The notes under the pieces were generated by a model, which did no database searches, was not told the origin of the DNA, and saw only the letters and a program-made list of their open reading frames with translations. A program made the translations under genes and the position numbers. From the sequence record LC739536.1: 64,000 bases of DNA; one strand, given 5' to 3'. Positions 1 through 64,000 of the stretch are shown piece after piece. The DNA comes from Escherichia phage phiWec187. How positions within the stretch are numbered: the stretch's first letter is position 1; every line of letters starts with the position of its first letter.

Positions 1-17
1 ACCTCCACGGTGAACGT

Positions 18-296
18 ATGTCTGAAATTGAAATCAGAAAGATGGTTGACAACTTCAACGCAAATATTACTAACGTAAGTGGTAATCTTGGTCATATCAA
101 AAACACCGATAAATTTAAACCAGTTAAGGCTTGGGTTAATGAAGTCGATTGTTATATTGGTGACGAGTTTGTTGTTGAAGGAACACCACTCGTTAAAATT
201 CAATTCTATGATCCTGAACTGTATGAAGCAAGAAAGAACGGCGTTCTTAAAGGTTTAAGTATTGGTGCAGTAGGATGTAAAGTGAAGAAGGATTAA
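18..296 (+). CDS. hypothetical protein; reading frame stays open to the window edge, so may be the 3' part of a longer upstream head-morphogenesis gene
   Basis: ORF track; no stop codon in frame between position 3 and the ATG at 18; sits immediately upstream of the scaffold-like gene. Confidence 0.3.
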   Translation: MSEIEIRKMVDNFNANITNVSGNLGHIKNTDKFKPVKAWVNEVDCYIGDEFVVEGTPLVKIQFYDPELYEARKNGVLKGLSIGAVGCKVKKD

Positions 297-298
297 TT

Positions 299-1414
299 GT
301 GGCACATACATATCTAGCTGACGTAGACTTTTCGGGTAAAGCTACGGAAGATTCTTGCGGAGCACACATTGCTTACACCTTCGATTTTCAAGGTGGTGCT
401 GCTTCTGGCTTTAATACCCCTCTACTTTTTAAATCTGGTGACAACCCAGACATTAGCTTCACTAAGTTAGAAGCTCTAGAAAAAATGGGTGAAGACGTTA
501 CTGAATTACGTAAATCATATATGAACCAACTTATGGGATCATTATCTGATGCCGTTCGTGAAAAATACGAATCTGGTTGGGATTGGGTTTATGTAGTCGA
601 TGCCGATTTTGATAATGGCATTGTTATTTTCTGTTCTGACTATGGAATGTTCTCTACTGATTTTACTATTAACGGACTTCTTGTTGAAGTTGGTGATGTT
701 GCAAAACCAGTAGTACAAACAACGGACTATGAAGTAGTAGACGGTGATGTTTTAGTTTCCCTGGATTTCTTTGATAACTTGATTGATGATGCTCTAGGTG
801 ATTTAGTTAAGAGCGCAATTAAGTTTGATCACGTAAAAGATTATTTAGTAAAAGCTCACGAAGCTCGTACTAATAAAGACTCTGTGATTGCAGAGGATAA
901 TCCAGCAGATCTTGAATCTGCAAACACAACCGATATAAATAAAGGAGATACCCCTTTGGAAAATATTAACAAAGAAGAATTCCTGAAATCTGCTGAGGTG
1001 CAAGACCTTATTAAAGCACAGATTGCAGAAGCGGTAGAAAAAGCTGCTGCTGAAGCTCGTGCAGAGGCAGAAGCTAAAGCACAGGAAGAAATCAACAAAG
1101 CTAAGGCAGAAGCCGAAGAACTTCGTAAAGCAGAAATTGCTCGTATCGAAGAAGACTATACCAATGTAATTAAGTCTTATGGCTATGTTGAAGAAGACAA
1201 AGTTGAAGCACTTGTTAAATACCTAGTAGATAACAAAGAAATTGCTGAAACTGTTGTTACTGCATTTGAAAAAGCTCGCGAAGAAGTTGAAACAGTTAAG
1301 AAAGAATTTGGCAAAGAAGTAGGTGTTGATGTTGAAAACAAAGAACCTGTTGCTAAATCTGCTTCTGAACTGATTCGTCAAAAAGCTGCTGAACTTAAAA
1401 AAGCCCAGAAATAA
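299..1414 (+). CDS. scaffolding-like head assembly protein
   Basis: GTG start after AAGGA; very acidic, with an Ala/Glu/Lys-rich coiled-coil C-terminal half (AEAVEKAAAEARAEAEAKAQEE...); lies just upstream of decoration and capsid genes. Confidence 0.45.
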   Translation: MAHTYLADVDFSGKATEDSCGAHIAYTFDFQGGAASGFNTPLLFKSGDNPDISFTKLEALEKMGEDVTELRKSYMNQLMGSLSDAVREKYESGWDWVYVVDADFDNGIVIFCSDYGMFSTDFTINGLLVEVGDVAKPVVQTTDYEVVDGDVLVSLDFFDNLIDDALGDLVKSAIKFDHVKDYLVKAHEARTNKDSVIAEDNPADLESANTTDINKGDTPLENINKEEFLKSAEVQDLIKAQIAEAVEKAAAEARAEAEAKAQEEINKAKAEAEELRKAEIARIEEDYTNVIKSYGYVEEDKVEALVKYLVDNKEIAETVVTAFEKAREEVETVKKEFGKEVGVDVENKEPVAKSASELIRQKAAELKKAQK

Positions 1415-1432
1415 TCTAAGGAGATTTAATTA

Positions 1433-1825
1433 ATGGCAACTGGAATTTCTTTATCAAACTACCGCCAGGAATTTGGACACCTTGTTCTGGGTGGAGTATT
1501 TAGTTCTGACCTAGGTCACTGTGTTCGTGAAGTGAACCTGGTTAAAACTGCAACCATGAAAATTGGTTCTGTACTGAAAGCTGACAACACAGAAGCTGCT
1601 TCTGCTGGTGAAGCTGTTAAAGTTCTGCTGTGGACTGACGCACTGTTCGGGATCGATGATGTTGCAGTAGGTGACACTTTCACCGCAGTTGTTGGTGTAC
1701 GTGACCTGACTCTCAACCGTTATGCAGTTTACTACAAGAGTGGTGATCTGATTGATGACGCTGGCGTTGCAGCACTGGAAACTCACGATCTGAAACTGAC
1801 TGAAAAAGTTGTTTTCACTTCTTAA
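1433..1825 (+). CDS. head decoration protein (lambda gpD-like)
   Basis: 130 aa; YYKSGDL segment resembles the FYKSGTF segment of lambda gpD as I recall it; position immediately upstream of major capsid gene. Confidence 0.5.
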   Translation: MATGISLSNYRQEFGHLVLGGVFSSDLGHCVREVNLVKTATMKIGSVLKADNTEAASAGEAVKVLLWTDALFGIDDVAVGDTFTAVVGVRDLTLNRYAVYYKSGDLIDDAGVAALETHDLKLTEKVVFTS

Positions 1826-1846
1826 TTTTTAATAGGAGATTTATAC

Positions 1847-2848
1847 ATGCCAGCTATTATCTTAGATCAGGTTGTTGACTTTAGCCCAATGATTGAGCTA
1901 CAAGAAACTCCTGATACACTTATCGCAAGTCTGAACCTGTTTGATGTTCAGTATCATGCTACCACTGCTATCGAAATTGGCAGACAGAAAAATGCAGATG
2001 GTCTGATCCCAGCACGTGAACGTGGTGGTGAGCGTAACTTCCTGACTATGGACGCTCCAAGCGTTAAAGTCTTCCGTATTCCGTTCTTCCCTCTGGATAA
2101 GAACATTAAGGCACAGGATATTCAATCCTTCCGTAGCTTCGCTATGGGTGGCATCAATGATAACCTGCGTACCGAAGCGGAAGTTGTTAACCGCTATATG
2201 ACTCAAATCCTGCGTGATGTTGCAAAAACTAAAGAAAAAATCTTTGCAGAAGCAGTAATGGGTCGTGCATACAATGGTGTTGGTGGTGCAGCTAACTCTG
2301 CATACAACTGGTACACCGAATGGGGTGCTACCCAGAAATCAGTATCTGTAGATTTCGCTTCTACTACTGTTTCTCCGGCTGCTACCATTGAGCAAGAAGC
2401 TCGTGCATACATCATCGATCAGAAACAAGACGGTTCTACCGCTACTCGTATCGTTGCTCTGTGCTCTCGTGAGTTCTTTGCTTCTCTGGTTAACTCTCCG
2501 TTTGTTCGCCAGGCTTATCAATACTTCCAAGGTACTCCGAACCTTCTGCGTGACCGCCTAAGCGGTAATATGGACGTTCAGGTATTCGAATGGAATGGTG
2601 TAACCTACATCGAAGATATCCACGGTAACATCCCTGCTGGTGAAGCGTTTGTTCTGCCAATGGGTATCCCAGATATGTTCCAGGCGCACTATGCTCCAGC
2701 GGATACTCCAGAACTGGCTAACACTGTTGCTCGTGATCTGTATACCTTTATGGTATCTGAACACCGCACTGTACAGCTACAGTCTGAATTCTCCCTGCTG
2801 GCGGTTAACACCCGTCCAGAACTGGTAGTTAAACTGACTACTGCTTAA
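1847..2848 (+). CDS. major capsid protein (lambda gpE-like family)
   Basis: 333 aa, size and position after the decoration gene; strong RBS AGGAGA; followed by a strong terminator, typical of a highly expressed capsid gene. Confidence 0.6.
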   Translation: MPAIILDQVVDFSPMIELQETPDTLIASLNLFDVQYHATTAIEIGRQKNADGLIPARERGGERNFLTMDAPSVKVFRIPFFPLDKNIKAQDIQSFRSFAMGGINDNLRTEAEVVNRYMTQILRDVAKTKEKIFAEAVMGRAYNGVGGAANSAYNWYTEWGATQKSVSVDFASTTVSPAATIEQEARAYIIDQKQDGSTATRIVALCSREFFASLVNSPFVRQAYQYFQGTPNLLRDRLSGNMDVQVFEWNGVTYIEDIHGNIPAGEAFVLPMGIPDMFQAHYAPADTPELANTVARDLYTFMVSEHRTVQLQSEFSLLAVNTRPELVVKLTTA

Positions 2849-2866
2849 TCCTTAACGGGATTCTAA

Positions 2867-2898
2867 AAAGCCTGCCCCTTGCGGGTGGGCTTTTTTAT
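2867..2898 (+). terminator. rho-independent terminator after capsid gene
   Basis: GC-rich stem (gcctgcccc / gggtgggc) followed by ttttttat. Confidence 0.6.
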
Positions 2899-2915
2899 TA
2901 TGTGTCCCACTAACA

Positions 2916-3284
2916 ATGAGAGGAAACACGATTATGGGTAACGCTGTACTGAAAACATATTTTAGCTACCATGAAATGATTATGGATTTTGCTTCACTAT
3001 CTCCTGCATTAGATGCAGGTAAGACACTTAGTGTTGCTCCACCTATGTCATTCTATACTACAGATGGTAGAGTAGCCCTTGGCGGTAACTTTATTCACTT
3101 CTTAGTTCGTCTACGTGAAGAGACAGGAATTCAGGTTCATCCTTTCGGAAGTGAAGAACATCCTGGATACTATCTCGTTAGCTACGAAGAGTATGCACCA
3201 GTAGAATTAAAAACGCAAGATAAAATTGAAGTTAAAGCAGTAGACACACCAGCAAAGAAACGTGCACAGCGCACTAAAAAGTAA
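2916..3284 (+). CDS. hypothetical protein (head-tail joining region)
   Basis: ORF with RBS; position between capsid and sheath genes. Confidence 0.3.
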   Translation: MRGNTIMGNAVLKTYFSYHEMIMDFASLSPALDAGKTLSVAPPMSFYTTDGRVALGGNFIHFLVRLREETGIQVHPFGSEEHPGYYLVSYEEYAPVELKTQDKIEVKAVDTPAKKRAQRTKK

Positions 3285-3296
3285 TAGGAGGTTTAC

Positions 3297-3845
3297 ATGC
3301 TTATAGCTAGTGACCTTGTACCTATGATCCGCATATTGGTATTTAACCCTTCACAAGAAACACTTCCTGATGCAATGATTGAACAAATCATTCAAACGTG
3401 GATAGATGTGCTAGGGAATGATGATGCCAATAAATGTGCTGTACTGTGGAACAGTCTGATCTCTGTACTTGAATACTTGTGGAATACAGACGTACTAAAT
3501 CATAATACACAAACAGGTGGTGCTCTTTCTAGAAAAGAGAAAGTTGGCGAAGTACAGGTTGAAGTAACCTTTGGTACTGGACAGACAGAATACATTTCAC
3601 CTTGGGAAAATATCTATAAAGGATATCTTGATGGTGATATGATGATACCTGGTTGTACTTCTGGTAGAGGTGTAACGAGTAAAGTATTAGTTGGTGGTGT
3701 TGATGCTCGCGAAATTGATCGTGTCAACAGTGATCCTAATTCAGTAAATGGTTTAGGTGGTGTTGGTAGTGTAGATCGACATACGAGAAATATCAAATAT
3801 ACCAGAAACTATGGCCCCATTGGTTACTACAGAAGGGATAAATAA
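3297..3845 (+). CDS. hypothetical structural protein (head-tail joining region)
   Basis: ORF with RBS AGGAGG; gene order. Confidence 0.3.
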   Translation: MLIASDLVPMIRILVFNPSQETLPDAMIEQIIQTWIDVLGNDDANKCAVLWNSLISVLEYLWNTDVLNHNTQTGGALSRKEKVGEVQVEVTFGTGQTEYISPWENIYKGYLDGDMMIPGCTSGRGVTSKVLVGGVDAREIDRVNSDPNSVNGLGGVGSVDRHTRNIKYTRNYGPIGYYRRDK

Positions 3846-4333
3846 TGAAATGTGAGATCACACGTGGCGATGATATGTCGTTAGATGAATATTTTATTAA
3901 AATGCTGGCTCTAGATAATATAGAAATAGATGCTGGTTTTCTTACTGCTGTTCGCCATCCAGAATCAGATCTCACTATCCCTGCAATTGCTGCCATACAA
4001 CAGTTTGGTAATGAAACAAACAATACTCCTGCACGTCCGTTTTTAACGGACGGTGCAGTCCATGCCAGTAAAGAAATACCTAAGCATTTTGAAGAAGTGT
4101 TTAGAAATTATTTACTTCGTGGAAGGGGTTTAGCTGCCTTTGAACCTATTGCAAAAGTTTCACGAGAATCTATTGCTAAAGCGATTGCTCTGCAACGTTA
4201 TAGACCGCTATCTCCTGTGACTATTAAAATCCGTAGAGATAAAGGTAACTACTCTTCTCATATTCTTATTGATACTGGACACTTAATTAACAGTATCGAA
4301 TCAGAAATCAAGAAGGGTCGTTCTAAAAAATAA
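3845..4333 (+). CDS. hypothetical structural protein (head-tail joining region)
   Basis: start overlaps the upstream stop (ATGA); gene order. Confidence 0.3.
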   Translation: MKCEITRGDDMSLDEYFIKMLALDNIEIDAGFLTAVRHPESDLTIPAIAAIQQFGNETNNTPARPFLTDGAVHASKEIPKHFEEVFRNYLLRGRGLAAFEPIAKVSRESIAKAIALQRYRPLSPVTIKIRRDKGNYSSHILIDTGHLINSIESEIKKGRSKK

Positions 4334-4334
4334 C

Positions 4335-4363
4335 TTGCAATAAGTCTGTTTTTGATGTATACT
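4335..4363 (+). promoter_or_regulatory. sigma70-like promoter (TTGCAA, 17 nt spacer, TATACT)
   Basis: -35 ttgcaa at 4335-4340, 17-nt spacer, -10 tatact at 4358-4363, upstream of the RBS/ATG at 4378. Confidence 0.35.
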
Positions 4364-4377
4364 AAAAAGGAGATACA

Positions 4378-4794
4378 ATGCTATTAGACCAATTTACTCT
4401 CCTTGATCTTACAACGTATCAGGGTCGTAAAAGAACCTATGTTCAAGATCCTGATTCGCCAATTTCCAATATGGGTAATACAGTAGCATACGAAGACTTT
4501 ACAATAGAGGCTGCAAGTTTGCAACCAATATCAGGTAGAACACTTCAAGCACTGCCAGAAGGATACAGATCTAAGGCACAATATAGCTTCTGGACAAAAA
4601 CAGAAATCAGAGGCATTCAGCAAGGATCAGATCAATTATCTGACCAAATACTAATAGATGGACAATGGTTTTCCATTTATTCTTTGAAAGACTGGACAAG
4701 AACATCTTTCTTAATACACACACATTGTGTTGCTATTCTAGATGACCAGAATAACACCTATTCTTATTCTGAGGAGGGTGGTAATTTTGGCTAA
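4378..4794 (+). CDS. hypothetical structural protein
   Basis: RBS AAAGGAGA then ATG; gene order. Confidence 0.3.
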   Translation: MLLDQFTLLDLTTYQGRKRTYVQDPDSPISNMGNTVAYEDFTIEAASLQPISGRTLQALPEGYRSKAQYSFWTKTEIRGIQQGSDQLSDQILIDGQWFSIYSLKDWTRTSFLIHTHCVAILDDQNNTYSYSEEGGNFG

Positions 4795-5443
4795 TATCTA
4801 TGAACAAATTGAATTGTATGAAAATACGATATTATTAAATATCGCTAAGTTCTTACAAAGACTCGTGGGGCTTCCGGTTTATGTTATGGATAAGCCATTT
4901 GTTAAACCAACAACCCCATATCTGACATTACGTATTGTATCATCTGATGATTCAGGTGGTTGGTCACAAAAATATTCTTTTAGTGAAGATGCGTTTTCAT
5001 ATCTAATGGACAATAAGTATGAAATAGAACTTATGGCTTTTAGAGGAAGACCAATGACACTTTTAAGTTATGTTCTTGCGGCACTTCGTGGTGCAGATGA
5101 ATTAAAATACCAGTATCTTTATTCCAAAGGTATTAGCTTCTTGTCTGCAACAAATGTTGCACAGGCTAACACTGTTCTGGATGGAGATAAAACTGAACAA
5201 AGAGCGAGAATATTTCTTACATTCAATACTACGATGGTTATTGAGGATTTAGTAACTACCGAAATTGAAGCAATTAATATGAACATTCATTCGTTCAGAG
5301 ATGATTACGATGATCCTACTCCAATAGATCTTCCTTTGGATAAGATTTACATTGTTGCTCACAGAAGTAAAACCTATTACTTTACGACGACTGATGATGG
5401 ATCATTAATTAAGTATATCCCAACGGATAATTCATTGGAATAA
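4787..5443 (+). CDS. hypothetical structural protein; start re-assigned to TTG at 4787
   Basis: ORF track starts at 4742 inside the upstream gene; GAGGAGGG RBS 8 nt upstream of TTG 4787 gives a more plausible start with an 8-nt overlap. Confidence 0.3.
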   Translation: MANIYEQIELYENTILLNIAKFLQRLVGLPVYVMDKPFVKPTTPYLTLRIVSSDDSGGWSQKYSFSEDAFSYLMDNKYEIELMAFRGRPMTLLSYVLAALRGADELKYQYLYSKGISFLSATNVAQANTVLDGDKTEQRARIFLTFNTTMVIEDLVTTEIEAINMNIHSFRDDYDDPTPIDLPLDKIYIVAHRSKTYYFTTTDDGSLIKYIPTDNSLE

Positions 5444-5463
5444 AGTTTCTAACAGGAGCATAA

Positions 5464-6870
5464 ATGGCAACTTTTCGTGATAAGGTAGTTTCCGTAACCC
5501 TTACCTACGGTGCTACTTCAATTAGTGAAACACAGTTTGATATCCCTCTAATTCTTACAGGGCATAACGTTACTGGCAATCTTGTAGATTATTTCACTTC
5601 TTCAGACGCACTTCTGCAAGCAGGTTTTGGCACTGCCGATCCAGCTTATAAAATGGCAAAACTACTATTTGACGGTCTGTTCGCACCAGAACAAGTTATC
5701 GTCGGTAAGCGTGATGTTTCTAAAACGACTCTAACTCCAGTAGTTGAAGATAGTGCAACTTACGTTATCACTATTAAAGCAAATTCAAAAAGCAAGGACT
5801 TCAAGTTTGTTGCCGATGATACTGCAACTGCTCAAGAGATTGTTGTTGGTTTAACAGAAATGATCAACGCAGACGTAGTGTATAAAGAATTTTTCACTGT
5901 GTCAAACGATGGTAGTGTTATCACTGTAACCCCAGTTGCAGGTAAATACGCTACTATGGATAGTTCAGGATTCACAACTAACGTAGAATATGCAAATGAT
6001 ATCTTAGAAGATATTGCTAAAATTGCAGACTATGAAAACAGTTGGTTCTGGTTACTATCTGATTCTCACGCAGAACAAGATATTATCGATCTAGCAGGTT
6101 ATGTAGAAGAGCACGATAAAGTGTACTTCTTCTCTACCTCGCAACCAGGTGTTCTAACTAAAGAAGAAGATAACATTCTAGAACGCTTAGGTGATATGGG
6201 CTACAATAACACTTGTATGGCATTGTGGATGACTAACGCTGATACAGTGTTCCCAGAAGCTGCTGTAGTTGGTTCTATCTGCTCTGCAACACCAGGTACT
6301 ACTACCTTGCATGGTAAAACCCTTGTTGGTATCGAGATTGAAAAACTTGGTCAGACAGCAGAAAACTTTATCGTTCAACAGAATGGTAATATTTACCGTA
6401 AAGAACACGGTGTTCTGTTCTACCGTGATGGCTTCATGGTAAGTGGTTTCTATGTTGACTATGTGGTACACGCTCTGTGGTTCAAAGCTCGCGTAGAAGA
6501 ATCTCTGTTCGCTCTATTCAAACAGCAATCTATGCTTGGTAGTGGTGTTAGAGCAACTTCTGCTGGTCTTGCTTTGATTCGTCAGGCTGTTACTGCAAAC
6601 CCAATCCAAGTAGGTATTAACAATGGTTCTATTGCCAATGAGGTAGTAACTTCAGAGGAAACAGGACTTCTGGTAAGCCTTAAACCTACTATCTATATCC
6701 CATCTCGTGCAGATATGACTGATGCTCAAATCAATGCACGTTTGGTTGATGGTATGGTTATTGAATACGTATATGCTGGATTCTTCCACTATGTTAAAGT
6801 GCAGGTAAACGTTCTGACGAACCGCACTGCAAATAGCCAGAATTCCAATAGCTCTACTGTATCTTCATAA
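5464..6870 (+). CDS. tail sheath protein (contractile tail)
   Basis: 468 aa; position immediately upstream of tube, chaperone pair and tape measure; size typical of sheath proteins. Confidence 0.55.
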   Translation: MATFRDKVVSVTLTYGATSISETQFDIPLILTGHNVTGNLVDYFTSSDALLQAGFGTADPAYKMAKLLFDGLFAPEQVIVGKRDVSKTTLTPVVEDSATYVITIKANSKSKDFKFVADDTATAQEIVVGLTEMINADVVYKEFFTVSNDGSVITVTPVAGKYATMDSSGFTTNVEYANDILEDIAKIADYENSWFWLLSDSHAEQDIIDLAGYVEEHDKVYFFSTSQPGVLTKEEDNILERLGDMGYNNTCMALWMTNADTVFPEAAVVGSICSATPGTTTLHGKTLVGIEIEKLGQTAENFIVQQNGNIYRKEHGVLFYRDGFMVSGFYVDYVVHALWFKARVEESLFALFKQQSMLGSGVRATSAGLALIRQAVTANPIQVGINNGSIANEVVTSEETGLLVSLKPTIYIPSRADMTDAQINARLVDGMVIEYVYAGFFHYVKVQVNVLTNRTANSQNSNSSTVSS

Positions 6871-6877
6871 TTAAAAG

Positions 6878-6897
6878 CAGCGGGGGAAACCCCGCTT
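6878..6897 (+). terminator. hairpin (partial terminator or attenuator) between sheath and tube genes
   Basis: stem agcgggg / ccccgct with gaaa loop; weak T tract. Confidence 0.4.
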
Positions 6898-6928
6898 ATA
6901 TGAAAAGTAGTATAAAAGGAGATCCACT

Positions 6929-7408
6929 TTGGATAAAATGCTTACTGGCGTAATGGCCTATGATCCTTCTCAAGTAATCCTGTCTTTGGGTGGTTGGGAA
7001 CCTTGGGGTTTCGCCGCAGATACCAAAATTGTTATTAACAAAACTAACGATATCATCAACCCATATTCAGGTACTGATGGTGACGTTTCCTTGGCTCTTA
7101 GTCGTAACCGTTTAGGTACGCTAACAATGTCACTGCAACGTACTTCCCCAGCAAACGAAGTTCTTGCTGCTTATGCACAAACGATGTATTCTACTCGTCA
7201 AGTAGCATTTAGCGTATATCTAGAAGACCCTCGCGGATATTATATCAGCACAATTGGTTGGATTCAAAGCCAACCGGACGACACTATTGGTGAAACTATT
7301 CAAGAAAACCAATGGGTAATTGGTCTTAAAGATGCAAGCCTACTTCGTTCTACTGTAGGTGTTGGTGTTAACGCACTTAACTCTATTAGTGCTCTAACTA
7401 TTCAGTAA
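6929..7408 (+). CDS. tail tube protein
   Basis: 159 aa, directly downstream of sheath; followed by a terminator. Confidence 0.5.
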   Translation: MDKMLTGVMAYDPSQVILSLGGWEPWGFAADTKIVINKTNDIINPYSGTDGDVSLALSRNRLGTLTMSLQRTSPANEVLAAYAQTMYSTRQVAFSVYLEDPRGYYISTIGWIQSQPDDTIGETIQENQWVIGLKDASLLRSTVGVGVNALNSISALTIQ

Positions 7409-7411
7409 CAA

Positions 7412-7437
7412 AAAGGGCAGAAATGCCCTTTATTTTT
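7412..7437 (+). terminator. rho-independent terminator after tube gene
   Basis: stem agggca / tgccct then tatttttaaa. Confidence 0.55.
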
Positions 7438-7451
7438 AAAGAGAGGAAATA

Positions 7452-7934
7452 ATGGAACAACAAAAAGATAATACTATTGCAAAATTTGCTCGTCCAGAAG
7501 TAATGGTTGAAATTGATCTGGATGAAGGACGCAGTGTAAAATTTAGAGTTCTCAAGTGGAGTCCAACTAAAGTTTTTGAAAGGATTCCAGAACTAGGTAG
7601 TGTACTAGCTGTTCCTATGACAATGTATAATACTGCTCTTATGTCAGCAGACGAAGATCTAGAAGCTCGTATTGCTATGGCGCTGATCCAATTATTCAGT
7701 GGTCTGGAAGAAAAAAACTTAGCCGCATTCTTACGTAAAATTTTAGATGAAGTTTACACAGAAGCAGGTCACAGTGTTTCCGATAATTTTGATGAATTGT
7801 TTTTTGCTCACCCAGAATTAGTTGTTGACTTAGCTGCAAAAGTTCTTGAGGTGAACTATGCCCCTTTTTTCAAACGAGGTTTCGGAAAACTGTTGACCCA
7901 ATTTCAAGGAATAGAGACTCTAGCGAAGAGTTAA
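7452..7934 (+). CDS. tail assembly chaperone (upstream frame)
   Basis: 160 aa between tube and tape measure; contains a slippery heptamer near its 3' end. Confidence 0.5.
   Translation: MEQQKDNTIAKFARPEVMVEIDLDEGRSVKFRVLKWSPTKVFERIPELGSVLAVPMTMYNTALMSADEDLEARIAMALIQLFSGLEEKNLAAFLRKILDEVYTEAGHSVSDNFDELFFAHPELVVDLAAKVLEVNYAPFFKRGFGKLLTQFQGIETLAKS
7865..7871 (+). other. candidate programmed -1 ribosomal frameshift site T_TTT_TTC
   Basis: heptamer in X_XXY_YYZ register of the 7452 frame; the -1 frame is open from 7871 to the stop at 8209. Confidence 0.45.
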
Positions 7935-7981
7935 GTCCGGCAATTAAATCAGCAATTGAAATTGCCTCACAAACCCTTAGC

Positions 7982-8209
7982 TTGACATGGTATGAAGTAA
8001 TTCTTTGTAAGGTAATTAAGAATACCTCCGAAACCTTGTCCTCATTAGATAATTATGGTGTAGATTATCTACTTAAAATTTATGAATATTTAACATTTGA
8101 AGACTATGTACAAGATCTTCACGTTAAAGATGCGGATATTAAACGTGGTCAACAGAGAACAATAAGAGAACTGGATACGGCTATGAAAAAATTAATTCCA
8201 GATTCATAA
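7982..8209 (+). CDS. tail assembly chaperone -1 frame extension (probably expressed only as a frameshift fusion 7452..7870/7871..8209)
   Basis: frame is -1 relative to the 7452 ORF and open back to the slippery site; analogous to lambda G/GT. Confidence 0.4.
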   Translation: MTWYEVILCKVIKNTSETLSSLDNYGVDYLLKIYEYLTFEDYVQDLHVKDADIKRGQQRTIRELDTAMKKLIPDS

Positions 8210-8228
8210 GTAATACGGAGGATTACCC

Positions 8229-10208
8229 TTGTTAGAAATTAACACTTCCAAGATTAAGAATACAGTAACGTTTACTGTAGATAAAGACAGTTTAAAAAAT
8301 ACTAAAGACGCAATTAAAAACCTTAAAACTTTTACAGAATCTATTGAACCATCTTTAAATATGACTAAAATGCGTCGTCAATTTAAAAGTATGGAAGAGT
8401 ATGCTAAAAGAATAAGGCAGCAAATGTCAGGTCTTGGCGGCGGTAATCCTCCACCAATCCCACCAACCGGAGGTTCAAGCGGTGGTGGAAAAGGAGGAAG
8501 TGGTAGAGGTGGTTCTGGATCTTCTGGAGGACGTAAAACACCAGAGGAAAGAGCCGCAGAAGCCGCCGCTAAACGTGCAGCACTTGCTAATATGAAGCAA
8601 GACGATTTTAGTTTTAAAGCTATGCCTTTTACAAAAGCAGACAGCAGAATTCTAGAAAAATCTAAAAAGATTGTAGAAGAAACTGTTGAACTTTATCGTA
8701 AAGGTGTAATCACTAGCCAACAAATGAATAATACTTTGGCTAGACAGTTAGAAGAACTACGAAGATCTCATAAAGAGAAGAATGCACAACTTCTTGATGA
8801 AGAGAGAGCTAGACGCAGAATTGCCCGTCTGCAAGAAGCAGAAGATAAAAGAAGACAGCGTATCCGAGAAAGAGAAAGAAAGGATTTCGAACGTCAGCAA
8901 AGAAGAGAAAAAGAAGCAAGACAACGCGACAGACAACGTAAGCTATCTGGTGTAGGTAATGCTGCTATTGCTCTTAACCCTGCTATGTTTGGTGCTGCTC
9001 TTTTAGGTGCTGGTTTATATCAAGGTATAAGTAAAATTTCCGAAGGTATTACTGCATCGGCAGAGCGTGTTAATATGGTTAGTAGAGGTGGTCAGAACGT
9101 ACAGGTAAACCCTAACGCAATCTTAACAATGCGTACTTGGGGTGAAATGAACGGTGTAGACTCTGCTAGTATTATTAAAGCTATTGATAACCTTAAAGAC
9201 GTTCGTGAACGTTTAGGTAACACTGTACTCCACTCTGAATTTGATGAAAAATCAGGTAAATGGAAAGGTGGAGATAGTGGTATTAATGAAATCATGAACC
9301 AATTTGGTTGGACAAAAGAAGATGTTGCTAAATTCCAGAATAGACCTTTAGACTTTGTTCAAGCACTTGTTAATGAAGGTCAAAAAAGAGGAATGAACTC
9401 TGCGCAAATTGGTCGTCTGATGGAAAACCTTGGTGATGACTTAATGCACTACCAACGTATGTTTTTGGATAATGGTAAAGAGTTTATGGAAGTCCTGAGA
9501 ATGTTAAGTAATTCAGGTGCAACTCTTAACGACGAAAACATCCAAGCAGCACAAGATTTTGTTAAGCTAAGAGCACAAATTAATGCAGCAGGAGAAGGTT
9601 TTACCAATAACTTACTTGTAGGTTTTATGGATGGTTTAAAATCTGCACCAGATTTTGCAGAGAATATGAAAACTTTCCAAGAGGCTGCTCGTGGTCTTGG
9701 TGAAATGTCTGGTAGTATTGTAAGTAGCCTTGCAAAAATTGCAAAATATTTCCTTGATTTTTCAAATAAGGTTGGGCCAAAAAATAATACTAAAGAAGCT
9801 GTAAGAGATTATTATAATGGTACGCAGTATGGGTACGATGCACAGGTTGGTGGTAATCCTTGGGCTTATTGGCCTATTGGAAGAGATCAACATCTACCTG
9901 AAAATCAACCTTTAGGTAACTTTGATAGTAGTTTCTTAACTAGTGCCTTAAATCCAAGTGCTTCTAGTATTGGTTACAATAGACCTGATTTAACAGCATC
10001 TATGCTAACACCACGCCAAGGTGTTCCAGTACCGTTAAGTGTAGAGAATACAGTTGTTATCCCAGACAACGCATTCCAGATTAATGTTATTCCAGATGGT
10101 TATGGTTTTAGTAATTATCTAGATGCGACAATGAATACCAGTTTTAGTAACTTCTCACAAGGTTTAACTCTTCAGTTAAGCAGTGGACAATCTTCTACTG
10201 GTGGTTAA
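8229..10208 (+). CDS. tail tape measure protein
   Basis: 659 aa; Gly/Ser-rich linker, charged coiled-coil (RRRIARLQEAEDKRRQRIRERERK...), hydrophobic segment (AAIALNPAMFGAALLGAGLY); position after the chaperone pair. Confidence 0.7.
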   Translation: MLEINTSKIKNTVTFTVDKDSLKNTKDAIKNLKTFTESIEPSLNMTKMRRQFKSMEEYAKRIRQQMSGLGGGNPPPIPPTGGSSGGGKGGSGRGGSGSSGGRKTPEERAAEAAAKRAALANMKQDDFSFKAMPFTKADSRILEKSKKIVEETVELYRKGVITSQQMNNTLARQLEELRRSHKEKNAQLLDEERARRRIARLQEAEDKRRQRIRERERKDFERQQRREKEARQRDRQRKLSGVGNAAIALNPAMFGAALLGAGLYQGISKISEGITASAERVNMVSRGGQNVQVNPNAILTMRTWGEMNGVDSASIIKAIDNLKDVRERLGNTVLHSEFDEKSGKWKGGDSGINEIMNQFGWTKEDVAKFQNRPLDFVQALVNEGQKRGMNSAQIGRLMENLGDDLMHYQRMFLDNGKEFMEVLRMLSNSGATLNDENIQAAQDFVKLRAQINAAGEGFTNNLLVGFMDGLKSAPDFAENMKTFQEAARGLGEMSGSIVSSLAKIAKYFLDFSNKVGPKNNTKEAVRDYYNGTQYGYDAQVGGNPWAYWPIGRDQHLPENQPLGNFDSSFLTSALNPSASSIGYNRPDLTASMLTPRQGVPVPLSVENTVVIPDNAFQINVIPDGYGFSNYLDATMNTSFSNFSQGLTLQLSSGQSSTGG

Positions 10209-10214
10209 TGCATA

Positions 10215-10243
10215 AAGCCTCGCTTCGGCGGGGCTTTTTATTT
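10215..10243 (+). terminator. rho-independent terminator after tape measure gene
   Basis: stem aagcctcgc / gcggggctt with ttcg loop, then tttatttg. Confidence 0.6.
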
Positions 10244-10246
10244 GTC

Positions 10247-10276
10247 TTGACAAAGAGTTGTTTTTCGTGATAAAAT
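10247..10276 (+). promoter_or_regulatory. sigma70-like promoter with extended -10 (TTGACA ... TGaTAAAAT)
   Basis: ttgaca at 10247-10252; tg at 10268-10269 and taaaat at 10271-10276; immediately after a terminator and upstream of the 10324 gene. Confidence 0.4.
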
Positions 10277-10323
10277 GAGTGATAAGGGAGAATGTTTCTT
10301 ATCACATTAAGAGGTAAAATTAT

Positions 10324-11040
10324 ATGGCAGCAAACACTCCAGAACAACACGTTCAAGCGGTTTATAAAGCGGAACAAGAAATAAATTCTACAAAAAACAC
10401 AAATAACTCTGCCTCTACTGTGAAAGGGGAGAATGGTTTTTGTATTTTAGCAAGTGTTTACAATAGTGCAAGTGATCAATATATTCAAAACTACCAAGCT
10501 ATAGTTTTTGATGCTGTTCCAAATATCGGTGTAAAACGTCAAGCTGATGTTACGAGCTATCCTGTAGAAAATGGTGCTAATGTATCGGATCACGTTCAAG
10601 TTAAAAATAATACTTTCTCTTTATCAGGAATGATTACAGAGACACCTGTAAGATTGATGCGAGATATGCTATATAGTGCTGGTGTTAACGGTACTCGTAT
10701 CAGTCAAGCAATTACTTACTTAGATAAAATATTTGATCAAAGACAGCCTATCATTTTAATAACAGAACATAAGGTGTATGAGAATGTTATTTTGAAAGGC
10801 ATATCATATGAATATCAAACAGAGTATGCAATGCAATTTGACTTGGAATTTGAACAAGTAAGATTAGTTTCTTACGGAGAAACCAACGCTATTGCACTTA
10901 AGACTCAACCAAATAAAAACACAGGTGTTAAGAACAAAACAAACGCAACAGGTAGCAAACCAGATGCTGATTTGAACAAACGAGCAGGACAAGCAACAGG
11001 CACTGAACATTTGAGTAATGACAGTCCAGATGGTAAGTAA
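10324..11040 (+). CDS. hypothetical tail/baseplate protein
   Basis: gene order downstream of tape measure. Confidence 0.3.
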   Translation: MAANTPEQHVQAVYKAEQEINSTKNTNNSASTVKGENGFCILASVYNSASDQYIQNYQAIVFDAVPNIGVKRQADVTSYPVENGANVSDHVQVKNNTFSLSGMITETPVRLMRDMLYSAGVNGTRISQAITYLDKIFDQRQPIILITEHKVYENVILKGISYEYQTEYAMQFDLEFEQVRLVSYGETNAIALKTQPNKNTGVKNKTNATGSKPDADLNKRAGQATGTEHLSNDSPDGK

Positions 11041-11054
11041 TAAGGAGTAATATT

Positions 11055-11474
11055 TTGGCTATTTCATCTTATTCAAGAGTAAGTAGAAGCACTTCAAATA
11101 GCGGATATAACGCGGTATTTATTGATCAAAAGTTAGGTTATTCTTCTTGGTACTTACCTACAGAACAGTACCCAGATCAAACATATACAGTAACTCTCGA
11201 TGGAGTAGATTATGATATACGTTTGAGATGGAATACAAGAGATCAAGCGTGGCAAATGCAATTAGGATTATCAGGAGACAATCCTAGTGTAACTTTTAAA
11301 GTAACCAATGGTTTAGATCTTCTAGAACCATATAAGTATATAGAATCTGTGCCGGATGGTCAACTTTATTTGGTAGATACTGTTAAAATAAACGGTAGAC
11401 CTAATTACTATGACACAGGTGTAGATAAAAGATTTGCTTTGGTTTATATCGACGCTCTTCCATATCAAGCATGA
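11055..11474 (+). CDS. hypothetical tail/baseplate protein
   Basis: gene order. Confidence 0.3.
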   Translation: MAISSYSRVSRSTSNSGYNAVFIDQKLGYSSWYLPTEQYPDQTYTVTLDGVDYDIRLRWNTRDQAWQMQLGLSGDNPSVTFKVTNGLDLLEPYKYIESVPDGQLYLVDTVKINGRPNYYDTGVDKRFALVYIDALPYQA

Positions 11475-11490
11475 TAAAAGGAGTTTTTAA

Positions 11491-12501
11491 ATGGCAGAAG
11501 AAAGAAATTACACAAAAGCTCCTGCACCAAATCTAAACAGAGCATACAAACTGTTAATAGGTACAGCTACTAATACTAAAGAAAAAAGGACAAAAAATTC
11601 CTCTTTCAAATCTACAGTAGACTTAGATACTAAACTAGGGGATGCTAAAAAATCAACCCCTAATTTGTATGTTATTACGGAGCACCAAATATCTTTCACA
11701 ATAAGAAAAGATAATAATAAAGATCCTAATCAAGCCGAGATAACTATTTATAACCTAAGTGATGATACTGTTAATTATATTAACAAGGGTATTCGTAACA
11801 ACTTGGCTGTTGCTTTAGCGGTAGGTTATGAAGGTCAAGAGTTAATTATGATCTTTAAGGGAACGGTGCAATGGGTGAGTGATACCTTTAACAATACAGA
11901 CAGACGTACAGTGTTACATTGTCTGGATGGTGGTATTAACATCTCCGAAGCAAGGACAAGCAGAAGTTATCCGAAAGGTACAAAAGTAAGTAAGGTTGTT
12001 AAAGATTTAGTTAAAGATTTAGGTACTACAGAAGGTAATATTCACGTAGACACAGAGAAAACTTTATCATCTGCAACAGCTATGTGTGGGAACACATCAC
12101 ATTACTTAGAAAGTATCTGTAAAGGTATTGATCATAATGTGTCAATACAAGACGGATCTGTTTACGTAACACCAAGATCACAAATGTCTAGCGCAAGATG
12201 CGCATATATTAGTGCAGAAACAGGTTTAATTGGTAGTCCAGAACCTTTCCACAACGATATTAAACCGACACAAAAAGTAACTAAATCTTCTAAGAAAGCT
12301 AAAAAGCCTACAGATGGTGTTAAGTTCAGATGTGAGATGAACGGTGCTATCCTACCAGAAAAAACTGTTTGGCTCAAGAGCCATAACTACGATGGTGGTT
12401 TTAAGGTAGTATCTGTTGTTCATACAGGAGATAGGGAAGGTAAAGACTGGACAACTGAAGTAGAGTCTGTATCTGTATCTGCAATTATTAAGAAGGGCTA
12501 G
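11491..12501 (+). CDS. hypothetical tail/baseplate protein (possibly hub)
   Basis: 336 aa; gene order upstream of spike. Confidence 0.3.
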   Translation: MAEERNYTKAPAPNLNRAYKLLIGTATNTKEKRTKNSSFKSTVDLDTKLGDAKKSTPNLYVITEHQISFTIRKDNNKDPNQAEITIYNLSDDTVNYINKGIRNNLAVALAVGYEGQELIMIFKGTVQWVSDTFNNTDRRTVLHCLDGGINISEARTSRSYPKGTKVSKVVKDLVKDLGTTEGNIHVDTEKTLSSATAMCGNTSHYLESICKGIDHNVSIQDGSVYVTPRSQMSSARCAYISAETGLIGSPEPFHNDIKPTQKVTKSSKKAKKPTDGVKFRCEMNGAILPEKTVWLKSHNYDGGFKVVSVVHTGDREGKDWTTEVESVSVSAIIKKG

Positions 12502-12503
12502 AA

Positions 12504-13241
12504 ATGGATGCTTTAAATTTTGTAACAGCAATCCGTGGATTAATCAACGAGCAAGTTGCGGAAGTACATACATCTTTACCTGTAAGGGTAATTGGTGTAG
12601 ATTATGGATCTAAGACAGTAACTTTAGAATCTATCGTAAAAAATACCAGATCTACTGAAGATGAAATAGATTACCCAACATTCCACGATGTTCCTTTTAT
12701 GGTAAATGGTGGCGGTACAGGTAGAATTTCATTCCCAATCAAAGCAGGAGATATTGGTGTTGTTGTCTTTTCAGAAAGAGATCCGTCGAATGCTTTCCAG
12801 ACAGACGGAGATACAGCCAGCAGCGGAACATTAATTCAACCTTGTGGTTTGTATCCAGCCTGTTTTATTCCTAAGATAGCAACAGCTACAGATTCTTCAG
12901 AAGAAGTAGACTCTGAAAAAGTTGTTATCTCAAATAATAAGCAAACTTACGCTTCGTTTGATCCTAACGGTAATATATCTGTGTACAACACACAAGGTAT
13001 GAAAATAGATATGACACCAAACAGTATCGTCCTTACCGATGCAGGAGGGGGAAAACTTACACTGCAAGGTGGAACTATGACATATAAAGGTGGTACTGTA
13101 AATTTAAACGGTTTAACAATCACACCTGACGGTCGTATGACAGATAGTGGTGGCATTGGTTTACACACACATACACACCCTGTACGCGGTGTTGAAACTG
13201 GTGGTGGCACTGTTACTTCCGACAAACCAAATGGAGGTTAA
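12504..13241 (+). CDS. baseplate central spike protein (gpV-like) with His-rich apex
   Basis: 245 aa; C-terminal HTHTHP motif and Gly-rich tip resemble metal-binding spike apex domains; position in baseplate block. Confidence 0.45.
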   Translation: MDALNFVTAIRGLINEQVAEVHTSLPVRVIGVDYGSKTVTLESIVKNTRSTEDEIDYPTFHDVPFMVNGGGTGRISFPIKAGDIGVVVFSERDPSNAFQTDGDTASSGTLIQPCGLYPACFIPKIATATDSSEEVDSEKVVISNNKQTYASFDPNGNISVYNTQGMKIDMTPNSIVLTDAGGGKLTLQGGTMTYKGGTVNLNGLTITPDGRMTDSGGIGLHTHTHPVRGVETGGGTVTSDKPNGG

Positions 13242-13244
13242 CAG

Positions 13245-13880
13245 ATGGGAATACCATTTGATTTAAAACTTGATGGTTCTAACGATTTAGTAATGGTGGA
13301 TGGTGATTTAACACTAACCACAACTAAAAGTGAAATTGCAGCACAGACGCTTGGAATAACACTTAGAACTTTCCGTGGAGAATGGTTCCTCAACTCTAAT
13401 TTTGGGGTTCCATATCTGCAAGAGATTATTGGTGTTGCCAAGAAGAAAGAGATTGTTGATCGCATTTTCTTATCAACTATCGCAAGTAATGTTTATATAG
13501 ATAATATTAATTCCTACACATCCTCTTATGATAGAGATGATAGGTATTACTCAATGAACGTTACTGTTACAGTTGGTGAACAAGTTGTTAGTGCTCTATT
13601 CAGTACACAGCCGTCTGAAGAATATATCTATCCAGAAGCTGGTGACGATAATGCAGCAATCACTTGTGAAGCATTTGAAATTGTTGAATCTGCAAATAGA
13701 CTCTATCGCTTTATTAACATTGTTGGTCTTCCTAAAGATACTTATTCTACTTGGTGGAATGAGTGGTCTAACGAGGCATTGATTGAAAAATACCTTGTTA
13801 ACGAAGCCAATAAAGGTCTTGCAACCAATTACAACTATACTATAACAGCAACAATGGGAGCTACAAATAATAATGGCTGA
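13245..13880 (+). CDS. hypothetical baseplate protein
   Basis: gene order; translationally coupled to neighbours. Confidence 0.3.
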   Translation: MGIPFDLKLDGSNDLVMVDGDLTLTTTKSEIAAQTLGITLRTFRGEWFLNSNFGVPYLQEIIGVAKKKEIVDRIFLSTIASNVYIDNINSYTSSYDRDDRYYSMNVTVTVGEQVVSALFSTQPSEEYIYPEAGDDNAAITCEAFEIVESANRLYRFINIVGLPKDTYSTWWNEWSNEALIEKYLVNEANKGLATNYNYTITATMGATNNNG

Positions 13881-14346
13881 TTTAACTACAATCAAGGTGT
13901 CTGATCTACCTGTAACAACATCTGTTTCAGACACAGATTATTTTGTAACAGATCAATCAGGCATCACTAAGAAAACATCATTACGTGTTCTTCTTGCGGG
14001 TGCTGGTGTTACACGAAATCGTCTTTCTGCAAGGGGTACTGTTACAAACACCCTAGCTTTAGATATTAGCACGGCAGAGTATTTCTCTGCCACTTTATCT
14101 AGTCCAACTTGCAGTATTTCATTTAGTAATGTTCCAGTTACAACTAACATTGTTCAAAACTTTACGCTATCCCTACGTCAAGGCAGTGGAGCAAATAAAG
14201 TAACGTGGCCTCAATCTGTTAAATGGAGTTTTGGTCGCGCTCCTGTTTTGAGTTATAAACAGGGAGCTACAGATATTTTTGAATTTGTTAGTTATGATAA
14301 TGGAGCTACCTGGATAGGTAGTTTAGTGATGGCAGGAGTGATTTAA
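13873..14346 (+). CDS. hypothetical baseplate/tail protein
   Basis: 8-nt overlap with the upstream gene; gene order. Confidence 0.3.
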   Translation: MADLTTIKVSDLPVTTSVSDTDYFVTDQSGITKKTSLRVLLAGAGVTRNRLSARGTVTNTLALDISTAEYFSATLSSPTCSISFSNVPVTTNIVQNFTLSLRQGSGANKVTWPQSVKWSFGRAPVLSYKQGATDIFEFVSYDNGATWIGSLVMAGVI

Positions 14347-17222
14347 TGTCAAGAATTAAGCACAGAATTGACAATGTTTTTCAACTGATCGATGGACATA
14401 TTCAGTTCTTAGATCGTAATACAGGTTTAACTGTAGATCCTACAGTGCAACACTATGTATTAAACCCACAAAACGTTCTAGCTAATAACAGACACTTTAT
14501 AAACTGGACTGCTCAAGAAGGGCAACCAAACGGGGATGCTACAACAGAAGGTCAATCCGTGCTTATTCTTGGTTGCGCTTATGCATACCTAGCTTCCGGC
14601 GATACAAAGTATTTAGACTCTGCTAAAAAATATTGGCAAGCCTATATAGATTACTTCTTTGGTGGTCAACCTATCCCAGATCCGCCAGCAAAGTATCGCC
14701 CTAACTGGATTATTAACGGTAAAGAACCACGTCTTGCACATTATCCTCTTACAGATGATGGCTACCCTACACACGGAGGTTTTAAGGGTAGCTTAATGAC
14801 GTGGACTAACGGTAGAACAGTTATTCCTCATGGTGCTCCGCATTGGGGAGAATACCTTGACAAAGCATGGTTTGCTTTTAATGGTAATCTAGGATGGAAC
14901 TCTGTAAACGCTACAGTTTATGCTGTTAATGCAGATGGTACAACAGATTGGTCTAAGAAGGGAGATCAATGGGATGTTGATTGGATCATTGATCGTCTAG
15001 GACGTAAAGTTGATTGGGATGGAAATATCTTAGAAGAAGGTTTTCCAACATCTCAATACGGAACAGTTCAACTAAAAAATACTTCTGTAAATGGTACATA
15101 TAAATTTAACTATGCGACTTGTAACCCTGTTGAACACGGTGGTTATTTAATGGAGCGTAACACTATGTGGCATAACAGACCAGTTAACGTTCCGGTAGAA
15201 ATGGGCTTTCAGGATAATGCGTCAGATGCCGAAACTTGGTGGTGTGATGCTAATTACCTGATGTACCAAATTACAGGAGAAAGAAAATATTGGTTATGCT
15301 GGCAGTCTTCACTGTTAGTGTGTCAAGATTACTCAAACATTGATATGTTTGATAAATTCTTCCGTAAGTCTACATATGCAACTATTCCGTTTACAGATGG
15401 TATCTCTTACGATTATTCGTATCCATCTACAGCAATACCTAAATATTCAAGAGATACTTTAGGTTATATTGTTATTAGACAAGATGTTGCTGCTCAAACA
15501 ACATTAGAACAGCAATCCATTTGGTTTAAAGTTGATCAGAACTCTAAGTTACGAGTTCAGTTCCAAGGTGTAGATGACGCAGGACATGGTATCCTTTTCC
15601 GTCCAGAATTGAAGCTAAGTAATACCAAAGATGAAAATAACACAGTAACTTACCGTTGTGGCTTACCACTAGGTACAGCTAATATGACAAGCATGGATAT
15701 TCCATTATCCAGCTTTATGAGAAGTACCCCTCCAAATGGTGGAACATATATTATCGCAGATCCGCGAATTATTGTTGACTGGGGTGACAATACTGTGGTA
15801 CAATTTAAGTATGTAACAGGTATTACTGGAACTAATGATGACCAGATTGTTACTGCATCAATGGATACGGATGGTGGTGTCACTGTTGGTTTTTGGTTAA
15901 CCCCTACATCAAAAGCTAATGTTAAGTCTATCACATATAGAACATATGAAGATGACTTTAACATGACTATCACGGATGCTCAAGGTTGGAGATGGTGGGC
16001 TATGCTACCTAAAACGCAAGGAGCATGGAGTACGAAGACTTTATCAGCCTCTGATTTTAAGTTAAGTGCTTACCAGCCTAATCATCCAGAAACAGATCCT
16101 AAACCTTCAGCAATAAATCTTACTGCTGTAGATCAGGTAAATTTAGTTCTCGATACGGCTCCTGTCAATGGTTTAACAGGAACAATAGATTTCTATTGTA
16201 TTAACGATGTGCCTGAAAGATATTCGTCATCTTCTGGTGATGATTATACCATGTACTTCCGTATCACTGTACAGGCTTCAAGTCCTCATACTGCTAAGTT
16301 AGGTGATTGTACTATTATTGACTATAAGTTAAATAGTCTTAATTACACACCAGGAATAATTCCATTCTCTAATATCAGTGACCCAAACACTGCATTGTAT
16401 GATGGCTGGCGTGGTATTCCATACCCAGGATACCAATACCCTTCCTTATACTGTTTTGCAGGTAGAGATATTGATTGGACGCGTTTAAATAACAGTATCA
16501 ATTTCTTGTATGATTCTCAAATGTGGTTTTATAACACATTCGATCCTGTGATGCCTGGGCCTATGGCACAAGCGTATGTGTGGGATCGTTGGGATGCAAG
16601 AAAATACGGTGAACCAAATACGTTCACAATGAAACACTGGAATGAAAAAGCGTGGGATGGTTATGAAGCTCGTGCATTCTACTGTGCTTGTCATGCTGTA
16701 TACGAACTTGTACAAAGAGGAGAAACACCTCCTGAAAAACTAGTAACAGTTTGTAAAAATTGGATCAACTATCTTAAATGGTTCCAAGACAATAATGATG
16801 GAAGAACACCAACTATCTTTAACCCAGATGGTACAGTTCTTGCGCCTATAGATGACTTTACTAGTCATATGTCTGCACTGTTTATGGCGGGTTGTTCAAT
16901 CATGGGCTTGGCAGGTTATGATTCACAAATTCCAAACATTGGTATTGTAGCAGACAGATGTTTTGATCTGATTCAGCAAAACTATATTGTGCTTTCCCCT
17001 AACCATCCGATGAATGGTTCCTGGAGTGTTGCACCACGCCCAGATTCAGATAACGGAATGTTCTTTGGTTTCCATGCTGGAGAACTATTACGTGGTTTTG
17101 GTTTATATGCCTTGTATCGTAAACTAAACCCTCAAAACGCTTTACCAATTTTGGATAATAGTAACATACCAACACTAACTGTTCTAACTATGAATGATAT
17201 TAGTGTTGATGTAACCAAATAA
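14346..17222 (+). CDS. large virion structural protein, Trp/Tyr-rich (possible carbohydrate-interacting domain)
   Basis: 958 aa ORF in the baseplate/fibre region; aromatic-rich composition; no motif I can name with confidence. Confidence 0.3.
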   Translation: MSRIKHRIDNVFQLIDGHIQFLDRNTGLTVDPTVQHYVLNPQNVLANNRHFINWTAQEGQPNGDATTEGQSVLILGCAYAYLASGDTKYLDSAKKYWQAYIDYFFGGQPIPDPPAKYRPNWIINGKEPRLAHYPLTDDGYPTHGGFKGSLMTWTNGRTVIPHGAPHWGEYLDKAWFAFNGNLGWNSVNATVYAVNADGTTDWSKKGDQWDVDWIIDRLGRKVDWDGNILEEGFPTSQYGTVQLKNTSVNGTYKFNYATCNPVEHGGYLMERNTMWHNRPVNVPVEMGFQDNASDAETWWCDANYLMYQITGERKYWLCWQSSLLVCQDYSNIDMFDKFFRKSTYATIPFTDGISYDYSYPSTAIPKYSRDTLGYIVIRQDVAAQTTLEQQSIWFKVDQNSKLRVQFQGVDDAGHGILFRPELKLSNTKDENNTVTYRCGLPLGTANMTSMDIPLSSFMRSTPPNGGTYIIADPRIIVDWGDNTVVQFKYVTGITGTNDDQIVTASMDTDGGVTVGFWLTPTSKANVKSITYRTYEDDFNMTITDAQGWRWWAMLPKTQGAWSTKTLSASDFKLSAYQPNHPETDPKPSAINLTAVDQVNLVLDTAPVNGLTGTIDFYCINDVPERYSSSSGDDYTMYFRITVQASSPHTAKLGDCTIIDYKLNSLNYTPGIIPFSNISDPNTALYDGWRGIPYPGYQYPSLYCFAGRDIDWTRLNNSINFLYDSQMWFYNTFDPVMPGPMAQAYVWDRWDARKYGEPNTFTMKHWNEKAWDGYEARAFYCACHAVYELVQRGETPPEKLVTVCKNWINYLKWFQDNNDGRTPTIFNPDGTVLAPIDDFTSHMSALFMAGCSIMGLAGYDSQIPNIGIVADRCFDLIQQNYIVLSPNHPMNGSWSVAPRPDSDNGMFFGFHAGELLRGFGLYALYRKLNPQNALPILDNSNIPTLTVLTMNDISVDVTK

Positions 17223-17230
17223 GGAAAATA

Positions 17231-19306
17231 ATGAAACAGGCTATTTTTACTGTAACTCGAAATACGAGAGTAAATGCCAGTTCATTCAGCTATAAGACCG
17301 TCGATGGAACGGCGGTCGCTGGTAGAGATTATGTAGCTAAACAGGGAACAGTAACGTTCCCTTCTGATGCAGATTCTGCTACTGTAGTGGTTGATGTATA
17401 TGAACGCCCGGCAAACTCTTTAGATCTTTATTTTACTCTTGAGATTACTAGCATAAGTCAAAATAACATGATGATCAATGAAGAAATTCGTTGTGTTATT
17501 ACGACTAATCAATCGAATACAACCCCGCTAACTTGGCCTGTTGTGAAGTCTAGAATGTTTGATCCTAAGTTTTGGACAATAGATTCTCAAGCAACAGAAA
17601 GTTGTTCTATTATCTCTAATGGTGATTCTTTCACAGCAAGAATGGTTAATAGGACAGTGGCTGGTCTTGCTGGGATTATTTGGTCAACTTACGATAAATA
17701 TGATCACAAAGGATTAGGCTACCAAGAACATTCTGATTTAAGTAAAGAAAAACTTTGGTTTAAAATGGAACTTAGTCAAGGTGTTCCTGGATTAAAAGAA
17801 GAAAAATTAATGCCATCCTTAACAGTGACACTGAAGGATGAAACAGTTCATTATATATCTCTAAACTTTTATGCAGAAGAAGTTTCAGAGGACGGTAAAA
17901 CAGCAATAATCAAATTAGATTTCTCAAATTTAAAATCTGGGCCAGAAAATGATATTGTTGTTGACACTACACAGATAGATAACATGTTCTTCTCCTTGAT
18001 TTCCGCAAGGTATCAAGAAATTGAAGATGTTATACCAGTAGACAATATAGATCTTTCCTTTAAGTTTACCATACTAGAGCCTGATACTGGTTACAGTATG
18101 ATGAATATGGGTAATTTAAATGTTCCGGCGCACACCATAAGAATGTGTACATCTTATGATGATATGTATAACCTAACCCCAGAGCGAGTTATTTCTAACA
18201 CCTATAGATTAGGTTATAGAGATATGATTAACCATTATAATGGTATGTCACACTATTATCAATTTAGTTGGGATGCTGGATCTAATAAATGGGCTTTGAA
18301 CAGAACAGAATATTTAAACCCAGCAACAGAGGCCTGGTTTGATAATTTCCACGCTAATGCAAAAGCTATGGGCTACACAGTAATGAACTCCTTAAGTTTT
18401 GAAATTATGAGTACAGTGTGTCCTGTAGAATGGGTACAACATACTTGGAATGATGATCTGGCTGCTACAGGTTATGAGCCACCAAGTTATGTTTTATCTC
18501 CTTCAATTGATGAAGGGATGAATTATTTACAAGGTGTAATAAATAAGATAGCTTCTATATCCGCTGCTAATGATCTTCCGGTTATTATTCAGGTTGGTGA
18601 ACCGTGGTGGTGGTATAACACAGCTACCAATCTCCCGTGTATTTATGATTATGCAACCAAAGTTGCATTTAATAATGAAACTGGATTATATGCACAAGAT
18701 GTTGGTACAGTTAAGAATTATAAAACTGGTACACCATATGATGAATATTATGCATTCTTATCTAAAACATTAGGACTGCGTGTTGCTAAATTTGCAACAG
18801 ATACTAGATTAGCATATCCTGGAGCAAAAGTTACATTGTTACCATTTGTACCATCCATCTTAGGTAACGGTATGATGGAATTTGTTAACTTCCCTAAAGA
18901 TTATTATATCCCAGAAAACTTTGACTTTTATTGTTCAGAATGTTATGACTGGTTGTTGGAAGGTCAGATGGAAAGATCTTTCGATGCTATCACAATACCT
19001 AATGAACAATTAGGTTTTAGTTATGATAAGATACATTATCTTGCAGGGTTTGTTCCAGATGCAACTCTAGCACCATTATATGGCTTTGATCCTGAATCAG
19101 ACTACAGAACATATTTGTGGAAAATGATTATAGGTAATATTGTATTGAATGACCAGAGGTTTGTTGGTTTGTATCAATACATATGGGCTTATCCACAAAT
19201 TATGGCAGATTCATTAACTGTTCTTAATTCAAAATCCCAAGTTTTTTATATGGGTAACGTACCTCTGAATGTCTTTTTACAAGATACAGTATATGTTTCT
19301 TCTTAA
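17231..19306 (+). CDS. large virion structural protein
   Basis: 691 aa ORF; gene order. Confidence 0.3.
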   Translation: MKQAIFTVTRNTRVNASSFSYKTVDGTAVAGRDYVAKQGTVTFPSDADSATVVVDVYERPANSLDLYFTLEITSISQNNMMINEEIRCVITTNQSNTTPLTWPVVKSRMFDPKFWTIDSQATESCSIISNGDSFTARMVNRTVAGLAGIIWSTYDKYDHKGLGYQEHSDLSKEKLWFKMELSQGVPGLKEEKLMPSLTVTLKDETVHYISLNFYAEEVSEDGKTAIIKLDFSNLKSGPENDIVVDTTQIDNMFFSLISARYQEIEDVIPVDNIDLSFKFTILEPDTGYSMMNMGNLNVPAHTIRMCTSYDDMYNLTPERVISNTYRLGYRDMINHYNGMSHYYQFSWDAGSNKWALNRTEYLNPATEAWFDNFHANAKAMGYTVMNSLSFEIMSTVCPVEWVQHTWNDDLAATGYEPPSYVLSPSIDEGMNYLQGVINKIASISAANDLPVIIQVGEPWWWYNTATNLPCIYDYATKVAFNNETGLYAQDVGTVKNYKTGTPYDEYYAFLSKTLGLRVAKFATDTRLAYPGAKVTLLPFVPSILGNGMMEFVNFPKDYYIPENFDFYCSECYDWLLEGQMERSFDAITIPNEQLGFSYDKIHYLAGFVPDATLAPLYGFDPESDYRTYLWKMIIGNIVLNDQRFVGLYQYIWAYPQIMADSLTVLNSKSQVFYMGNVPLNVFLQDTVYVSS

Positions 19307-19317
19307 GGATCTCTAGT

Positions 19318-19563
19318 ATGAGAAAATTTTTAATAGGTATGTTTTGTACATATCCTGATAATAAAGTCAGTTCTACTAAAGTTTGGAATGCTATTGGTAT
19401 GATTGTTATGTCCAGTATGTTTATTTATTTGGGAATTGATAAAGAAATTCCTGAATGGATGGGCTGGGCTTTTGTTTTTATGATCACACCATCCAGACTG
19501 ATGAAGAATTTAATAGATTTACGTTGGGGCAGATCACCTGCCCCTGATAAGGAGGATAACTAA
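19318..19563 (+). CDS. small membrane protein
   Basis: 81 aa with two hydrophobic segments. Confidence 0.3.
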   Translation: MRKFLIGMFCTYPDNKVSSTKVWNAIGMIVMSSMFIYLGIDKEIPEWMGWAFVFMITPSRLMKNLIDLRWGRSPAPDKEDN

Positions 19564-21050
19564 TGGCAGATTATGGTTTAACAGATGCTGGTTTTGTCAT
19601 TCCAACGTTTGATGATATTTTAAATAATTATATGACAGCATTGAAAAACACTTTCGGTGCAGATACAGCTACATCTGAAGATACTGTCTTTGGTCAACTG
19701 TTTCGTATTATTGCATATACAGATTACACCCTTTGGGAAGGTATGCAAGGTGTTTACAATACCCAAACCTTAGATGGTGCAGAAGGTATTTATCTTGATG
19801 AAATTTTCTCTAAAAGGGGTTTTTATCGTAAAGCTGCTTCTGCTGGTAGTGGTTATGCTTATGTTAAATCTAACAATAAGGCAGCTTGGACTTATGAGCT
19901 AAGCACAGATGTTTATTTTAATGCCGATAACGATTTGACATATTATGTCAGTGCACCAACAATGTTGAATGCTAAGATTGGAGCATATACCATTTCTAAA
20001 GCAAACGCAACAGCTTCTGGTGAAACTTCTATTACTTTCTACATTCAAAGTGCTATTGACGGTGGTCTTAACAGTAAAACACTAAGTCCTAGCAATACAA
20101 ACTTTATTTTAGATCTCACGAATTTCATTAAAGCTAACGTATCAACAACAGATCGTGCTTTAGTATGGAATGATGCTAGTAATGTTTACATGGGTTATAA
20201 TCCAGAAGATAATGTTAACCCAATAGGTTTAGTAACACCAGTGAAATTTTACGCATCTATTGCAATAGGTACAAAATGGAGTGAAATTCCAGTTACGTGT
20301 TCAGACGTTGGTTATAATCCAGTAGGTACAGAAAGTATCACAGGTATTTCTTCAACGTTTACAGGCTTTTTAGATACAGGTAACTTCTATCCATTCTCTC
20401 CAGGTACAGATGTTGAAACAGATGCAGAATTCCGTTCTCGTTTCAATGATAATATGGATGAAGCTAATGCTGCTACTCGTGCTGCTATTGTTAAAGCTCT
20501 GCTACTGACAGATGGTGTGACAAAGGTTAAGATTTATGATAACCCTACATTACATGATCAGGAACATGCTCCAGCTATGACATTCCAGACTATTGTGTAT
20601 GGTGGTACAGCAGAAGAAGTTGCACAGGTTATTTATAATACTAAACCTATTAACACCTTAACCTATGGTACAACAGCAATTACTATCGTAACAGAAGATG
20701 GCGGTCAAGAAGTAATTCGTTTTTCTCCTGGTGACAATGCTGAATATTCACTTAAACTGATATATCAAACTGGCAATGGTAGTGTGTTAAGTACAACAGA
20801 AAGAGAAAATATTGTTTCTGCTCTTTCAAACCTACAGGCTTATTTTGAGTTAGGGTCAACAGTAACTAACGATCAGATAAAAGGTGTAATTTATTCTGCA
20901 CTTGCGTTCGGACGCTTGACTTCTCTCCGTGTTTATGTTAAACTTAATACTGAGGATGACAGTAAATATAATGAGGGAGATATCACTCCAGCGTACAATG
21001 TTGTACCATCCTTTGACCTTGATAATATTTCCTACGAGTACGGAGTCTAA
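19563..21050 (+). CDS. baseplate J-like protein
   Basis: 495 aa; N-terminal region typical of baseplate J family as I recall it; followed by a gpI-like gene. Confidence 0.45.
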   Translation: MADYGLTDAGFVIPTFDDILNNYMTALKNTFGADTATSEDTVFGQLFRIIAYTDYTLWEGMQGVYNTQTLDGAEGIYLDEIFSKRGFYRKAASAGSGYAYVKSNNKAAWTYELSTDVYFNADNDLTYYVSAPTMLNAKIGAYTISKANATASGETSITFYIQSAIDGGLNSKTLSPSNTNFILDLTNFIKANVSTTDRALVWNDASNVYMGYNPEDNVNPIGLVTPVKFYASIAIGTKWSEIPVTCSDVGYNPVGTESITGISSTFTGFLDTGNFYPFSPGTDVETDAEFRSRFNDNMDEANAATRAAIVKALLLTDGVTKVKIYDNPTLHDQEHAPAMTFQTIVYGGTAEEVAQVIYNTKPINTLTYGTTAITIVTEDGGQEVIRFSPGDNAEYSLKLIYQTGNGSVLSTTERENIVSALSNLQAYFELGSTVTNDQIKGVIYSALAFGRLTSLRVYVKLNTEDDSKYNEGDITPAYNVVPSFDLDNISYEYGV

Positions 21051-21052
21051 AA

Positions 21053-21682
21053 ATGGCAGTGAGTGTTGACCATGTGACAACGTGGGATAGTATCAATGAA
21101 GATGTTAAAGACCTACTGATTGAAGATTTTAAATCTTCTCCGAACATTGTCAAACTACTCTATATCATTTCTAGCGAAAAACAAAAGATAGATCAGGCAA
21201 TGATCTATCTTGCCAAACACCGCTTGATCTCTACTGCAACTGGTAAGTATTTAGATCTTATTGGTGAAGAGATGGGGATGGAAAGAAATGGTGCTACAGA
21301 TGAAGAGTATCGTACAATATTAAAAATCAGGGCTTATCGTGTTGCGTCTTCTGGTACGCGAGATGATATCATTGATATGTTCGCTCGTTTTACAGGAACA
21401 GAAAAAGAAACGATCAATACATACGTTGGATTAAATAAAACATTCGACGTATTCTTTTATAATTTGTGTCTACAATCCGATCAGGCAGTAGCACAGTTAC
21501 TTAACGTTTTCCCGATCCTAAGTAGTTATCGCTTAGGTGCGAAAGCGGGTTCAGCCTTTGGTTTCACTTCCTATTATGCCACAACTCCACCTCATGGCAT
21601 AGGTGGTTTAGGTTCTCTTTACACAGAGGCTGAAGGAGATGATACAGGGCGAATGACTATGCTGATAGCTCAAATAGAATAA
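21053..21682 (+). CDS. tail protein I-like baseplate protein
   Basis: 209 aa; position after the J-like gene; family assignment from recollection only. Confidence 0.4.
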   Translation: MAVSVDHVTTWDSINEDVKDLLIEDFKSSPNIVKLLYIISSEKQKIDQAMIYLAKHRLISTATGKYLDLIGEEMGMERNGATDEEYRTILKIRAYRVASSGTRDDIIDMFARFTGTEKETINTYVGLNKTFDVFFYNLCLQSDQAVAQLLNVFPILSSYRLGAKAGSAFGFTSYYATTPPHGIGGLGSLYTEAEGDDTGRMTMLIAQIE

Positions 21683-21695
21683 GGAGTTACCCTTA

Positions 21696-22676
21696 ATGGC
21701 AAAGCCACAATACTACCCTGACTGGGCGACACAAACAGTAACCCTCCCAGGAACGGGAAACACAAACAAGATTAGACCAAAAGAAACCATCCGTAATGTT
21801 GGTATGGACTTTGGTCAGATTATGACTTGTGAAGAAATGAACTGGATCTTAAACAATATTGGGTCTTGGATTCGCTATATGCAAGATGAATTCTTCCCAA
21901 CATTGCCTACTACATATCTTCCTATAGTCGGTACTAAAATTACAATGGCAGGTGATGCTACAGGTGAAGTTACATGGAATGGTAATGCTGCTGTAACATT
22001 ATCTATTCAAGTAGTAGATAACAGTCATAATCACTTATCAGCTAACATTACAGACGCAACATCGAACCAAGTTGTAGGAAATGTCCTTGTTAAGCGTGAT
22101 AATGGTGGTGCTATCTATGCAGGTGATATTTACACTTGTGGTACAGGTGCTACAGATCCTGCAACATTATTTTTTAGAAACTATAATGGACAAACAGTAG
22201 GCAATATGTCTTCTGAACCAGGTGCAGGTGGTCAACTCTATATTTATAGAATAAATCCATCTACTGGAGGAACATCTTGTGGAGTCCGTTTGTATGATGC
22301 AGGTTATGTTTTAATAGACAATCCTCGTTCTAATTCTGGTCAAGATACTGGCAATGGTAATGCTCTTGTAAGATTAGATTATCTTAACTCAAGACTAAAC
22401 TCATTGCAAAGTACACTGCAAAATAATATTAACAACGTTAATAGCAACTTGCAAGGCCAAATTAATAACATTAACAATAGAGTTTCTTCTGTTGTGTCTT
22501 CTATCCGTCTAGGTACACGTATTAAAGCTGGTGTATCTGAATCTCCTTTCTATGCTGGTCACGTGATCACAGGTTGGGGTTTTGGTGATAAGAAAGAACT
22601 TCGTGGTGCTTGGTATTGGTCTGCTCCGCTACAATATTACATTAATGGTAGGTGGATAACAGTAACCAACGTTTAG
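21696..22676 (+). CDS. tail fibre protein (short)
   Basis: 326 aa; Gly/Asn/Thr-rich with heptad-like segment (LQNNINNVNSNLQGQINNINNRVSS). Confidence 0.35.
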   Translation: MAKPQYYPDWATQTVTLPGTGNTNKIRPKETIRNVGMDFGQIMTCEEMNWILNNIGSWIRYMQDEFFPTLPTTYLPIVGTKITMAGDATGEVTWNGNAAVTLSIQVVDNSHNHLSANITDATSNQVVGNVLVKRDNGGAIYAGDIYTCGTGATDPATLFFRNYNGQTVGNMSSEPGAGGQLYIYRINPSTGGTSCGVRLYDAGYVLIDNPRSNSGQDTGNGNALVRLDYLNSRLNSLQSTLQNNINNVNSNLQGQINNINNRVSSVVSSIRLGTRIKAGVSESPFYAGHVITGWGFGDKKELRGAWYWSAPLQYYINGRWITVTNV

Positions 22677-22688
22677 TAAGGAGAACAC

Positions 22689-23240
22689 ATGAAAAAAGAT
22701 GTTATTTACACTGGCTTTGAACTATATCAACCAGAATTGACAGAAGAAAATGTCATCTATCTTTCAATAGGTGCTGGTTTTCTTAAAGATAAAGATGGTA
22801 ATGATTGGTACGAAATTCAGAAATATTTATCCAAAAATTACCCTGATGCCTATTTCTTAACTCTAGATCACAACAATGTAGTTGTTGCAGCTACGAAAGA
22901 TGTTTCTACATATTTTCCCGCTGGTCTTACTGTTCTTGTAACATACAATGTTCCAGATAAAATAGAAGAAGAAAGCAACCTAGGGTCGTGGAGATATGAC
23001 AATGGTAAGTTTATTTCTCATAATGGGTTTGCAATAGAAGATGCCAACCTTAAAATGGAAAAAGAATTAACTTGGGCCACAAATCAAATATCTGCAATTC
23101 AAGATTTAGAGGAATTACAAGGTTTATCTGAAGAACAAAAAGATTGGTTAGGAAAAGTTAAACTCTATCGTGCAACATTAATTCAAATTAACGTTGAAGA
23201 TGCACCTAATATAACTTGGCCTACAAGACCTAAGAAATAG
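22689..23240 (+). CDS. hypothetical protein (possible fibre assembly factor)
   Basis: gene order between fibre genes. Confidence 0.25.
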   Translation: MKKDVIYTGFELYQPELTEENVIYLSIGAGFLKDKDGNDWYEIQKYLSKNYPDAYFLTLDHNNVVVAATKDVSTYFPAGLTVLVTYNVPDKIEEESNLGSWRYDNGKFISHNGFAIEDANLKMEKELTWATNQISAIQDLEELQGLSEEQKDWLGKVKLYRATLIQINVEDAPNITWPTRPKK

Positions 23241-23249
23241 GGGCAATGT

Positions 23250-23591
23250 ATGGAGCTAACAGAAGTATGGGATATCGCTAAAGAGGCGATTATCCCTCTT
23301 ATTGGCGTAATCTGGGTGGTCTTCAAACAGAAGATAGATGATATGGCAAGTGATTTGGATAAAATGGAAGACAAATACCGCGAACTAGAAAAGAAGTTGG
23401 TGTTTGTTGAATCCACTTATGCTACCAAAGCAGAACTTGCTCAAATGCTTAACCAGATCAACTCTACATTAATGGCAAATAATACTGCCTTAGAACAGAA
23501 GATTGAAAAAATAATGGATTTAAAAAATGCTCCTGTTCAATTAATGCTAGAGGAGATTACAAAGCGCACACAAAGTAAGGACAAAAATTAA
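23250..23591 (+). CDS. hypothetical coiled-coil protein
   Basis: 113 aa; hydrophobic N-terminus then coiled-coil. Confidence 0.25.
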   Translation: MELTEVWDIAKEAIIPLIGVIWVVFKQKIDDMASDLDKMEDKYRELEKKLVFVESTYATKAELAQMLNQINSTLMANNTALEQKIEKIMDLKNAPVQLMLEEITKRTQSKDKN

Positions 23592-26005
23592 TGGCGAATT
23601 TTCCAACATATCCTGCTACGACACTAGAACAAGGTGTTGATCTGGTTATATTCTCGTCTAACCAGATGCATGATGTTATTAATGGGGATGCTACAGCAAC
23701 TGTAGAAACCGAAACAGGTTTAATACCTACACTGCGTAAAGCACTTGTTGATAACTTCTTCTTTAAGAGTCCTGTTGCTTGGTCAGCAGGATCAACTGAA
23801 ACTGTATTTAACCAGTTACGTTATTTTGAAAACGGTATCTTGAGTGGGTACTATTATGCCCCATCTGCCACTACTGCGAACCCTGTACCTATGCAGGGCA
23901 CACCTGTAGGGGACAGTAACTGGACTCTGTACGCTCTTAAAACTGAACAGTTAGCTTCAGATGTGTATCCTTGGTATTTTAAAGGTGCTACAGGATATGA
24001 AACAGAAATCAGTCCTCCTTATATCTTTGATAATGCTATTGTCACCATTAACGGTGTAATTCAGATTCAAGGTGAAGCATTTACTATCAAAGATAGTAAA
24101 ATTATTCTGGCAGAACCATTAGGTTTAGATCCGTCTACTGGTCTACCTAACAAATTGTTTGCTTTTATTGGTAAAACAACAGCTTCTACTTCTTACGTAG
24201 AGAAAAACCTTTTGTCATCTACTACTGGTGCAGCAATGGTTGGTCTTCCATCTGGAGGCAACCTGTTACAAGCTCAATACTTTGTAACGCCTGAGCAGTT
24301 TGGTGCAATTGGTGATGGAGTTACCGATGATACTCAAGCAATTTTAAAAACTATCACTTTCGCTAACACGAATAACATTCAAGTACGTGCAGATAAGAAT
24401 TATAGATTCACAAGCTCAATTGCTATGTCTGGTATTCGTTGGTATGGTGGTACATTCACTGGTAACGGTGGAACAATGATTTCTACTGTGTCCTGTTGGA
24501 TGGAAAACGTTCGCTTTGAAAAATGTTATGTTAAGATGTTAGGTGGTGATTGCCGATTCTATCGTAATATCTTCTCCAACGCAACATCTACAGCAGCATT
24601 CTTAATGCAAGCAATGACAAGTGAAGGTACGTTGGACTTCAGTTACAACGAAATGTATGGTTGTAAATATGCGATCCTGCAACAAGGTACTGGAGAAGTA
24701 ATGACCTACGGGCGTTACTCTAACAACTATATTCACGATATCAAAGGTGATGCTATTGAACTTAACGTAGTTCAAAAACACTACACTGAAGGTTTGATTA
24801 TCGAGAATAACCACATTGCTAACGTAGATGCTTCTGGACAAGGTGCAAACTGGGGTATTGGTATTGGTGTAGCAGGTAGTGGCCCATATGGTGTTGATGT
24901 TCCTGATTCACAATATGTACGTAATTTCAGTATCGTTGGGAATAGGGTTTACAATTGCCGTCAATGTTTACACGTTGAAATGGGTAAAAACTTCACAATA
25001 CGTGATAATGAAGTTTATCCTAACACAGCAGTTTCAACAGGTACAGGTTTAACTACTTGTGGTGTTGCATTATACGGATGCCAAGATTTTGAAGTTGATG
25101 GTTTAACTGGTTATCTGCTCAATGATCCGTCTGTTTCAACACGTATGGTCTTTATTGACTGGGGTGTTAACAGTGGAAGATATGCGGGGCCACCAATTAA
25201 CTTTACAATTAAGAATTTGGATATTCCAGAATCTTCAATTGAGATTGCAACATCTGGATCAGATGCCTGGGAAAACTCTACAATTGTTAGTAATATCAAT
25301 TGTAATATTTTTAAATGGCGTGGGCTACCATCTAGCTCTACCTTTAATAATATTCGTTGCCGTAGTATTGACTTTATTGGTCAACACGGAAGCGGAGAAG
25401 GAAGTGGTGGCGGTTTCTATACTCGCAGCCAATTCACGTATATGAAGTGGGTAGGATGTACAGCACTTAGCGGAGATGAAACAACAGTTTCTTTTGCTAA
25501 AATCTACACTGATCGTTGCGATCAGGTTGGAAATAACTTTGGTGTTCCAACTGCTGTTGATGGTACAGGTCATCGTGGGCCAGTTTTAACTACTATTTCT
25601 GAACAATATTTTACAGCTTATGATGAATTCCCAGGTGGGCGTGAATTCCCTACTGGAACAGTTATTCATTGTGCAAGCGGTAAAAAACATGTTGTTACAG
25701 TAGGTGGTGCTTTCTTTAGTGACAACGAGAAAATAAAAGCAACTGTTACAGGTCAAACCTATCTACAGTCTAATGCTTTAAACTGGGCTAGTAATGGCTA
25801 CGCTAAAGCAGCAGGTACTAAGATTGTTATTCCAGGTGCAGGTGCAAATGGCGGCGATCTTGTGACAACTATAGCACGTGCTACATATGTGACAAATAGT
25901 TTGTACACAATAGATATTGCAGATCCAATTGTAACACCTACAGCAGAGAATACACAAATTAAAGCTCTGAATCCTGTTACTTTTGTTACTGTCAATAATG
26001 CTTAA
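23591..26005 (+). CDS. tailspike with pectate-lyase-type right-handed beta-helix (putative polysaccharide depolymerase)
   Basis: 804 aa; TPEQFGAIGDGVTDDTQAI matches the pectate-lyase superfamily signature; repeated G/N/V/I-rich beta-helix-like segments. Confidence 0.65.
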   Translation: MANFPTYPATTLEQGVDLVIFSSNQMHDVINGDATATVETETGLIPTLRKALVDNFFFKSPVAWSAGSTETVFNQLRYFENGILSGYYYAPSATTANPVPMQGTPVGDSNWTLYALKTEQLASDVYPWYFKGATGYETEISPPYIFDNAIVTINGVIQIQGEAFTIKDSKIILAEPLGLDPSTGLPNKLFAFIGKTTASTSYVEKNLLSSTTGAAMVGLPSGGNLLQAQYFVTPEQFGAIGDGVTDDTQAILKTITFANTNNIQVRADKNYRFTSSIAMSGIRWYGGTFTGNGGTMISTVSCWMENVRFEKCYVKMLGGDCRFYRNIFSNATSTAAFLMQAMTSEGTLDFSYNEMYGCKYAILQQGTGEVMTYGRYSNNYIHDIKGDAIELNVVQKHYTEGLIIENNHIANVDASGQGANWGIGIGVAGSGPYGVDVPDSQYVRNFSIVGNRVYNCRQCLHVEMGKNFTIRDNEVYPNTAVSTGTGLTTCGVALYGCQDFEVDGLTGYLLNDPSVSTRMVFIDWGVNSGRYAGPPINFTIKNLDIPESSIEIATSGSDAWENSTIVSNINCNIFKWRGLPSSSTFNNIRCRSIDFIGQHGSGEGSGGGFYTRSQFTYMKWVGCTALSGDETTVSFAKIYTDRCDQVGNNFGVPTAVDGTGHRGPVLTTISEQYFTAYDEFPGGREFPTGTVIHCASGKKHVVTVGGAFFSDNEKIKATVTGQTYLQSNALNWASNGYAKAAGTKIVIPGAGANGGDLVTTIARATYVTNSLYTIDIADPIVTPTAENTQIKALNPVTFVTVNNA

Positions 26006-26008
26006 TTA

Positions 26009-26031
26009 AAAAGGGGCGAAAGCCCCTTTAT
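26009..26031 (+). terminator. terminator hairpin after tailspike gene
   Basis: stem aaggggc / gcccctt with gaaa loop; A/T-rich flank. Confidence 0.5.
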
Positions 26032-26046
26032 AAAAGGAGTAGTAAA

Positions 26047-28008
26047 GTGATTTTAACACGTCCAAATAGTGCCATTGCAGACATGGTAGAGTCTCGCTAT
26101 AGAAAGCGTAGAAGTTTTGCAAGTGGTTTTACCTTAAGAGATGCTCGTGAAGCATTGCTCTTTGAAACTGACGGTAACTACTATCAGTGGAAAGGTTCTC
26201 TACCTAAAGTTGTACCTGCTAACTCTACTCCTACATCTACTGGAGGGATTTCAGATACAGCTTGGAAAAATGTGGGTAATGCAGATGACATTGCTCAAAT
26301 AGAATCAGAATTAGATGCTATTGAAGCTGAAATTGAAGATCTTAGAGAATCCATTCCAGAGGCTGGTAAATCAGCTTACCAGATTGCCGTAGACAATGGT
26401 TTCCAAGGTACTGAGACAGAGTGGTTGGCTTCTTTAAAAGGTGATCCAGGTGCTCCATTAAAGCTACTAGGGACGCTATCTAATACCAACCAATTACCTA
26501 CAACTGGAAACAATGCAGGGGATGCATGGATTGTAGGCGAGAATATGTATGCTTGGGATGGTACTGCTTGGAGAAAAGTAAACTCACAGGGGCCAGAAGG
26601 TAAATCTGCTTATGAAGTATGGCTTGCAGCAGGAAACGAAGGTACAGAACTAGATTATCTTGCCGCAATTAAAGGTGATAAAGGGGAGCCTGGCCCAGAG
26701 GGGCCACAAGGTGTGCCAGGTAATAATGCTAATGGTTTTGATTACCAAGGCGCAGCTAATTCCGTTTCAGATCTTCCTTCTGCATCTCCTGGAAACACAT
26801 CTCAAGCATGGAGTATTGGTACATATCTATACGTGTCAAACGGTGTAGAATGGATCAATATGGGCGCTATAGTGGGGCCAAAAGGAGATAAAGGCGACAA
26901 AGGAGATAAGGGTAACACTGGTGATTCAGCTTATCAAGTCTGGTTAAATGCTGGTAACGTTGGTACTATTGACGAATATATTGCCTCTCTGAAAGGAGAA
27001 AAAGGTGATAAGGGAGACAAGGGTGATCAAGGTGAACAGGGTATACAAGGCTTGACGGGGCCAACTGGTGCAGGGTTGACCATTATTGACATTCTGACTA
27101 GCACTTCTGAACTACCACAAACTGGAGAAGATGGCGATGGTTATCTGATCAATAATGAACTTTGGGTCTGGTTGCAAGGAGCCACAGAGTGGACAAATGT
27201 TGGTCGTTTAGCTGGTACTCCAATCACTGCAAAAGGACACGTTGCGTCTGCAAGTGCACTTCCTCCTACAGCCAATTACGGTGATGCTTATCTGACGGAA
27301 GATACAGGTCATCTTTACATTTACACCTATGATGAACAAACTCAAACTGCTGAATATGTAGATATGGGTAGTTTGAAAGGTGATAAGGGTGAAAAAGGTG
27401 ACGCTGGTACTAACGGTACAGACGGTGCAACTTGGATTGTTAAAACAACAGATCCAATCTCTAGTGATGGTAAACAAGGTGATTATGCCTTTAATATCTC
27501 CACTGGCGAGGTGTTCTTAAAAACATCTGCAACTATCTGGACTTCTCAAGGTACACTACCTAGTATCACAGATGCACCTAGTGATGGTAAGACTTATGCT
27601 CGTAAAGATGGAGCATGGGAAGAACTCACTAATTCTGTAGATGGTCAAGATATAGTTCCAACAAAAGTAACAACTAATTTTATAGAGGTTACAGCATATA
27701 CTAACAATTCTGTTACAGGGGACTGGACACCTCCAGGAACACATAACATGAATGTGTTGAATCTTACTGGTAACTCTACTATAAAAGCATGGCCTGGTGT
27801 CGAAGATAGCACAAAACCTAAACCATTCTCTGCAATAGTTTATCTTATCCAAGATGCCACTGGAGGTCGTACTGTTACTTTAGATCCATCTTACAAAGTA
27901 ATTGGTTCCAGTGATATTAATACAGATCCTAACGGAGTAACAATACTACAACTAACATATTGTGGTGTTGGCGATTACGTGGATGCTATTGTTGCTAAAC
28001 GCACATAA
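26047..28008 (+). CDS. tail fibre with collagen-like Gly-X-Y repeats
   Basis: GTG start after AAGGAG; GDKGEPGPEGPQGVPG, GPKGDKGDKGDKGNTGD, GEKGDKGDKGDQGEQGIQGLTGPTGAG. Confidence 0.6.
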   Translation: MILTRPNSAIADMVESRYRKRRSFASGFTLRDAREALLFETDGNYYQWKGSLPKVVPANSTPTSTGGISDTAWKNVGNADDIAQIESELDAIEAEIEDLRESIPEAGKSAYQIAVDNGFQGTETEWLASLKGDPGAPLKLLGTLSNTNQLPTTGNNAGDAWIVGENMYAWDGTAWRKVNSQGPEGKSAYEVWLAAGNEGTELDYLAAIKGDKGEPGPEGPQGVPGNNANGFDYQGAANSVSDLPSASPGNTSQAWSIGTYLYVSNGVEWINMGAIVGPKGDKGDKGDKGNTGDSAYQVWLNAGNVGTIDEYIASLKGEKGDKGDKGDQGEQGIQGLTGPTGAGLTIIDILTSTSELPQTGEDGDGYLINNELWVWLQGATEWTNVGRLAGTPITAKGHVASASALPPTANYGDAYLTEDTGHLYIYTYDEQTQTAEYVDMGSLKGDKGEKGDAGTNGTDGATWIVKTTDPISSDGKQGDYAFNISTGEVFLKTSATIWTSQGTLPSITDAPSDGKTYARKDGAWEELTNSVDGQDIVPTKVTTNFIEVTAYTNNSVTGDWTPPGTHNMNVLNLTGNSTIKAWPGVEDSTKPKPFSAIVYLIQDATGGRTVTLDPSYKVIGSSDINTDPNGVTILQLTYCGVGDYVDAIVAKRT

Positions 28009-28010
28009 TC

Positions 28011-28036
28011 AAAGCCCCTTCTGGGGCTTATTATTT
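28011..28036 (+). terminator. terminator hairpin after collagen-like fibre gene
   Basis: stem aagcccc / ggggctt then tattattt. Confidence 0.5.
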
Positions 28037-28047
28037 AAGGAGATTAA

Positions 28048-30867
28048 ATGTATCCTATTCCTTTATTTATGTCAACAACATCAGCTTCAGTAGTAACAGC
28101 TACATCTATAACTACTTCCTCTATTGGTATTGCAATAGTTGGTGGTAAAAAACAACTGACATACACAGTTACACCGGAAGATGGTGCATTATTTGATATA
28201 GCTTTTTCATCTTCAGATAATACCAAAATGGTTATAGATAATAGTGGTATGATGGAGTTTGTTGCCGAAGGTGGTTTTGATGCAATAATGACAGCTAAAA
28301 ATAATTTAGGTGCTGTCTTAACTGATCAATCTGGTGGTTATGCTTCAGAATTAAGTGTGTACACTGAAAGTCTATCGGCTATGGATGTAGGCACTACTCA
28401 ACAGTTGGTTGCTACAATCAGTCCAGAAGGTGCTAAAGACCTTCCAGATATGGTAATTACATACACCACAACAGATCCAGAAGTAGCTACTGTAAGCCCT
28501 ACAGGGTTAATAACTGCTCTTAAAGATGGCGGTTGCCGTATAGGTTGTACTGCAACGTATCAAGGAACAGTTGTGGCCTCTGATAGGTCTTATTTAGGTG
28601 TTAATGCTATTCCTGTTATTTCTAATGTAACAGCCGTGGCAAACAGTTATGGAGACGTTCGTGTTGCTTGGGATGTAACTGATCCGCTAGACGGTGATAC
28701 TTATACTGTAGAAGTATTAGATTTAAGTAATAATAGTGTTCAGTGGACTACAACAACCACGAATACTTACGCTTACTTTGATATCTCTGACTCTATTCCT
28801 CTTTATGGGTTTGCTCCAACATACCTTAAAATTAGCGTTAAGAGCACCAAAGCAGCAGCCGTTATCTTTAATAACTCAATAGCTACAGATGATTCGTTCA
28901 TTAAAGAAGTTATTGTCTTTGCTGGACAAGATAACGTAAATGCACACTTTACAGAACTATCTGGTGCAAATAAAGCAGCAATGAGTAGCACAACAGCCCG
29001 TAATGCATATGCCACGCAACGTGGTTTAGCAAATGCTGAAGTTCTTCCGTTAAATACAGCTTCTGGATCATCAGCAGCAGATAAATATGCAGATGATAAA
29101 GCCGGAACAGGAACACCAGACAACTACTGGTATGATCTGGATAACACAGCAGATGGGCCATGCTTAACTAACTTTATCACTAAAGTCACACCTTATGCAA
29201 GTAAGGTTAAAGCCATTATTTGGGGACAAGGTGAAAATGATGCTGTATCAGCATCTTCGACTGTTGCAGGTAGGTACAGTAACACTACACGTTACCATGA
29301 TGCTACGATAGCCATCTTTGATAAGATGCGTACAATAGTTCCTGCTTCTCAAGCAAAAATTGTTTGGCAGATCCTAGGACGTTCTTATTTATATGGTGTA
29401 GAAGTTAATGGTGTGGATTGGCAGAAGTACAGAAATGTACAAAGAACCATCTCTACAGCACGTGATGATGTTATCATTGGTTCTTGGGTAGATGGTGCTG
29501 AACGTTACAGTGGTTATGTTTATGAAGAAGGTATTGATGGTCGTATCCATTATATTTCTTCTGTATACCAAACAGCAGCTACAAAACTTGCTAAATCAGC
29601 AGCAGACGGTACAGACTTAACATCAACGTCACCTGTTTGGGTTGATATGGCTGTTCCAACTGGAGCAACAGCTACTTCCCAATCTAATCAAGATACAATT
29701 TTAGCATGGGATGCTCAAGGCTATAGTAAACACTACTTCCGTAATATTAACGTCTTAACCGCATCTGTATTAACTGAACAAACGCTTAATACGAACAGTT
29801 ATACGTTTACCTATGCAGATCAAGTAGCACAATATGGCTTTGCAGCAGGAACTACTATATTTGATGTTGCATATTATGACGAAGCAAATGATGTGTTATC
29901 TCCTTTAGTACGTTTTAATGTTAACGTTACAGCAGGAACCGTAGAAGATAAACCTGTAGTGATGGATTATGATTTAACACAAGAAACTCTTCCATCAGAT
30001 GTTAAGGTTAATGGTGGGAACTCTTTTGCTCGTACTTCTGGAGATACACTTGTAGCCACTAACACCTTGGTTGCTCCGTTGGAGTATATTGGTACTACCC
30101 CTGTAGGTAGACGTGTAACAGCTAACACAGCTACACAAATTTTTGTCAACAACGCCTTAACAAGTGCAAGCCCGTGGGTAAAGACCAACTTAACTGTTGC
30201 AGCTTCATCTGATAACTCTCCGGTTGGAACTACTGCTAATGTATTCAAATTAACTCCGACTACAACCTCTGGTAGTCATATCTTAACTGCAACATATACT
30301 AACGCGTACAACATATCTGCCGGACGTAACTGGTCTGCCTCTGTTTTCTTGAAAGCGAACGGGATTACTAAGGCCAAACTAAGATTAAAAGCAGGAACTG
30401 AAGTTAATGAGGGTACTTTTGATTTAGCAGCAGGTACATTCACAGGAAGTGAAGCTAATATTATATCTATGGGCAACGGTTGGTATCGTGCTATTCTGCA
30501 TAAAACAGGGATAGCCAAACAGTCCTCCATAAGTTTTGAAATAATTGCCTTGGATGCAACTGGTGCGGAGATTTTCGCTGGAGATGGTACTAGTAACCTT
30601 GCAGTTTGGTTGCCACAGCTTGAAGGTGCTTCTACAGGAGAAACATCAAAAGCTGGATCGCCTTATGTCTGCACATATCCTGGAAATTTAGGAGGAGTAT
30701 CCTTCACTATACCAAGGAACGGACATACTGGTGTGGATGTTTACTATTCCAACGGAGACGTTGTTCGTGACGTATTCTCTGGTACGGCATCTACTTGGAC
30801 AATAAACTACTCCAGCTTGTACGATTGGGGATCAGTCTTTATTACAGGTTTGAAATATTACGACTAA
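28048..30867 (+). CDS. tail fibre with Ig-like N-terminal region and putative SGNH/sialate-O-acetylesterase-like domain
   Basis: 939 aa; FAGQDNVNAH and IWGQGENDA resemble the GQSNM and WxQGE blocks of SASA-type esterases; last gene of the + strand module. Confidence 0.45.
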   Translation: MYPIPLFMSTTSASVVTATSITTSSIGIAIVGGKKQLTYTVTPEDGALFDIAFSSSDNTKMVIDNSGMMEFVAEGGFDAIMTAKNNLGAVLTDQSGGYASELSVYTESLSAMDVGTTQQLVATISPEGAKDLPDMVITYTTTDPEVATVSPTGLITALKDGGCRIGCTATYQGTVVASDRSYLGVNAIPVISNVTAVANSYGDVRVAWDVTDPLDGDTYTVEVLDLSNNSVQWTTTTTNTYAYFDISDSIPLYGFAPTYLKISVKSTKAAAVIFNNSIATDDSFIKEVIVFAGQDNVNAHFTELSGANKAAMSSTTARNAYATQRGLANAEVLPLNTASGSSAADKYADDKAGTGTPDNYWYDLDNTADGPCLTNFITKVTPYASKVKAIIWGQGENDAVSASSTVAGRYSNTTRYHDATIAIFDKMRTIVPASQAKIVWQILGRSYLYGVEVNGVDWQKYRNVQRTISTARDDVIIGSWVDGAERYSGYVYEEGIDGRIHYISSVYQTAATKLAKSAADGTDLTSTSPVWVDMAVPTGATATSQSNQDTILAWDAQGYSKHYFRNINVLTASVLTEQTLNTNSYTFTYADQVAQYGFAAGTTIFDVAYYDEANDVLSPLVRFNVNVTAGTVEDKPVVMDYDLTQETLPSDVKVNGGNSFARTSGDTLVATNTLVAPLEYIGTTPVGRRVTANTATQIFVNNALTSASPWVKTNLTVAASSDNSPVGTTANVFKLTPTTTSGSHILTATYTNAYNISAGRNWSASVFLKANGITKAKLRLKAGTEVNEGTFDLAAGTFTGSEANIISMGNGWYRAILHKTGIAKQSSISFEIIALDATGAEIFAGDGTSNLAVWLPQLEGASTGETSKAGSPYVCTYPGNLGGVSFTIPRNGHTGVDVYYSNGDVVRDVFSGTASTWTINYSSLYDWGSVFITGLKYYD

Positions 30868-30899
30868 TAAAAAAGGAGCCATTAGGCTCCTTTTCTTTT
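30868..30899. terminator. bidirectional rho-independent terminator between convergent modules
   Basis: aaaaaa, stem ggagcc / ggctcc with atta loop, ttttctttt; A-run and T-run on both sides. Confidence 0.6.
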
Positions 30900-30902
30900 A
30901 TC

Positions 30903-31334
30903 TTAATCAGTGAAAATTACGCTCACATCTTCTTTAGAGAAGAGTTTATGATCTTCACCTTTTGTCTCAAGAGTTTCATACAGGTTAAGAAGTTCTGAAA
31001 CATCTTTCTCTACCAGTTTCTTCAATGTTGCAATTTTCTGTTTGCGATTCTTAATACGTTCAGCTACAACCTTACGTTGGTATCCGGCAGTACGATAACC
31101 TGAGAAAGTTACACCAGTAAGACTTGCAGTTACAGGATCGTAGTGACGTTCAATCTGAAATTTATTAAAAGGTACAGCGTCATCACGAATAATCTTACCG
31201 CCATTACTTACTTGACGAAGACCAGTAACTTGCTCAAGTCGTGCCATAGAAATCTTTGGAGACAGACCAGAATCCAGGTTCATACCGTTGTTAATCAGTG
31301 CTTTCAGGGTGATTTTGCTGTTCAGTGTACTCAT
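30903..31334 (-). CDS. hypothetical protein co-transcribed with the DNA methyltransferase
   Basis: 143 aa; start overlaps the 3' end of the methyltransferase gene by 44 nt; no family I can recognise. Confidence 0.35.
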   Translation of the reverse strand: MSTLNSKITLKALINNGMNLDSGLSPKISMARLEQVTGLRQVSNGGKIIRDDAVPFNKFQIERHYDPVTASLTGVTFSGYRTAGYQRKVVAERIKNRKQKIATLKKLVEKDVSELLNLYETLETKGEDHKLFSKEDVSVIFTD

Positions 31335-32022
31335 TTAGTCGTTCCTCCGCTTGCTTAAAAATATTTACATCGGCTTCACAGCCTAAGTATTCTCTACCTG
31401 TTAAAAGTGCCGCAACTTGTGTTGTTGCACTTCCAGAGAAGAAGTCTAAGACTACATCTCCTTCGTTGGTGTGTATATTAATAAGGTCACAAAACAAAGT
31501 CAAGTGTTTTTGTGTTGGATGAAAACGATCTGCTCCTTGATAGATAGGATACTCGAACACACCCTTATGGTAGGAAGCATTGAAGGTTGGCTTCGAACCT
31601 TTAACACAAACAATAGCCATCTCTTTAGCGTTACTAAGGTAGTTAACACCACTGTTGATGGGTACAGGGTTTGTTTTAATCCATTCAATAGTACGGAACA
31701 TACGAAAACCAAGCGGTTCAAGGATTTCACGTAGCTCCTGGATCTTCCAGATATCATACCAAACTATACAAGTACCACCTTTTCTAAGCACCCTGTAGGC
31801 TTCTTTGAATACTTCTTTAAAGTAAGGAATATCTACAACATCCCAATCACCAAAGTTGTAAGATACACGGAATCTATCCGTATCTTTTCCAGTCGGCTCT
31901 CCAGATTGAAAATTTGTGTCACGAGAAATAGCATATGGTGGGTCAGTAAGAATCAAATCTACACTATTGCTTTCGAGGGTTTGCAGGTAGTTTAACGCGG
32001 TGTTGTTTACAAATTCGCTCAT
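31291..32022 (-). CDS. DNA methyltransferase, beta class (N6-adenine or N4-cytosine)
   Basis: N-terminal DPPY catalytic motif (LILTDPPYAI) and C-terminal AdoMet motif (VLDFFSGSATT); motif order IV then I defines beta class. Confidence 0.7.
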   Translation of the reverse strand: MSEFVNNTALNYLQTLESNSVDLILTDPPYAISRDTNFQSGEPTGKDTDRFRVSYNFGDWDVVDIPYFKEVFKEAYRVLRKGGTCIVWYDIWKIQELREILEPLGFRMFRTIEWIKTNPVPINSGVNYLSNAKEMAIVCVKGSKPTFNASYHKGVFEYPIYQGADRFHPTQKHLTLFCDLINIHTNEGDVVLDFFSGSATTQVAALLTGREYLGCEADVNIFKQAEERLNEYTEQQNHPESTD

Positions 32023-32040
32023 TATATCTCCTTCAAAGAA

Positions 32041-32060
32041 AAGGAGCCGTTAGGCTCCTT
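32041..32060 (-). terminator. rho-independent terminator after SSB gene
   Basis: stem aaggagcc / ggctcctt with gtta loop; minus-strand T tract ttttctttg; same stem as the 30868 hairpin. Confidence 0.5.
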
Positions 32061-32082
32061 ATATTTACACAATATTTAACTA

Positions 32083-33030
32083 TTAGAAACAGTGCAGGAA
32101 GTTTCGACCATACTGCAAACCAATAGGAGCAAATGGGATATCATCATCGAAATCTTGAACAACAGGTTCTGGCTCTTTCGGTGCTGGCTCTTTCTTCTCT
32201 ACTTTTTTAGTTTCTTTCTTAACTTCTTGTACCGGGGTAGACATTCCACGGATAGCAGCAGCTACTTTATCAGACAAAGCAAGAACTTCACGAGCAGCTT
32301 CAATAATCTCTTCTGCCGTTACAGTCTTACCTGTATGATCACGACAAGCGTTAAGAATTGCGTGTCCAACTGAAGCACCAAGATCATAGTCAGTCACATC
32401 AACGCCACGATCTTTAGCAATTTCTGCTTTCAGAGTAACAGTTGCAGATTGTACCACACCAGCCAAGTCGAAAGCATCACCTTTCACACCAGCACGTAGA
32501 AGCTCCAGAGCGCCGTTCACAGCGTGTCCTGTTTCAATCCCCACGGTATCACGTTTTTTGTAGTTAGGCTTGTTACCGTCATTATTAGATGGCTTATTTC
32601 CACCTTTTGAAGAGGATTGCGCTTGCTGAACACCTTCTGTTGAAAGAATAGTGATTTTACCTTTAGAGGAATTGTAGTATGTTTTGCCATTCCATTCAGA
32701 AGGTTTAACATCCATAGTTAGTTCTACACCTTTTTCGATAGTAACCCACTTGTCACCATCTTTAACTTGCAGGTTTTCATGTTCTGGATGCAGTTTAACT
32801 TCACCTAGGCTAACCCAAACACCTTTATCATCAGCACTAGCACCTTTCTCTTTAATAAGCAGAGATGCTTTGTGAGTTGATTCAATTTTCTTATCTGGCT
32901 GACCTGCAACCTTAATATAAGAGACTTTCATTTCATCAAACTTATCCAGTTTGACATATTCAACGATACCTTCAGCCCAGAATGCTTCTTTTTTAGTACG
33001 ACGGTCGATTTCAGAATTAATTACTGGCAT
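32083..33030 (-). CDS. ssb: single-stranded DNA-binding protein
   Basis: 315 aa; Gly/Asn/Lys-rich linker and acidic DFDDDIPF motif, the hallmark tail of bacterial-type SSB, here followed by 15 more residues. Confidence 0.6.
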   Translation of the reverse strand: MPVINSEIDRRTKKEAFWAEGIVEYVKLDKFDEMKVSYIKVAGQPDKKIESTHKASLLIKEKGASADDKGVWVSLGEVKLHPEHENLQVKDGDKWVTIEKGVELTMDVKPSEWNGKTYYNSSKGKITILSTEGVQQAQSSSKGGNKPSNNDGNKPNYKKRDTVGIETGHAVNGALELLRAGVKGDAFDLAGVVQSATVTLKAEIAKDRGVDVTDYDLGASVGHAILNACRDHTGKTVTAEEIIEAAREVLALSDKVAAAIRGMSTPVQEVKKETKKVEKKEPAPKEPEPVVQDFDDDIPFAPIGLQYGRNFLHCF

Positions 33031-33046
33031 AAATTCTCCTCTATAA

Positions 33047-33445
33047 TTACATTACTTTAACACAAAACTCTCGTAAAAGAGTAGCGTCAGTTTCTTCCAA
33101 CAGGTATTTACCAAGACCAATACCAAATCCTATTTCACCACTTTCGAAATGGAGGATTTGTATCTTTTCTCCACCAAGGTTAATTACTTTTGCTTTTCCA
33201 GGATTATCCAAAACATCTCGTATTGTATCCTGTAGTAGCATTAGTTCACGTTTTGTGATAGTGGTTTCAGATATCTCTTTGTTTTCTACTCTCACTGTTA
33301 AACGGTTGTATCCACCAAAGAGACATAGTATTTGAATAAAAAAGGTATTATCTTGAGGTTCAACATCTTTTTTAGTTAACTCAAGACGATTAGTTTCTCT
33401 ACTATAGAACGTCTCGACTAAGATTTTAGAACGATTATCTGTCAT
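33047..33445 (-). CDS. hypothetical protein
   Basis: 132 aa ORF. Confidence 0.3.
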   Translation of the reverse strand: MTDNRSKILVETFYSRETNRLELTKKDVEPQDNTFFIQILCLFGGYNRLTVRVENKEISETTITKRELMLLQDTIRDVLDNPGKAKVINLGGEKIQILHFESGEIGFGIGLGKYLLEETDATLLREFCVKVM

Positions 33446-33488
33446 TCAAGTCCTCATAATAACACATAATTATAATGTTTGTCAACAC

Positions 33489-34082
33489 TTAAATTTTAAA
33501 TTCTTCACTGTTAAATGAATCCAGTGTACGTACTTCTGGTTCTTTGGGAATGAAAACGTCTTTTACAAAGCGGAACATAGGGAAACGTTCTGCCATTTTA
33601 CGGACGTGTGCTTCTTTACCTGTGTATCGGTGATTAATAGTACAAATATTAGTTTTCAGTGCAAATTCAAAATCTGGATGATATACATAATTTTGACCAT
33701 CCCAGTAACACAAGCAAATAGCTACATCAAAGTTCCATACGATTTCACTGCGTACACCTTCTTCCATAATCATAAAGTTAAACTTAAGATCTTTATAGTA
33801 TGCTTCAAATACCCATTTCAAATGCGGTAGTTCGGCATAAGTGTGTTCTGTTTGCTTAGTAAGTTGTTTAACATTACGTGCACCAACACCCAACATCAAA
33901 AATTTCTCTACTAATACGATTGTATTGTGGTTAGGCATACGCAAGTAAATATCAATATCTTGCGCAGGTTTCTCTAATCGCCAATCACGTACAGCGCCGC
34001 CAGCTACAATTGCAAACGGATCTACCAGTTGGCACATACGTAATACTTCTAAAGCTCGTACTTTTTGATCTTCAATATTCAT
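33489..34082 (-). CDS. minimal nucleotidyltransferase with tRNA CCA-adding/poly(A) polymerase-type head motif
   Basis: 197 aa; VAGGAVRDWRLEKPAQDIDIY matches the GGxVRD...DxD head motif of class II tRNA nucleotidyltransferases; too short to carry the body domain. Confidence 0.45.
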   Translation of the reverse strand: MNIEDQKVRALEVLRMCQLVDPFAIVAGGAVRDWRLEKPAQDIDIYLRMPNHNTIVLVEKFLMLGVGARNVKQLTKQTEHTYAELPHLKWVFEAYYKDLKFNFMIMEEGVRSEIVWNFDVAICLCYWDGQNYVYHPDFEFALKTNICTINHRYTGKEAHVRKMAERFPMFRFVKDVFIPKEPEVRTLDSFNSEEFKI

Positions 34083-34219
34083 ATTTTCTCCTATCTCTTA
34101 TGGTCTTTGCGTTATTCTAGATGTTCAAACATCTAATTATGAAATGGTTTAAAAGTGCGGAACAACCTTGGCAATTACAGATTGTTCCACATAAAAACTC
34201 CTTTAAAATCAAAGATTTG

Positions 34220-37200
34220 TCAATGACAACTAGCCCATGAGTTACCAACATCGTAACCAGCAGTGAGAGGTACATTAAGATTGTAATACTCACCAGCTTT
34301 ATTAACAGCGATAGATGCTAATTCTCCAGCACGACTGTAGGCTGTAAACCAACCACCTTTCGGAGATTCATGTACGTTAGCCCAAATCTTGCCAGTACGT
34401 TTCTCTTCCTCTTCTTTCCAGGTATTAACTTTATCCAAACATTCTTTATCAATTTTCTTTTGTTCTTCTGGATCATCAACTTGAGTCCAACCTAAAGATT
34501 CTTTAGAGAACCATTTAAAATGCACCAGATCACGAGTTACTTCAAGCTGTGCTTCATCGTGATATGCAATCATTTGTTGAACGAATGACTTATTTTTCCA
34601 GTCATCAACAAAAAAGTCAACAGCTAATCCTTCTTCTTCGATAAGATCGTCGTAGATAACCATTGCTCTTTTTGCACAAATAACACCACCACTCTGGAAC
34701 AGAGAGTTAAGTATTGCGTGTGCAGATCGTGTAGGTACTTTTCTACCATCAATACCGAGAATGTATTTCTTACCTGTTTTAACCCAAAAATCATGCAGAC
34801 GTTCTTTAAGAAGCGCAAGAGGTTTTGCAGCTTCCCAGAAAGCATCGTATACAAGCTGTCCTGTATACATATCACTACCTATAGTTTTTGCTACTTTTGC
34901 AGCTTGAGCGCCGTACGTGCAGTTACCTGTCAACGTGATAAAACCATTCTGACGCATAACAAAAGATTCATTCTTGGTTGAGATACAGAATACATCTGTT
35001 ACTCGTGAAAAAGCTCTTGTCAACCTCTGTCCTGAAATAGTTTGTCCGTTATTGATTGCCAACGTTAACATGCCATCTTTTTGAACAGAACCATACGCAA
35101 TATTACCTGTCATATTGATAGCCAAAGAAACAGCGTCGCTAATCTTACCTTTCTTTTGACGGATAACAAGACTGCCGTTTGGACGCTTATGACCATCTGC
35201 CATCCAGAATGCCTCTAAGAATGCTTCCAACACAGCTTGACCTTGATTAGCAATTAATGTAGACCAGTCCACTTCGTGCTTATTTTGACCCACTTCAACG
35301 CCACATTTAGTCAAAAATTCCCTAAACTGACTCTTATTAGGACGTAATGAATGCATCGTTCCAGATACATACTCGTCAAATGTGAAGATATCTCCCACAG
35401 CCTCACGTGCTTCTTCTAAGAATTTTTTCTCATCTTGATCTACCGTGACTGTAATACCCATTACTTTATTTCTGGCTTTGCCAGACCACTTATAGTAGCC
35501 ATCCGAAAGAAGCCAGCCTAAGAAACGACCTTCTTCCACTGTTAGAGTAGACACCACACCAGATCGCCCTGCTGCAATTATGTTTGACTCCGAGTTTAAA
35601 TCCTCTGTAGATCTACGCTCCACTTGCATATACTTAACATTGTTACCATCTGATCGCATAGTTTTTCTCTGTGCGTTAATCCACATATGATCGTTAGTAA
35701 CTTCTACTTTGAACCACTTGTTACCGAGAGAGACAACTTCTGCATCGTTATAGTCCCACAGCTTAAGAATAGGGGTATATTCGTAAAGAGCGGTGTGAGT
35801 ATTATAAGATAAAACTTCATCCCCTACAAAAAGATCTTTACGTTTCTTCCAACCCGTTCTTGTTAACACTTCCGTATTATCTACAGGTACACAACCGTAT
35901 TTAACGCTCTTAGCAGGACCACGTTCAAACTTACGTCCAATAATATCAGTAATATGTTTTGCCATCATAGTATGCACATCGTTTGGTTTTTCTAACAGAA
36001 GTGCATTACAGTAAGCATGATCAGGATTATCATATCTCCACGTATAATGCGACTCAATCTTCGCCTCTAATGAATCAAAGTCATAACCAATCTGGAAGTA
36101 TTTAGGAACCTCTACACCAAATAAGTTACGCATTTCATATCCGTACAGAGATGTTACACGTGGGATATTTGCTACTAACCTATGTTTCATACGAGATGTA
36201 GCTGCATCACACGTTGCAGCAGGAGTTGGTATACGACCATCAGCCCTTACTGCTGCCAGATAACCTTTATCGTAATCCTCTTCTTCTTCCCAATCAGCAC
36301 CACCCCCTAGAATAGAGTTCCTACGGTGTTTATACGTAAGATACTGCACAACCTGCGTAGCATAAGGAAACTTTTCACCTAGTGCTTCCAAGTTAGGACA
36401 AATATCTTTCTCTTGCCCTTTTGTAAAGGAAGGGTTAGTAAGCACTTTAACACCACGACCTTTAGCTTTAGCAATACGATCTCTTAGTTTCCATTCCAAA
36501 GTTTCTGGTGTGCACTCCAGATGATCACATCTGTCCTGGCAGAAATTAGATGCTAATGTTTGATCAACATAGTCACGAATGGCTTTCTCCATTTGTGCTT
36601 CATCTTTCTTAATCTTAGTGCCAGATTTAAGAGTGATATCTTTATCTTTATATTCAGATGGACTCCAACCTAAACCAACTAACCAATTTTTAATATGTGT
36701 TGTGTCGTCTAAAGTAGCAGGTACTGTAGGATCACAAATAGGTTCTTCTGCTGGAATAGGTAGTTTAAACTCTTTACCTAATGCAAATAACCACCAACCA
36801 TCTTCTTTTTGTACAAGTTCACCAGAATGTTTCTCTGCAAACTTTATCATGTTACTTGAAGGTTCACCATTCTTTTTAAACTGTAGTTTAGGTGGAATGA
36901 ATGATTTCAAATAACCTTTAGTAGCAGGTTTAGGAGGTAGCACAGGTTCTGCCTCTAAACGACATGCTTCCATTCGAGCATCCAGATCACGAATATTATC
37001 TTCTGCTTGTTTCATGTTGAAAGCAAAGCCACGGTGCTCTTGACGTGTAATAATATCAGCTACACGTTGTTCTAAGTTAAATGGTTCAGACCACTTATTA
37101 TAATCACCCCACTCTTCCATCAAATAACGGAACACTGCGGTGTTAGCTTTGTTATCGTAAATACAGTAATACAGCATATCTGCTGCAAATGTTCTAAATC

Positions 37201-37768
37201 TTTCAGTTTCAGGGATGTTTTTTCTGAAATCAATTTTAACATCCCCTCCAGCTTTCTTAGATAACTCTGCCAGACTATGACCACCGAAGCGATCAGGGTT
37301 TAGTGTCTTACTTAAGATCATAGTATCACAAATTTCAATGTTACTATTACCCCAAGTATTGTACTTAATACTGTAGTTGAGTTTAAAAAATAATTTAATT
37401 GCCAGTAAGTCGAAGTTAATGATGTTGTGTCCAACTACTTTGGTAATTTTATAGTTTGAATTACCTTTAAATTTACCTGTTCCGTTTACAAAATCAGGAA
37501 AATCTTTAAGAGGGAAATGGGTATATTCTAAATGCTCATATTCCTCCAGTCGGTATTCATACTTTCCGTCAGTCTCAACATACGGACGACCATCGAAAAG
37601 ATATTTATCACCATCATGGAAAGCAATAATCTCTCCAGTATCATGACTTTCGCACACAATACAGTGCATTGCAAAACTATCTTTTAAACGATATGGACTT
37701 GCCAAGTAATCTACACTTTCGTCATTAAGCAAGTTGTTACTTTCAATGTCGAAAGTAAAAGCTCCCAT
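34220..37768 (-). CDS. family A (T7-like) DNA polymerase with 3'-5' exonuclease domain, interrupted by an intein
   Basis: Exo I FDIESNN; motif A DFDSLEAKI; motif B RGPAKSVKYG split by the intein and resuming CTYGAQAAK; motif C AYHDEAQLEV. Confidence 0.85.
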   Translation of the reverse strand: MGAFTFDIESNNLLNDESVDYLASPYRLKDSFAMHCIVCESHDTGEIIAFHDGDKYLFDGRPYVETDGKYEYRLEEYEHLEYTHFPLKDFPDFVNGTGKFKGNSNYKITKVVGHNIINFDLLAIKLFFKLNYSIKYNTWGNSNIEICDTMILSKTLNPDRFGGHSLAELSKKAGGDVKIDFRKNIPETERFRTFAADMLYYCIYDNKANTAVFRYLMEEWGDYNKWSEPFNLEQRVADIITRQEHRGFAFNMKQAEDNIRDLDARMEACRLEAEPVLPPKPATKGYLKSFIPPKLQFKKNGEPSSNMIKFAEKHSGELVQKEDGWWLFALGKEFKLPIPAEEPICDPTVPATLDDTTHIKNWLVGLGWSPSEYKDKDITLKSGTKIKKDEAQMEKAIRDYVDQTLASNFCQDRCDHLECTPETLEWKLRDRIAKAKGRGVKVLTNPSFTKGQEKDICPNLEALGEKFPYATQVVQYLTYKHRRNSILGGGADWEEEEDYDKGYLAAVRADGRIPTPAATCDAATSRMKHRLVANIPRVTSLYGYEMRNLFGVEVPKYFQIGYDFDSLEAKIESHYTWRYDNPDHAYCNALLLEKPNDVHTMMAKHITDIIGRKFERGPAKSVKYGCVPVDNTEVLTRTGWKKRKDLFVGDEVLSYNTHTALYEYTPILKLWDYNDAEVVSLGNKWFKVEVTNDHMWINAQRKTMRSDGNNVKYMQVERRSTEDLNSESNIIAAGRSGVVSTLTVEEGRFLGWLLSDGYYKWSGKARNKVMGITVTVDQDEKKFLEEAREAVGDIFTFDEYVSGTMHSLRPNKSQFREFLTKCGVEVGQNKHEVDWSTLIANQGQAVLEAFLEAFWMADGHKRPNGSLVIRQKKGKISDAVSLAINMTGNIAYGSVQKDGMLTLAINNGQTISGQRLTRAFSRVTDVFCISTKNESFVMRQNGFITLTGNCTYGAQAAKVAKTIGSDMYTGQLVYDAFWEAAKPLALLKERLHDFWVKTGKKYILGIDGRKVPTRSAHAILNSLFQSGGVICAKRAMVIYDDLIEEEGLAVDFFVDDWKNKSFVQQMIAYHDEAQLEVTRDLVHFKWFSKESLGWTQVDDPEEQKKIDKECLDKVNTWKEEEEKRTGKIWANVHESPKGGWFTAYSRAGELASIAVNKAGEYYNLNVPLTAGYDVGNSWASCH
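34922..35893 (-). mobile_element. intein (324 aa) with LAGLIDADG homing endonuclease, inserted in polymerase motif B
   Basis: starts at Cys626 (CVPVDNTEVL), ends at Asn949 (FITLTGN) followed by Cys+1; LAGLIDADG-like FLGWLLSDGY and LEAFWMADGH; boundary codons checked on the nucleotide sequence. Confidence 0.75.
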
Positions 37769-37861
37769 TCTCCCTCCTTAAAATATTTCTAAAGTCTTAA
37801 TTTGTTAATACTGTACCATAAATTAATTGTTTTGTAAAGGGGCTTTCGCCCCTTCTTGTTA

Positions 37862-38254
37862 TTAATTGTCAGCACTTAGTTGTACTTTAATAAGGCAATT
37901 AGGGACACCATTGGTATTTCTCAAGCCTACACGGTCAATTTTAACTGTCCCTGTTAAGCCACTAAAAGTGGAAACAATGTTATTAATGTTTTCATCCTTA
38001 CTAGCGATATCAAGAACAACTTTATCACTAACATTTTTCAGCATACGATCTACAAGCTCTCCCACAAAACCACCGGTAGTTTGAATGAGAAGGTATAGGC
38101 AACCATCCTCAAACCACAAATGTTCACCATAAGCATAACCGTATGGTTCTAACTCCGATCCATCTTGAAATTTAAACTTAGCAACAGTTTTCGTATAATC
38201 ATACCCTAACGCAGAAGGGGATACCCCATAGAGGATATTTTCGTTGTCTTTCAT
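37862..38254 (-). CDS. hypothetical protein; start re-assigned to ATG at 38254
   Basis: ORF track start at 38383 lies inside the primase-helicase gene; internal ATG at 38252-38254 is preceded by AAGGAGA and lies just past the primase-helicase stop. Confidence 0.35.
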   Translation of the reverse strand: MKDNENILYGVSPSALGYDYTKTVAKFKFQDGSELEPYGYAYGEHLWFEDGCLYLLIQTTGGFVGELVDRMLKNVSDKVVLDIASKDENINNIVSTFSGLTGTVKIDRVGLRNTNGVPNCLIKVQLSADN

Positions 38255-38264
38255 ATTTCTCTCC

Positions 38265-40037
38265 TTAATAAAAACCATCAGGAATATTCTCTGGGTTACT
38301 TGTGTATTGATCGTAATCGTGAAGTGTAGCTGTTTTAATCTCATAGAAGAAACTACCTGCTGCACCAGTCTCTGAGAACTCACGGTTCTTTAGAATGTAG
38401 CAATATGTGCGGTTACGTTCCATAGGATCTTCAGCTTGTTTATCACGCTCCAGCGCAATTGTGATACCAGCACCTTTAGCAAGGAAGCTACTACCCATTG
38501 CATCATCTTCTACAATATGTTCATTACTATTGTTAGAAGACTTTTTAACGTGTGAAATTACAACAATGGTAATTGCGTACTCTTTCATAATGCGTTTGAG
38601 CCACGTCGCAAGTTCCTCTTGTTGTGACACGTCCATACCAGAAAGCAAGTCAGAATAAGGGTCGATAACAAGAATGGTTACTCCGAAATAAATAATCATT
38701 TCCAGAACCTTCTCTTTAATCACATCTACGTTAGCCCCACGATCATCACAAACATAGAAACGTGGTGTTCCATCTTCTCGTTCGTAAAAATCACGAATCT
38801 TTTCTTCATTATCTTTTAAAATCTTTTCCTTCTCTTCTTTTGTTTTACGGTGAAGAGGGATGTGCAAGAATGAAGACAGTAAGTTACGAGAATACTTCTT
38901 ATACGTTGCCTCCAAAGATAAAATACCAAGAGTATGTTCTGGGTGTGCAAGAATAATGTGCTTCGTAATCTCGTTAACCAACAGTGTTTTACCGATACTT
39001 GTTTTTGCAAGTATAACAGTAATTTCTTCTTCTACCAAGCCTCCACCTAACATATTAGAAGCAACACGCATGAATGGAGGAAGGGTGATCATTTTAGCTT
39101 CCAGGCATTCCAAGGCTGCTTCATACAGTACGTTAGAAGCATAAACACCAGCAGGTGTGTACAGTTTAGCTTTGAAAAAGCGATCAAGAAAGTGATCAAT
39201 TTTTCCTTCTACTAGTGCCTGGTTAGGATCTTTAACATCCGTTAGTTCCATCACGTAAACTTTATTACGTGGTAAGATTTTAACACATTTCTCAACTGCT
39301 GCACGTCCAGCTTCATCATTATCCATACACAGAACAATCTTTTTAAATTGATCTAAGAATTTATAACGATGTTGAAGCTGCTTATGCAGAGATGTTTCGC
39401 CACAAGTGCCAGATACTACAGCAGGAACAGGATATTTACCGCCCTTGTTATAATCTTTTAGCATCTGTGTTGCAGCCAGCATATCGTGTTCACCACCAAC
39501 GATTAGAATAGTACCGCTGTGGTTACGATATTTAAACTCACCAAAAAGATCACAATCCTTTCCTGTTTCACCGATAGGATGCGAAAAATCTTTTGGATCA
39601 ATACGTTGTTTATACCCAGCAATATTGTAATCTTTAGTTGTAGGGTATAGTGTTGAAATTACTTCGCCAGTAGCTTCATCGTACATATAGCGTACACCGA
39701 AAGGTTTAGAGATATCTTCACGAATACCGCGATAACCTTTTGGATTAGTTCCAGTGCTGGCTTTTAGTTTATCATGTACTTCTGGATTAAACTCACTACC
39801 CAAGATATCCTCCTCTTCAATTTCTTCGCCGTGTGCATTTAACCATTTTTGATCAGGGATAGTAAAGCCACAAGAAAAACAATGTGCTCCTCGATGGTCT
39901 TCATCGGCATCTAAGCCATATACCATCAAATTGTTTTGTGATCGATCACGCCCTCCTTTCATACAACGAGGACACCCAGTATGTCCTTCTTGACTTAAAT
40001 CAATGTTATACCCATATTTATTTACAACATAAGACAC
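38265..40037 (-). CDS. bifunctional DNA primase-helicase (T7 gp4-like)
   Basis: 590 aa; N-terminal zinc-binding Cys motifs (CPRC ... CFSCG), central primase region, C-terminal DnaB-like helicase with P-loop (AKTSIGKT) and Walker B-like VIDPYSDL. Confidence 0.8.
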   Translation of the reverse strand: MSYVVNKYGYNIDLSQEGHTGCPRCMKGGRDRSQNNLMVYGLDADEDHRGAHCFSCGFTIPDQKWLNAHGEEIEEEDILGSEFNPEVHDKLKASTGTNPKGYRGIREDISKPFGVRYMYDEATGEVISTLYPTTKDYNIAGYKQRIDPKDFSHPIGETGKDCDLFGEFKYRNHSGTILIVGGEHDMLAATQMLKDYNKGGKYPVPAVVSGTCGETSLHKQLQHRYKFLDQFKKIVLCMDNDEAGRAAVEKCVKILPRNKVYVMELTDVKDPNQALVEGKIDHFLDRFFKAKLYTPAGVYASNVLYEAALECLEAKMITLPPFMRVASNMLGGGLVEEEITVILAKTSIGKTLLVNEITKHIILAHPEHTLGILSLEATYKKYSRNLLSSFLHIPLHRKTKEEKEKILKDNEEKIRDFYEREDGTPRFYVCDDRGANVDVIKEKVLEMIIYFGVTILVIDPYSDLLSGMDVSQQEELATWLKRIMKEYAITIVVISHVKKSSNNSNEHIVEDDAMGSSFLAKGAGITIALERDKQAEDPMERNRTYCYILKNREFSETGAAGSFFYEIKTATLHDYDQYTSNPENIPDGFY

Positions 40038-40049
40038 ATGATTCTCCTA

Positions 40050-40319
40050 CTAAAATGATTCGTTTGTCTCCATAATATATTGCATTTCCAAATCTTCCAT
40101 ATGTTTCTTAAATTGGTAAACAATTTCCGATGGGGAAATATCTATATCAAAAAGTTCTTTTGTACCAGAATAAAACCTAATACCGTCAACAATAAGGCCA
40201 CCATAATAATCCCAATCACTTTCTCGTGAGAAAGGATTAGGTTCTTCATAATAGTAATCTACTTCAACAATAATAGGTTCTTTATTATCTTGTTTATACT
40301 CAAAATCAAAAGTGTTCAT
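40050..40319 (-). CDS. hypothetical protein
   Basis: 89 aa acidic ORF. Confidence 0.25.
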   Translation of the reverse strand: MNTFDFEYKQDNKEPIIVEVDYYYEEPNPFSRESDWDYYGGLIVDGIRFYSGTKELFDIDISPSEIVYQFKKHMEDLEMQYIMETNESF

Positions 40320-41263
40320 TATAAATCCTCGATAAGCAGTCTGCGGGTTTCATTTAAATCATCAATATTGTAGTTATCTCTTACATACTTAGCAAGAGCC
40401 AATCCTTTCTCAATACAAACATCAGGAGATTCGATTAAGTATTCTACAATATCTTTCCACTCTTTAACTGAATCAGCAAAGAAGATTAGATCTTTAAATT
40501 CTTCAGTATAATAGTTCTCTCGTGGTGAACAAACGAGTGGCAAACCTTTAGCACCAGCTTCAAGAATTTTTAAATTACTTTTGGCATTATTAAAATGATT
40601 ATTTACTAACGGAGCTATGGAGATTTGATGACCATCGTATGCTTCCATATAACACTCATAAGGACGAATACCTTCATAAACACAATCTGGTTGAATATCT
40701 TCTTTAATTTGCAACCATTGAGCACTACTTAACTCTTCGTGATCTCTACGAAATCCACATAAAGTTAAATCTTTACCAAAAGCAGGAAGAATTGCTAAAT
40801 CATGTTTATGGGTTTCACTTCCCGCCCAAACCAGTGGGCTTTTAGAATAACGATCTTTAGTAAGAACAAACTGCCCTTCATCAAAAGGTAGTCCGTTAGG
40901 CACAATATGTACATTATCATTGTATTGGCTTAATTCGACCTTTAATGCTGGAGTTGTTGTAGTTACAAGATCGCTTCTTTCAAGGAACCATTTTAGGTCA
41001 TCTCGGATTTGATTTTCAAATAATCCTTCCAGCATATGCCCTTCAGGAATAATTAAAGAATCATCCAGATCCATTACCAATTTAAACCCAAGTTGTTTAA
41101 GAGCCAGGAAACCTGGCTTTCCACGTGTTGGTACTCCATTGAACACAAAAATATTATGCTTAGGATTAATGGTCAGTTTGCGTTTATATGGCAAAATGAT
41201 TCTATGAAAATCACATACACTATACTTTTCATTTCCGCGTGTGTCAAGAATAATATTAGGCAT
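40319..41263 (-). CDS. glycosyltransferase, GT-B-like (paralog 1)
   Basis: 314 aa; C-terminal KILEAGAKGLPLVCSP resembles the GT1/GT4 nucleotide-sugar-binding region; paralogous to 41275..42249. Confidence 0.45.
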   Translation of the reverse strand: MPNIILDTRGNEKYSVCDFHRIILPYKRKLTINPKHNIFVFNGVPTRGKPGFLALKQLGFKLVMDLDDSLIIPEGHMLEGLFENQIRDDLKWFLERSDLVTTTTPALKVELSQYNDNVHIVPNGLPFDEGQFVLTKDRYSKSPLVWAGSETHKHDLAILPAFGKDLTLCGFRRDHEELSSAQWLQIKEDIQPDCVYEGIRPYECYMEAYDGHQISIAPLVNNHFNNAKSNLKILEAGAKGLPLVCSPRENYYTEEFKDLIFFADSVKEWKDIVEYLIESPDVCIEKGLALAKYVRDNYNIDDLNETRRLLIEDL

Positions 41264-41274
41264 ATAACTCCTTG

Positions 41275-42249
41275 TTAAAGACTTTCAATAACTTGACGAC
41301 GCAGTTCATTGGCATCTGCAAGATTATAATTAAGACGAACGTGTTCTGCAAGCATCATACCACGATCTTCTGTGTATCTAGGGTTCCTCATTAGCTTGAC
41401 AACTTCATAATGCCAAGATGCTTTAGAGTCTGCATAGATAACAGCCTTTGCATCTACCGGATTGAAGTACGGCAGCACAGGAGAACAGATAATAGGAAGA
41501 CCCTTTGCACCTGCTTCCAAAATCTTCAAATTGCTTTTACAGTTGTTGAAGTCATTATCTACCAGAGGAGCAATTGCAATACTGTGACCGTCATACACAG
41601 ACATATACTCACCTAAATTTTTAATAGCTGGTTTATACTGTGCATTTGGAATTTTACGTTTTACTTTAACCCACTCCGCAGTAGTTAGATACTGACTATT
41701 ATTTCCAACAGGTGCAGAAGGATACACTTCATACCCTGCAATTGTCAATAGCGTATCATCAAATGTATTAGCTACAAGAGATAAATCAGGTTCATGGCTT
41801 GCTCCTCCCGCCCAAATAATAGGCGTGTCAGAATAACGGTCTTTTGTCAAAGTAAATTGACCTTCGTCGTAAGGTAGTGCGTTTCTAATAACGACAACAT
41901 TACGATTTAAATGACGAATTTTGTAAGCTAGGTATTCTGTTGTTACAGTAACCACATCTGCTAACTTAATCATCTCTACAATAGTCTTTGAGTGATTAGT
42001 AAATACGCCAGCCATATAATGTTCAGGATTAAGCGAATAAAAATCATCTAAATCAACAATAATCTTAACACCTTGTGCCTTCAGGCGTTTAACCTCGTCT
42101 GATCCACGAGAATACACTCTATTAAAAACTAAAACGTCTTTCTTAGGTTTAAACGTATTTCCAGCAAATGGCATTACAATACGATGGTAATCACAACCAC
42201 TGCCTAACTTATTATCACACTTAAGTACAGGAGTATTAGGATTTACCAT
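41275..42249 (-). CDS. glycosyltransferase, GT-B-like (paralog 2); start re-assigned to ATG at 42249
   Basis: shares CDYHRI and IAIAPLVDNDFNNCKSNLKILEAGAKGLPIICSP blocks with paralog 1; AGGAGG RBS 9 nt upstream of ATG 42249. Confidence 0.45.
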   Translation of the reverse strand: MVNPNTPVLKCDNKLGSGCDYHRIVMPFAGNTFKPKKDVLVFNRVYSRGSDEVKRLKAQGVKIIVDLDDFYSLNPEHYMAGVFTNHSKTIVEMIKLADVVTVTTEYLAYKIRHLNRNVVVIRNALPYDEGQFTLTKDRYSDTPIIWAGGASHEPDLSLVANTFDDTLLTIAGYEVYPSAPVGNNSQYLTTAEWVKVKRKIPNAQYKPAIKNLGEYMSVYDGHSIAIAPLVDNDFNNCKSNLKILEAGAKGLPIICSPVLPYFNPVDAKAVIYADSKASWHYEVVKLMRNPRYTEDRGMMLAEHVRLNYNLADANELRRQVIESL

Positions 42250-42922
42250 ATTTTTGAGCCTCCTCATAAGAGATAAAAGTTTTACCATTGCGAAGATCCT
42301 CCAGTGATTGTTTATATTGTTCCCAGTTTACACCAATCCCCTGTTCTTTCTCTTCTTTTGACAGATTTGCAAAAGGTAAAGGATTGTCTCCAAACACATC
42401 GTCAGGATGGATAAACGCCATAATTCGAATAGGACATGGTACGCCGTGAATACCTCGGTTCAAACCTGCAAGTGGAACGCGCTGAATCCACTCTGCATCT
42501 TCATATCCATAACCGTGGGTGTATGAGCGGAAATAGCCAGCTTTCTCAATAACTGCACGGGAATACATACCAAACTGGCACATGCCTAGCTCCCAAATAA
42601 CTACTTCTCCTTCAATACCTTTTACTTTATCTTTAAAGTATTCAGGCATACCAAAGAAATCCCAACCATTTTCCTTCGCCTGTTTTACAAAATATGTTTC
42701 CCAACCTGGAACAACAGGATAACAATCATCATCAAAAATAAACCAGTAGTCATACCCTTCATCATAAAACTTTTTCATCAGTTCATTACGGGCATATGCA
42801 ACACCTTTTCGTTCACGATCATACTGTACAACAAAAGTAGCATTAGGATCAGTTACAAGATAATCTTTAAGAGGACGCTTACCTACAGTAATAACACCAA
42901 CACCAATTTTTGTATTTTCCAA
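42236..42922 (-). CDS. glycosyltransferase family 2-like (GT-A fold)
   Basis: 228 aa; DxD-type acidic motif FIFDDDCY and downstream YGYEDAEWIQR resembling the GT2 ED...R block. Confidence 0.5.
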   Translation of the reverse strand: MENTKIGVGVITVGKRPLKDYLVTDPNATFVVQYDRERKGVAYARNELMKKFYDEGYDYWFIFDDDCYPVVPGWETYFVKQAKENGWDFFGMPEYFKDKVKGIEGEVVIWELGMCQFGMYSRAVIEKAGYFRSYTHGYGYEDAEWIQRVPLAGLNRGIHGVPCPIRIMAFIHPDDVFGDNPLPFANLSKEEKEQGIGVNWEQYKQSLEDLRNGKTFISYEEAQKYGKS

Positions 42923-42931
42923 AATAACTCC

Positions 42932-43495
42932 TTAAATAATTTTATTCATGTCTTGACAATGTAAAAGGTGTGAAACAGCTTTTCTAGGATCATCATTACC
43001 TAAACGGTATGTGTGAAATAAATATAACCCACGTAGTAAACCTAGCCTTTTATTGTTAGCGTGCAATGCTTTAGAGAAAATTATATCAAACTGTATTGAT
43101 CTTTCCTCAAAAGGAATTTCATTCCACAGACTCTTACGAAAGAGAAGAAAGAATCCTGCTAAGATAGCATCTGTAGGTACTTCCTCTATTGAGTTTCCCC
43201 ATTCTAGATGTGCTCTTTTTGCAATCTCAATGTGGTGTAATATATTCGGATCTTCACTTCTTTCATTATTAAATAATTGATATGTTGATCCCAATCTGTT
43301 ACAAGATGCACCAAGAACATCAAAATCAGGATTTGAACGGACAATTGATTCCAGCCAAGCAGGTTGTTCTGGAAGAAGAAACATTGTATCAATGTCTCTT
43401 AGGCAAATCCAACTATCTTCTGGTAAGACACTTATTGTGTCATTGATACCTTTTCCAATATCTCCAGAAAGATAGGGAGTTATGTGAAATATCAT
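42932..43495 (-). CDS. putative glycosyltransferase (GT-A-like, DxD motif)
   Basis: 187 aa; CLRDIDTMF acidic motif; adjacent to three glycosyltransferase genes. Confidence 0.3.
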   Translation of the reverse strand: MIFHITPYLSGDIGKGINDTISVLPEDSWICLRDIDTMFLLPEQPAWLESIVRSNPDFDVLGASCNRLGSTYQLFNNERSEDPNILHHIEIAKRAHLEWGNSIEEVPTDAILAGFFLLFRKSLWNEIPFEERSIQFDIIFSKALHANNKRLGLLRGLYLFHTYRLGNDDPRKAVSHLLHCQDMNKII

Positions 43496-43552
43496 ACTCC
43501 CTCCGTATTATTACTTTAGCATTTTTAGACTAAAAAGTCCAAATGGTTTTAC

Positions 43553-43747
43553 CTATTGATTACGTTTTGCGAGTTCCATTTGGATAGCTAAACTGTGATC
43601 TCGTGCTTCCATATACTCTTTATATGTTTCATTAAGATGATCACGACAAACATCACGCAGTTTAATCAGTTTATCTGTAGGGATACCACTAAGATCATCC
43701 CAAGATTTTACAACTTCACCAGTATCATTGATCCCAATGGTTTTCAT
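43553..43747 (-). CDS. hypothetical small protein
   Basis: 64 aa ORF. Confidence 0.25.
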   Translation of the reverse strand: MKTIGINDTGEVVKSWDDLSGIPTDKLIKLRDVCRDHLNETYKEYMEARDHSLAIQMELAKRNQ

Positions 43748-44003
43748 CTACAACCTCCTTAATTGCTACAGCACAGTTTTTGCAGATACACTGCCCTTTA
43801 CCTTTAGAAATCTGGATGTAAGGTTCATTTTCATTTTCGCCCTTACGTGAGTCATATATTACAGAATTGAAGCACACAACGCAAATATTTTTTAAGATTG
43901 TATACTTATCAACTTTCTTTTTTGTTTTAAAGTTAACTTCAATAACATCAGCCATCAGTGTAACACTCCCAGTATGTTGCTTTGTGACATAACCATAGAA
44001 CAT
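43725..44003 (-). CDS. hypothetical small Cys-rich protein (possible zinc ribbon)
   Basis: 92 aa with CVVC ... CICKNC. Confidence 0.25.
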   Translation of the reverse strand: MFYGYVTKQHTGSVTLMADVIEVNFKTKKKVDKYTILKNICVVCFNSVIYDSRKGENENEPYIQISKGKGQCICKNCAVAIKEVVDENHWDQ

Positions 44004-44233
44004 TCAACATTATCGTGACTACGTGAAAAACGTTCCCAAACATCTTCATCGACTCGTAAAGCTATACAAGGATAGACGTTATCATTGATCATTTCAATTG
44101 AATAAACATCCACATTGTCTTCGTCTTCGATGAACATCATTGCAAACTGTTCTAAATGTTTCCTAATGTAATGTACATCCTCTTCTGTAAGACCAATAAC
44201 AAGATAACTTGCAACGATAACGCCATCTTTCAT
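43955..44233 (-). CDS. hypothetical small protein
   Basis: 92 aa ORF. Confidence 0.25.
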   Translation of the reverse strand: MKDGVIVASYLVIGLTEEDVHYIRKHLEQFAMMFIEDEDNVDVYSIEMINDNVYPCIALRVDEDVWERFSRSHDNVECSMVMSQSNILGVLH

Positions 44234-44243
44234 CTATATCTCC

Positions 44244-44753
44244 TTAGCGATAGAATTGATGTTCTTTGTAGCGGTACACTAGAACCATATCTTTTTCCCA
44301 GTGTGCTCTTATTGTAGATTTTTTAAAGTATAATGCTCCTTTTGTAATATCTAATGCAATTCGTAATTCTGGAAAATGCGTATCGAGATAAAGTAGACGT
44401 TCTGCTATAGCCTTAGCTTCCTTCCACTTATCACGTTCCATAACGTTGAATGTCTTTGTGTAAGAGAATTGTCCTTTTTGAAACAAAACTTCTTTTATAG
44501 TATCAGGGAAATATGAATCTCTAGCCCTATTCAATACTACATTACCAACAGCAGACATACCGCGCTTTCCTTGATTACGACTTTCTGCATAGATTGCACA
44601 AGCTAATAGATTTTCTTTACTATCACGCTTTGTACACTTGTGAACTACTTTAGCAGTTTTTACGTTTGCAGCTTCGGCTTGCGCCACAACAGGTGTAAAT
44701 GTAAAAGCAGTTAAGGATAGTAACGCAATTGCGACAAAGGTTTTTATTGACAA
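44244..44753 (-). CDS. secreted cell-wall hydrolase (SleB/Hydrolase_2-like), candidate endolysin
   Basis: 169 aa; N-terminal signal peptide with AQA-EA cleavage-like site; LACAIYAESRNQGKRGMSAVGNVVLNR resembles cell-wall hydrolase family 2. Confidence 0.5.
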   Translation of the reverse strand: MSIKTFVAIALLSLTAFTFTPVVAQAEAANVKTAKVVHKCTKRDSKENLLACAIYAESRNQGKRGMSAVGNVVLNRARDSYFPDTIKEVLFQKGQFSYTKTFNVMERDKWKEAKAIAERLLYLDTHFPELRIALDITKGALYFKKSTIRAHWEKDMVLVYRYKEHQFYR

Positions 44754-44846
44754 ACTTGCCTCCTATTTTGTTAAACGAACTTTTATTGTAACACAGAAGA
44801 GGCTGTTTTGCAAGTGGAGGGGGGATTATCCCCCTCTTACACTCTG

Positions 44847-45449
44847 TTAGATATTGTAAACCTTCGTATGAGTTACTACACCATCTTCTACAAAATCAAT
44901 ACGTTCTTGATCCGTAACTAGTGCAGACAACACTTTAAATTTAATTTTTACACGTTCAAAAGCTGGTTGACCATCTTTAAGATAATTATGTTCGGTTGTC
45001 ACTGTCTTGTTTACAAAATCAACTTTCGCTTTACCGTTTTCGCGTAGGTGGAATGTTTTTCCTGCTTTGTACACAATTTCAACATTACCTTCGAGAATAA
45101 TTCCTTCAAAAAGTTCACCCTCTTCTTCATTTTCTTCACTTTTGAACAGACGACGAAACTCTTCCATATCAAGATAAACAACATCTTCAGAATAACTATC
45201 AGTAAGGTATGTCTTACCATCCATTAACCCGAAATATTGCCAGATCGCAGAATAAACATCACTAGTTGATCCAAGGGTTTCTCTGAGTTTAGTTCCACGG
45301 ATTACTTCATAAACTTCAAAATTGAAACCAGACTGCAAAGCATCAAACAGTACATCACTAACTTCTACAGCATAATCTTGATTGTTGTCAACATCCACAA
45401 GAAAATTGCCGCTACGAATAAGTTTTTGACCTTCTAAAGTAATACCCAT
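44847..45449 (-). CDS. hypothetical protein
   Basis: 200 aa acidic ORF downstream of TerD. Confidence 0.3.
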   Translation of the reverse strand: MGITLEGQKLIRSGNFLVDVDNNQDYAVEVSDVLFDALQSGFNFEVYEVIRGTKLRETLGSTSDVYSAIWQYFGLMDGKTYLTDSYSEDVVYLDMEEFRRLFKSEENEEEGELFEGIILEGNVEIVYKAGKTFHLRENGKAKVDFVNKTVTTEHNYLKDGQPAFERVKIKFKVLSALVTDQERIDFVEDGVVTHTKVYNI

Positions 45450-45476
45450 TGTTTTCTCCTCTTTTATTTAAAATAT

Positions 45477-45492
45477 GCGCCCCGAAGGGCGC
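45477..45492 (-). terminator. terminator hairpin after TerD gene
   Basis: stem gcgccc / gggcgc with cgaa loop; minus-strand atatttt follows. Confidence 0.4.
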
Positions 45493-45501
45493 TATGATTT
45501 A

Positions 45502-46098
45502 TTACTCGAACCAATCGTCGCCAGCGCCAAACGCTTTAACTACATCGTAAATGTCAAGCCCAGCTTTACCCACACCATACGCTTTCAGTTTCCATTCGCT
45601 ATCTTCTCGCACCAGGGAGGCAACGTGGCAAATGGTGTTACCTGCAAGTTCTGGAGCCAAGAAGTCAAAGTCCAGCAGTTCAACATTACGTTCATCATCG
45701 AAGATTTTAAGGAAACCTTCGGTAGCGTGACCAAGGCGTTTCTTACCCGTTTCGTCATCAATAGTAATTACGAATGCAATTTCCTGTGCTTCAGCAGAGA
45801 TATTATCCAGTGTAACATCAATCTGCTCCATCTGTCCTACACCATCACGAACATCTTCACCTGCAAAAGTAGAACGTTCAGGATCAAATTTCTGCGCGTA
45901 GCACACCAGGTGACGAGGAGACAACAGTTCCGGCAGACCAGATGCATTGTGTCGGCAAATCAGAGCACTAACATCCAGATCCAGTTTTTCGTTAGATTTC
46001 CAAGAGAATTCCAGACGAATGCGTTTCAGTGCTGGTGCAATCTTTTTCAGAGAAACTTTTTCGCTAGAACCTTTTTTCAGGGAAATTTTCTGAGTCAT
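45502..46098 (-). CDS. terD: TerD-family stress protein
   Basis: 198 aa; ISLKKGSSEKVSLKK, LDLDVSALIC, EIAFVITIDD, SEWKLKAYGVGKAGL align with E. coli TerD blocks as I recall them. Confidence 0.8.
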   Translation of the reverse strand: MTQKISLKKGSSEKVSLKKIAPALKRIRLEFSWKSNEKLDLDVSALICRHNASGLPELLSPRHLVCYAQKFDPERSTFAGEDVRDGVGQMEQIDVTLDNISAEAQEIAFVITIDDETGKKRLGHATEGFLKIFDDERNVELLDFDFLAPELAGNTICHVASLVREDSEWKLKAYGVGKAGLDIYDVVKAFGAGDDWFE

Positions 46099-46170
46099 AA
46101 TTTATTATCTCCTTTGTTGTTAATTTACGTTGTCTATTTTACTAATCTTTTCTACAAAGTCAAGCGTTTT

Positions 46171-46965
46171 TTACGCTTTTGCTCCAAATTTTTTAACCCA
46201 CTCACCAAACTCTTCGGATAGCAGTTTATCGTAAAGTTCTTCGTCAGACAAGGACAAATCTGCAATACCGATAAAATCAACATTATCGTATTCTTTTGCC
46301 AAGTCTTTCAGGAATTTAAAGTTTGCATTACCTACACCAACCATAAACCAGTAAACAGGCGTATTGCGGTGTTTGTTCAGTAAGCTACGTACTGCTGAAG
46401 TATCCATGTTCTCCCCGTCAGTTTGGAAGAAAATCATTGCAGGAGTACGATCAACTTGTGCATCAGTATCTACAACCTGTTCTACAACAGTACGTGTTAC
46501 TTCTACAAGTTCTTTTTTACCAGTTAGTTTAGCAAGGAAACCTTTAGCCGGAACTTCTTCATACTCAACGACTTCGCGTGTAATATTTTTCATAGGTACA
46601 CTACCGAAGTATGTATCATAGATCTCTTGCATTACTGGAGCATAAGCAGTACCACCGTTGATGCAAACATTAGACATGCAAGAGCCGACATAATCATCAT
46701 ACACATCAGCCGTTGCAGGAGGCAGTTCAAAAGAAGAACTATTGAAAGCCCACATGTCAATCTGTGCATTATCATCAAACTTCATACCAAACGGCAGTAG
46801 CTTACCTACAAAATCACTGACAGTGCCATCACGATATAGCTCACACATACTACCCGAAATATCTAAGGCGCTACCGACACGAAGAACAACATCGTTAATC
46901 TTTTTCTTACGCAGAGATACAGTAAGAGTCTCTTGACGTTTTTTAAGACTGATTTTATTGGACAT
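46171..46965 (-). CDS. von Willebrand factor A domain protein (TerY-like)
   Basis: 264 aa; MIDAS-like DISGSM motif after a TerD-like ISLKK N-terminus; adjacent to terD. Confidence 0.55.
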   Translation of the reverse strand: MSNKISLKKRQETLTVSLRKKKINDVVLRVGSALDISGSMCELYRDGTVSDFVGKLLPFGMKFDDNAQIDMWAFNSSSFELPPATADVYDDYVGSCMSNVCINGGTAYAPVMQEIYDTYFGSVPMKNITREVVEYEEVPAKGFLAKLTGKKELVEVTRTVVEQVVDTDAQVDRTPAMIFFQTDGENMDTSAVRSLLNKHRNTPVYWFMVGVGNANFKFLKDLAKEYDNVDFIGIADLSLSDEELYDKLLSEEFGEWVKKFGAKA

Positions 46966-46966
46966 A

Positions 46967-47236
46967 TTATTTCTCCTTTTTGACTGTAATGTTAGTAACT
47001 TCTAAATCCACTTCTACCACTTCTATATCATATAAAATACAGTTAAGTTGACCTCTTTGTGAACCGTTCAGACACATTGCTTGGTTTGTATTAACCTTAA
47101 TAAACACTAAGTTTCTGAACGTATCTAAACCAGCATCTTGATAGGCAAAATAATATACAAATGTATCACCTGCGTCAAGTTCTCCAAAACATTTAGGTTC
47201 ATATGATTCGTCGTCTTTGATATTAAATTTAAGCAC
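46967..47236 (-). CDS. hypothetical protein
   Basis: 89 aa ORF. Confidence 0.25.
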   Translation of the reverse strand: MLKFNIKDDESYEPKCFGELDAGDTFVYYFAYQDAGLDTFRNLVFIKVNTNQAMCLNGSQRGQLNCILYDIEVVEVDLEVTNITVKKEK

Positions 47237-47792
47237 TATCTTCTCCTTTACCTACTTTCAAGCCTAAATAGAAAGCCTCTCTAGTGATTTTTTGCAACTC
47301 GTTTAAAGAGATAGTTACAACTAAATCATCTTCAATTTCTAGCTTTGAGTCTTCTTCTGTCTCAATGCAAGTATTATGCACTTTGTGGTAAGGATTGTCA
47401 ACACGTTTAAATTTATTATTTTCAGTGCTGAAGAAGCAATCTGGATCTTCTTCCACATCACCCCAACCCTGGTTAGGATCTTCTTCAGATCTTTCTGTTG
47501 GGATCTCACCTGTAAAGTGCTCTTCTAATACCAGAGCAATCCCATCTCCAGGATCGGAAGAGAACATCAAATTACAAACTTCTTCCCAAGGCATAGACCA
47601 CTTAAATCTTTTACGATTGCCATGTTTATCTTCTTCGTTAGAGAAAACACTACCATAGCTATCATAATTCCCATACATCTCTTCGACAACCTTACCACCT
47701 TTCAAAAGAAATAGGTAGCAAGGAGAGCCATCGAAAGAGGTAGAAAGAGCAGCATTACCAGACTCTTTGCACAAGAAACTAAAACACCCCAT
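47229..47792 (-). CDS. hypothetical acidic protein
   Basis: 187 aa ORF within the Ter-like cluster. Confidence 0.3.
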   Translation of the reverse strand: MGCFSFLCKESGNAALSTSFDGSPCYLFLLKGGKVVEEMYGNYDSYGSVFSNEEDKHGNRKRFKWSMPWEEVCNLMFSSDPGDGIALVLEEHFTGEIPTERSEEDPNQGWGDVEEDPDCFFSTENNKFKRVDNPYHKVHNTCIETEEDSKLEIEDDLVVTISLNELQKITREAFYLGLKVGKGEDSA

Positions 47793-47992
47793 TATACACC
47801 AGCCTTAAGATCAATTAAAGCCAAAGTTGTTTCAGAGTGTGTTTGCTCGTCTACAGGTGCAGTCATATGATAATACAAAAAATCTTCGGCATCATACCAA
47901 TCTGATTCTTGACCTTGTTTCCAACCATCAATGAAAGCATCTTCCATAATGGTTTGCAATTCTTCACGAGTTAAGTGAATATCTTTACTCAT
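47792..47992 (-). CDS. hypothetical small protein
   Basis: 66 aa ORF. Confidence 0.25.
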   Translation of the reverse strand: MSKDIHLTREELQTIMEDAFIDGWKQGQESDWYDAEDFLYYHMTAPVDEQTHSETTLALIDLKAGV

Positions 47993-48225
47993 TACACATT
48001 CTCCTCTTTTACCAAGTCCATCGTTGAACTATCAAAACCATCTTTAGAAGAATAGGTATAGACAGAACGTAGTTCTCGCAGGACAGTGAATACATTAGGA
48101 TCATCTAACCAAGCATCCTGGAGGAGAACATAACGATCTTCATTGTCATACTGAACAGCAATCATAGAACCAGACAGTTTGTAAATTTTAATATTCATAA
48201 TATATTTCTCCTTAAAGTAGACCAC
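47992..48225 (-). CDS. hypothetical small protein
   Basis: 77 aa ORF. Confidence 0.25.
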   Translation of the reverse strand: MVYFKEKYIMNIKIYKLSGSMIAVQYDNEDRYVLLQDAWLDDPNVFTVLRELRSVYTYSSKDGFDSSTMDLVKEENV

Positions 48226-49315
48226 GTTTAACAGTTTGAATCATACCATCTTCAAGAGATTGCACTTCTTGAATGTAATCAATACGCGCAGCACGGGCTT
48301 CAGTGTTGATTCGGTTAGTTTCTTCCAACATTTTAACTAAGTTTTCTTGATCGCGACGTAATGTTTCAATATCCAATACTTGACGATTAGCAAGTTGTGT
48401 AGCTTCAATTTGGTTTTGTGCAGCCAGATCACTACCCATTGCAATAGCAGCATTAAATTCATTCAGCACATTGTTCTGTGTATCGGCTGCTTTCTTCTGG
48501 CGTAGACTTTCAATATACATAGAAAAGTTTGCAGAGTAAGCAGGGATAACATTATTCACAATATTACGGGCTGATCGCATCAAACTTGCAGATACTTTCT
48601 GCATACTTTGTACACGTGGCCCCATCTGAACACACAGTAAACGCAAGGCTTTCAGGTCTGCAATACGAATTTCAAGCAGATCCATAGTATCACGAGTACG
48701 TTGACGCTCTTCTACTTCATTTTCAGGTAGTGTATTAAGGCGAACTTCTTCTTTTTCATAAGTAGCTGTTAGAAGCTCTATATCCCTGTTTAAGCTAAGA
48801 GCATATTTTGCAATAGCCTCTTCTAAACGTTGCAGATATCGTAAAGAATCTTCTTCTTTTTTCAAGTCTGTTTGTAGTGTCTTTACCAAACCTTCAATAC
48901 GATTATTGATGGTGTCAAATTCACCAAACAAATCTTCTTTCATACCTAATACTTTCTTAACCAGTTTACCTAAGCCTTTAGATTGTTTAATAGAGTTAGG
49001 ATCAAGTTGCTTTGCTTGCTTAATAAGTGCAGTTAAACGTTCACTCATTTCATCCCCCTGAGATGAACGCTGGTGTTTAAGCACTTCAGCATTAAGGTTA
49101 CGAAGAGTAAGTCCTGCATCAGCACCAACTTGTTCAATCTCTTCACGAGACATTGGAGGCAGCATTTGTACAGGTCGTGCAACAGCAGGGGCATATACAG
49201 GGCTTGCATCCATAGCACTTGGAGCAAACAAAGACTTACTTTTTTCTGTTGTTGCCGTGAATACACTCATTTCAGACGGTTTGCTTTTTACGGCACTGAT
49301 AAAAGGACTGGACAT
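48212..49315 (-). CDS. TelA-like toxic anion resistance family protein
   Basis: 367 aa, largely coiled-coil, with size and architecture of TelA/KlaA; context with TerD and TerC; no single diagnostic motif. Confidence 0.45.
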   Translation of the reverse strand: MSSPFISAVKSKPSEMSVFTATTEKSKSLFAPSAMDASPVYAPAVARPVQMLPPMSREEIEQVGADAGLTLRNLNAEVLKHQRSSQGDEMSERLTALIKQAKQLDPNSIKQSKGLGKLVKKVLGMKEDLFGEFDTINNRIEGLVKTLQTDLKKEEDSLRYLQRLEEAIAKYALSLNRDIELLTATYEKEEVRLNTLPENEVEERQRTRDTMDLLEIRIADLKALRLLCVQMGPRVQSMQKVSASLMRSARNIVNNVIPAYSANFSMYIESLRQKKAADTQNNVLNEFNAAIAMGSDLAAQNQIEATQLANRQVLDIETLRRDQENLVKMLEETNRINTEARAARIDYIQEVQSLEDGMIQTVKRGLL

Positions 49316-49383
49316 TCAATTTCCTCCGTATTCTTTAGTAGATGGTGATACCTCTGTACCACCATCATAACACAAATTAAGTA

Positions 49384-50235
49384 TTAAACAAACATATCTA
49401 AATAATTTGTAGTAATAAATGCTCCATCTGCTTCCAGATTAACATAACCAGTAGCATTAGTGGTTAAGAAATCCAGATCGAAGGACTCTTTAACACCCCG
49501 TACCTCAACACGAGAGATATCGAATACAGGTAGTGTAACAGCCTCTTCGTGCAATACCGTACCTTTGTAGGTTGCCTTAATGATAAACTTGATATTACCC
49601 GTTCCAGCATCATACAAAACACTTTCAAACCCTTTGAGAGTATACTTATCACCAGAAGTGAAGTGCAAAGTTGCTTTGTTTACAGTACGTTTTTTACGAG
49701 GAGTTCCTTTCACACGTTTATGATCACTACGTTTTTTGTATTTAGGAATGAATACAAACGATACATTGTGAAGAAAGGTATCAACATCAAGGATTTTAAT
49801 ATCCTCTGTTGCAGCAAATTTTGAAGTTGTTGCATCAAAATGCTTTTCCCGGCGATCATACATAAAGATATCAAACCGATCTTCTAAATCAAACAAATTA
49901 TGTATTTTAATTTCAGAATGCTTGCGCATTGCAGCAACCTTGAACTCTTCAAAACGTGGGTGTTCTACAAGTTCTTCAAGTTTTACACCAAAGACAGTAT
50001 ATTGCTTCGGAGTTTTTTCTGGTGTTGGCATTACAGAAGCATAATCACCGATTGCGCTCTTAAAGCAAAATTGTTCTTGACCTGTATTTTTACCAACGAA
50101 TTTACAGTATTCGTCATCGTGCATACTTTCCTGGGTAGTACCAACAAACTCAAAACCATCTTTATTCTTCTCAAGAATTTCTTGATTAAAGATCCAACCT
50201 TCCAGGCGATATACTTTACCAACTTCTAGTTTCAT
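49384..50235 (-). CDS. hypothetical protein
   Basis: 283 aa ORF between TelA-like and lipoprotein genes. Confidence 0.3.
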   Translation of the reverse strand: MKLEVGKVYRLEGWIFNQEILEKNKDGFEFVGTTQESMHDDEYCKFVGKNTGQEQFCFKSAIGDYASVMPTPEKTPKQYTVFGVKLEELVEHPRFEEFKVAAMRKHSEIKIHNLFDLEDRFDIFMYDRREKHFDATTSKFAATEDIKILDVDTFLHNVSFVFIPKYKKRSDHKRVKGTPRKKRTVNKATLHFTSGDKYTLKGFESVLYDAGTGNIKFIIKATYKGTVLHEEAVTLPVFDISRVEVRGVKESFDLDFLTTNATGYVNLEADGAFITTNYLDMFV

Positions 50236-50270
50236 CTGTTTCTCCTTCTTATTTAATCTGTATTAAATTA

Positions 50271-50861
50271 TTAACGACGACGTGAGCTACTAAAACTACG
50301 TTTCGACGAAGAATAACTTTTCGAAGACTTACTATAAGAGCTAACAGGACTTGAGTAAGACTTACCAGCAGAGTAATCACTATTCACTTTTGTTGTTGAT
50401 GGGCGTGAATACGTTTGTACACTTTGCTGCTTAATTGTGTTTTGTTTAGTGGTTGTATATGTATTTCCTTGTTTATCATAAAAACTATGCTTTTGTGTTG
50501 TATATGCTTTACTATTAGTTGTAGGAGCAGCGTTGTTATTGATAATTGTTGTATTGCTACCGCCATCTCTATAACCACCACCGCCACTATTACCACTCAA
50601 CATATGACCAAGAAGCATACCTGTAGCGAACTCACCTACGCCAGAAGAACCACTGCCGCCTCCTTGAACAACAACTGTTGAAGGTTGTGCAGGTGCTGCT
50701 TGAACAACTTGAGGTGCAGGCTGATTTACATATTGTTCATCTACCATCTGATTTGGTGTTTGTTGGTAACGTTGGTTTTGTACATTTTCAGAATCATCAC
50801 AACCTACCAGCAATGCACTACCTAATACAACTGCAACAATAAAAGATTTAATGTTTTTCAT
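50271..50861 (-). CDS. lipoprotein with Gly-rich and Ser/Tyr-rich low-complexity regions; start re-assigned to ATG at 50861
   Basis: signal peptide with lipobox LLVGC; GAGAGG-type RBS upstream of the second ATG; C-terminal SYSSPVSSYSKSSKSYSSSKRSFSSSRRR. Confidence 0.45.
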   Translation of the reverse strand: MKNIKSFIVAVVLGSALLVGCDDSENVQNQRYQQTPNQMVDEQYVNQPAPQVVQAAPAQPSTVVVQGGGSGSSGVGEFATGMLLGHMLSGNSGGGGYRDGGSNTTIINNNAAPTTNSKAYTTQKHSFYDKQGNTYTTTKQNTIKQQSVQTYSRPSTTKVNSDYSAGKSYSSPVSSYSKSSKSYSSSKRSFSSSRRR

Positions 50862-51093
50862 TTGTAACCCTCTCATTTAAAGTCTCAACACAATTTTTAA
50901 AATCTCTAGAGAAACAATACATCTGTTCTCCGTTCCTGTTGATAGTAATTGTATGGTTATCAATATATGTTGTCAAGATAAAAATCAAACAAAACAACCC
51001 TAGAGCAAAACAAATATTTTCAAACAGAATCCAAAGAACACGTAAAACCACCATCAGATCACCTCAATAAAGCCCCCGAAGGGGCTTAATGAA

Positions 51094-52071
51094 TTAAGCA
51101 ACAGCCTGGTCTTCTTTTTCAGGGAAGATTAAACTTGCAATAACACCCAGCCCAAGAGTACCTAACACAATATACATACTGATCGTCGGATCAATGTGTG
51201 CTGGTAGGAAACTCACTTTTGCGTGCAGAGTTTCTGCAAACGGATGATACATCAGTTTTACACCCACAAATACCAGGACTACGATAACTGCTTTCTCCAG
51301 ATGAACCAAATACTTCAGTGCAACACTAAGAACAAAGAACAGAGCACGTAAACCTAAGATAGCACAGAGCATCGAAGAGAACACCAGCAGAGGTTCTTGT
51401 GTCACTGCAATCACTGCTGGAACAGAGTCTACTGCAAAGATTACGTCAACCATTTCCATTACAAACACACAAACCAGAGCCGGAGTTGCTACACGAACAC
51501 CATTTTTGATTGTGAAGAACTTCTCACCATCCATCTGATCAGATACAGGGAACAGCTTACGAACAATGCGAGTAGCCCAGTGTTTAGAGTAATCAACTTC
51601 TGCATCATTATCTCCAGCGAATACCATTTTAGCCGCACAGAAAAGGATGACCGCACCGAAGAAGATATTAACATACCAGCCCAAACTCAACAAGTAAGTG
51701 CCTACTGCTACAAACACACCTCGGAAGACAATCGCACCTGCAATACCCCAAAGTAGAATCTTGTGCTGCAAGTGTGTGCTTTTAATACCAAAACTTGCGA
51801 ATACTGCCACAAATACTACTAAGTTATCTACAGAAAGAGATTTCTCCAACACATACCCACTTAAGAACAAGCTCGCAAAATCAGCACCGTGTTGGAAGTA
51901 TACAAAACCATAGTAGGCTAATGATACCCCAATCCAGAAAATTGACCAGCCAATTGCAGATTTAAATGAAATTTCTTTGTTTTCTCTGTGTCCAAAGAAA
52001 TCAATACAAATCGACAAGACTAAAATACCCACTAAAACAACCACATCAATAATTGGGAAACCCAGTTGCAT
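51094..52071 (-). CDS. terC: TerC-family integral membrane protein
   Basis: 325 aa polytopic membrane protein; YVLEKSLSVDNLVVFVAVF matches the conserved TerC block. Confidence 0.75.
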   Translation of the reverse strand: MQLGFPIIDVVVLVGILVLSICIDFFGHRENKEISFKSAIGWSIFWIGVSLAYYGFVYFQHGADFASLFLSGYVLEKSLSVDNLVVFVAVFASFGIKSTHLQHKILLWGIAGAIVFRGVFVAVGTYLLSLGWYVNIFFGAVILFCAAKMVFAGDNDAEVDYSKHWATRIVRKLFPVSDQMDGEKFFTIKNGVRVATPALVCVFVMEMVDVIFAVDSVPAVIAVTQEPLLVFSSMLCAILGLRALFFVLSVALKYLVHLEKAVIVVLVFVGVKLMYHPFAETLHAKVSFLPAHIDPTISMYIVLGTLGLGVIASLIFPEKEDQAVA

Positions 52072-52148
52072 TCTTTTCTCCTCTTTAATGCGGAGGACAA
52101 TCCTCCGCTCTATGTCTTATACTATAAACTGTTTTTAAAGAAAGTCAA

Positions 52149-52397
52149 CTAGTTCAGTTCTGTAATTTTAAGTTTATCTTCTTTGTTAATGATAGGGAAA
52201 GCTACAGCATCACCTACATCATCAATAAAGCAAATAGCAAGACCACCTTCCACTTTGCTAACCTGACCATTAAAGGCATGATACGGGGCAGGAACTTCAT
52301 CTCCATCTTCAATGAGAATAGCCTCGTAAACCTTGCCGATAGTACAATCACGGGTGTTTATAAATTTTTCAAGCACTTCAACATTTACTTTACGCAT
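52149..52397 (-). CDS. hypothetical small protein
   Basis: 82 aa ORF. Confidence 0.25.
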   Translation of the reverse strand: MRKVNVEVLEKFINTRDCTIGKVYEAILIEDGDEVPAPYHAFNGQVSKVEGGLAICFIDDVGDAVAFPIINKEDKLKITELN

Positions 52398-52411
52398 ATA
52401 AAGATCCTCTC

Positions 52412-52618
52412 TTATTTGTTAGATTGAAAGATACCACGGAGTACCGCAAGAATGAACGTCACACAGACTACACTCCAAAACGTTACAGGAACATGATGCC
52501 AGTCTAAGCCGATAATGTCAATCATATAATTGTATGCTAAAAGCAGTAGCCAACTAGGGATTAACACAATCAAGAACACAACAATAAAACAACCTAATAC
52601 TGCTAAAACACCTGCCAT
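52412..52618 (-). CDS. small membrane protein
   Basis: 68 aa, two hydrophobic helices. Confidence 0.3.
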   Translation of the reverse strand: MAGVLAVLGCFIVVFLIVLIPSWLLLLAYNYMIDIIGLDWHHVPVTFWSVVCVTFILAVLRGIFQSNK

Positions 52619-52627
52619 ACTTTCTCC

Positions 52628-53344
52628 TTATTTCAGTTTGTAAACAATTACATTTAAACCTTTGTTTACTAGAGTTTCTTCGATCATAAGTTTTACAATA
52701 TTCCAAGAACCTCCAGCCAAACCACAACCAAGCATTGGTAAACCTACAATTTTACCGCCTGAAGATACAACATCGTCTCCCATACTATCTAGCGCATTGT
52801 AGATAGCTTCATAATTCAGGTCACGCTTACCTTCCTCACGACGACTATAACCATATTGTCCATATAAATTATAAATTGTCAAATTGTTTTCTGTATATTT
52901 GGTAAACGTACCTAATTTTTTATAATCACCACGTTTAGTGGCACAATCTGCTTTAAACGCACCAGGCCACTTGCTTTTAATTTTTGGTGCAATACCACTA
53001 CCCATAGTGCAAAAACAGTTACAGCAGTGTGCTATAGCGTCTATATCGCCTCTCTCGGCTGCTGCTAAAAGATCACCGTATACCTCAATGATACCTGCTG
53101 GATAACTTGTTACAATTTCATCTTCCCAGTACATTTTCTCTACACCACCGATCAGTGCAAAGTTTTGTGTAATGCGATCATCAATATAGTTAAGCCCTGA
53201 AACATACACAGCGTATTCATCCTGTGCTGTAATACCTTGCACACGAATTCTTAAGACACCATCTTTATCTGTTGCTACACGCCCAAAATCTTTTTCTGTA
53301 ATATTGGTGATAGGATCTCCGAAAGTCATTACTTTATTAGACAT
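52628..53344 (-). CDS. macro-domain protein (ADP-ribose binding/processing); start re-assigned to ATG at 53344
   Basis: IAHCCNCFCTMGSGIAPKI and C-terminal LGCGLAGG resemble macro-domain blocks; ORF track start lies inside the upstream gene. Confidence 0.5.
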   Translation of the reverse strand: MSNKVMTFGDPITNITEKDFGRVATDKDGVLRIRVQGITAQDEYAVYVSGLNYIDDRITQNFALIGGVEKMYWEDEIVTSYPAGIIEVYGDLLAAAERGDIDAIAHCCNCFCTMGSGIAPKIKSKWPGAFKADCATKRGDYKKLGTFTKYTENNLTIYNLYGQYGYSRREEGKRDLNYEAIYNALDSMGDDVVSSGGKIVGLPMLGCGLAGGSWNIVKLMIEETLVNKGLNVIVYKLK

Positions 53345-54194
53345 AATAATCCCCTTTAACATTAGATTTGTTGATAATGTTGCTTTCAAAAAATTGACGT
53401 AGGAAATCAAAGTTCTCTTTGTATTTTTCAATGTTATTGTAACCTTCTGCAAGGCAACCAAAGAACAGTTGTTCTACATAATACAAAGGAAGTTGTGAAA
53501 GTGCAATTTTAAAATCAACTTCGCTTTGACTCATTAGATACTTAATAGGACGAACCAAACATTTAGCATCAGTTTCTTGCTTAATCATTTTAATAAAAGC
53601 TGCCAGATTATTGATATAGTTGAAGTTAAGTGCAGCTTCGGTATTGGCTTCTGTACCTTCATACTTTGCAAAGTACAGGAAAAACGTATCGTTTTCAACA
53701 CCTTCTTTGTCTAAAATTTCAATAAGTTTTTCTTCGTGTGTTCCTGTAATATTAACATCATCAATGAAAATCAGAGTTTTATTACCCCAGAAATCACGAT
53801 TGATAGAGAAAGTGTCACCATCGATCAAAGCCTTACGATCTTCTTTGCTAAGAAATCCATAATCATTGATATAACTCACTTTACGATGAACGATATCCCA
53901 CTCCACTGCTTTACCTCCTTTGATAGAGATTAGGTAGTTGAGGTGATCTACAAAATGCTCAGATAACACTGTAGCTGCATTTTTCACATAATTATATGGA
54001 GATGGAATAACAACAAAACTTTCATTTACTAGTCGTTCTTCATATTTAGAAAAGAAACTTTCAGCTAGAATGCGTCCCATTCTTTTTGCTGCCTGGTTAC
54101 TGCCAAACTTTAGTTTGGAATAATCTGCAATGTTAAATTTTGCTTCCTTCAGGTTAGTAAAAGTATTAGCAAAATGTTGAATTTGATTACGCAT
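53337..54194 (-). CDS. phosphoribosyltransferase-domain protein (type I PRTase fold)
   Basis: 285 aa; TLIFIDDVNITGTHEE matches the PRPP-binding motif (hydrophobic x4, DD, xxTG) of type I PRTases. Confidence 0.55.
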   Translation of the reverse strand: MRNQIQHFANTFTNLKEAKFNIADYSKLKFGSNQAAKRMGRILAESFFSKYEERLVNESFVVIPSPYNYVKNAATVLSEHFVDHLNYLISIKGGKAVEWDIVHRKVSYINDYGFLSKEDRKALIDGDTFSINRDFWGNKTLIFIDDVNITGTHEEKLIEILDKEGVENDTFFLYFAKYEGTEANTEAALNFNYINNLAAFIKMIKQETDAKCLVRPIKYLMSQSEVDFKIALSQLPLYYVEQLFFGCLAEGYNNIEKYKENFDFLRQFFESNIINKSNVKGDYYV

Positions 54195-54843
54195 TAATAA
54201 GTTCCTCTTTTTTAAGTTTAGCCAACAAGTCTTCTGGATTAATAATATGACAGAACTTCATCCCTATGTCAACAGCTTTTCCATCATAAATCAAACTATC
54301 TCCAACGTGTAAAATCTCCTCTGGTGCGAGATCAAACGTTACCATTTCATCAAAAGAGAGTTTAAAAAACCTAGGATCTGGTTTACACAAGCAAAACTCA
54401 TCAGAAAAATGCATAAAGTCAAATGGTAATTTTGTTAAGCCAGAATATACAGCTAAGAAACTACCTGGTACAAAATTAGTATTGCTCTTAATACTCAAAG
54501 AATAGGTTGAACTTAGCTCTTCCAACTTCTTGCAAAGTTCAGGGTTCAATATTGGAGGATGTTTTATAAACATTGCTAAACAGTCTCTTTTTAACCCATC
54601 CACTTTATCAAGATCAATGTTCAAACGAGTAGAAAGTGTTTCCCAAGCATTCCTAGACGTTCCACAAATGCCTTTTTCTGCTTTTAAATCCAGGAGAGTT
54701 TTTACCTCTTTATATACGGTAGCTGCTTCTGCCTCAGAACAAGAGGCATACTCGGCAATAACCTTGTTGCGTTCTTCTGCATACAAAGGATTAGCAGTAA
54801 TAAGAGTATTCCATACATCAAAAGAAATATGCTTAACAGTCAT
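54187..54843 (-). CDS. HAD-superfamily hydrolase/phosphatase; start re-assigned to ATG at 54843
   Basis: motif I FDVWNTL (DxYGT-type variant) and motif IV VGDSLIYDG; GGAGG RBS 7 nt upstream of ATG 54843. Confidence 0.55.
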   Translation of the reverse strand: MTVKHISFDVWNTLITANPLYAEERNKVIAEYASCSEAEAATVYKEVKTLLDLKAEKGICGTSRNAWETLSTRLNIDLDKVDGLKRDCLAMFIKHPPILNPELCKKLEELSSTYSLSIKSNTNFVPGSFLAVYSGLTKLPFDFMHFSDEFCLCKPDPRFFKLSFDEMVTFDLAPEEILHVGDSLIYDGKAVDIGMKFCHIINPEDLLAKLKKEELINA

Positions 54844-55012
54844 TTTTAATCCTCCGTCCAAAAGAATATCATCTGCTTAATTTTATTGATCTCTTGATGT
54901 AGTAACTTTCCAGCATGTGATTGATCTTTAATATTGACAGCAAGAATTTCAAGCTCCGTTAGTTTTTCCTGTATAGCTTTATATTCATCATCTGTAAGCA
55001 TTTTCTTCCCCT

Positions 55013-55216
55013 TTAGAATGGTAATCTTTGTATGTCACTTATCCCCACACCAAGAAGTCTAGCAATATCCTTATCTAAAAGCAACTCTTTTTGTTCTAAA
55101 ATGTTAATCAGATCCCCTAATACTTCTTTAATGTCACGATCATTTTTAACAACGTGACCACCTGCTGTATCAACTTTATCTTTAAAAACAAAGTAATGAT
55201 CCATAATACCCTCCAT
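55013..55216 (-). CDS. hypothetical small protein
   Basis: 67 aa ORF. Confidence 0.25.
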   Translation of the reverse strand: MEGIMDHYFVFKDKVDTAGGHVVKNDRDIKEVLGDLINILEQKELLLDKDIARLLGVGISDIQRLPF

Positions 55217-55250
55217 ATAAATAAAGGAGGCTTTCGCCTCCTTTTATCAC

Positions 55251-56411
55251 TTAGTAAGAACGACCACCAAACACATACTCTGTGTAGTTTTTACGTTCTT
55301 TGTTTTTAATAACAACTTCAATGTTGTTGCCTTTATCATCGGTGAACACAAAGTGATAACCGTCACCACCCATTGTACGGATGTGTTTTTCATCATACGT
55401 CAGCAAGATACGGTCTACACCCCAGTAGTAGTCACCTTCTTCGTCTTTATCTTCTACGGTAACGACTCCTTCCATTTCAGGAAGATGCTCTTCTCCTGAC
55501 TTATGATCTACAGCTACAACATAACGATTACCGCTAAACAAACCTTGTGCTGTCATACCGTCAATATCTGTATCTGACGAAACATCTCCTGTACGATCTA
55601 CACCGTTAACTTTCAGAAGTTTAACTTCTTTTGCAGCATAGCGGTGTTCAGTAATACTGATACCCATTAATGCAAGTGCATCAGAGAATTTGTCATTAGG
55701 GTAACGGTTAAGTTCTTCTACTAATGACTGAACAATATCAAAGTTCAAGTCCACGGAAAGATTATAAAGCGTTTCAAAATCTGGTAAAAAGGCTTTGTTC
55801 TCCAGATTTTTAGCCAGATAGTCATCCATAGTAGCTTTAGGTAGTTTCTTATAGCTAAAGCTGTAGAAAATACGGCTAGGACGATTACGCAAAAATTCTG
55901 ATACATAACCATCGTTTTTAGTCAATACAAACAGCTTGTCGTAGCCACCTACACCATCCAGCAGGGTAAGCAAGCCATCCTGTGCATCTTTTTCAGCATA
56001 CAGTTTATCAAATTCATCGATCATAATCATCACAGGTTGTGTGATTTTAGACATAAAATTGATAAAGCCTTCGCCATTAAAAGCACTACCGATAGAAATA
56101 GTAGGAATACCCATTTCACGAAGAGCAGAAGACAGCATTTTAGCTTGCAAAGTTTTACCGCTACCCTTCGTACCCTCAAGGAGAACACCTGTGTTTTTAC
56201 CTTTGCGGCTAAGGAACGTCTTGATAATACGTTCTGATTTATCATCAGTATCACCGTATGTTACTGAAGGGACTTCCATATCGTTTTTAGGATACAGGAA
56301 GAACTCACCACTTTGAGTAACACCTACACCAAAAGTTCCTGCTGGAATTTCTTCAATATCTGTACCAGACTTCTGACGCAGGAAGATTTGATTGCCGAAT
56401 ACTGTAAACAT
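55251..56411 (-). CDS. AAA-type ATPase of unknown function
   Basis: 386 aa; Walker A GTKGSGKT and Walker B VMIMIDEFD; GAGGAG RBS. Confidence 0.55.
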   Translation of the reverse strand: MFTVFGNQIFLRQKSGTDIEEIPAGTFGVGVTQSGEFFLYPKNDMEVPSVTYGDTDDKSERIIKTFLSRKGKNTGVLLEGTKGSGKTLQAKMLSSALREMGIPTISIGSAFNGEGFINFMSKITQPVMIMIDEFDKLYAEKDAQDGLLTLLDGVGGYDKLFVLTKNDGYVSEFLRNRPSRIFYSFSYKKLPKATMDDYLAKNLENKAFLPDFETLYNLSVDLNFDIVQSLVEELNRYPNDKFSDALALMGISITEHRYAAKEVKLLKVNGVDRTGDVSSDTDIDGMTAQGLFSGNRYVVAVDHKSGEEHLPEMEGVVTVEDKDEEGDYYWGVDRILLTYDEKHIRTMGGDGYHFVFTDDKGNNIEVVIKNKERKNYTEYVFGGRSY

Positions 56412-56431
56412 AGTTTTCTCCTCTATTTAAT

Positions 56432-56902
56432 TTAGTCAGATTCCCAAATGTTGTCTTTCTTAATCCACATTCGTTGATTATCTGAACCTCTATAACGTTT
56501 CGTTGTTGGTTGATTCATATCATACTTACCATCTATCACTATGTCAACCAGTTTTTTAATTTTTTCTGGAATTTCCTCAAAAAGATATCCTGTATATAAG
56601 ACAATATCTTTTTTGTTTCCAAAACAATCTCTTACCTTCTCAAGAACATACTCTACAGTGTCAATGTTCTCTTTGTCAAGAGGTTCACCACCTAAAACTG
56701 TTAATCCTTTAATGAAAGGTCGAGATAAATCTTTCAAGATAAGATCTAATGTTTCAGTAGTGAACTCTTGTCCGTGGTTATACGACCAGGCTTTCTGGTT
56801 AAAGCAGCCACGGCAACCGTGGCTACAACCGCTCACCCACAAAGAGCATCTTACACCGTCACCGTTGAGCATGTCAACAGGTTCATATCCGGCGTAATTC
56901 AA
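56432..56902 (-). CDS. nrdG: anaerobic ribonucleotide reductase activating protein (radical SAM)
   Basis: 156 aa; CSHGCRGC radical-SAM cluster motif; start overlaps the nrdD stop. Confidence 0.8.
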   Translation of the reverse strand: MNYAGYEPVDMLNGDGVRCSLWVSGCSHGCRGCFNQKAWSYNHGQEFTTETLDLILKDLSRPFIKGLTVLGGEPLDKENIDTVEYVLEKVRDCFGNKKDIVLYTGYLFEEIPEKIKKLVDIVIDGKYDMNQPTTKRYRGSDNQRMWIKKDNIWESD

Positions 56903-57840
56903 AAATGTTTCTCCCTTTCTAGTACCTCTTGCATTTTACCTTTATTATAGGGGCGAGAGTTAGGGGCAGAAAGGTATCCTGACACTCTTCTGATCACAGA
57001 TATGGATTCTTCTTCATGATTGCCACAACTTGGACACTCGAAGCCTTTAGCCGTTGCTTTAAATTCACCATGAAAACCACATTTGAAACACTGATCTACA
57101 GGTTGGTTCACACCAAAATAAGGAATTTTGTTGTAGGCATAATCTACAAGAGTTTCCAGTGCTTGCAAGTTATTTTTAAGGTTTGGTGTTTCTACATAAC
57201 CTATGTTCCCACCATTACTGATTTGTGCAAAACCTTCCTCATAATCCCACTTTTGGAACGGGGTAGTGTGCATCCATACAGGTTGATGGAAAGAGTTTGT
57301 CAAGTAGTCACGATCAATAGAACCAGGATAGCGATCATTTAATGCTTTGGCAAATTTATAGCACAAGGATTCTGCTGGTGTTCCATACAAACTAAAAGCT
57401 AAACCAGAACGTTCTTTAAATGTGCCACAGATATCCTTCATATATTGAAGGATGTTTTTACCCATTGCTTTTGTATTGGTGTTACCTGGGTATAAAATCT
57501 CCATAGCTTCTGCTAAACCTACATAACCGATACTAATAGAGGCATAACCACCTTCGAATAGTTTACCAATCTCTTCATTAGCTTCTAGTCGAGCTAAAGC
57601 CCCTTCCATAAACAATGTAGGGTTTTGAGATGCTTTGGTATGTCTAATACGGTTAACACGTAGCATATGTGCCTTATACGCCATCTCCATATGTTGTTCC
57701 AACAGTTCAGTAAATAAGATGCCCTTTTCACGGGACTCTGCTGCAATGATAGGTAAGTTTAAAGAAACCACGCCTAAGTTGAAACGACCATCATATTTTT
57801 CACCTTGCTCTGTTGCGTAGTATGACAAGAAACTTCTACA
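56899..57840 (-). CDS. nrdD: anaerobic ribonucleoside-triphosphate reductase, exon 2
   Basis: CRSFLSYY...DGRFNLGVVSLNLP aligns with my recollection of E. coli NrdD; C-terminal CPSCG zinc site and RVSGYL glycyl-radical motif; proposed exon start at the Cys codon 57838-57840. Confidence 0.75.
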   Translation of the reverse strand, partial: CRSFLSYYATEQGEKYDGRFNLGVVSLNLPIIAAESREKGILFTELLEQHMEMAYKAHMLRVNRIRHTKASQNPTLFMEGALARLEANEEIGKLFEGGYASISIGYVGLAEAMEILYPGNTNTKAMGKNILQYMKDICGTFKERSGLAFSLYGTPAESLCYKFAKALNDRYPGSIDRDYLTNSFHQPVWMHTTPFQKWDYEEGFAQISNGGNIGYVETPNLKNNLQALETLVDYAYNKIPYFGVNQPVDQCFKCGFHGEFKATAKGFECPSCGNHEEESISVIRRVSGYLSAPNSRPYNKGKMQEVLEREKHF

Positions 57841-58609
57841 CATTATGTTCAAAGTGGCTCGCAAGGCCACTCCCGCACCATTACGTGCTGCTGCATGTCA
57901 CCATGCAGATCAGACTATATCTTCATGCTTAAAGCATGTCTACCATTTGGGGTGTCATAGGCTTACACCCTACGCTGCTACATTCATCACAGCTAGTCGT
58001 TAGGCATTTCGTAACAGAACTCATAATCATAATTATTTGGTGCTCCTCGCTTTAAGATTGCAGATATTCTTTTTCTGTCCAACCCTAAAGCGTCAGCACA
58101 ACATCTCAGACTTTTAAAGTAAAAAACTTCACCGGTAGCCTTATGAGTAGCTTTTACACTGTGACACCTTGTGTAGAAAGCATAACAGTTATTATCGTAA
58201 CCCTCTTGCGTGTTGTCTGGACAAGATCCCCACTCAAGATTGTATACACTATTGTCTTTCCTATTGTCACCTTTATGCTTCACATAAGGTAAATTGTCTG
58301 GATTGGGTAAAAACGCTTCAGCTACAAGTCTGTGCACCCGAAAGCAAACAGTTTTCTTGTTTTTACGTATTCTGACAAGTTGGTATCCTGTGTTTATTTC
58401 TTCCCACGAGCGAAGGATTCTTTCATCCTTATACCTGGTACAATAAACATTTCCAAGCTCGTCAATTTCATACCCTTCAAAATCACGAATTTGTTTTCTC
58501 ATATCAGTACCCCCTTCTTCTGTGTTGGGAGTTCTGTTACGTTTAGCACGGGATTGTCTCGTTGAGAGTTCCCCCGTTTAGGCAGATTTTACATGAGCAG
58601 TTATAGTTT
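57841..58609 (-). mobile_element. group-I-intron-like intervening sequence in nrdD carrying an HNH homing endonuclease ORF
   Basis: nrdD frame broken between ...VTSMG and CRSFL...; exon 1 ends in U (GGT) and the intervening sequence ends in G, as in group I introns; no RBS or ATG precedes exon 2. Confidence 0.55.
57993..58502 (-). CDS. HNH homing endonuclease (intron-encoded)
   Basis: 169 aa; ELGNVYC...GYQLVRIR...VHRLVAEAFLPNP...NLEW resembles the HNH_3/NUMOD pattern of phage homing endonucleases. Confidence 0.7.
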   Translation of the reverse strand: MRKQIRDFEGYEIDELGNVYCTRYKDERILRSWEEINTGYQLVRIRKNKKTVCFRVHRLVAEAFLPNPDNLPYVKHKGDNRKDNSVYNLEWGSCPDNTQEGYDNNCYAFYTRCHSVKATHKATGEVFYFKSLRCCADALGLDRKRISAILKRGAPNNYDYEFCYEMPND

Positions 58610-59467
58610 ACCCATGCTTGTGACGCGACCATCTGAAGATCCTGTAACTTCTTTGTTTAAAGGTACAGAGATAAAATCAGGATAAATGCGTTCAGCACAA
58701 CACTCCATTGCCAGTTGCTTCAAATCATAGTTTGGATCGCCAGCTTTCATGTTAACACCATCTTCCAAGAAGAAGATAACTTTAGGAAACACAGGAGTTA
58801 CCCTATCTTTTCCTAATCCTTGTTTGTGCACCATTAGGTAGTTTTTAGTGATCATTCTACCAAAAGCAGAGGTATCCAAGCCTAAACTAATTGTTATAAA
58901 AGGTGACTGACCATTTACACTCATTAGGGTGTTCACCTGGTAGATTAAAGTTTGCATTGCATCATAAACCTGTTTATCTACCATACGCATAGCAATATCA
59001 TAATCGCCAACATCGGCGTATATTTTATTAAAACTTGCTTTAACGTATTGACTAAGCCCAGTATCAATATGTGCACAAGTTTGTCCACCATATTGGCTAG
59101 AAGCTACTGCTTGAATAATTTGAGTTAGGACAGTAGTTGCTACACCGATAGATTTTGGTTTTTCAATATGTGCATTACCAATACGGAAACCGTTCTCAAG
59201 CATATCTTGGTAATTTACCAGGCAACAATTAGTTAGAGGTGAGAGTAAATAATCTAAATCGTGAATGTGACCATACCCACTTTTATGCCATTCTGCCAGA
59301 TCTTCCGGTAAAATATGGGTCATTGCCATGTGCTTGCTTAGGATACCTGCTAGTAAGTCTCGGTGAGTATTAACAATCATTGCAGGTTTGTTTGCATTTT
59401 CACGAGTAAATTCTTCGGATGTTTGTTCGAGGAATCCGATTACATCCTCATATAGTTTTTGGGTCAT
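58610..59467 (-). CDS. nrdD: anaerobic ribonucleoside-triphosphate reductase, exon 1
   Basis: N-terminal 286 aa of NrdD; track ORF runs two codons further to a stop inside the proposed intron. Confidence 0.75.
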
Positions 59468-59486
59468 TAATCCTCCGTGGAAAATA

Positions 59487-59509
59487 AAAGCCAGCTTAAT
59501 GCTGGCTTT
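59487..59509 (-). terminator. terminator hairpin upstream of nrdD
   Basis: stem aaagccagc / gctggcttt with ttaat loop; minus-strand ttttattttcc follows. Confidence 0.45.
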
Positions 59510-59556
59510 AGGGTGGATCTTTATTTTAAATCTTTTTCGTAAGATTGTCCTTGATC

Positions 59557-60507
59557 TTAGTCAAGGTTTTTGGTAATACGTGTACAACCGTCAGAAGTCA
59601 AACCGTCAACTTGAGTTTCCCAAGTACCATGAATATTTCGGAACAATGTTGTTACACCTTTTGGTTCATTAATAATGATTGCCATAACAAGTTTAGGATC
59701 GATAACAGACATAATCTTTTCCTCAATACCCTCTGTAATAACATTATTGCGCACAATATTAATTGCATCTTCTTGTACAGTAAGAACACTTACGTTCTTA
59801 AGAGTATATACCTGCTGTGTAGTGTAAATAATACGAACATAACTTACAGAACGAGTAGGCACAGGTTTACGCGGTCGGCGAAAACGTGGTTTTGGTGAAG
59901 ATTCAGTCTTACTTTCATTTTTTGAATAATACTCCTCAAACAGTTTAGTAAATGTTTTTACATCAACTACAAACCGATCTTTCCTATATGGAGAATTCTT
60001 ATGTGCACCATTAATACCACTGTTTTCATCGAAGAAAGTAATGTTTTCTTCAGTTGAATACATTAGATAATGCTCTGCATTTTTCCAATGTGGTTGTGGA
60101 CAACGAGGATTACAAACGGAAAGCAAATAATTAATATTTTCTTCCGTGGCCTCAGTATCCAGGAAACACGTATTATGCACAGTCAGTTGTACTTTTTCAG
60201 CCATATCCTTTTCTTTATCCTCATTGGTAAGATATTCAATACGAAGAATTTCCAGAAAATTTTCAGGTGTTACTTCCATAAATGTATATTCAGGATGAAG
60301 TTCCATATATTCAAATCCACAACCATCTAATTGCTGTAGAAAGTTAGGGTAGAAGAACAAATCATTAACACTGTGAATCAGATCATTGATTTCTGCTTCA
60401 GTTGTGTAACCAAAACTTTTGTGAATTGCCTCGTTAAGAATATGCAGGATACCCATCTCTTCTGCTGCTTTTTTAACTTCCAGTTTATTAGCGTAAAATG
60501 CAATCAT
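59557..60507 (-). CDS. hypothetical protein
   Basis: 316 aa ORF. Confidence 0.3.
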   Translation of the reverse strand: MIAFYANKLEVKKAAEEMGILHILNEAIHKSFGYTTEAEINDLIHSVNDLFFYPNFLQQLDGCGFEYMELHPEYTFMEVTPENFLEILRIEYLTNEDKEKDMAEKVQLTVHNTCFLDTEATEENINYLLSVCNPRCPQPHWKNAEHYLMYSTEENITFFDENSGINGAHKNSPYRKDRFVVDVKTFTKLFEEYYSKNESKTESSPKPRFRRPRKPVPTRSVSYVRIIYTTQQVYTLKNVSVLTVQEDAINIVRNNVITEGIEEKIMSVIDPKLVMAIIINEPKGVTTLFRNIHGTWETQVDGLTSDGCTRITKNLD

Positions 60508-60524
60508 TATGTTCTCCTTCTAAA

Positions 60525-60959
60525 TTAGTTTAAAATTTCTTTTGCAATGGTAGAAGCAAGTTTTCCATCATATTGATTCGGATACTCTGCTTTAAGGTGT
60601 TTCATCATATCTGGCATTTTCTTGCCTGTCAAGGCAAATTCTTCGGCAATAGCTCGAAGATCATCTTCAGATAGCATTTCTGGTAAATATTTCTCCAGAG
60701 TGGTGATATCACGCATAGCTCTCTCACATTTGCTAAGGGAAGCATTAACTTTCTTAAGCGAGTCTAGTTCCTCTTTAGCGTGTGCAATACCAATCTTAAC
60801 AATGTTAATCATAATATCGTCTTCTGATTTGTTTAGATTTGCCTTTTGAGTACGAGCAAGGTCAAACTCACCAATAATATTAGTTAACAAAGCAAAAGCA
60901 CCCTTATCGGTTGTACGTGCTAAGATACGATCTGCTTTCATTTGTGTCACAATAGACAT
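60525..60959 (-). CDS. GatB/YqeY-domain-like protein
   Basis: 144 aa helical protein; size and composition resemble YqeY-type domains; weak call. Confidence 0.35.
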   Translation of the reverse strand: MSIVTQMKADRILARTTDKGAFALLTNIIGEFDLARTQKANLNKSEDDIMINIVKIGIAHAKEELDSLKKVNASLSKCERAMRDITTLEKYLPEMLSEDDLRAIAEEFALTGKKMPDMMKHLKAEYPNQYDGKLASTIAKEILN

Positions 60960-60971
60960 TCTATTCTCCTC

Positions 60972-61544
60972 TTATTTGCTAATGCTTTGAGTCTTGTTTA
61001 TAACACGGTTTATTGCCAGTGAAGCCCTAGGCTCCGCAATACCTGTTGCATAGATATAAGGATGACCTCTTGGAGACTCCCTCATACCGAATGAACCTAA
61101 TTCTAAACCATATTCATCCTCTACGTCAACCCCAATATTAGTGGGTACTAAATATGTTTTAACTCCATAATAAGTAGAGAAGAAACAGCGCATAGCGTTA
61201 GCATACTCTTCAATTGTAGCATCAGGGTAGAACTCAATCAACTCCAATTTCAAGAAAATATTAAAATGGGTATCATCTAAATTTTCTTCTGTACGGTAAC
61301 ATGGCGTTAGTGCCATATACGGATTACCTGCTGCAAATTCAAAACCATCCTTCTCCATTTGCAGGAAAGATTGTTCTGCACTAGCTACATAGTATTTACC
61401 GTTAGGATGCCCTAATGGGCGATCCTCTTTATTTTCTGGTAGTGTGTACGCTAGTATATCAGCATCCACGAGATATGGAACTTCTAACATTTGTGCAAAT
61501 CGACCATAGTAATCAATAGCTTGAGCTATTACTGCAACATTCAT
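60972..61544 (-). CDS. class II aminoacyl-tRNA synthetase-like catalytic core protein (minimal)
   Basis: 190 aa; PCYRTEENLDDTHFNIFLKLELIEF resembles class II motif 2 (FRNE...H..EFT..E); GSFGMRE a possible motif 3; weak call. Confidence 0.3.
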   Translation of the reverse strand: MNVAVIAQAIDYYGRFAQMLEVPYLVDADILAYTLPENKEDRPLGHPNGKYYVASAEQSFLQMEKDGFEFAAGNPYMALTPCYRTEENLDDTHFNIFLKLELIEFYPDATIEEYANAMRCFFSTYYGVKTYLVPTNIGVDVEDEYGLELGSFGMRESPRGHPYIYATGIAEPRASLAINRVINKTQSISK

Positions 61545-61792
61545 GATCGACCTCCATTGCGGAATGCACGTTTAGTAATGTTTGACATAGTGATCAAATC
61601 TTGAAGCGTCATATCAGGAAAATGCTGTTCAAGAACACCTTCAACAGCGCCTACAATATCTGATAACTCAATAAGTTGCATCAGCTTGCAGTCTTGATCA
61701 ATAGCATCTTGAAGTTCATAAAGCTCTTCTTGAATCTTAGCAACAGAACCATATTCCTCTTTGCTAATCTCCTTCAAATGATACCCTGCCAC
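61541..61792 (-). CDS. MazG-like nucleotide pyrophosphohydrolase-like small protein
   Basis: 83 aa all-helical; EELYELQDAI ... ELSDIVGAVEGVLEQH resembles the MazG/HisE Glu-rich metal-binding pattern; weak call. Confidence 0.3.
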   Translation of the reverse strand: MAGYHLKEISKEEYGSVAKIQEELYELQDAIDQDCKLMQLIELSDIVGAVEGVLEQHFPDMTLQDLITMSNITKRAFRNGGRS

Positions 61793-61802
61793 TTTAACCC
61801 CC

Positions 61803-64000
61803 TTAGTTTACCAGTTTATTTATGTCTGGTAAAAGATTTATTTCACCTAAGAAATCACCTTCACCTTCCTCTAGCCAACTCTCATATGCTTGTGCATGAT
61901 TATAGTTACCATCAAAAGAATCTGCAACAAATTTTTCTACAGTTTTTCGAGATGTGTCAGCGCCAAATACACCAAGTTTAATACCATTGATAGGTAAAGT
62001 GGTGCTTGTGGGTACTTTCTCTGTTGCAACACGGTTGATATCTATAATCTCCTGTACGGTTGTGTTCCATTGTAAGCATTTAACACAACGGGTGTGCGCT
62101 ACATACAGTAGGTTTCGCTCTGCCTCTTCTAGTCCTACCCATTCACCAGTCTTTTTATCATAATTGGAAGGAAAATCATTAGCAACAATAACCTGATCCC
62201 ACTCCAAACCTTTAGATTTGTGTGCTGTAGTCAATGTGACTTTTGCTGTAGGAGAATTTCTATGCGTTCTAAGTGTATGTGCTATAGTGTTTGCCTTACC
62301 AGAAACTACAATGTTTAACAAACGTTTAGCATCTGGATCAGCCTCTGCACACTCAACAAATTCATCCCAGTCTGCATAAGGTAATACAGTTTCATGTTTT
62401 ACTTTCTCAATATCTCCTCTCCGAAGAGCATTAACACTATCTACCATAGAGATAAAATCCCTGGTATCTACGTTAATAATAATTTCTTCCCCGTCTGCAA
62501 TACGATCCATTGCCTCCATAAGCAAGGTTAAATTCTTGCGAAAGATGATAGTGTAAGGTTTTGTATAGTCTACAACATCTGATTTGTAGCTACCTACTAC
62601 AGTATCAAAGCCTTTACCAACCAAAGGATGACGCAAAGGTTCTTTATCGCTTAAAATCATATTGGCAATGTTTGCCACTTTGGGGCCAAAACGGAAGCAA
62701 GCAGTTAATGGAAGTTCTGCCCCATACTTAGCTGTTTCAATCATCATATTAGAGCTACCTCTAAATTGATAAATGCAGTTGTGGCTAAGAATTTCATTGC
62801 CAAAGAAGTTAGCAGTATCCTCTACTTCAATATCATAATAGATACCCTCACTATCTACAATGTCCACAATCTCTTCTGCCGTTACAGTATCACCATCTTT
62901 TACCAACACAGACATGCCTTTAAACAAACCCGCTGCCGGAATTAAGTTATATTTGGCACTGTTCACAGAGGACATGCATTCTTTTAAAGATGCAAACGGA
63001 ACTATTTCAAGGATCTTTTGTGCAAAACTCAATGCTTCACGATAAGAATTGAAATATTTACGTACACGGTAACGACCTTCCAATTTAGCAGCACTTACGC
63101 TTACACCTGCTTTAATCAGTGAAGAATAGATCGGCATTTCACTTTCTGTCCACTCAAAACTAACTTGTGTTCCTTTACAACCTTGTGCTCGCAAAGTCAC
63201 TGTTAGCATTTTTCTTTCATCTACTGCACAATTGATGCTGTGCCAGTGTGGATAAGCAAAATGATAATCTTTATCCTCTAAAAGTTTAAAACCATTTTGT
63301 CCGAATTGTTCAAAGATGTTATTGATCTTTTCTTGATTAATGCCGCGTGAACTTGCTTCAAATACACAAGTAGGCATGCCATATTGTAAACTGTAAGCCA
63401 TTTCTTTTTCCATAGCAGCTTCACGGTTTTCAACAATATCCAACACCCATAATTTCTGTGCTTTTTCAGAACGTGTACGTTGCCCCAGTTTAGAAAAACC
63501 TTCTTTATCATCGAATTTGTTAGTGATCCCTACTCGGAAACCTAAATCTTTCCTCCACATTAGGTATACCACCATCTGATCATCTTTCAGAACATAGGAT
63601 GAAGCCCAAATACGATGGTTATGTGTCATATCTAAAGTTTTACCTGTGGCAGTAATAATATTCCTACCTTTTGTACGTGTAGATAAAGTCTTATTTGTTA
63701 CTTTTCTAAATGTAATTTTACCATTAGAATAAGACTCTACCTTATCACCGATTTGTAGGTCTTTCATTGTAACCTGACCATTCTCGGTATTAAGTACCGT
63801 GTTTTCCGACACACATTGGAATTCATCGCCCACTACCACAATTTGTTTTGCAGATTTAGCATTTCGCAGAATAGACAAGAATGCAGGGTTAACATCCTGG
63901 AATTCATCACCAAAAATAATGTCATAACCAAGATCAGCACCTGATAATTCAAACAATTTTACATAGGTGTCATGCGTCATCAAAGTATCTGTGTTAGGAT
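61803..64000 (-). CDS. UvrD/Rep-like superfamily 1 helicase interrupted by an intein (5' end outside the window)
   Basis: motif II GDEFQD; motif III VGDEFQ split by the intein and resuming CIYQFRGSS; frame open past the TTG at 63983 to the window edge. Confidence 0.75.
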   Translation of the reverse strand, partial: PNTDTLMTHDTYVKLFELSGADLGYDIIFGDEFQDVNPAFLSILRNAKSAKQIVVVGDEFQCVSENTVLNTENGQVTMKDLQIGDKVESYSNGKITFRKVTNKTLSTRTKGRNIITATGKTLDMTHNHRIWASSYVLKDDQMVVYLMWRKDLGFRVGITNKFDDKEGFSKLGQRTRSEKAQKLWVLDIVENREAAMEKEMAYSLQYGMPTCVFEASSRGINQEKINNIFEQFGQNGFKLLEDKDYHFAYPHWHSINCAVDERKMLTVTLRAQGCKGTQVSFEWTESEMPIYSSLIKAGVSVSAAKLEGRYRVRKYFNSYREALSFAQKILEIVPFASLKECMSSVNSAKYNLIPAAGLFKGMSVLVKDGDTVTAEEIVDIVDSEGIYYDIEVEDTANFFGNEILSHNCIYQFRGSSNMMIETAKYGAELPLTACFRFGPKVANIANMILSDKEPLRHPLVGKGFDTVVGSYKSDVVDYTKPYTIIFRKNLTLLMEAMDRIADGEEIIINVDTRDFISMVDSVNALRRGDIEKVKHETVLPYADWDEFVECAEADPDAKRLLNIVVSGKANTIAHTLRTHRNSPTAKVTLTTAHKSKGLEWDQVIVANDFPSNYDKKTGEWVGLEEAERNLLYVAHTRCVKCLQWNTTVQEIIDINRVATEKVPTSTTLPINGIKLGVFGADTSRKTVEKFVADSFDGNYNHAQAYESWLEEGEGDFLGEINLLPDINKLVN
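62778..63815 (-). mobile_element. intein (346 aa) inserted in helicase motif III
   Basis: starts CVSENTVL, ends FFGNEILSHN followed by Cys+1; canonical terminal His-Asn; boundary codons checked on the nucleotide sequence. Confidence 0.7.

Follow-up and report, generated by a model that had tools for sequence, protein, structure and literature searches.

The three-gene block

The window, by which we mean the whole 64,000-nucleotide stretch of Escherichia phage phiWec187 (LC739536.1) analysed here, carries three real accessory genes, transcribed together, of a phi92-like phage of E. coli (Table 1). An earlier note had placed three adjacent small genes at this site, and the interval it gave matches them exactly, on the minus strand. 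The UvrD/Rep helicase ORF upstream of the MazG-like gene ends at 61803, and the shared ATGA of the MazG-like and aminoacyl-tRNA synthetase (aaRS)-like genes is predicted to couple their translation. At the other end, the ORF of the gp194 homologue has a GAAGGAG Shine-Dalgarno, 15 nt past the YqeY stop. Its 316-aa product gave no match in Pfam, NCBIfam or the PDB, and a large-database search returned near-identical relatives only and no distant homologue. In locus L008, a local iterative HMM picked out a further match, a 510-aa ORF that comes right after the aaRS-like gene on its downstream side.

Table 1. Coordinates of the genes, signals and motifs at the locus
Feature	Position	Strand	Remark
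Three-gene block	60525-61792	(-)	Homologues of phi92 gp195-197
TAAGGGGG	61798..61805	(-)	Upstream UvrD/Rep helicase stop codon overlaps Shine-Dalgarno of MazG-like gene; sequence
83-aa MazG/HisE(PRA-PH)-like all-alpha protein	61541..61792	(-)	phi92 gp197 homologue; GTG start
EELYELQDA...ELSD, gp197	61658..61729	(-)	EExxE(x2)D...ExxD acidic metal-binding motif (E22, E23, E26, D29, E42, D45)
GGAGG	61551..61555	(-)	Shine-Dalgarno of aaRS-like gene, within 3' end of MazG-like gene; sequence
ATGA	61541..61544	(-)	Stop/start overlap of MazG-like and aaRS-like genes; sequence
190-aa minimal class II aaRS catalytic core	60972..61544	(-)	SerRS-derived; phi92 gp196 homologue
Motif 1 region YYGRFAQMLEVPYLV, gp196	61467..61511	(-)	P23; aligns with E. 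coli SerRS HGYSENYVPYLV
YVASAEQSF, gp196	61365..61391	(-)	S-A-E (S55, E57), equivalent of SerRS T-A-E (TxE) amino-acid-site motif
Motif 2 ALTPCYRTEENLDDTHFNIFLKLE, gp196	61242..61313	(-)	R84, E86, H93, F97, K99, E101; aligns to SerRS TPCFRSE...QFDKVE
LELGSFG, gp196	61086..61106	(-)	E-x-x-S (E148, S151), equivalent of SerRS E-I-S-S
Motif 3 YATGIAEPRASLA, gp196	61014..61052	(-)	T167, R173
AGGAG	60966-60970	(-)	Ahead of YqeY gene; sequence
144-aa YqeY (GatB C-terminal-type) protein	60525..60959	(-)	phi92 gp195 homologue
316-aa protein, function not assigned	59557..60507	(-)	Homologue of phi92 gp194; final gene in the transcription unit
AAAGCCAGC-ATTAA-GCTGGCTTT, then TATTTT	59487..59509	(-)	Intrinsic-terminator-like hairpin; closes the transcription unit

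As judged by its profile matches, the gp195 homologue is a YqeY protein: it scores 30.4 bits against Pfam YqeY (PF09424), above the gathering score of 27, as the GatB/YqeY-like call of the earlier note had anticipated, and it matches phrog_1460 (E 2e-36) and the YqeY structures 1ng6 (E 8.2e-5) and 8xjg (E 0.008). Its one YqeY match takes up residues 38-143 of the 144 aa, which leaves no room for a GatB catalytic (cradle) domain, and the label 'tRNA amidotransferase' is unjustified for this protein because that domain is absent. YqeY-type domains are described as like the tRNA-charging domains of GatB and GlnRS, and the function of YqeY itself is uncharacterised (PMC13374519). Set against B. 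subtilis YqeY (1NG6), the GatB C-terminal domain and the C-terminal domain of D. radiodurans GlnRS, the gp195 homologue is distinguished by being stand-alone and phage-encoded. More generally, the database labels in this gene set, 'tRNA amidotransferase' and 'histidyl tRNA synthetase', and the 'ribonucleotide reductase' attached to a neighbouring gene, are misleading and due for replacement.

YqeY is also a lineage-specific neighbour that stands outside the conserved MazG-like/SerRS-like pair. It adjoins the pair here and in locus L005, two distant lineages only, and phages with YqeY, mostly of Vibrio and Sinorhizobium, overlap little with the phages counted by tblastn for the aaRS-like gene; the aaRS-like counts include rV5-like, Acinetobacter, Caulobacter and Microcystis phages, none of which enters the YqeY counts. 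A single conserved unit of three genes was therefore rejected. Where the earlier note had grouped all three, the link between the MazG-like and aaRS-like genes holds and is in fact obligate, but YqeY does not belong to it, and 'translation factor' is too strong a term for the three genes.

A seryl-tRNA synthetase core and its MazG-like partner

The gp196 homologue is a seryl-tRNA synthetase (SerRS) catalytic domain cut down to its core, an antiparallel beta-sheet flanked by helices in which motifs 1, 2 and 3 are present and in order. P23 of motif 1 is conserved in 96% of family members, R84, F97, K99 and E101 of motif 2 are invariant across the family, and T167 and R173 of motif 3, also invariant, pair with S391 and R397 (NGSGLAVGR) of E. 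coli SerRS. The class II 'arginine tweezers' are the invariant arginines of motifs 2 and 3, with an acidic residue two positions past the motif-2 arginine (PMC5919687); in the gp196 family the corresponding counts are 251/251 for R84, 250/251 for R173 and 239/251 for E/D86. The SerRS-type signatures are retained as well, namely TxE, FxKxE, ExxS and the T/S six residues ahead of the motif-3 arginine. S55 and E57 are invariant (251 members) and align with the PTAEV segment that SerRS has in A. aeolicus and E. coli, and S55/E57, F97/K99/E101 and T167 pair with T237/E239, F287/K289/E291 and S391 of the E. coli enzyme. E148, G150 and S151 are likewise invariant, the first and last of them pairing with E. 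coli E355 and S358 (hhalign). We take the SerRS residues that match S55/E57, F97/K99/E101, E148/S151 and T167 to be those that contact ATP, Mg2+ and serine; the predicted serine specificity of gp196 rests on alignment to these residues, whose roles come from work on T. thermophilus SerRS.

A PDB profile search with the gp196 family matched SerRS, AspRS, PylRS and AsnRS, and neither HisRS nor HisZ was among the matches. The protein itself has no NCBIfam match and no Pfam match above threshold (best, tRNA-synt_2d, E 0.14), and the precomputed Pfam assignment is empty ('-') for all 57 of 57 gp196 homologues. GenBank annotators label the family 'putative seryl-tRNA synthetase'.

The differences from canonical bacterial-type SerRS (class IIa, ~430 aa) are nonetheless substantial. 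The phage protein starts ~10 residues ahead of motif 1, its alignment opening at residue 168 of E. coli SerRS, and so lacks the N-terminal antiparallel coiled-coil helical arm, a critical tRNASer recognition element (PMC9427863). Its motif-2 loop is 6 residues shorter (13 residues from R84 to F97, against 19 in E. coli SerRS), ~45 more residues are trimmed between the motifs, there is no C-terminal tail, and the family, unlike SerRS, is tied to an obligate MazG-like partner and nearly confined to viruses. In full-length SerRS the motif-2 loop enters the acceptor stem's major groove. The Bll0957/Atu2573-type amino acid:[carrier protein] ligases are also SerRS-like cores with no tRNA-binding domain, of ~300 aa; their origin is methanogen-type SerRS and their acceptor a phosphopantetheinyl carrier protein, whereas the partner of gp196 has no invariant carrier serine and the look of MazG/HisE instead. 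HisZ, AsnA and EpmA/PoxA (275-330 aa) descend from HisRS, AsnRS/AspRS and LysRS, respectively, while the gp196 family is SerRS-derived by sequence and ~100 residues shorter.

That partner, the gp197 homologue, is probably a MazG/HisE-type all-alpha NTP pyrophosphohydrolase, an assignment we make because several individually weak lines of evidence agree. E22, E23, E26, E42 and D45 of the acidic motif are invariant, and position 29 is D/E in 61/61 diverse members; the motif spans two helices, 17-32 and 36-57, in a helical hairpin. The same region aligns to the PRA-PH profile at 15.0 bits against a gathering score of 21.3, and Foldseek gives a match to a MazG/PRA-PH-like fold (E 3, prob 0.57), each of these signals being below significance when taken singly. 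The earlier note's two remaining motif readings are supported: profile and structure searches turned its class II aaRS catalytic core into a SerRS-type core and gave for its MazG-type protein a MazG/PRA-PH-like fold, at individually weak scores, and across all three genes they returned YqeY, the class II core and the MazG/PRA-PH-like fold, with no unrelated fold arising. Compared with known MazG/HisE proteins, gp197 is short (83 aa, three helices) and scores below the Pfam thresholds; its family adds the invariant residues Y4, H5, K19, F77 and R82, and goes with an aaRS-like core, by coupling or by fusion; we found no description of such a pairing for MazG or HisE.

Two other identities for gp197 were considered and rejected. 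In carrier proteins the serine that receives phosphopantetheine is expected to be invariant and to lie at the N-terminus of helix 2; S44 of gp197 is mid-helix and is Ser in 46/61, Ala in 12/61 and Cys in 3/61 members, and fold searches returned MazG/PRA-PH and no acyl-carrier proteins, which argues against an acyl or peptidyl carrier. A detached SerRS N-terminal tRNA-binding arm is contradicted by the invariant acidic metal-binding cluster, a pI of 4.6 and the C-terminal position of the domain in natural fusions. The gp197 gene does lie just upstream of gp196, the same order as the arm in SerRS.

Distribution and genomic context of the module

The MazG-like gene and the SerRS-like gene belong together as an obligate module, first recognised here, that is widespread and nearly virus-only. 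They are adjacent in 67/70 loci; their stop and start codons usually overlap, and the head-to-tail overlap or abutment is repeated in most related loci. In some phages the two are fused, with the core N-terminal and the MazG-like part C-terminal. The SerRS-like family comprises ~1,600 protein clusters, and 272 phage genomes carry it. A cellular origin or prophage reservoir was rejected, as 185,579 species genomes yielded only 15 matches, 13 of them on contigs titled MAG and 0 in closed genomes. We found no study of the module in the accessible literature, and a survey of jumbo phages does not mention it (PMC7824862).

The immediate neighbours of the module are heterogeneous (Pfam, 150 flanking genes), and no HisG-type gene is among the top Pfam families of these. 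Nucleotide-metabolism genes, NrdD and thymidylate synthase, are frequent, and PRTase/HAD/Macro genes are present in this window, although a PRTase is not recurrent beside the module in other lineages. In 5/40 lineages the module lies inside phage tRNA arrays, some with tRNA-Ser genes, a modest enrichment (rough P ~0.03); in 5 lineages, all of other phages, it lies near RlaP RNA-repair nucleotidyltransferases. The earlier suggestion of a tRNA- or nucleotide-directed function fits these associations and the proximity of YqeY in two lineages. The nearby nucleotidyltransferase on which that suggestion leaned was not recovered: Pfam on 21 flanking ORFs and an RlaP profile detected none in the scanned parts of the window, and RlaP is near the module just in the other phages. 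At family median pI values of 5.1 and 5.5 the two subunits are acidic, and neither has an evident RNA-binding appendage, which argues against direct tRNA binding.

Candidate functions of the module

We believe that the module is most likely a two-subunit, seryl-adenylate-forming ligase with a non-canonical tRNA- or nucleotide-linked acceptor. In this model gp196 and gp197 would form a complex, probably alpha2-beta2 because both folds normally dimerise; the gp196 core would activate serine with ATP to give seryl-adenylate and hand the serine to an acceptor picked without canonical tRNASer recognition; and gp197 would bind a nucleoside-triphosphate-type ligand and probably cut its alpha-beta bond, this ligand being either the acceptor itself, a precursor of it or the product. 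Taken whole, this explanation, a SerRS core and MazG-like subunit in complex serylating a non-canonical acceptor, is in our judgement somewhat better than an even bet. The single most likely class of acceptor, at a little under an even chance, is a tRNA or RNA end, favoured because of the genomic context (tRNA arrays, RlaP, YqeY, PTH2, Macro); a free nucleotide comes next and is appreciably less probable. A tRNA base or ribose might be serylated after the manner of queuosine glutamylation by GluQRS/YadB, with YqeY as an optional tRNA-binding helper in trans. GluQRS/YadB, a truncated GluRS paralogue that acts on tRNAAsp, shares no homology with gp196, being class I (Rossmann), cellular and without a MazG-like partner, and we know of no serylated tRNA nucleoside in module-bearing phages.

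Among the alternatives, the one we rate highest, though still unlikely, is a nucleotide-directed pair, in which seryl-AMP would react with a second NTP to give an Ap4A/Ap4N-type product or would esterify a free adenine nucleotide at its ribose, and the MazG-like subunit would trim or degrade the triphosphate product, leaving a small-molecule signal or host-manipulating metabolite. As far as is known, the partner's family acts only on nucleoside-triphosphate-type molecules, the module has no tRNA-binding part, and nucleotide-metabolism genes (NrdD and thymidylate synthase, with PRTase/HAD/Macro in this window) are its neighbours. Ap4A/Ap4N synthesis is a known side reaction of SerRS, and the T. 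thermophilus enzyme reportedly makes Ap4A. This scheme is, however, purely inferential, it leaves the repeated placement in tRNA arrays unexplained, and coupling a synthase to the hydrolase that destroys its product would be futile without regulation. Those arrays, some with tRNA-Ser genes in several phages, would instead suit a genuine minimal SerRS of two or three pieces that charges the 3' end of host or phage tRNASer while YqeY or another factor binds the tRNA in trans. Every catalytic and serine-site residue of SerRS is conserved in the gp196 family, the GenBank label agrees, and YqeY, whose domain type resembles the tRNA-charging domains of GatB and GlnRS (PMC13374519), adjoins the module here and in L005. 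We nonetheless consider this rather improbable: the N-terminal arm is missing and the motif-2 loop is shorter, most module-bearing phages lack YqeY, the host already has a SerRS, the module proteins are acidic, and the obligate MazG-like partner is left without a role.

Two further proposals are less likely still. An 83-aa acceptor or adaptor served by a protein- or carrier-directed ligase, like EpmA/PoxA on EF-P or the amino acid:carrier-protein ligases, is improbable, since the sole serine at a carrier position, S44, is mid-helix and gives way to Ala or Cys in 25% of the family, the invariant residues of gp197 are a MazG-type acidic cluster, and fold searches give MazG/PRA-PH and not acyl-carrier proteins. 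We give the lowest probability to a pair like HisZ/HisE, in which a class II paralogue without catalysis would regulate a PRTase and, with a phosphoribosyl-ATP-type pyrophosphohydrolase, feed the phage PRTase-HAD-Macro 'nucleoside-like metabolite' genes; profiles match SerRS, AspRS and PylRS and neither HisRS nor HisZ, the motifs specific to SerRS are invariant while HisRS-type motifs are not evident, fully conserved adenylation residues are unexpected in a purely regulatory subunit, and a PRTase does not recur beside the module in other lineages.

Returning to the serylating complex, a bolder version of it, which we hold only tentatively, makes the SerRS-like core a natural, active 'near-urzyme' that with its MazG/HisE-like subunit would constitute a new two-component aminoacyl ligase, carried by large phages, serylating a tRNA site or a nucleotide. 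Such a ligase might repair, protect or re-tag tRNAs, or might make an aminoacyl-nucleotide or dinucleotide signal in conflict with host defences that target tRNAs or nucleotides. Stand-alone class II cores have repeatedly proved to be new enzymes (AsnA, HisZ, EpmA and the amino acid:carrier-protein ligases), and the SerRS-like family is much smaller than these, with its adenylation and serine sites strictly conserved over ~1,600 protein clusters. If active, the core (~175-195 aa) would be the smallest that we know of among natural class II synthetase-type enzymes, a natural test of the minimum size of class II synthetases that bears on the urzyme question, and the module would define a new accessory activity, widespread in phages and probably connected with the biology of tRNAs or nucleotides.

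Linkage and distribution of the module

The MazG-like gene and the gene for the 190-aa class II aminoacyl-tRNA synthetase-like protein (hereafter the core) form an obligate module that is almost exclusively viral. Among 70 loci (64 IMG/VR loci, separate look-ups, phage PaulScherrer and the window), a MazG-like gene lies inside the +/-8-kb flank of the core in 67, in most of these immediately upstream with stop and start abutting or overlapping, in a minority at a distance of up to about 1.4 kb, and immediately downstream in four (L049, L056, L063 and L064). The two are fused into one gene in three loci, and fusions also make up 10 of the best 150 cluster representatives; these 10, about 260-274 aa long, begin with the core and end with the MazG-like domain, with essentially no linker between them. 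The core family comprises 1,601 representatives at 50% clustering (1,077 below E 1e-30), nearly all of 170-200 aa, and is present in 272 of 50,697 phage genomes, its carriers being phi92-like, rV5/phAPEC8-like, Acinetobacter T4-like and Caulobacter phiCbK-like phages, Microcystis, Pectobacterium and Erwinia phages, and Brevundimonas and Vibrio jumbo phages. Among 185,579 species genomes of bacteria and archaea, a scan turned up just 15 loci; 13 sit on contigs whose titles say MAG, and no closed genome has one.

PhiWec187 is a phi92-like myophage of E. coli (Justusliebigvirus, Stephanstirmvirinae). Its interval 60525-61792 contains three ORFs and no more, all on the minus strand; their PHROG family matches are strong (E 2e-36, 3e-71 and 2e-43), and we therefore regard them as real genes. 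The region is 98.5% identical in PaulScherrer and 98.0% in phi92, whose counterparts of the three genes are numbered gp195, gp196 and gp197. A UvrD/Rep helicase gene, which contains an intein, ends 10 nt before the GTG start codon of the MazG-like gene, and its stop codon is overlapped by the latter's Shine-Dalgarno sequence, AAGGGGG. The MazG-like gene joins the core gene through an ATGA overlap, with GGAGG within its own 3' end. Downstream of the core gene lie the YqeY gene and then a 316-aa gene, each with its own Shine-Dalgarno sequence, and the unit ends at a strong terminator-like hairpin.

The helicase ORF lies directly upstream of the module and extends past the window end; that it contains an intein follows the PaulScherrer annotation, which lists mature peptides for helicase and intein. 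For the 316-aa protein no family, PDB match or distant homologue was detectable, and its phrog_15930 label, 'ribonucleotide reductase', is misleading. Four GenBank records (MG065639, MG065645, MG065656 and MG065689) bear the name 'Campylobacter phage' and give C. jejuni as host; over the module region they share ~98% identity with phi92-like phages of E. coli, and their host label looks doubtful.

Genes and other features of the window
Feature	Position	Strand	Remark
N6/N4 DNA methylase	31291-32022	minus	
Glycosyltransferase-like gene	40319-41263	minus	
TET-associated glycosyltransferase (TAGT), weak	42236-42922	minus	23.3 vs 27.5 bits, below Pfam threshold
vWA-TerF-like	46171-46965	minus	
TelA	48212-49315	minus	
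TerC	51094-52071	minus	
Macro	52628-53461	minus	
ComF-like PRTase_3	53337-54194	minus	
HAD	54187-54861	minus	
AAA ATPase	55251-56411	minus	
nrdD C-terminal part	56899-57870	minus	
HNH_3/NUMOD (I-HmuI-like) homing-endonuclease ORF	57993-58502	minus	between nrdD parts
nrdD N-terminal part	58601-59467	minus	
Terminator-like hairpin	59509-59487		
316-aa gene	59557-60507		
YqeY gene (gp195)	60525-60959	minus	144 aa
SerRS-like core gene (gp196)	60972-61544	minus	190 aa
MazG-like gene (gp197)	61541-61792	minus	83 aa
UvrD/Rep helicase ORF	61803-64000	minus	

The core, its MazG-like partner and the YqeY neighbour

The 190-aa protein matches nothing significant in Pfam or NCBIfam. Class II motifs are visible in an alignment of 37 homologues, from which AlphaFold2 yields a model at pLDDT 95.7. 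At the sequence level the family profile finds A. aeolicus SerRS (E 4e-5), then AspRS and PylRS, with no HisRS among the matches, and hhalign aligns the 251-member profile end to end with residues 168-411 of E. coli SerRS (probability 93.8%, E 1.7e-7). The SerRS alignment, motifs 1-3 and the model thus bear out the class II core proposed in the earlier note.

Aligned positions of the core and E. coli SerRS
Element	Core	E. coli SerRS
Motif 1	VPYLV (P23)	VPYLV (P196)
TxE	S55/E57	T237/E239
Motif 2	T80-P-C-x-R84-x-E86	T264-P-C-F-R268-S-E270
FxKxE	F97/K99/E101	F287/K289/E291
Unnamed	D140	D342
ExxS	E148/S151	E355/S358
Motif 3	T167...R173	S391...R397

Across 251 non-identical members, down to about 28% identity, S55, E57, R84, F97, K99, E101, D140, E148, G150, S151, T167 and R173 never vary, and C82 is retained in 250. 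In the T. thermophilus SerRS structures, the amino and hydroxyl groups of serine are bound at TxE, at the Glu of FxKxE and at the motif-3 Thr, and Mg2+ by the ExxS pair. The class II 'arginine tweezers' (PMC5919687) correspond to R84 and R173. Compared with E. coli SerRS, the core has neither the N-terminal helical arm nor the C-terminal tail, its motif-2 loop is 6 residues shorter (13 versus 19 between Arg and Phe), and about 45 further loop residues are absent; in SerRS, helical arm and motif-2 loop bind tRNASer (PMC9427863). On this alignment evidence, the protein is a minimal class II core derived from SerRS. It shares a SerRS-like active site but fails on the helical arm and full motif-2 loop, both SerRS-defining, and should not be classed as SerRS or HisRS. 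Like AsnA, HisZ, EpmA and the aa:CP ligases it is a stand-alone class II paralogue, but it differs from them in being about 100 residues smaller, in its descent from bacterial-type SerRS and in its obligate MazG/HisE-like partner.

The partner, of 83 aa, is probably MazG/HisE-like, on signals that are each weak but concordant. AlphaFold2 models three helices (pLDDT 90). Pfam PRA-PH matches the window's protein weakly (E 0.034); across 42 family members, 34 match PRA-PH (best E 2.7e-4) and 5 match MazG, with no other recurrent family. The PDB profile search puts Sulfolobus MazG 1vmg at the top (E 0.025), with PRA-PH 2a7w next, and Foldseek ranks PRA-PH 1yvw first (probability 0.57), then MazG and HisIE. 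All 61 diverse members share Y4, H5, I9, K19, E22, E23, E26, E42, D45, F77 and R82, and position 29 is acidic, D or E, in every one; E22/E23/E26/D29...E42/D45 reproduces the all-alpha NTP pyrophosphohydrolase signature EExxE(x2)D...ExxD. With this acidic motif and the agreement of Pfam, PDB profile and Foldseek, the MazG-like call of the earlier note stands as probable.

That note had set a YqeY-like gene beside these two, and the identity holds: gp195 scores 30.4 bits against Pfam YqeY (threshold 27) and matches B. subtilis YqeY 1ng6 (E 8e-5), the GatB catalytic domain being absent. YqeY homologues occur in 117 phage genomes; those that carry the module as well are limited to Justusliebigvirus, a few Klebsiella relatives and the distant metagenomic phage L005, an overlap so small that YqeY is a lineage-specific neighbour and not part of the conserved unit. 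In structure, YqeY resembles the tRNA-charging domains of GatB and GlnRS (PMC13374519). For the YqeY-only protein, the phrog_1460 and GenBank labels 'tRNA amidotransferase' or 'aspartyl/glutamyl-tRNA synthetase' are misleading.

Since GenBank and PHROG already carry the labels 'putative seryl-tRNA synthetase', 'histidyl tRNA synthetase' and 'tRNA amidotransferase/YqeY-like', and one database record 'putative phosphoribosyl-ATP pyrophosphatase', the fold calls are not new. In the literature, a search turned up no account of the module as a unit, of its fusions or of its distribution, nor any functional study of it.

Proposed serine activation and candidate acceptors

The folds, the invariant SerRS-aligned adenylation and serine-site positions, the loss of tRNASer-recognition elements, the obligate coupling or fusion to a MazG-like partner with its acidic motif intact, and the near-restriction to viruses are shown for the module. 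We propose that gp196 and gp197 would assemble, probably as a 2:2 complex given that dimers are usual for both folds; in it the core would make seryl-adenylate and pass serine to an acceptor chosen outside the canonical tRNASer route, and the MazG-like partner would bind or cleave an NTP-type ligand. That the core activates serine we consider fairly likely.

As to the acceptor, we favour a tRNA or RNA end, GluQRS-like modification included, over the other classes, at somewhat below even odds. Direct tRNA binding is disfavoured by the acidity of both subunits (median pI 5.1 and 5.5) and by the absence of RNA-binding appendages; a few family members do have small Zn-ribbon-like tails. Two kinds of neighbourhood recur. 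Of 40 lineages (clusters at 50% identity), 5 carry the module within a phage tRNA array or at most 1 kb from one (P about 0.03 by a rough binomial against a rough null that assumes a 4% chance per lineage), and 11 have a tRNA gene no more than 8 kb away; in Vibrio phage 2.275.O, two tRNA-Ser genes lie 5.2 kb upstream. In five lineages the nucleotidyltransferase RlaP, which extends RNA 3' ends with NMPs and has been implicated in the repair of tRNA (PMC12776372; PMC7824862), is encoded within 6 kb. The window contains no tRNA genes and no RlaP, and among 21 flanking ORFs Pfam finds no nucleotidyltransferase of the kind that the earlier note placed nearby. The genes directly beside the module are heterogeneous: matches among 150 flanking genes include DUF4326 (3), DSP phosphatases (3), thymidylate synthase (2), R2K ATP-grasp (2), PTH2 (2), RNA ligase, 3'-5' exoribonuclease and NrdD. 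A free nucleotide as acceptor, giving a seryl-nucleotide or Ap4N, comes next, at a lower probability, and what probability remains falls to a protein acceptor or to no transfer whatever.

In L005 the genes run YqeY, calcineurin-like phosphoesterase, MazG-like, core, Macro and R2K ATP-grasp, a compact island (4743-7688 on a 125-kb metagenomic phage contig) that looks like an RNA-end healing or modification cassette; its Macro gene, directly adjoining the module, is related to that of the window. Four core-family members without MazG fusion, P0097 (L019 8001-8708), P0103, P0150 and P0096, carry Zn-ribbon-like C-terminal tails of 30-65 aa (CxxC...CxxC) that could be nucleic-acid-binding add-ons; P0097 (pI 9.9) and P0103 (pI 8.0) are basic. 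Two megaphage contigs with the module, one of 578 kb with two copies, encode CTA-anticodon tRNAs of amber-suppressor type (L043 1980-2053 and L044 967-1123; tRNA-Pyl by ARAGORN), which suggests possible stop-codon reassignment.

Other genes in the window

Within 56899-59467, nrdD, which encodes a class III anaerobic ribonucleotide reductase, is in two parts; in PaulScherrer it is a single uninterrupted CDS, and phiWec187 therefore probably has an intron or free-standing homing-endonuclease insertion. Anantharaman, Iyer and Aravind reportedly proposed a 'Ter-linked nucleoside-like metabolite' system, which we take the Ter-type gene set at 46171-56411 (minus strand) to resemble. The methylase, the glycosyltransferase-like gene and the weak TAGT match hint at DNA base hypermodification genes in phiWec187.
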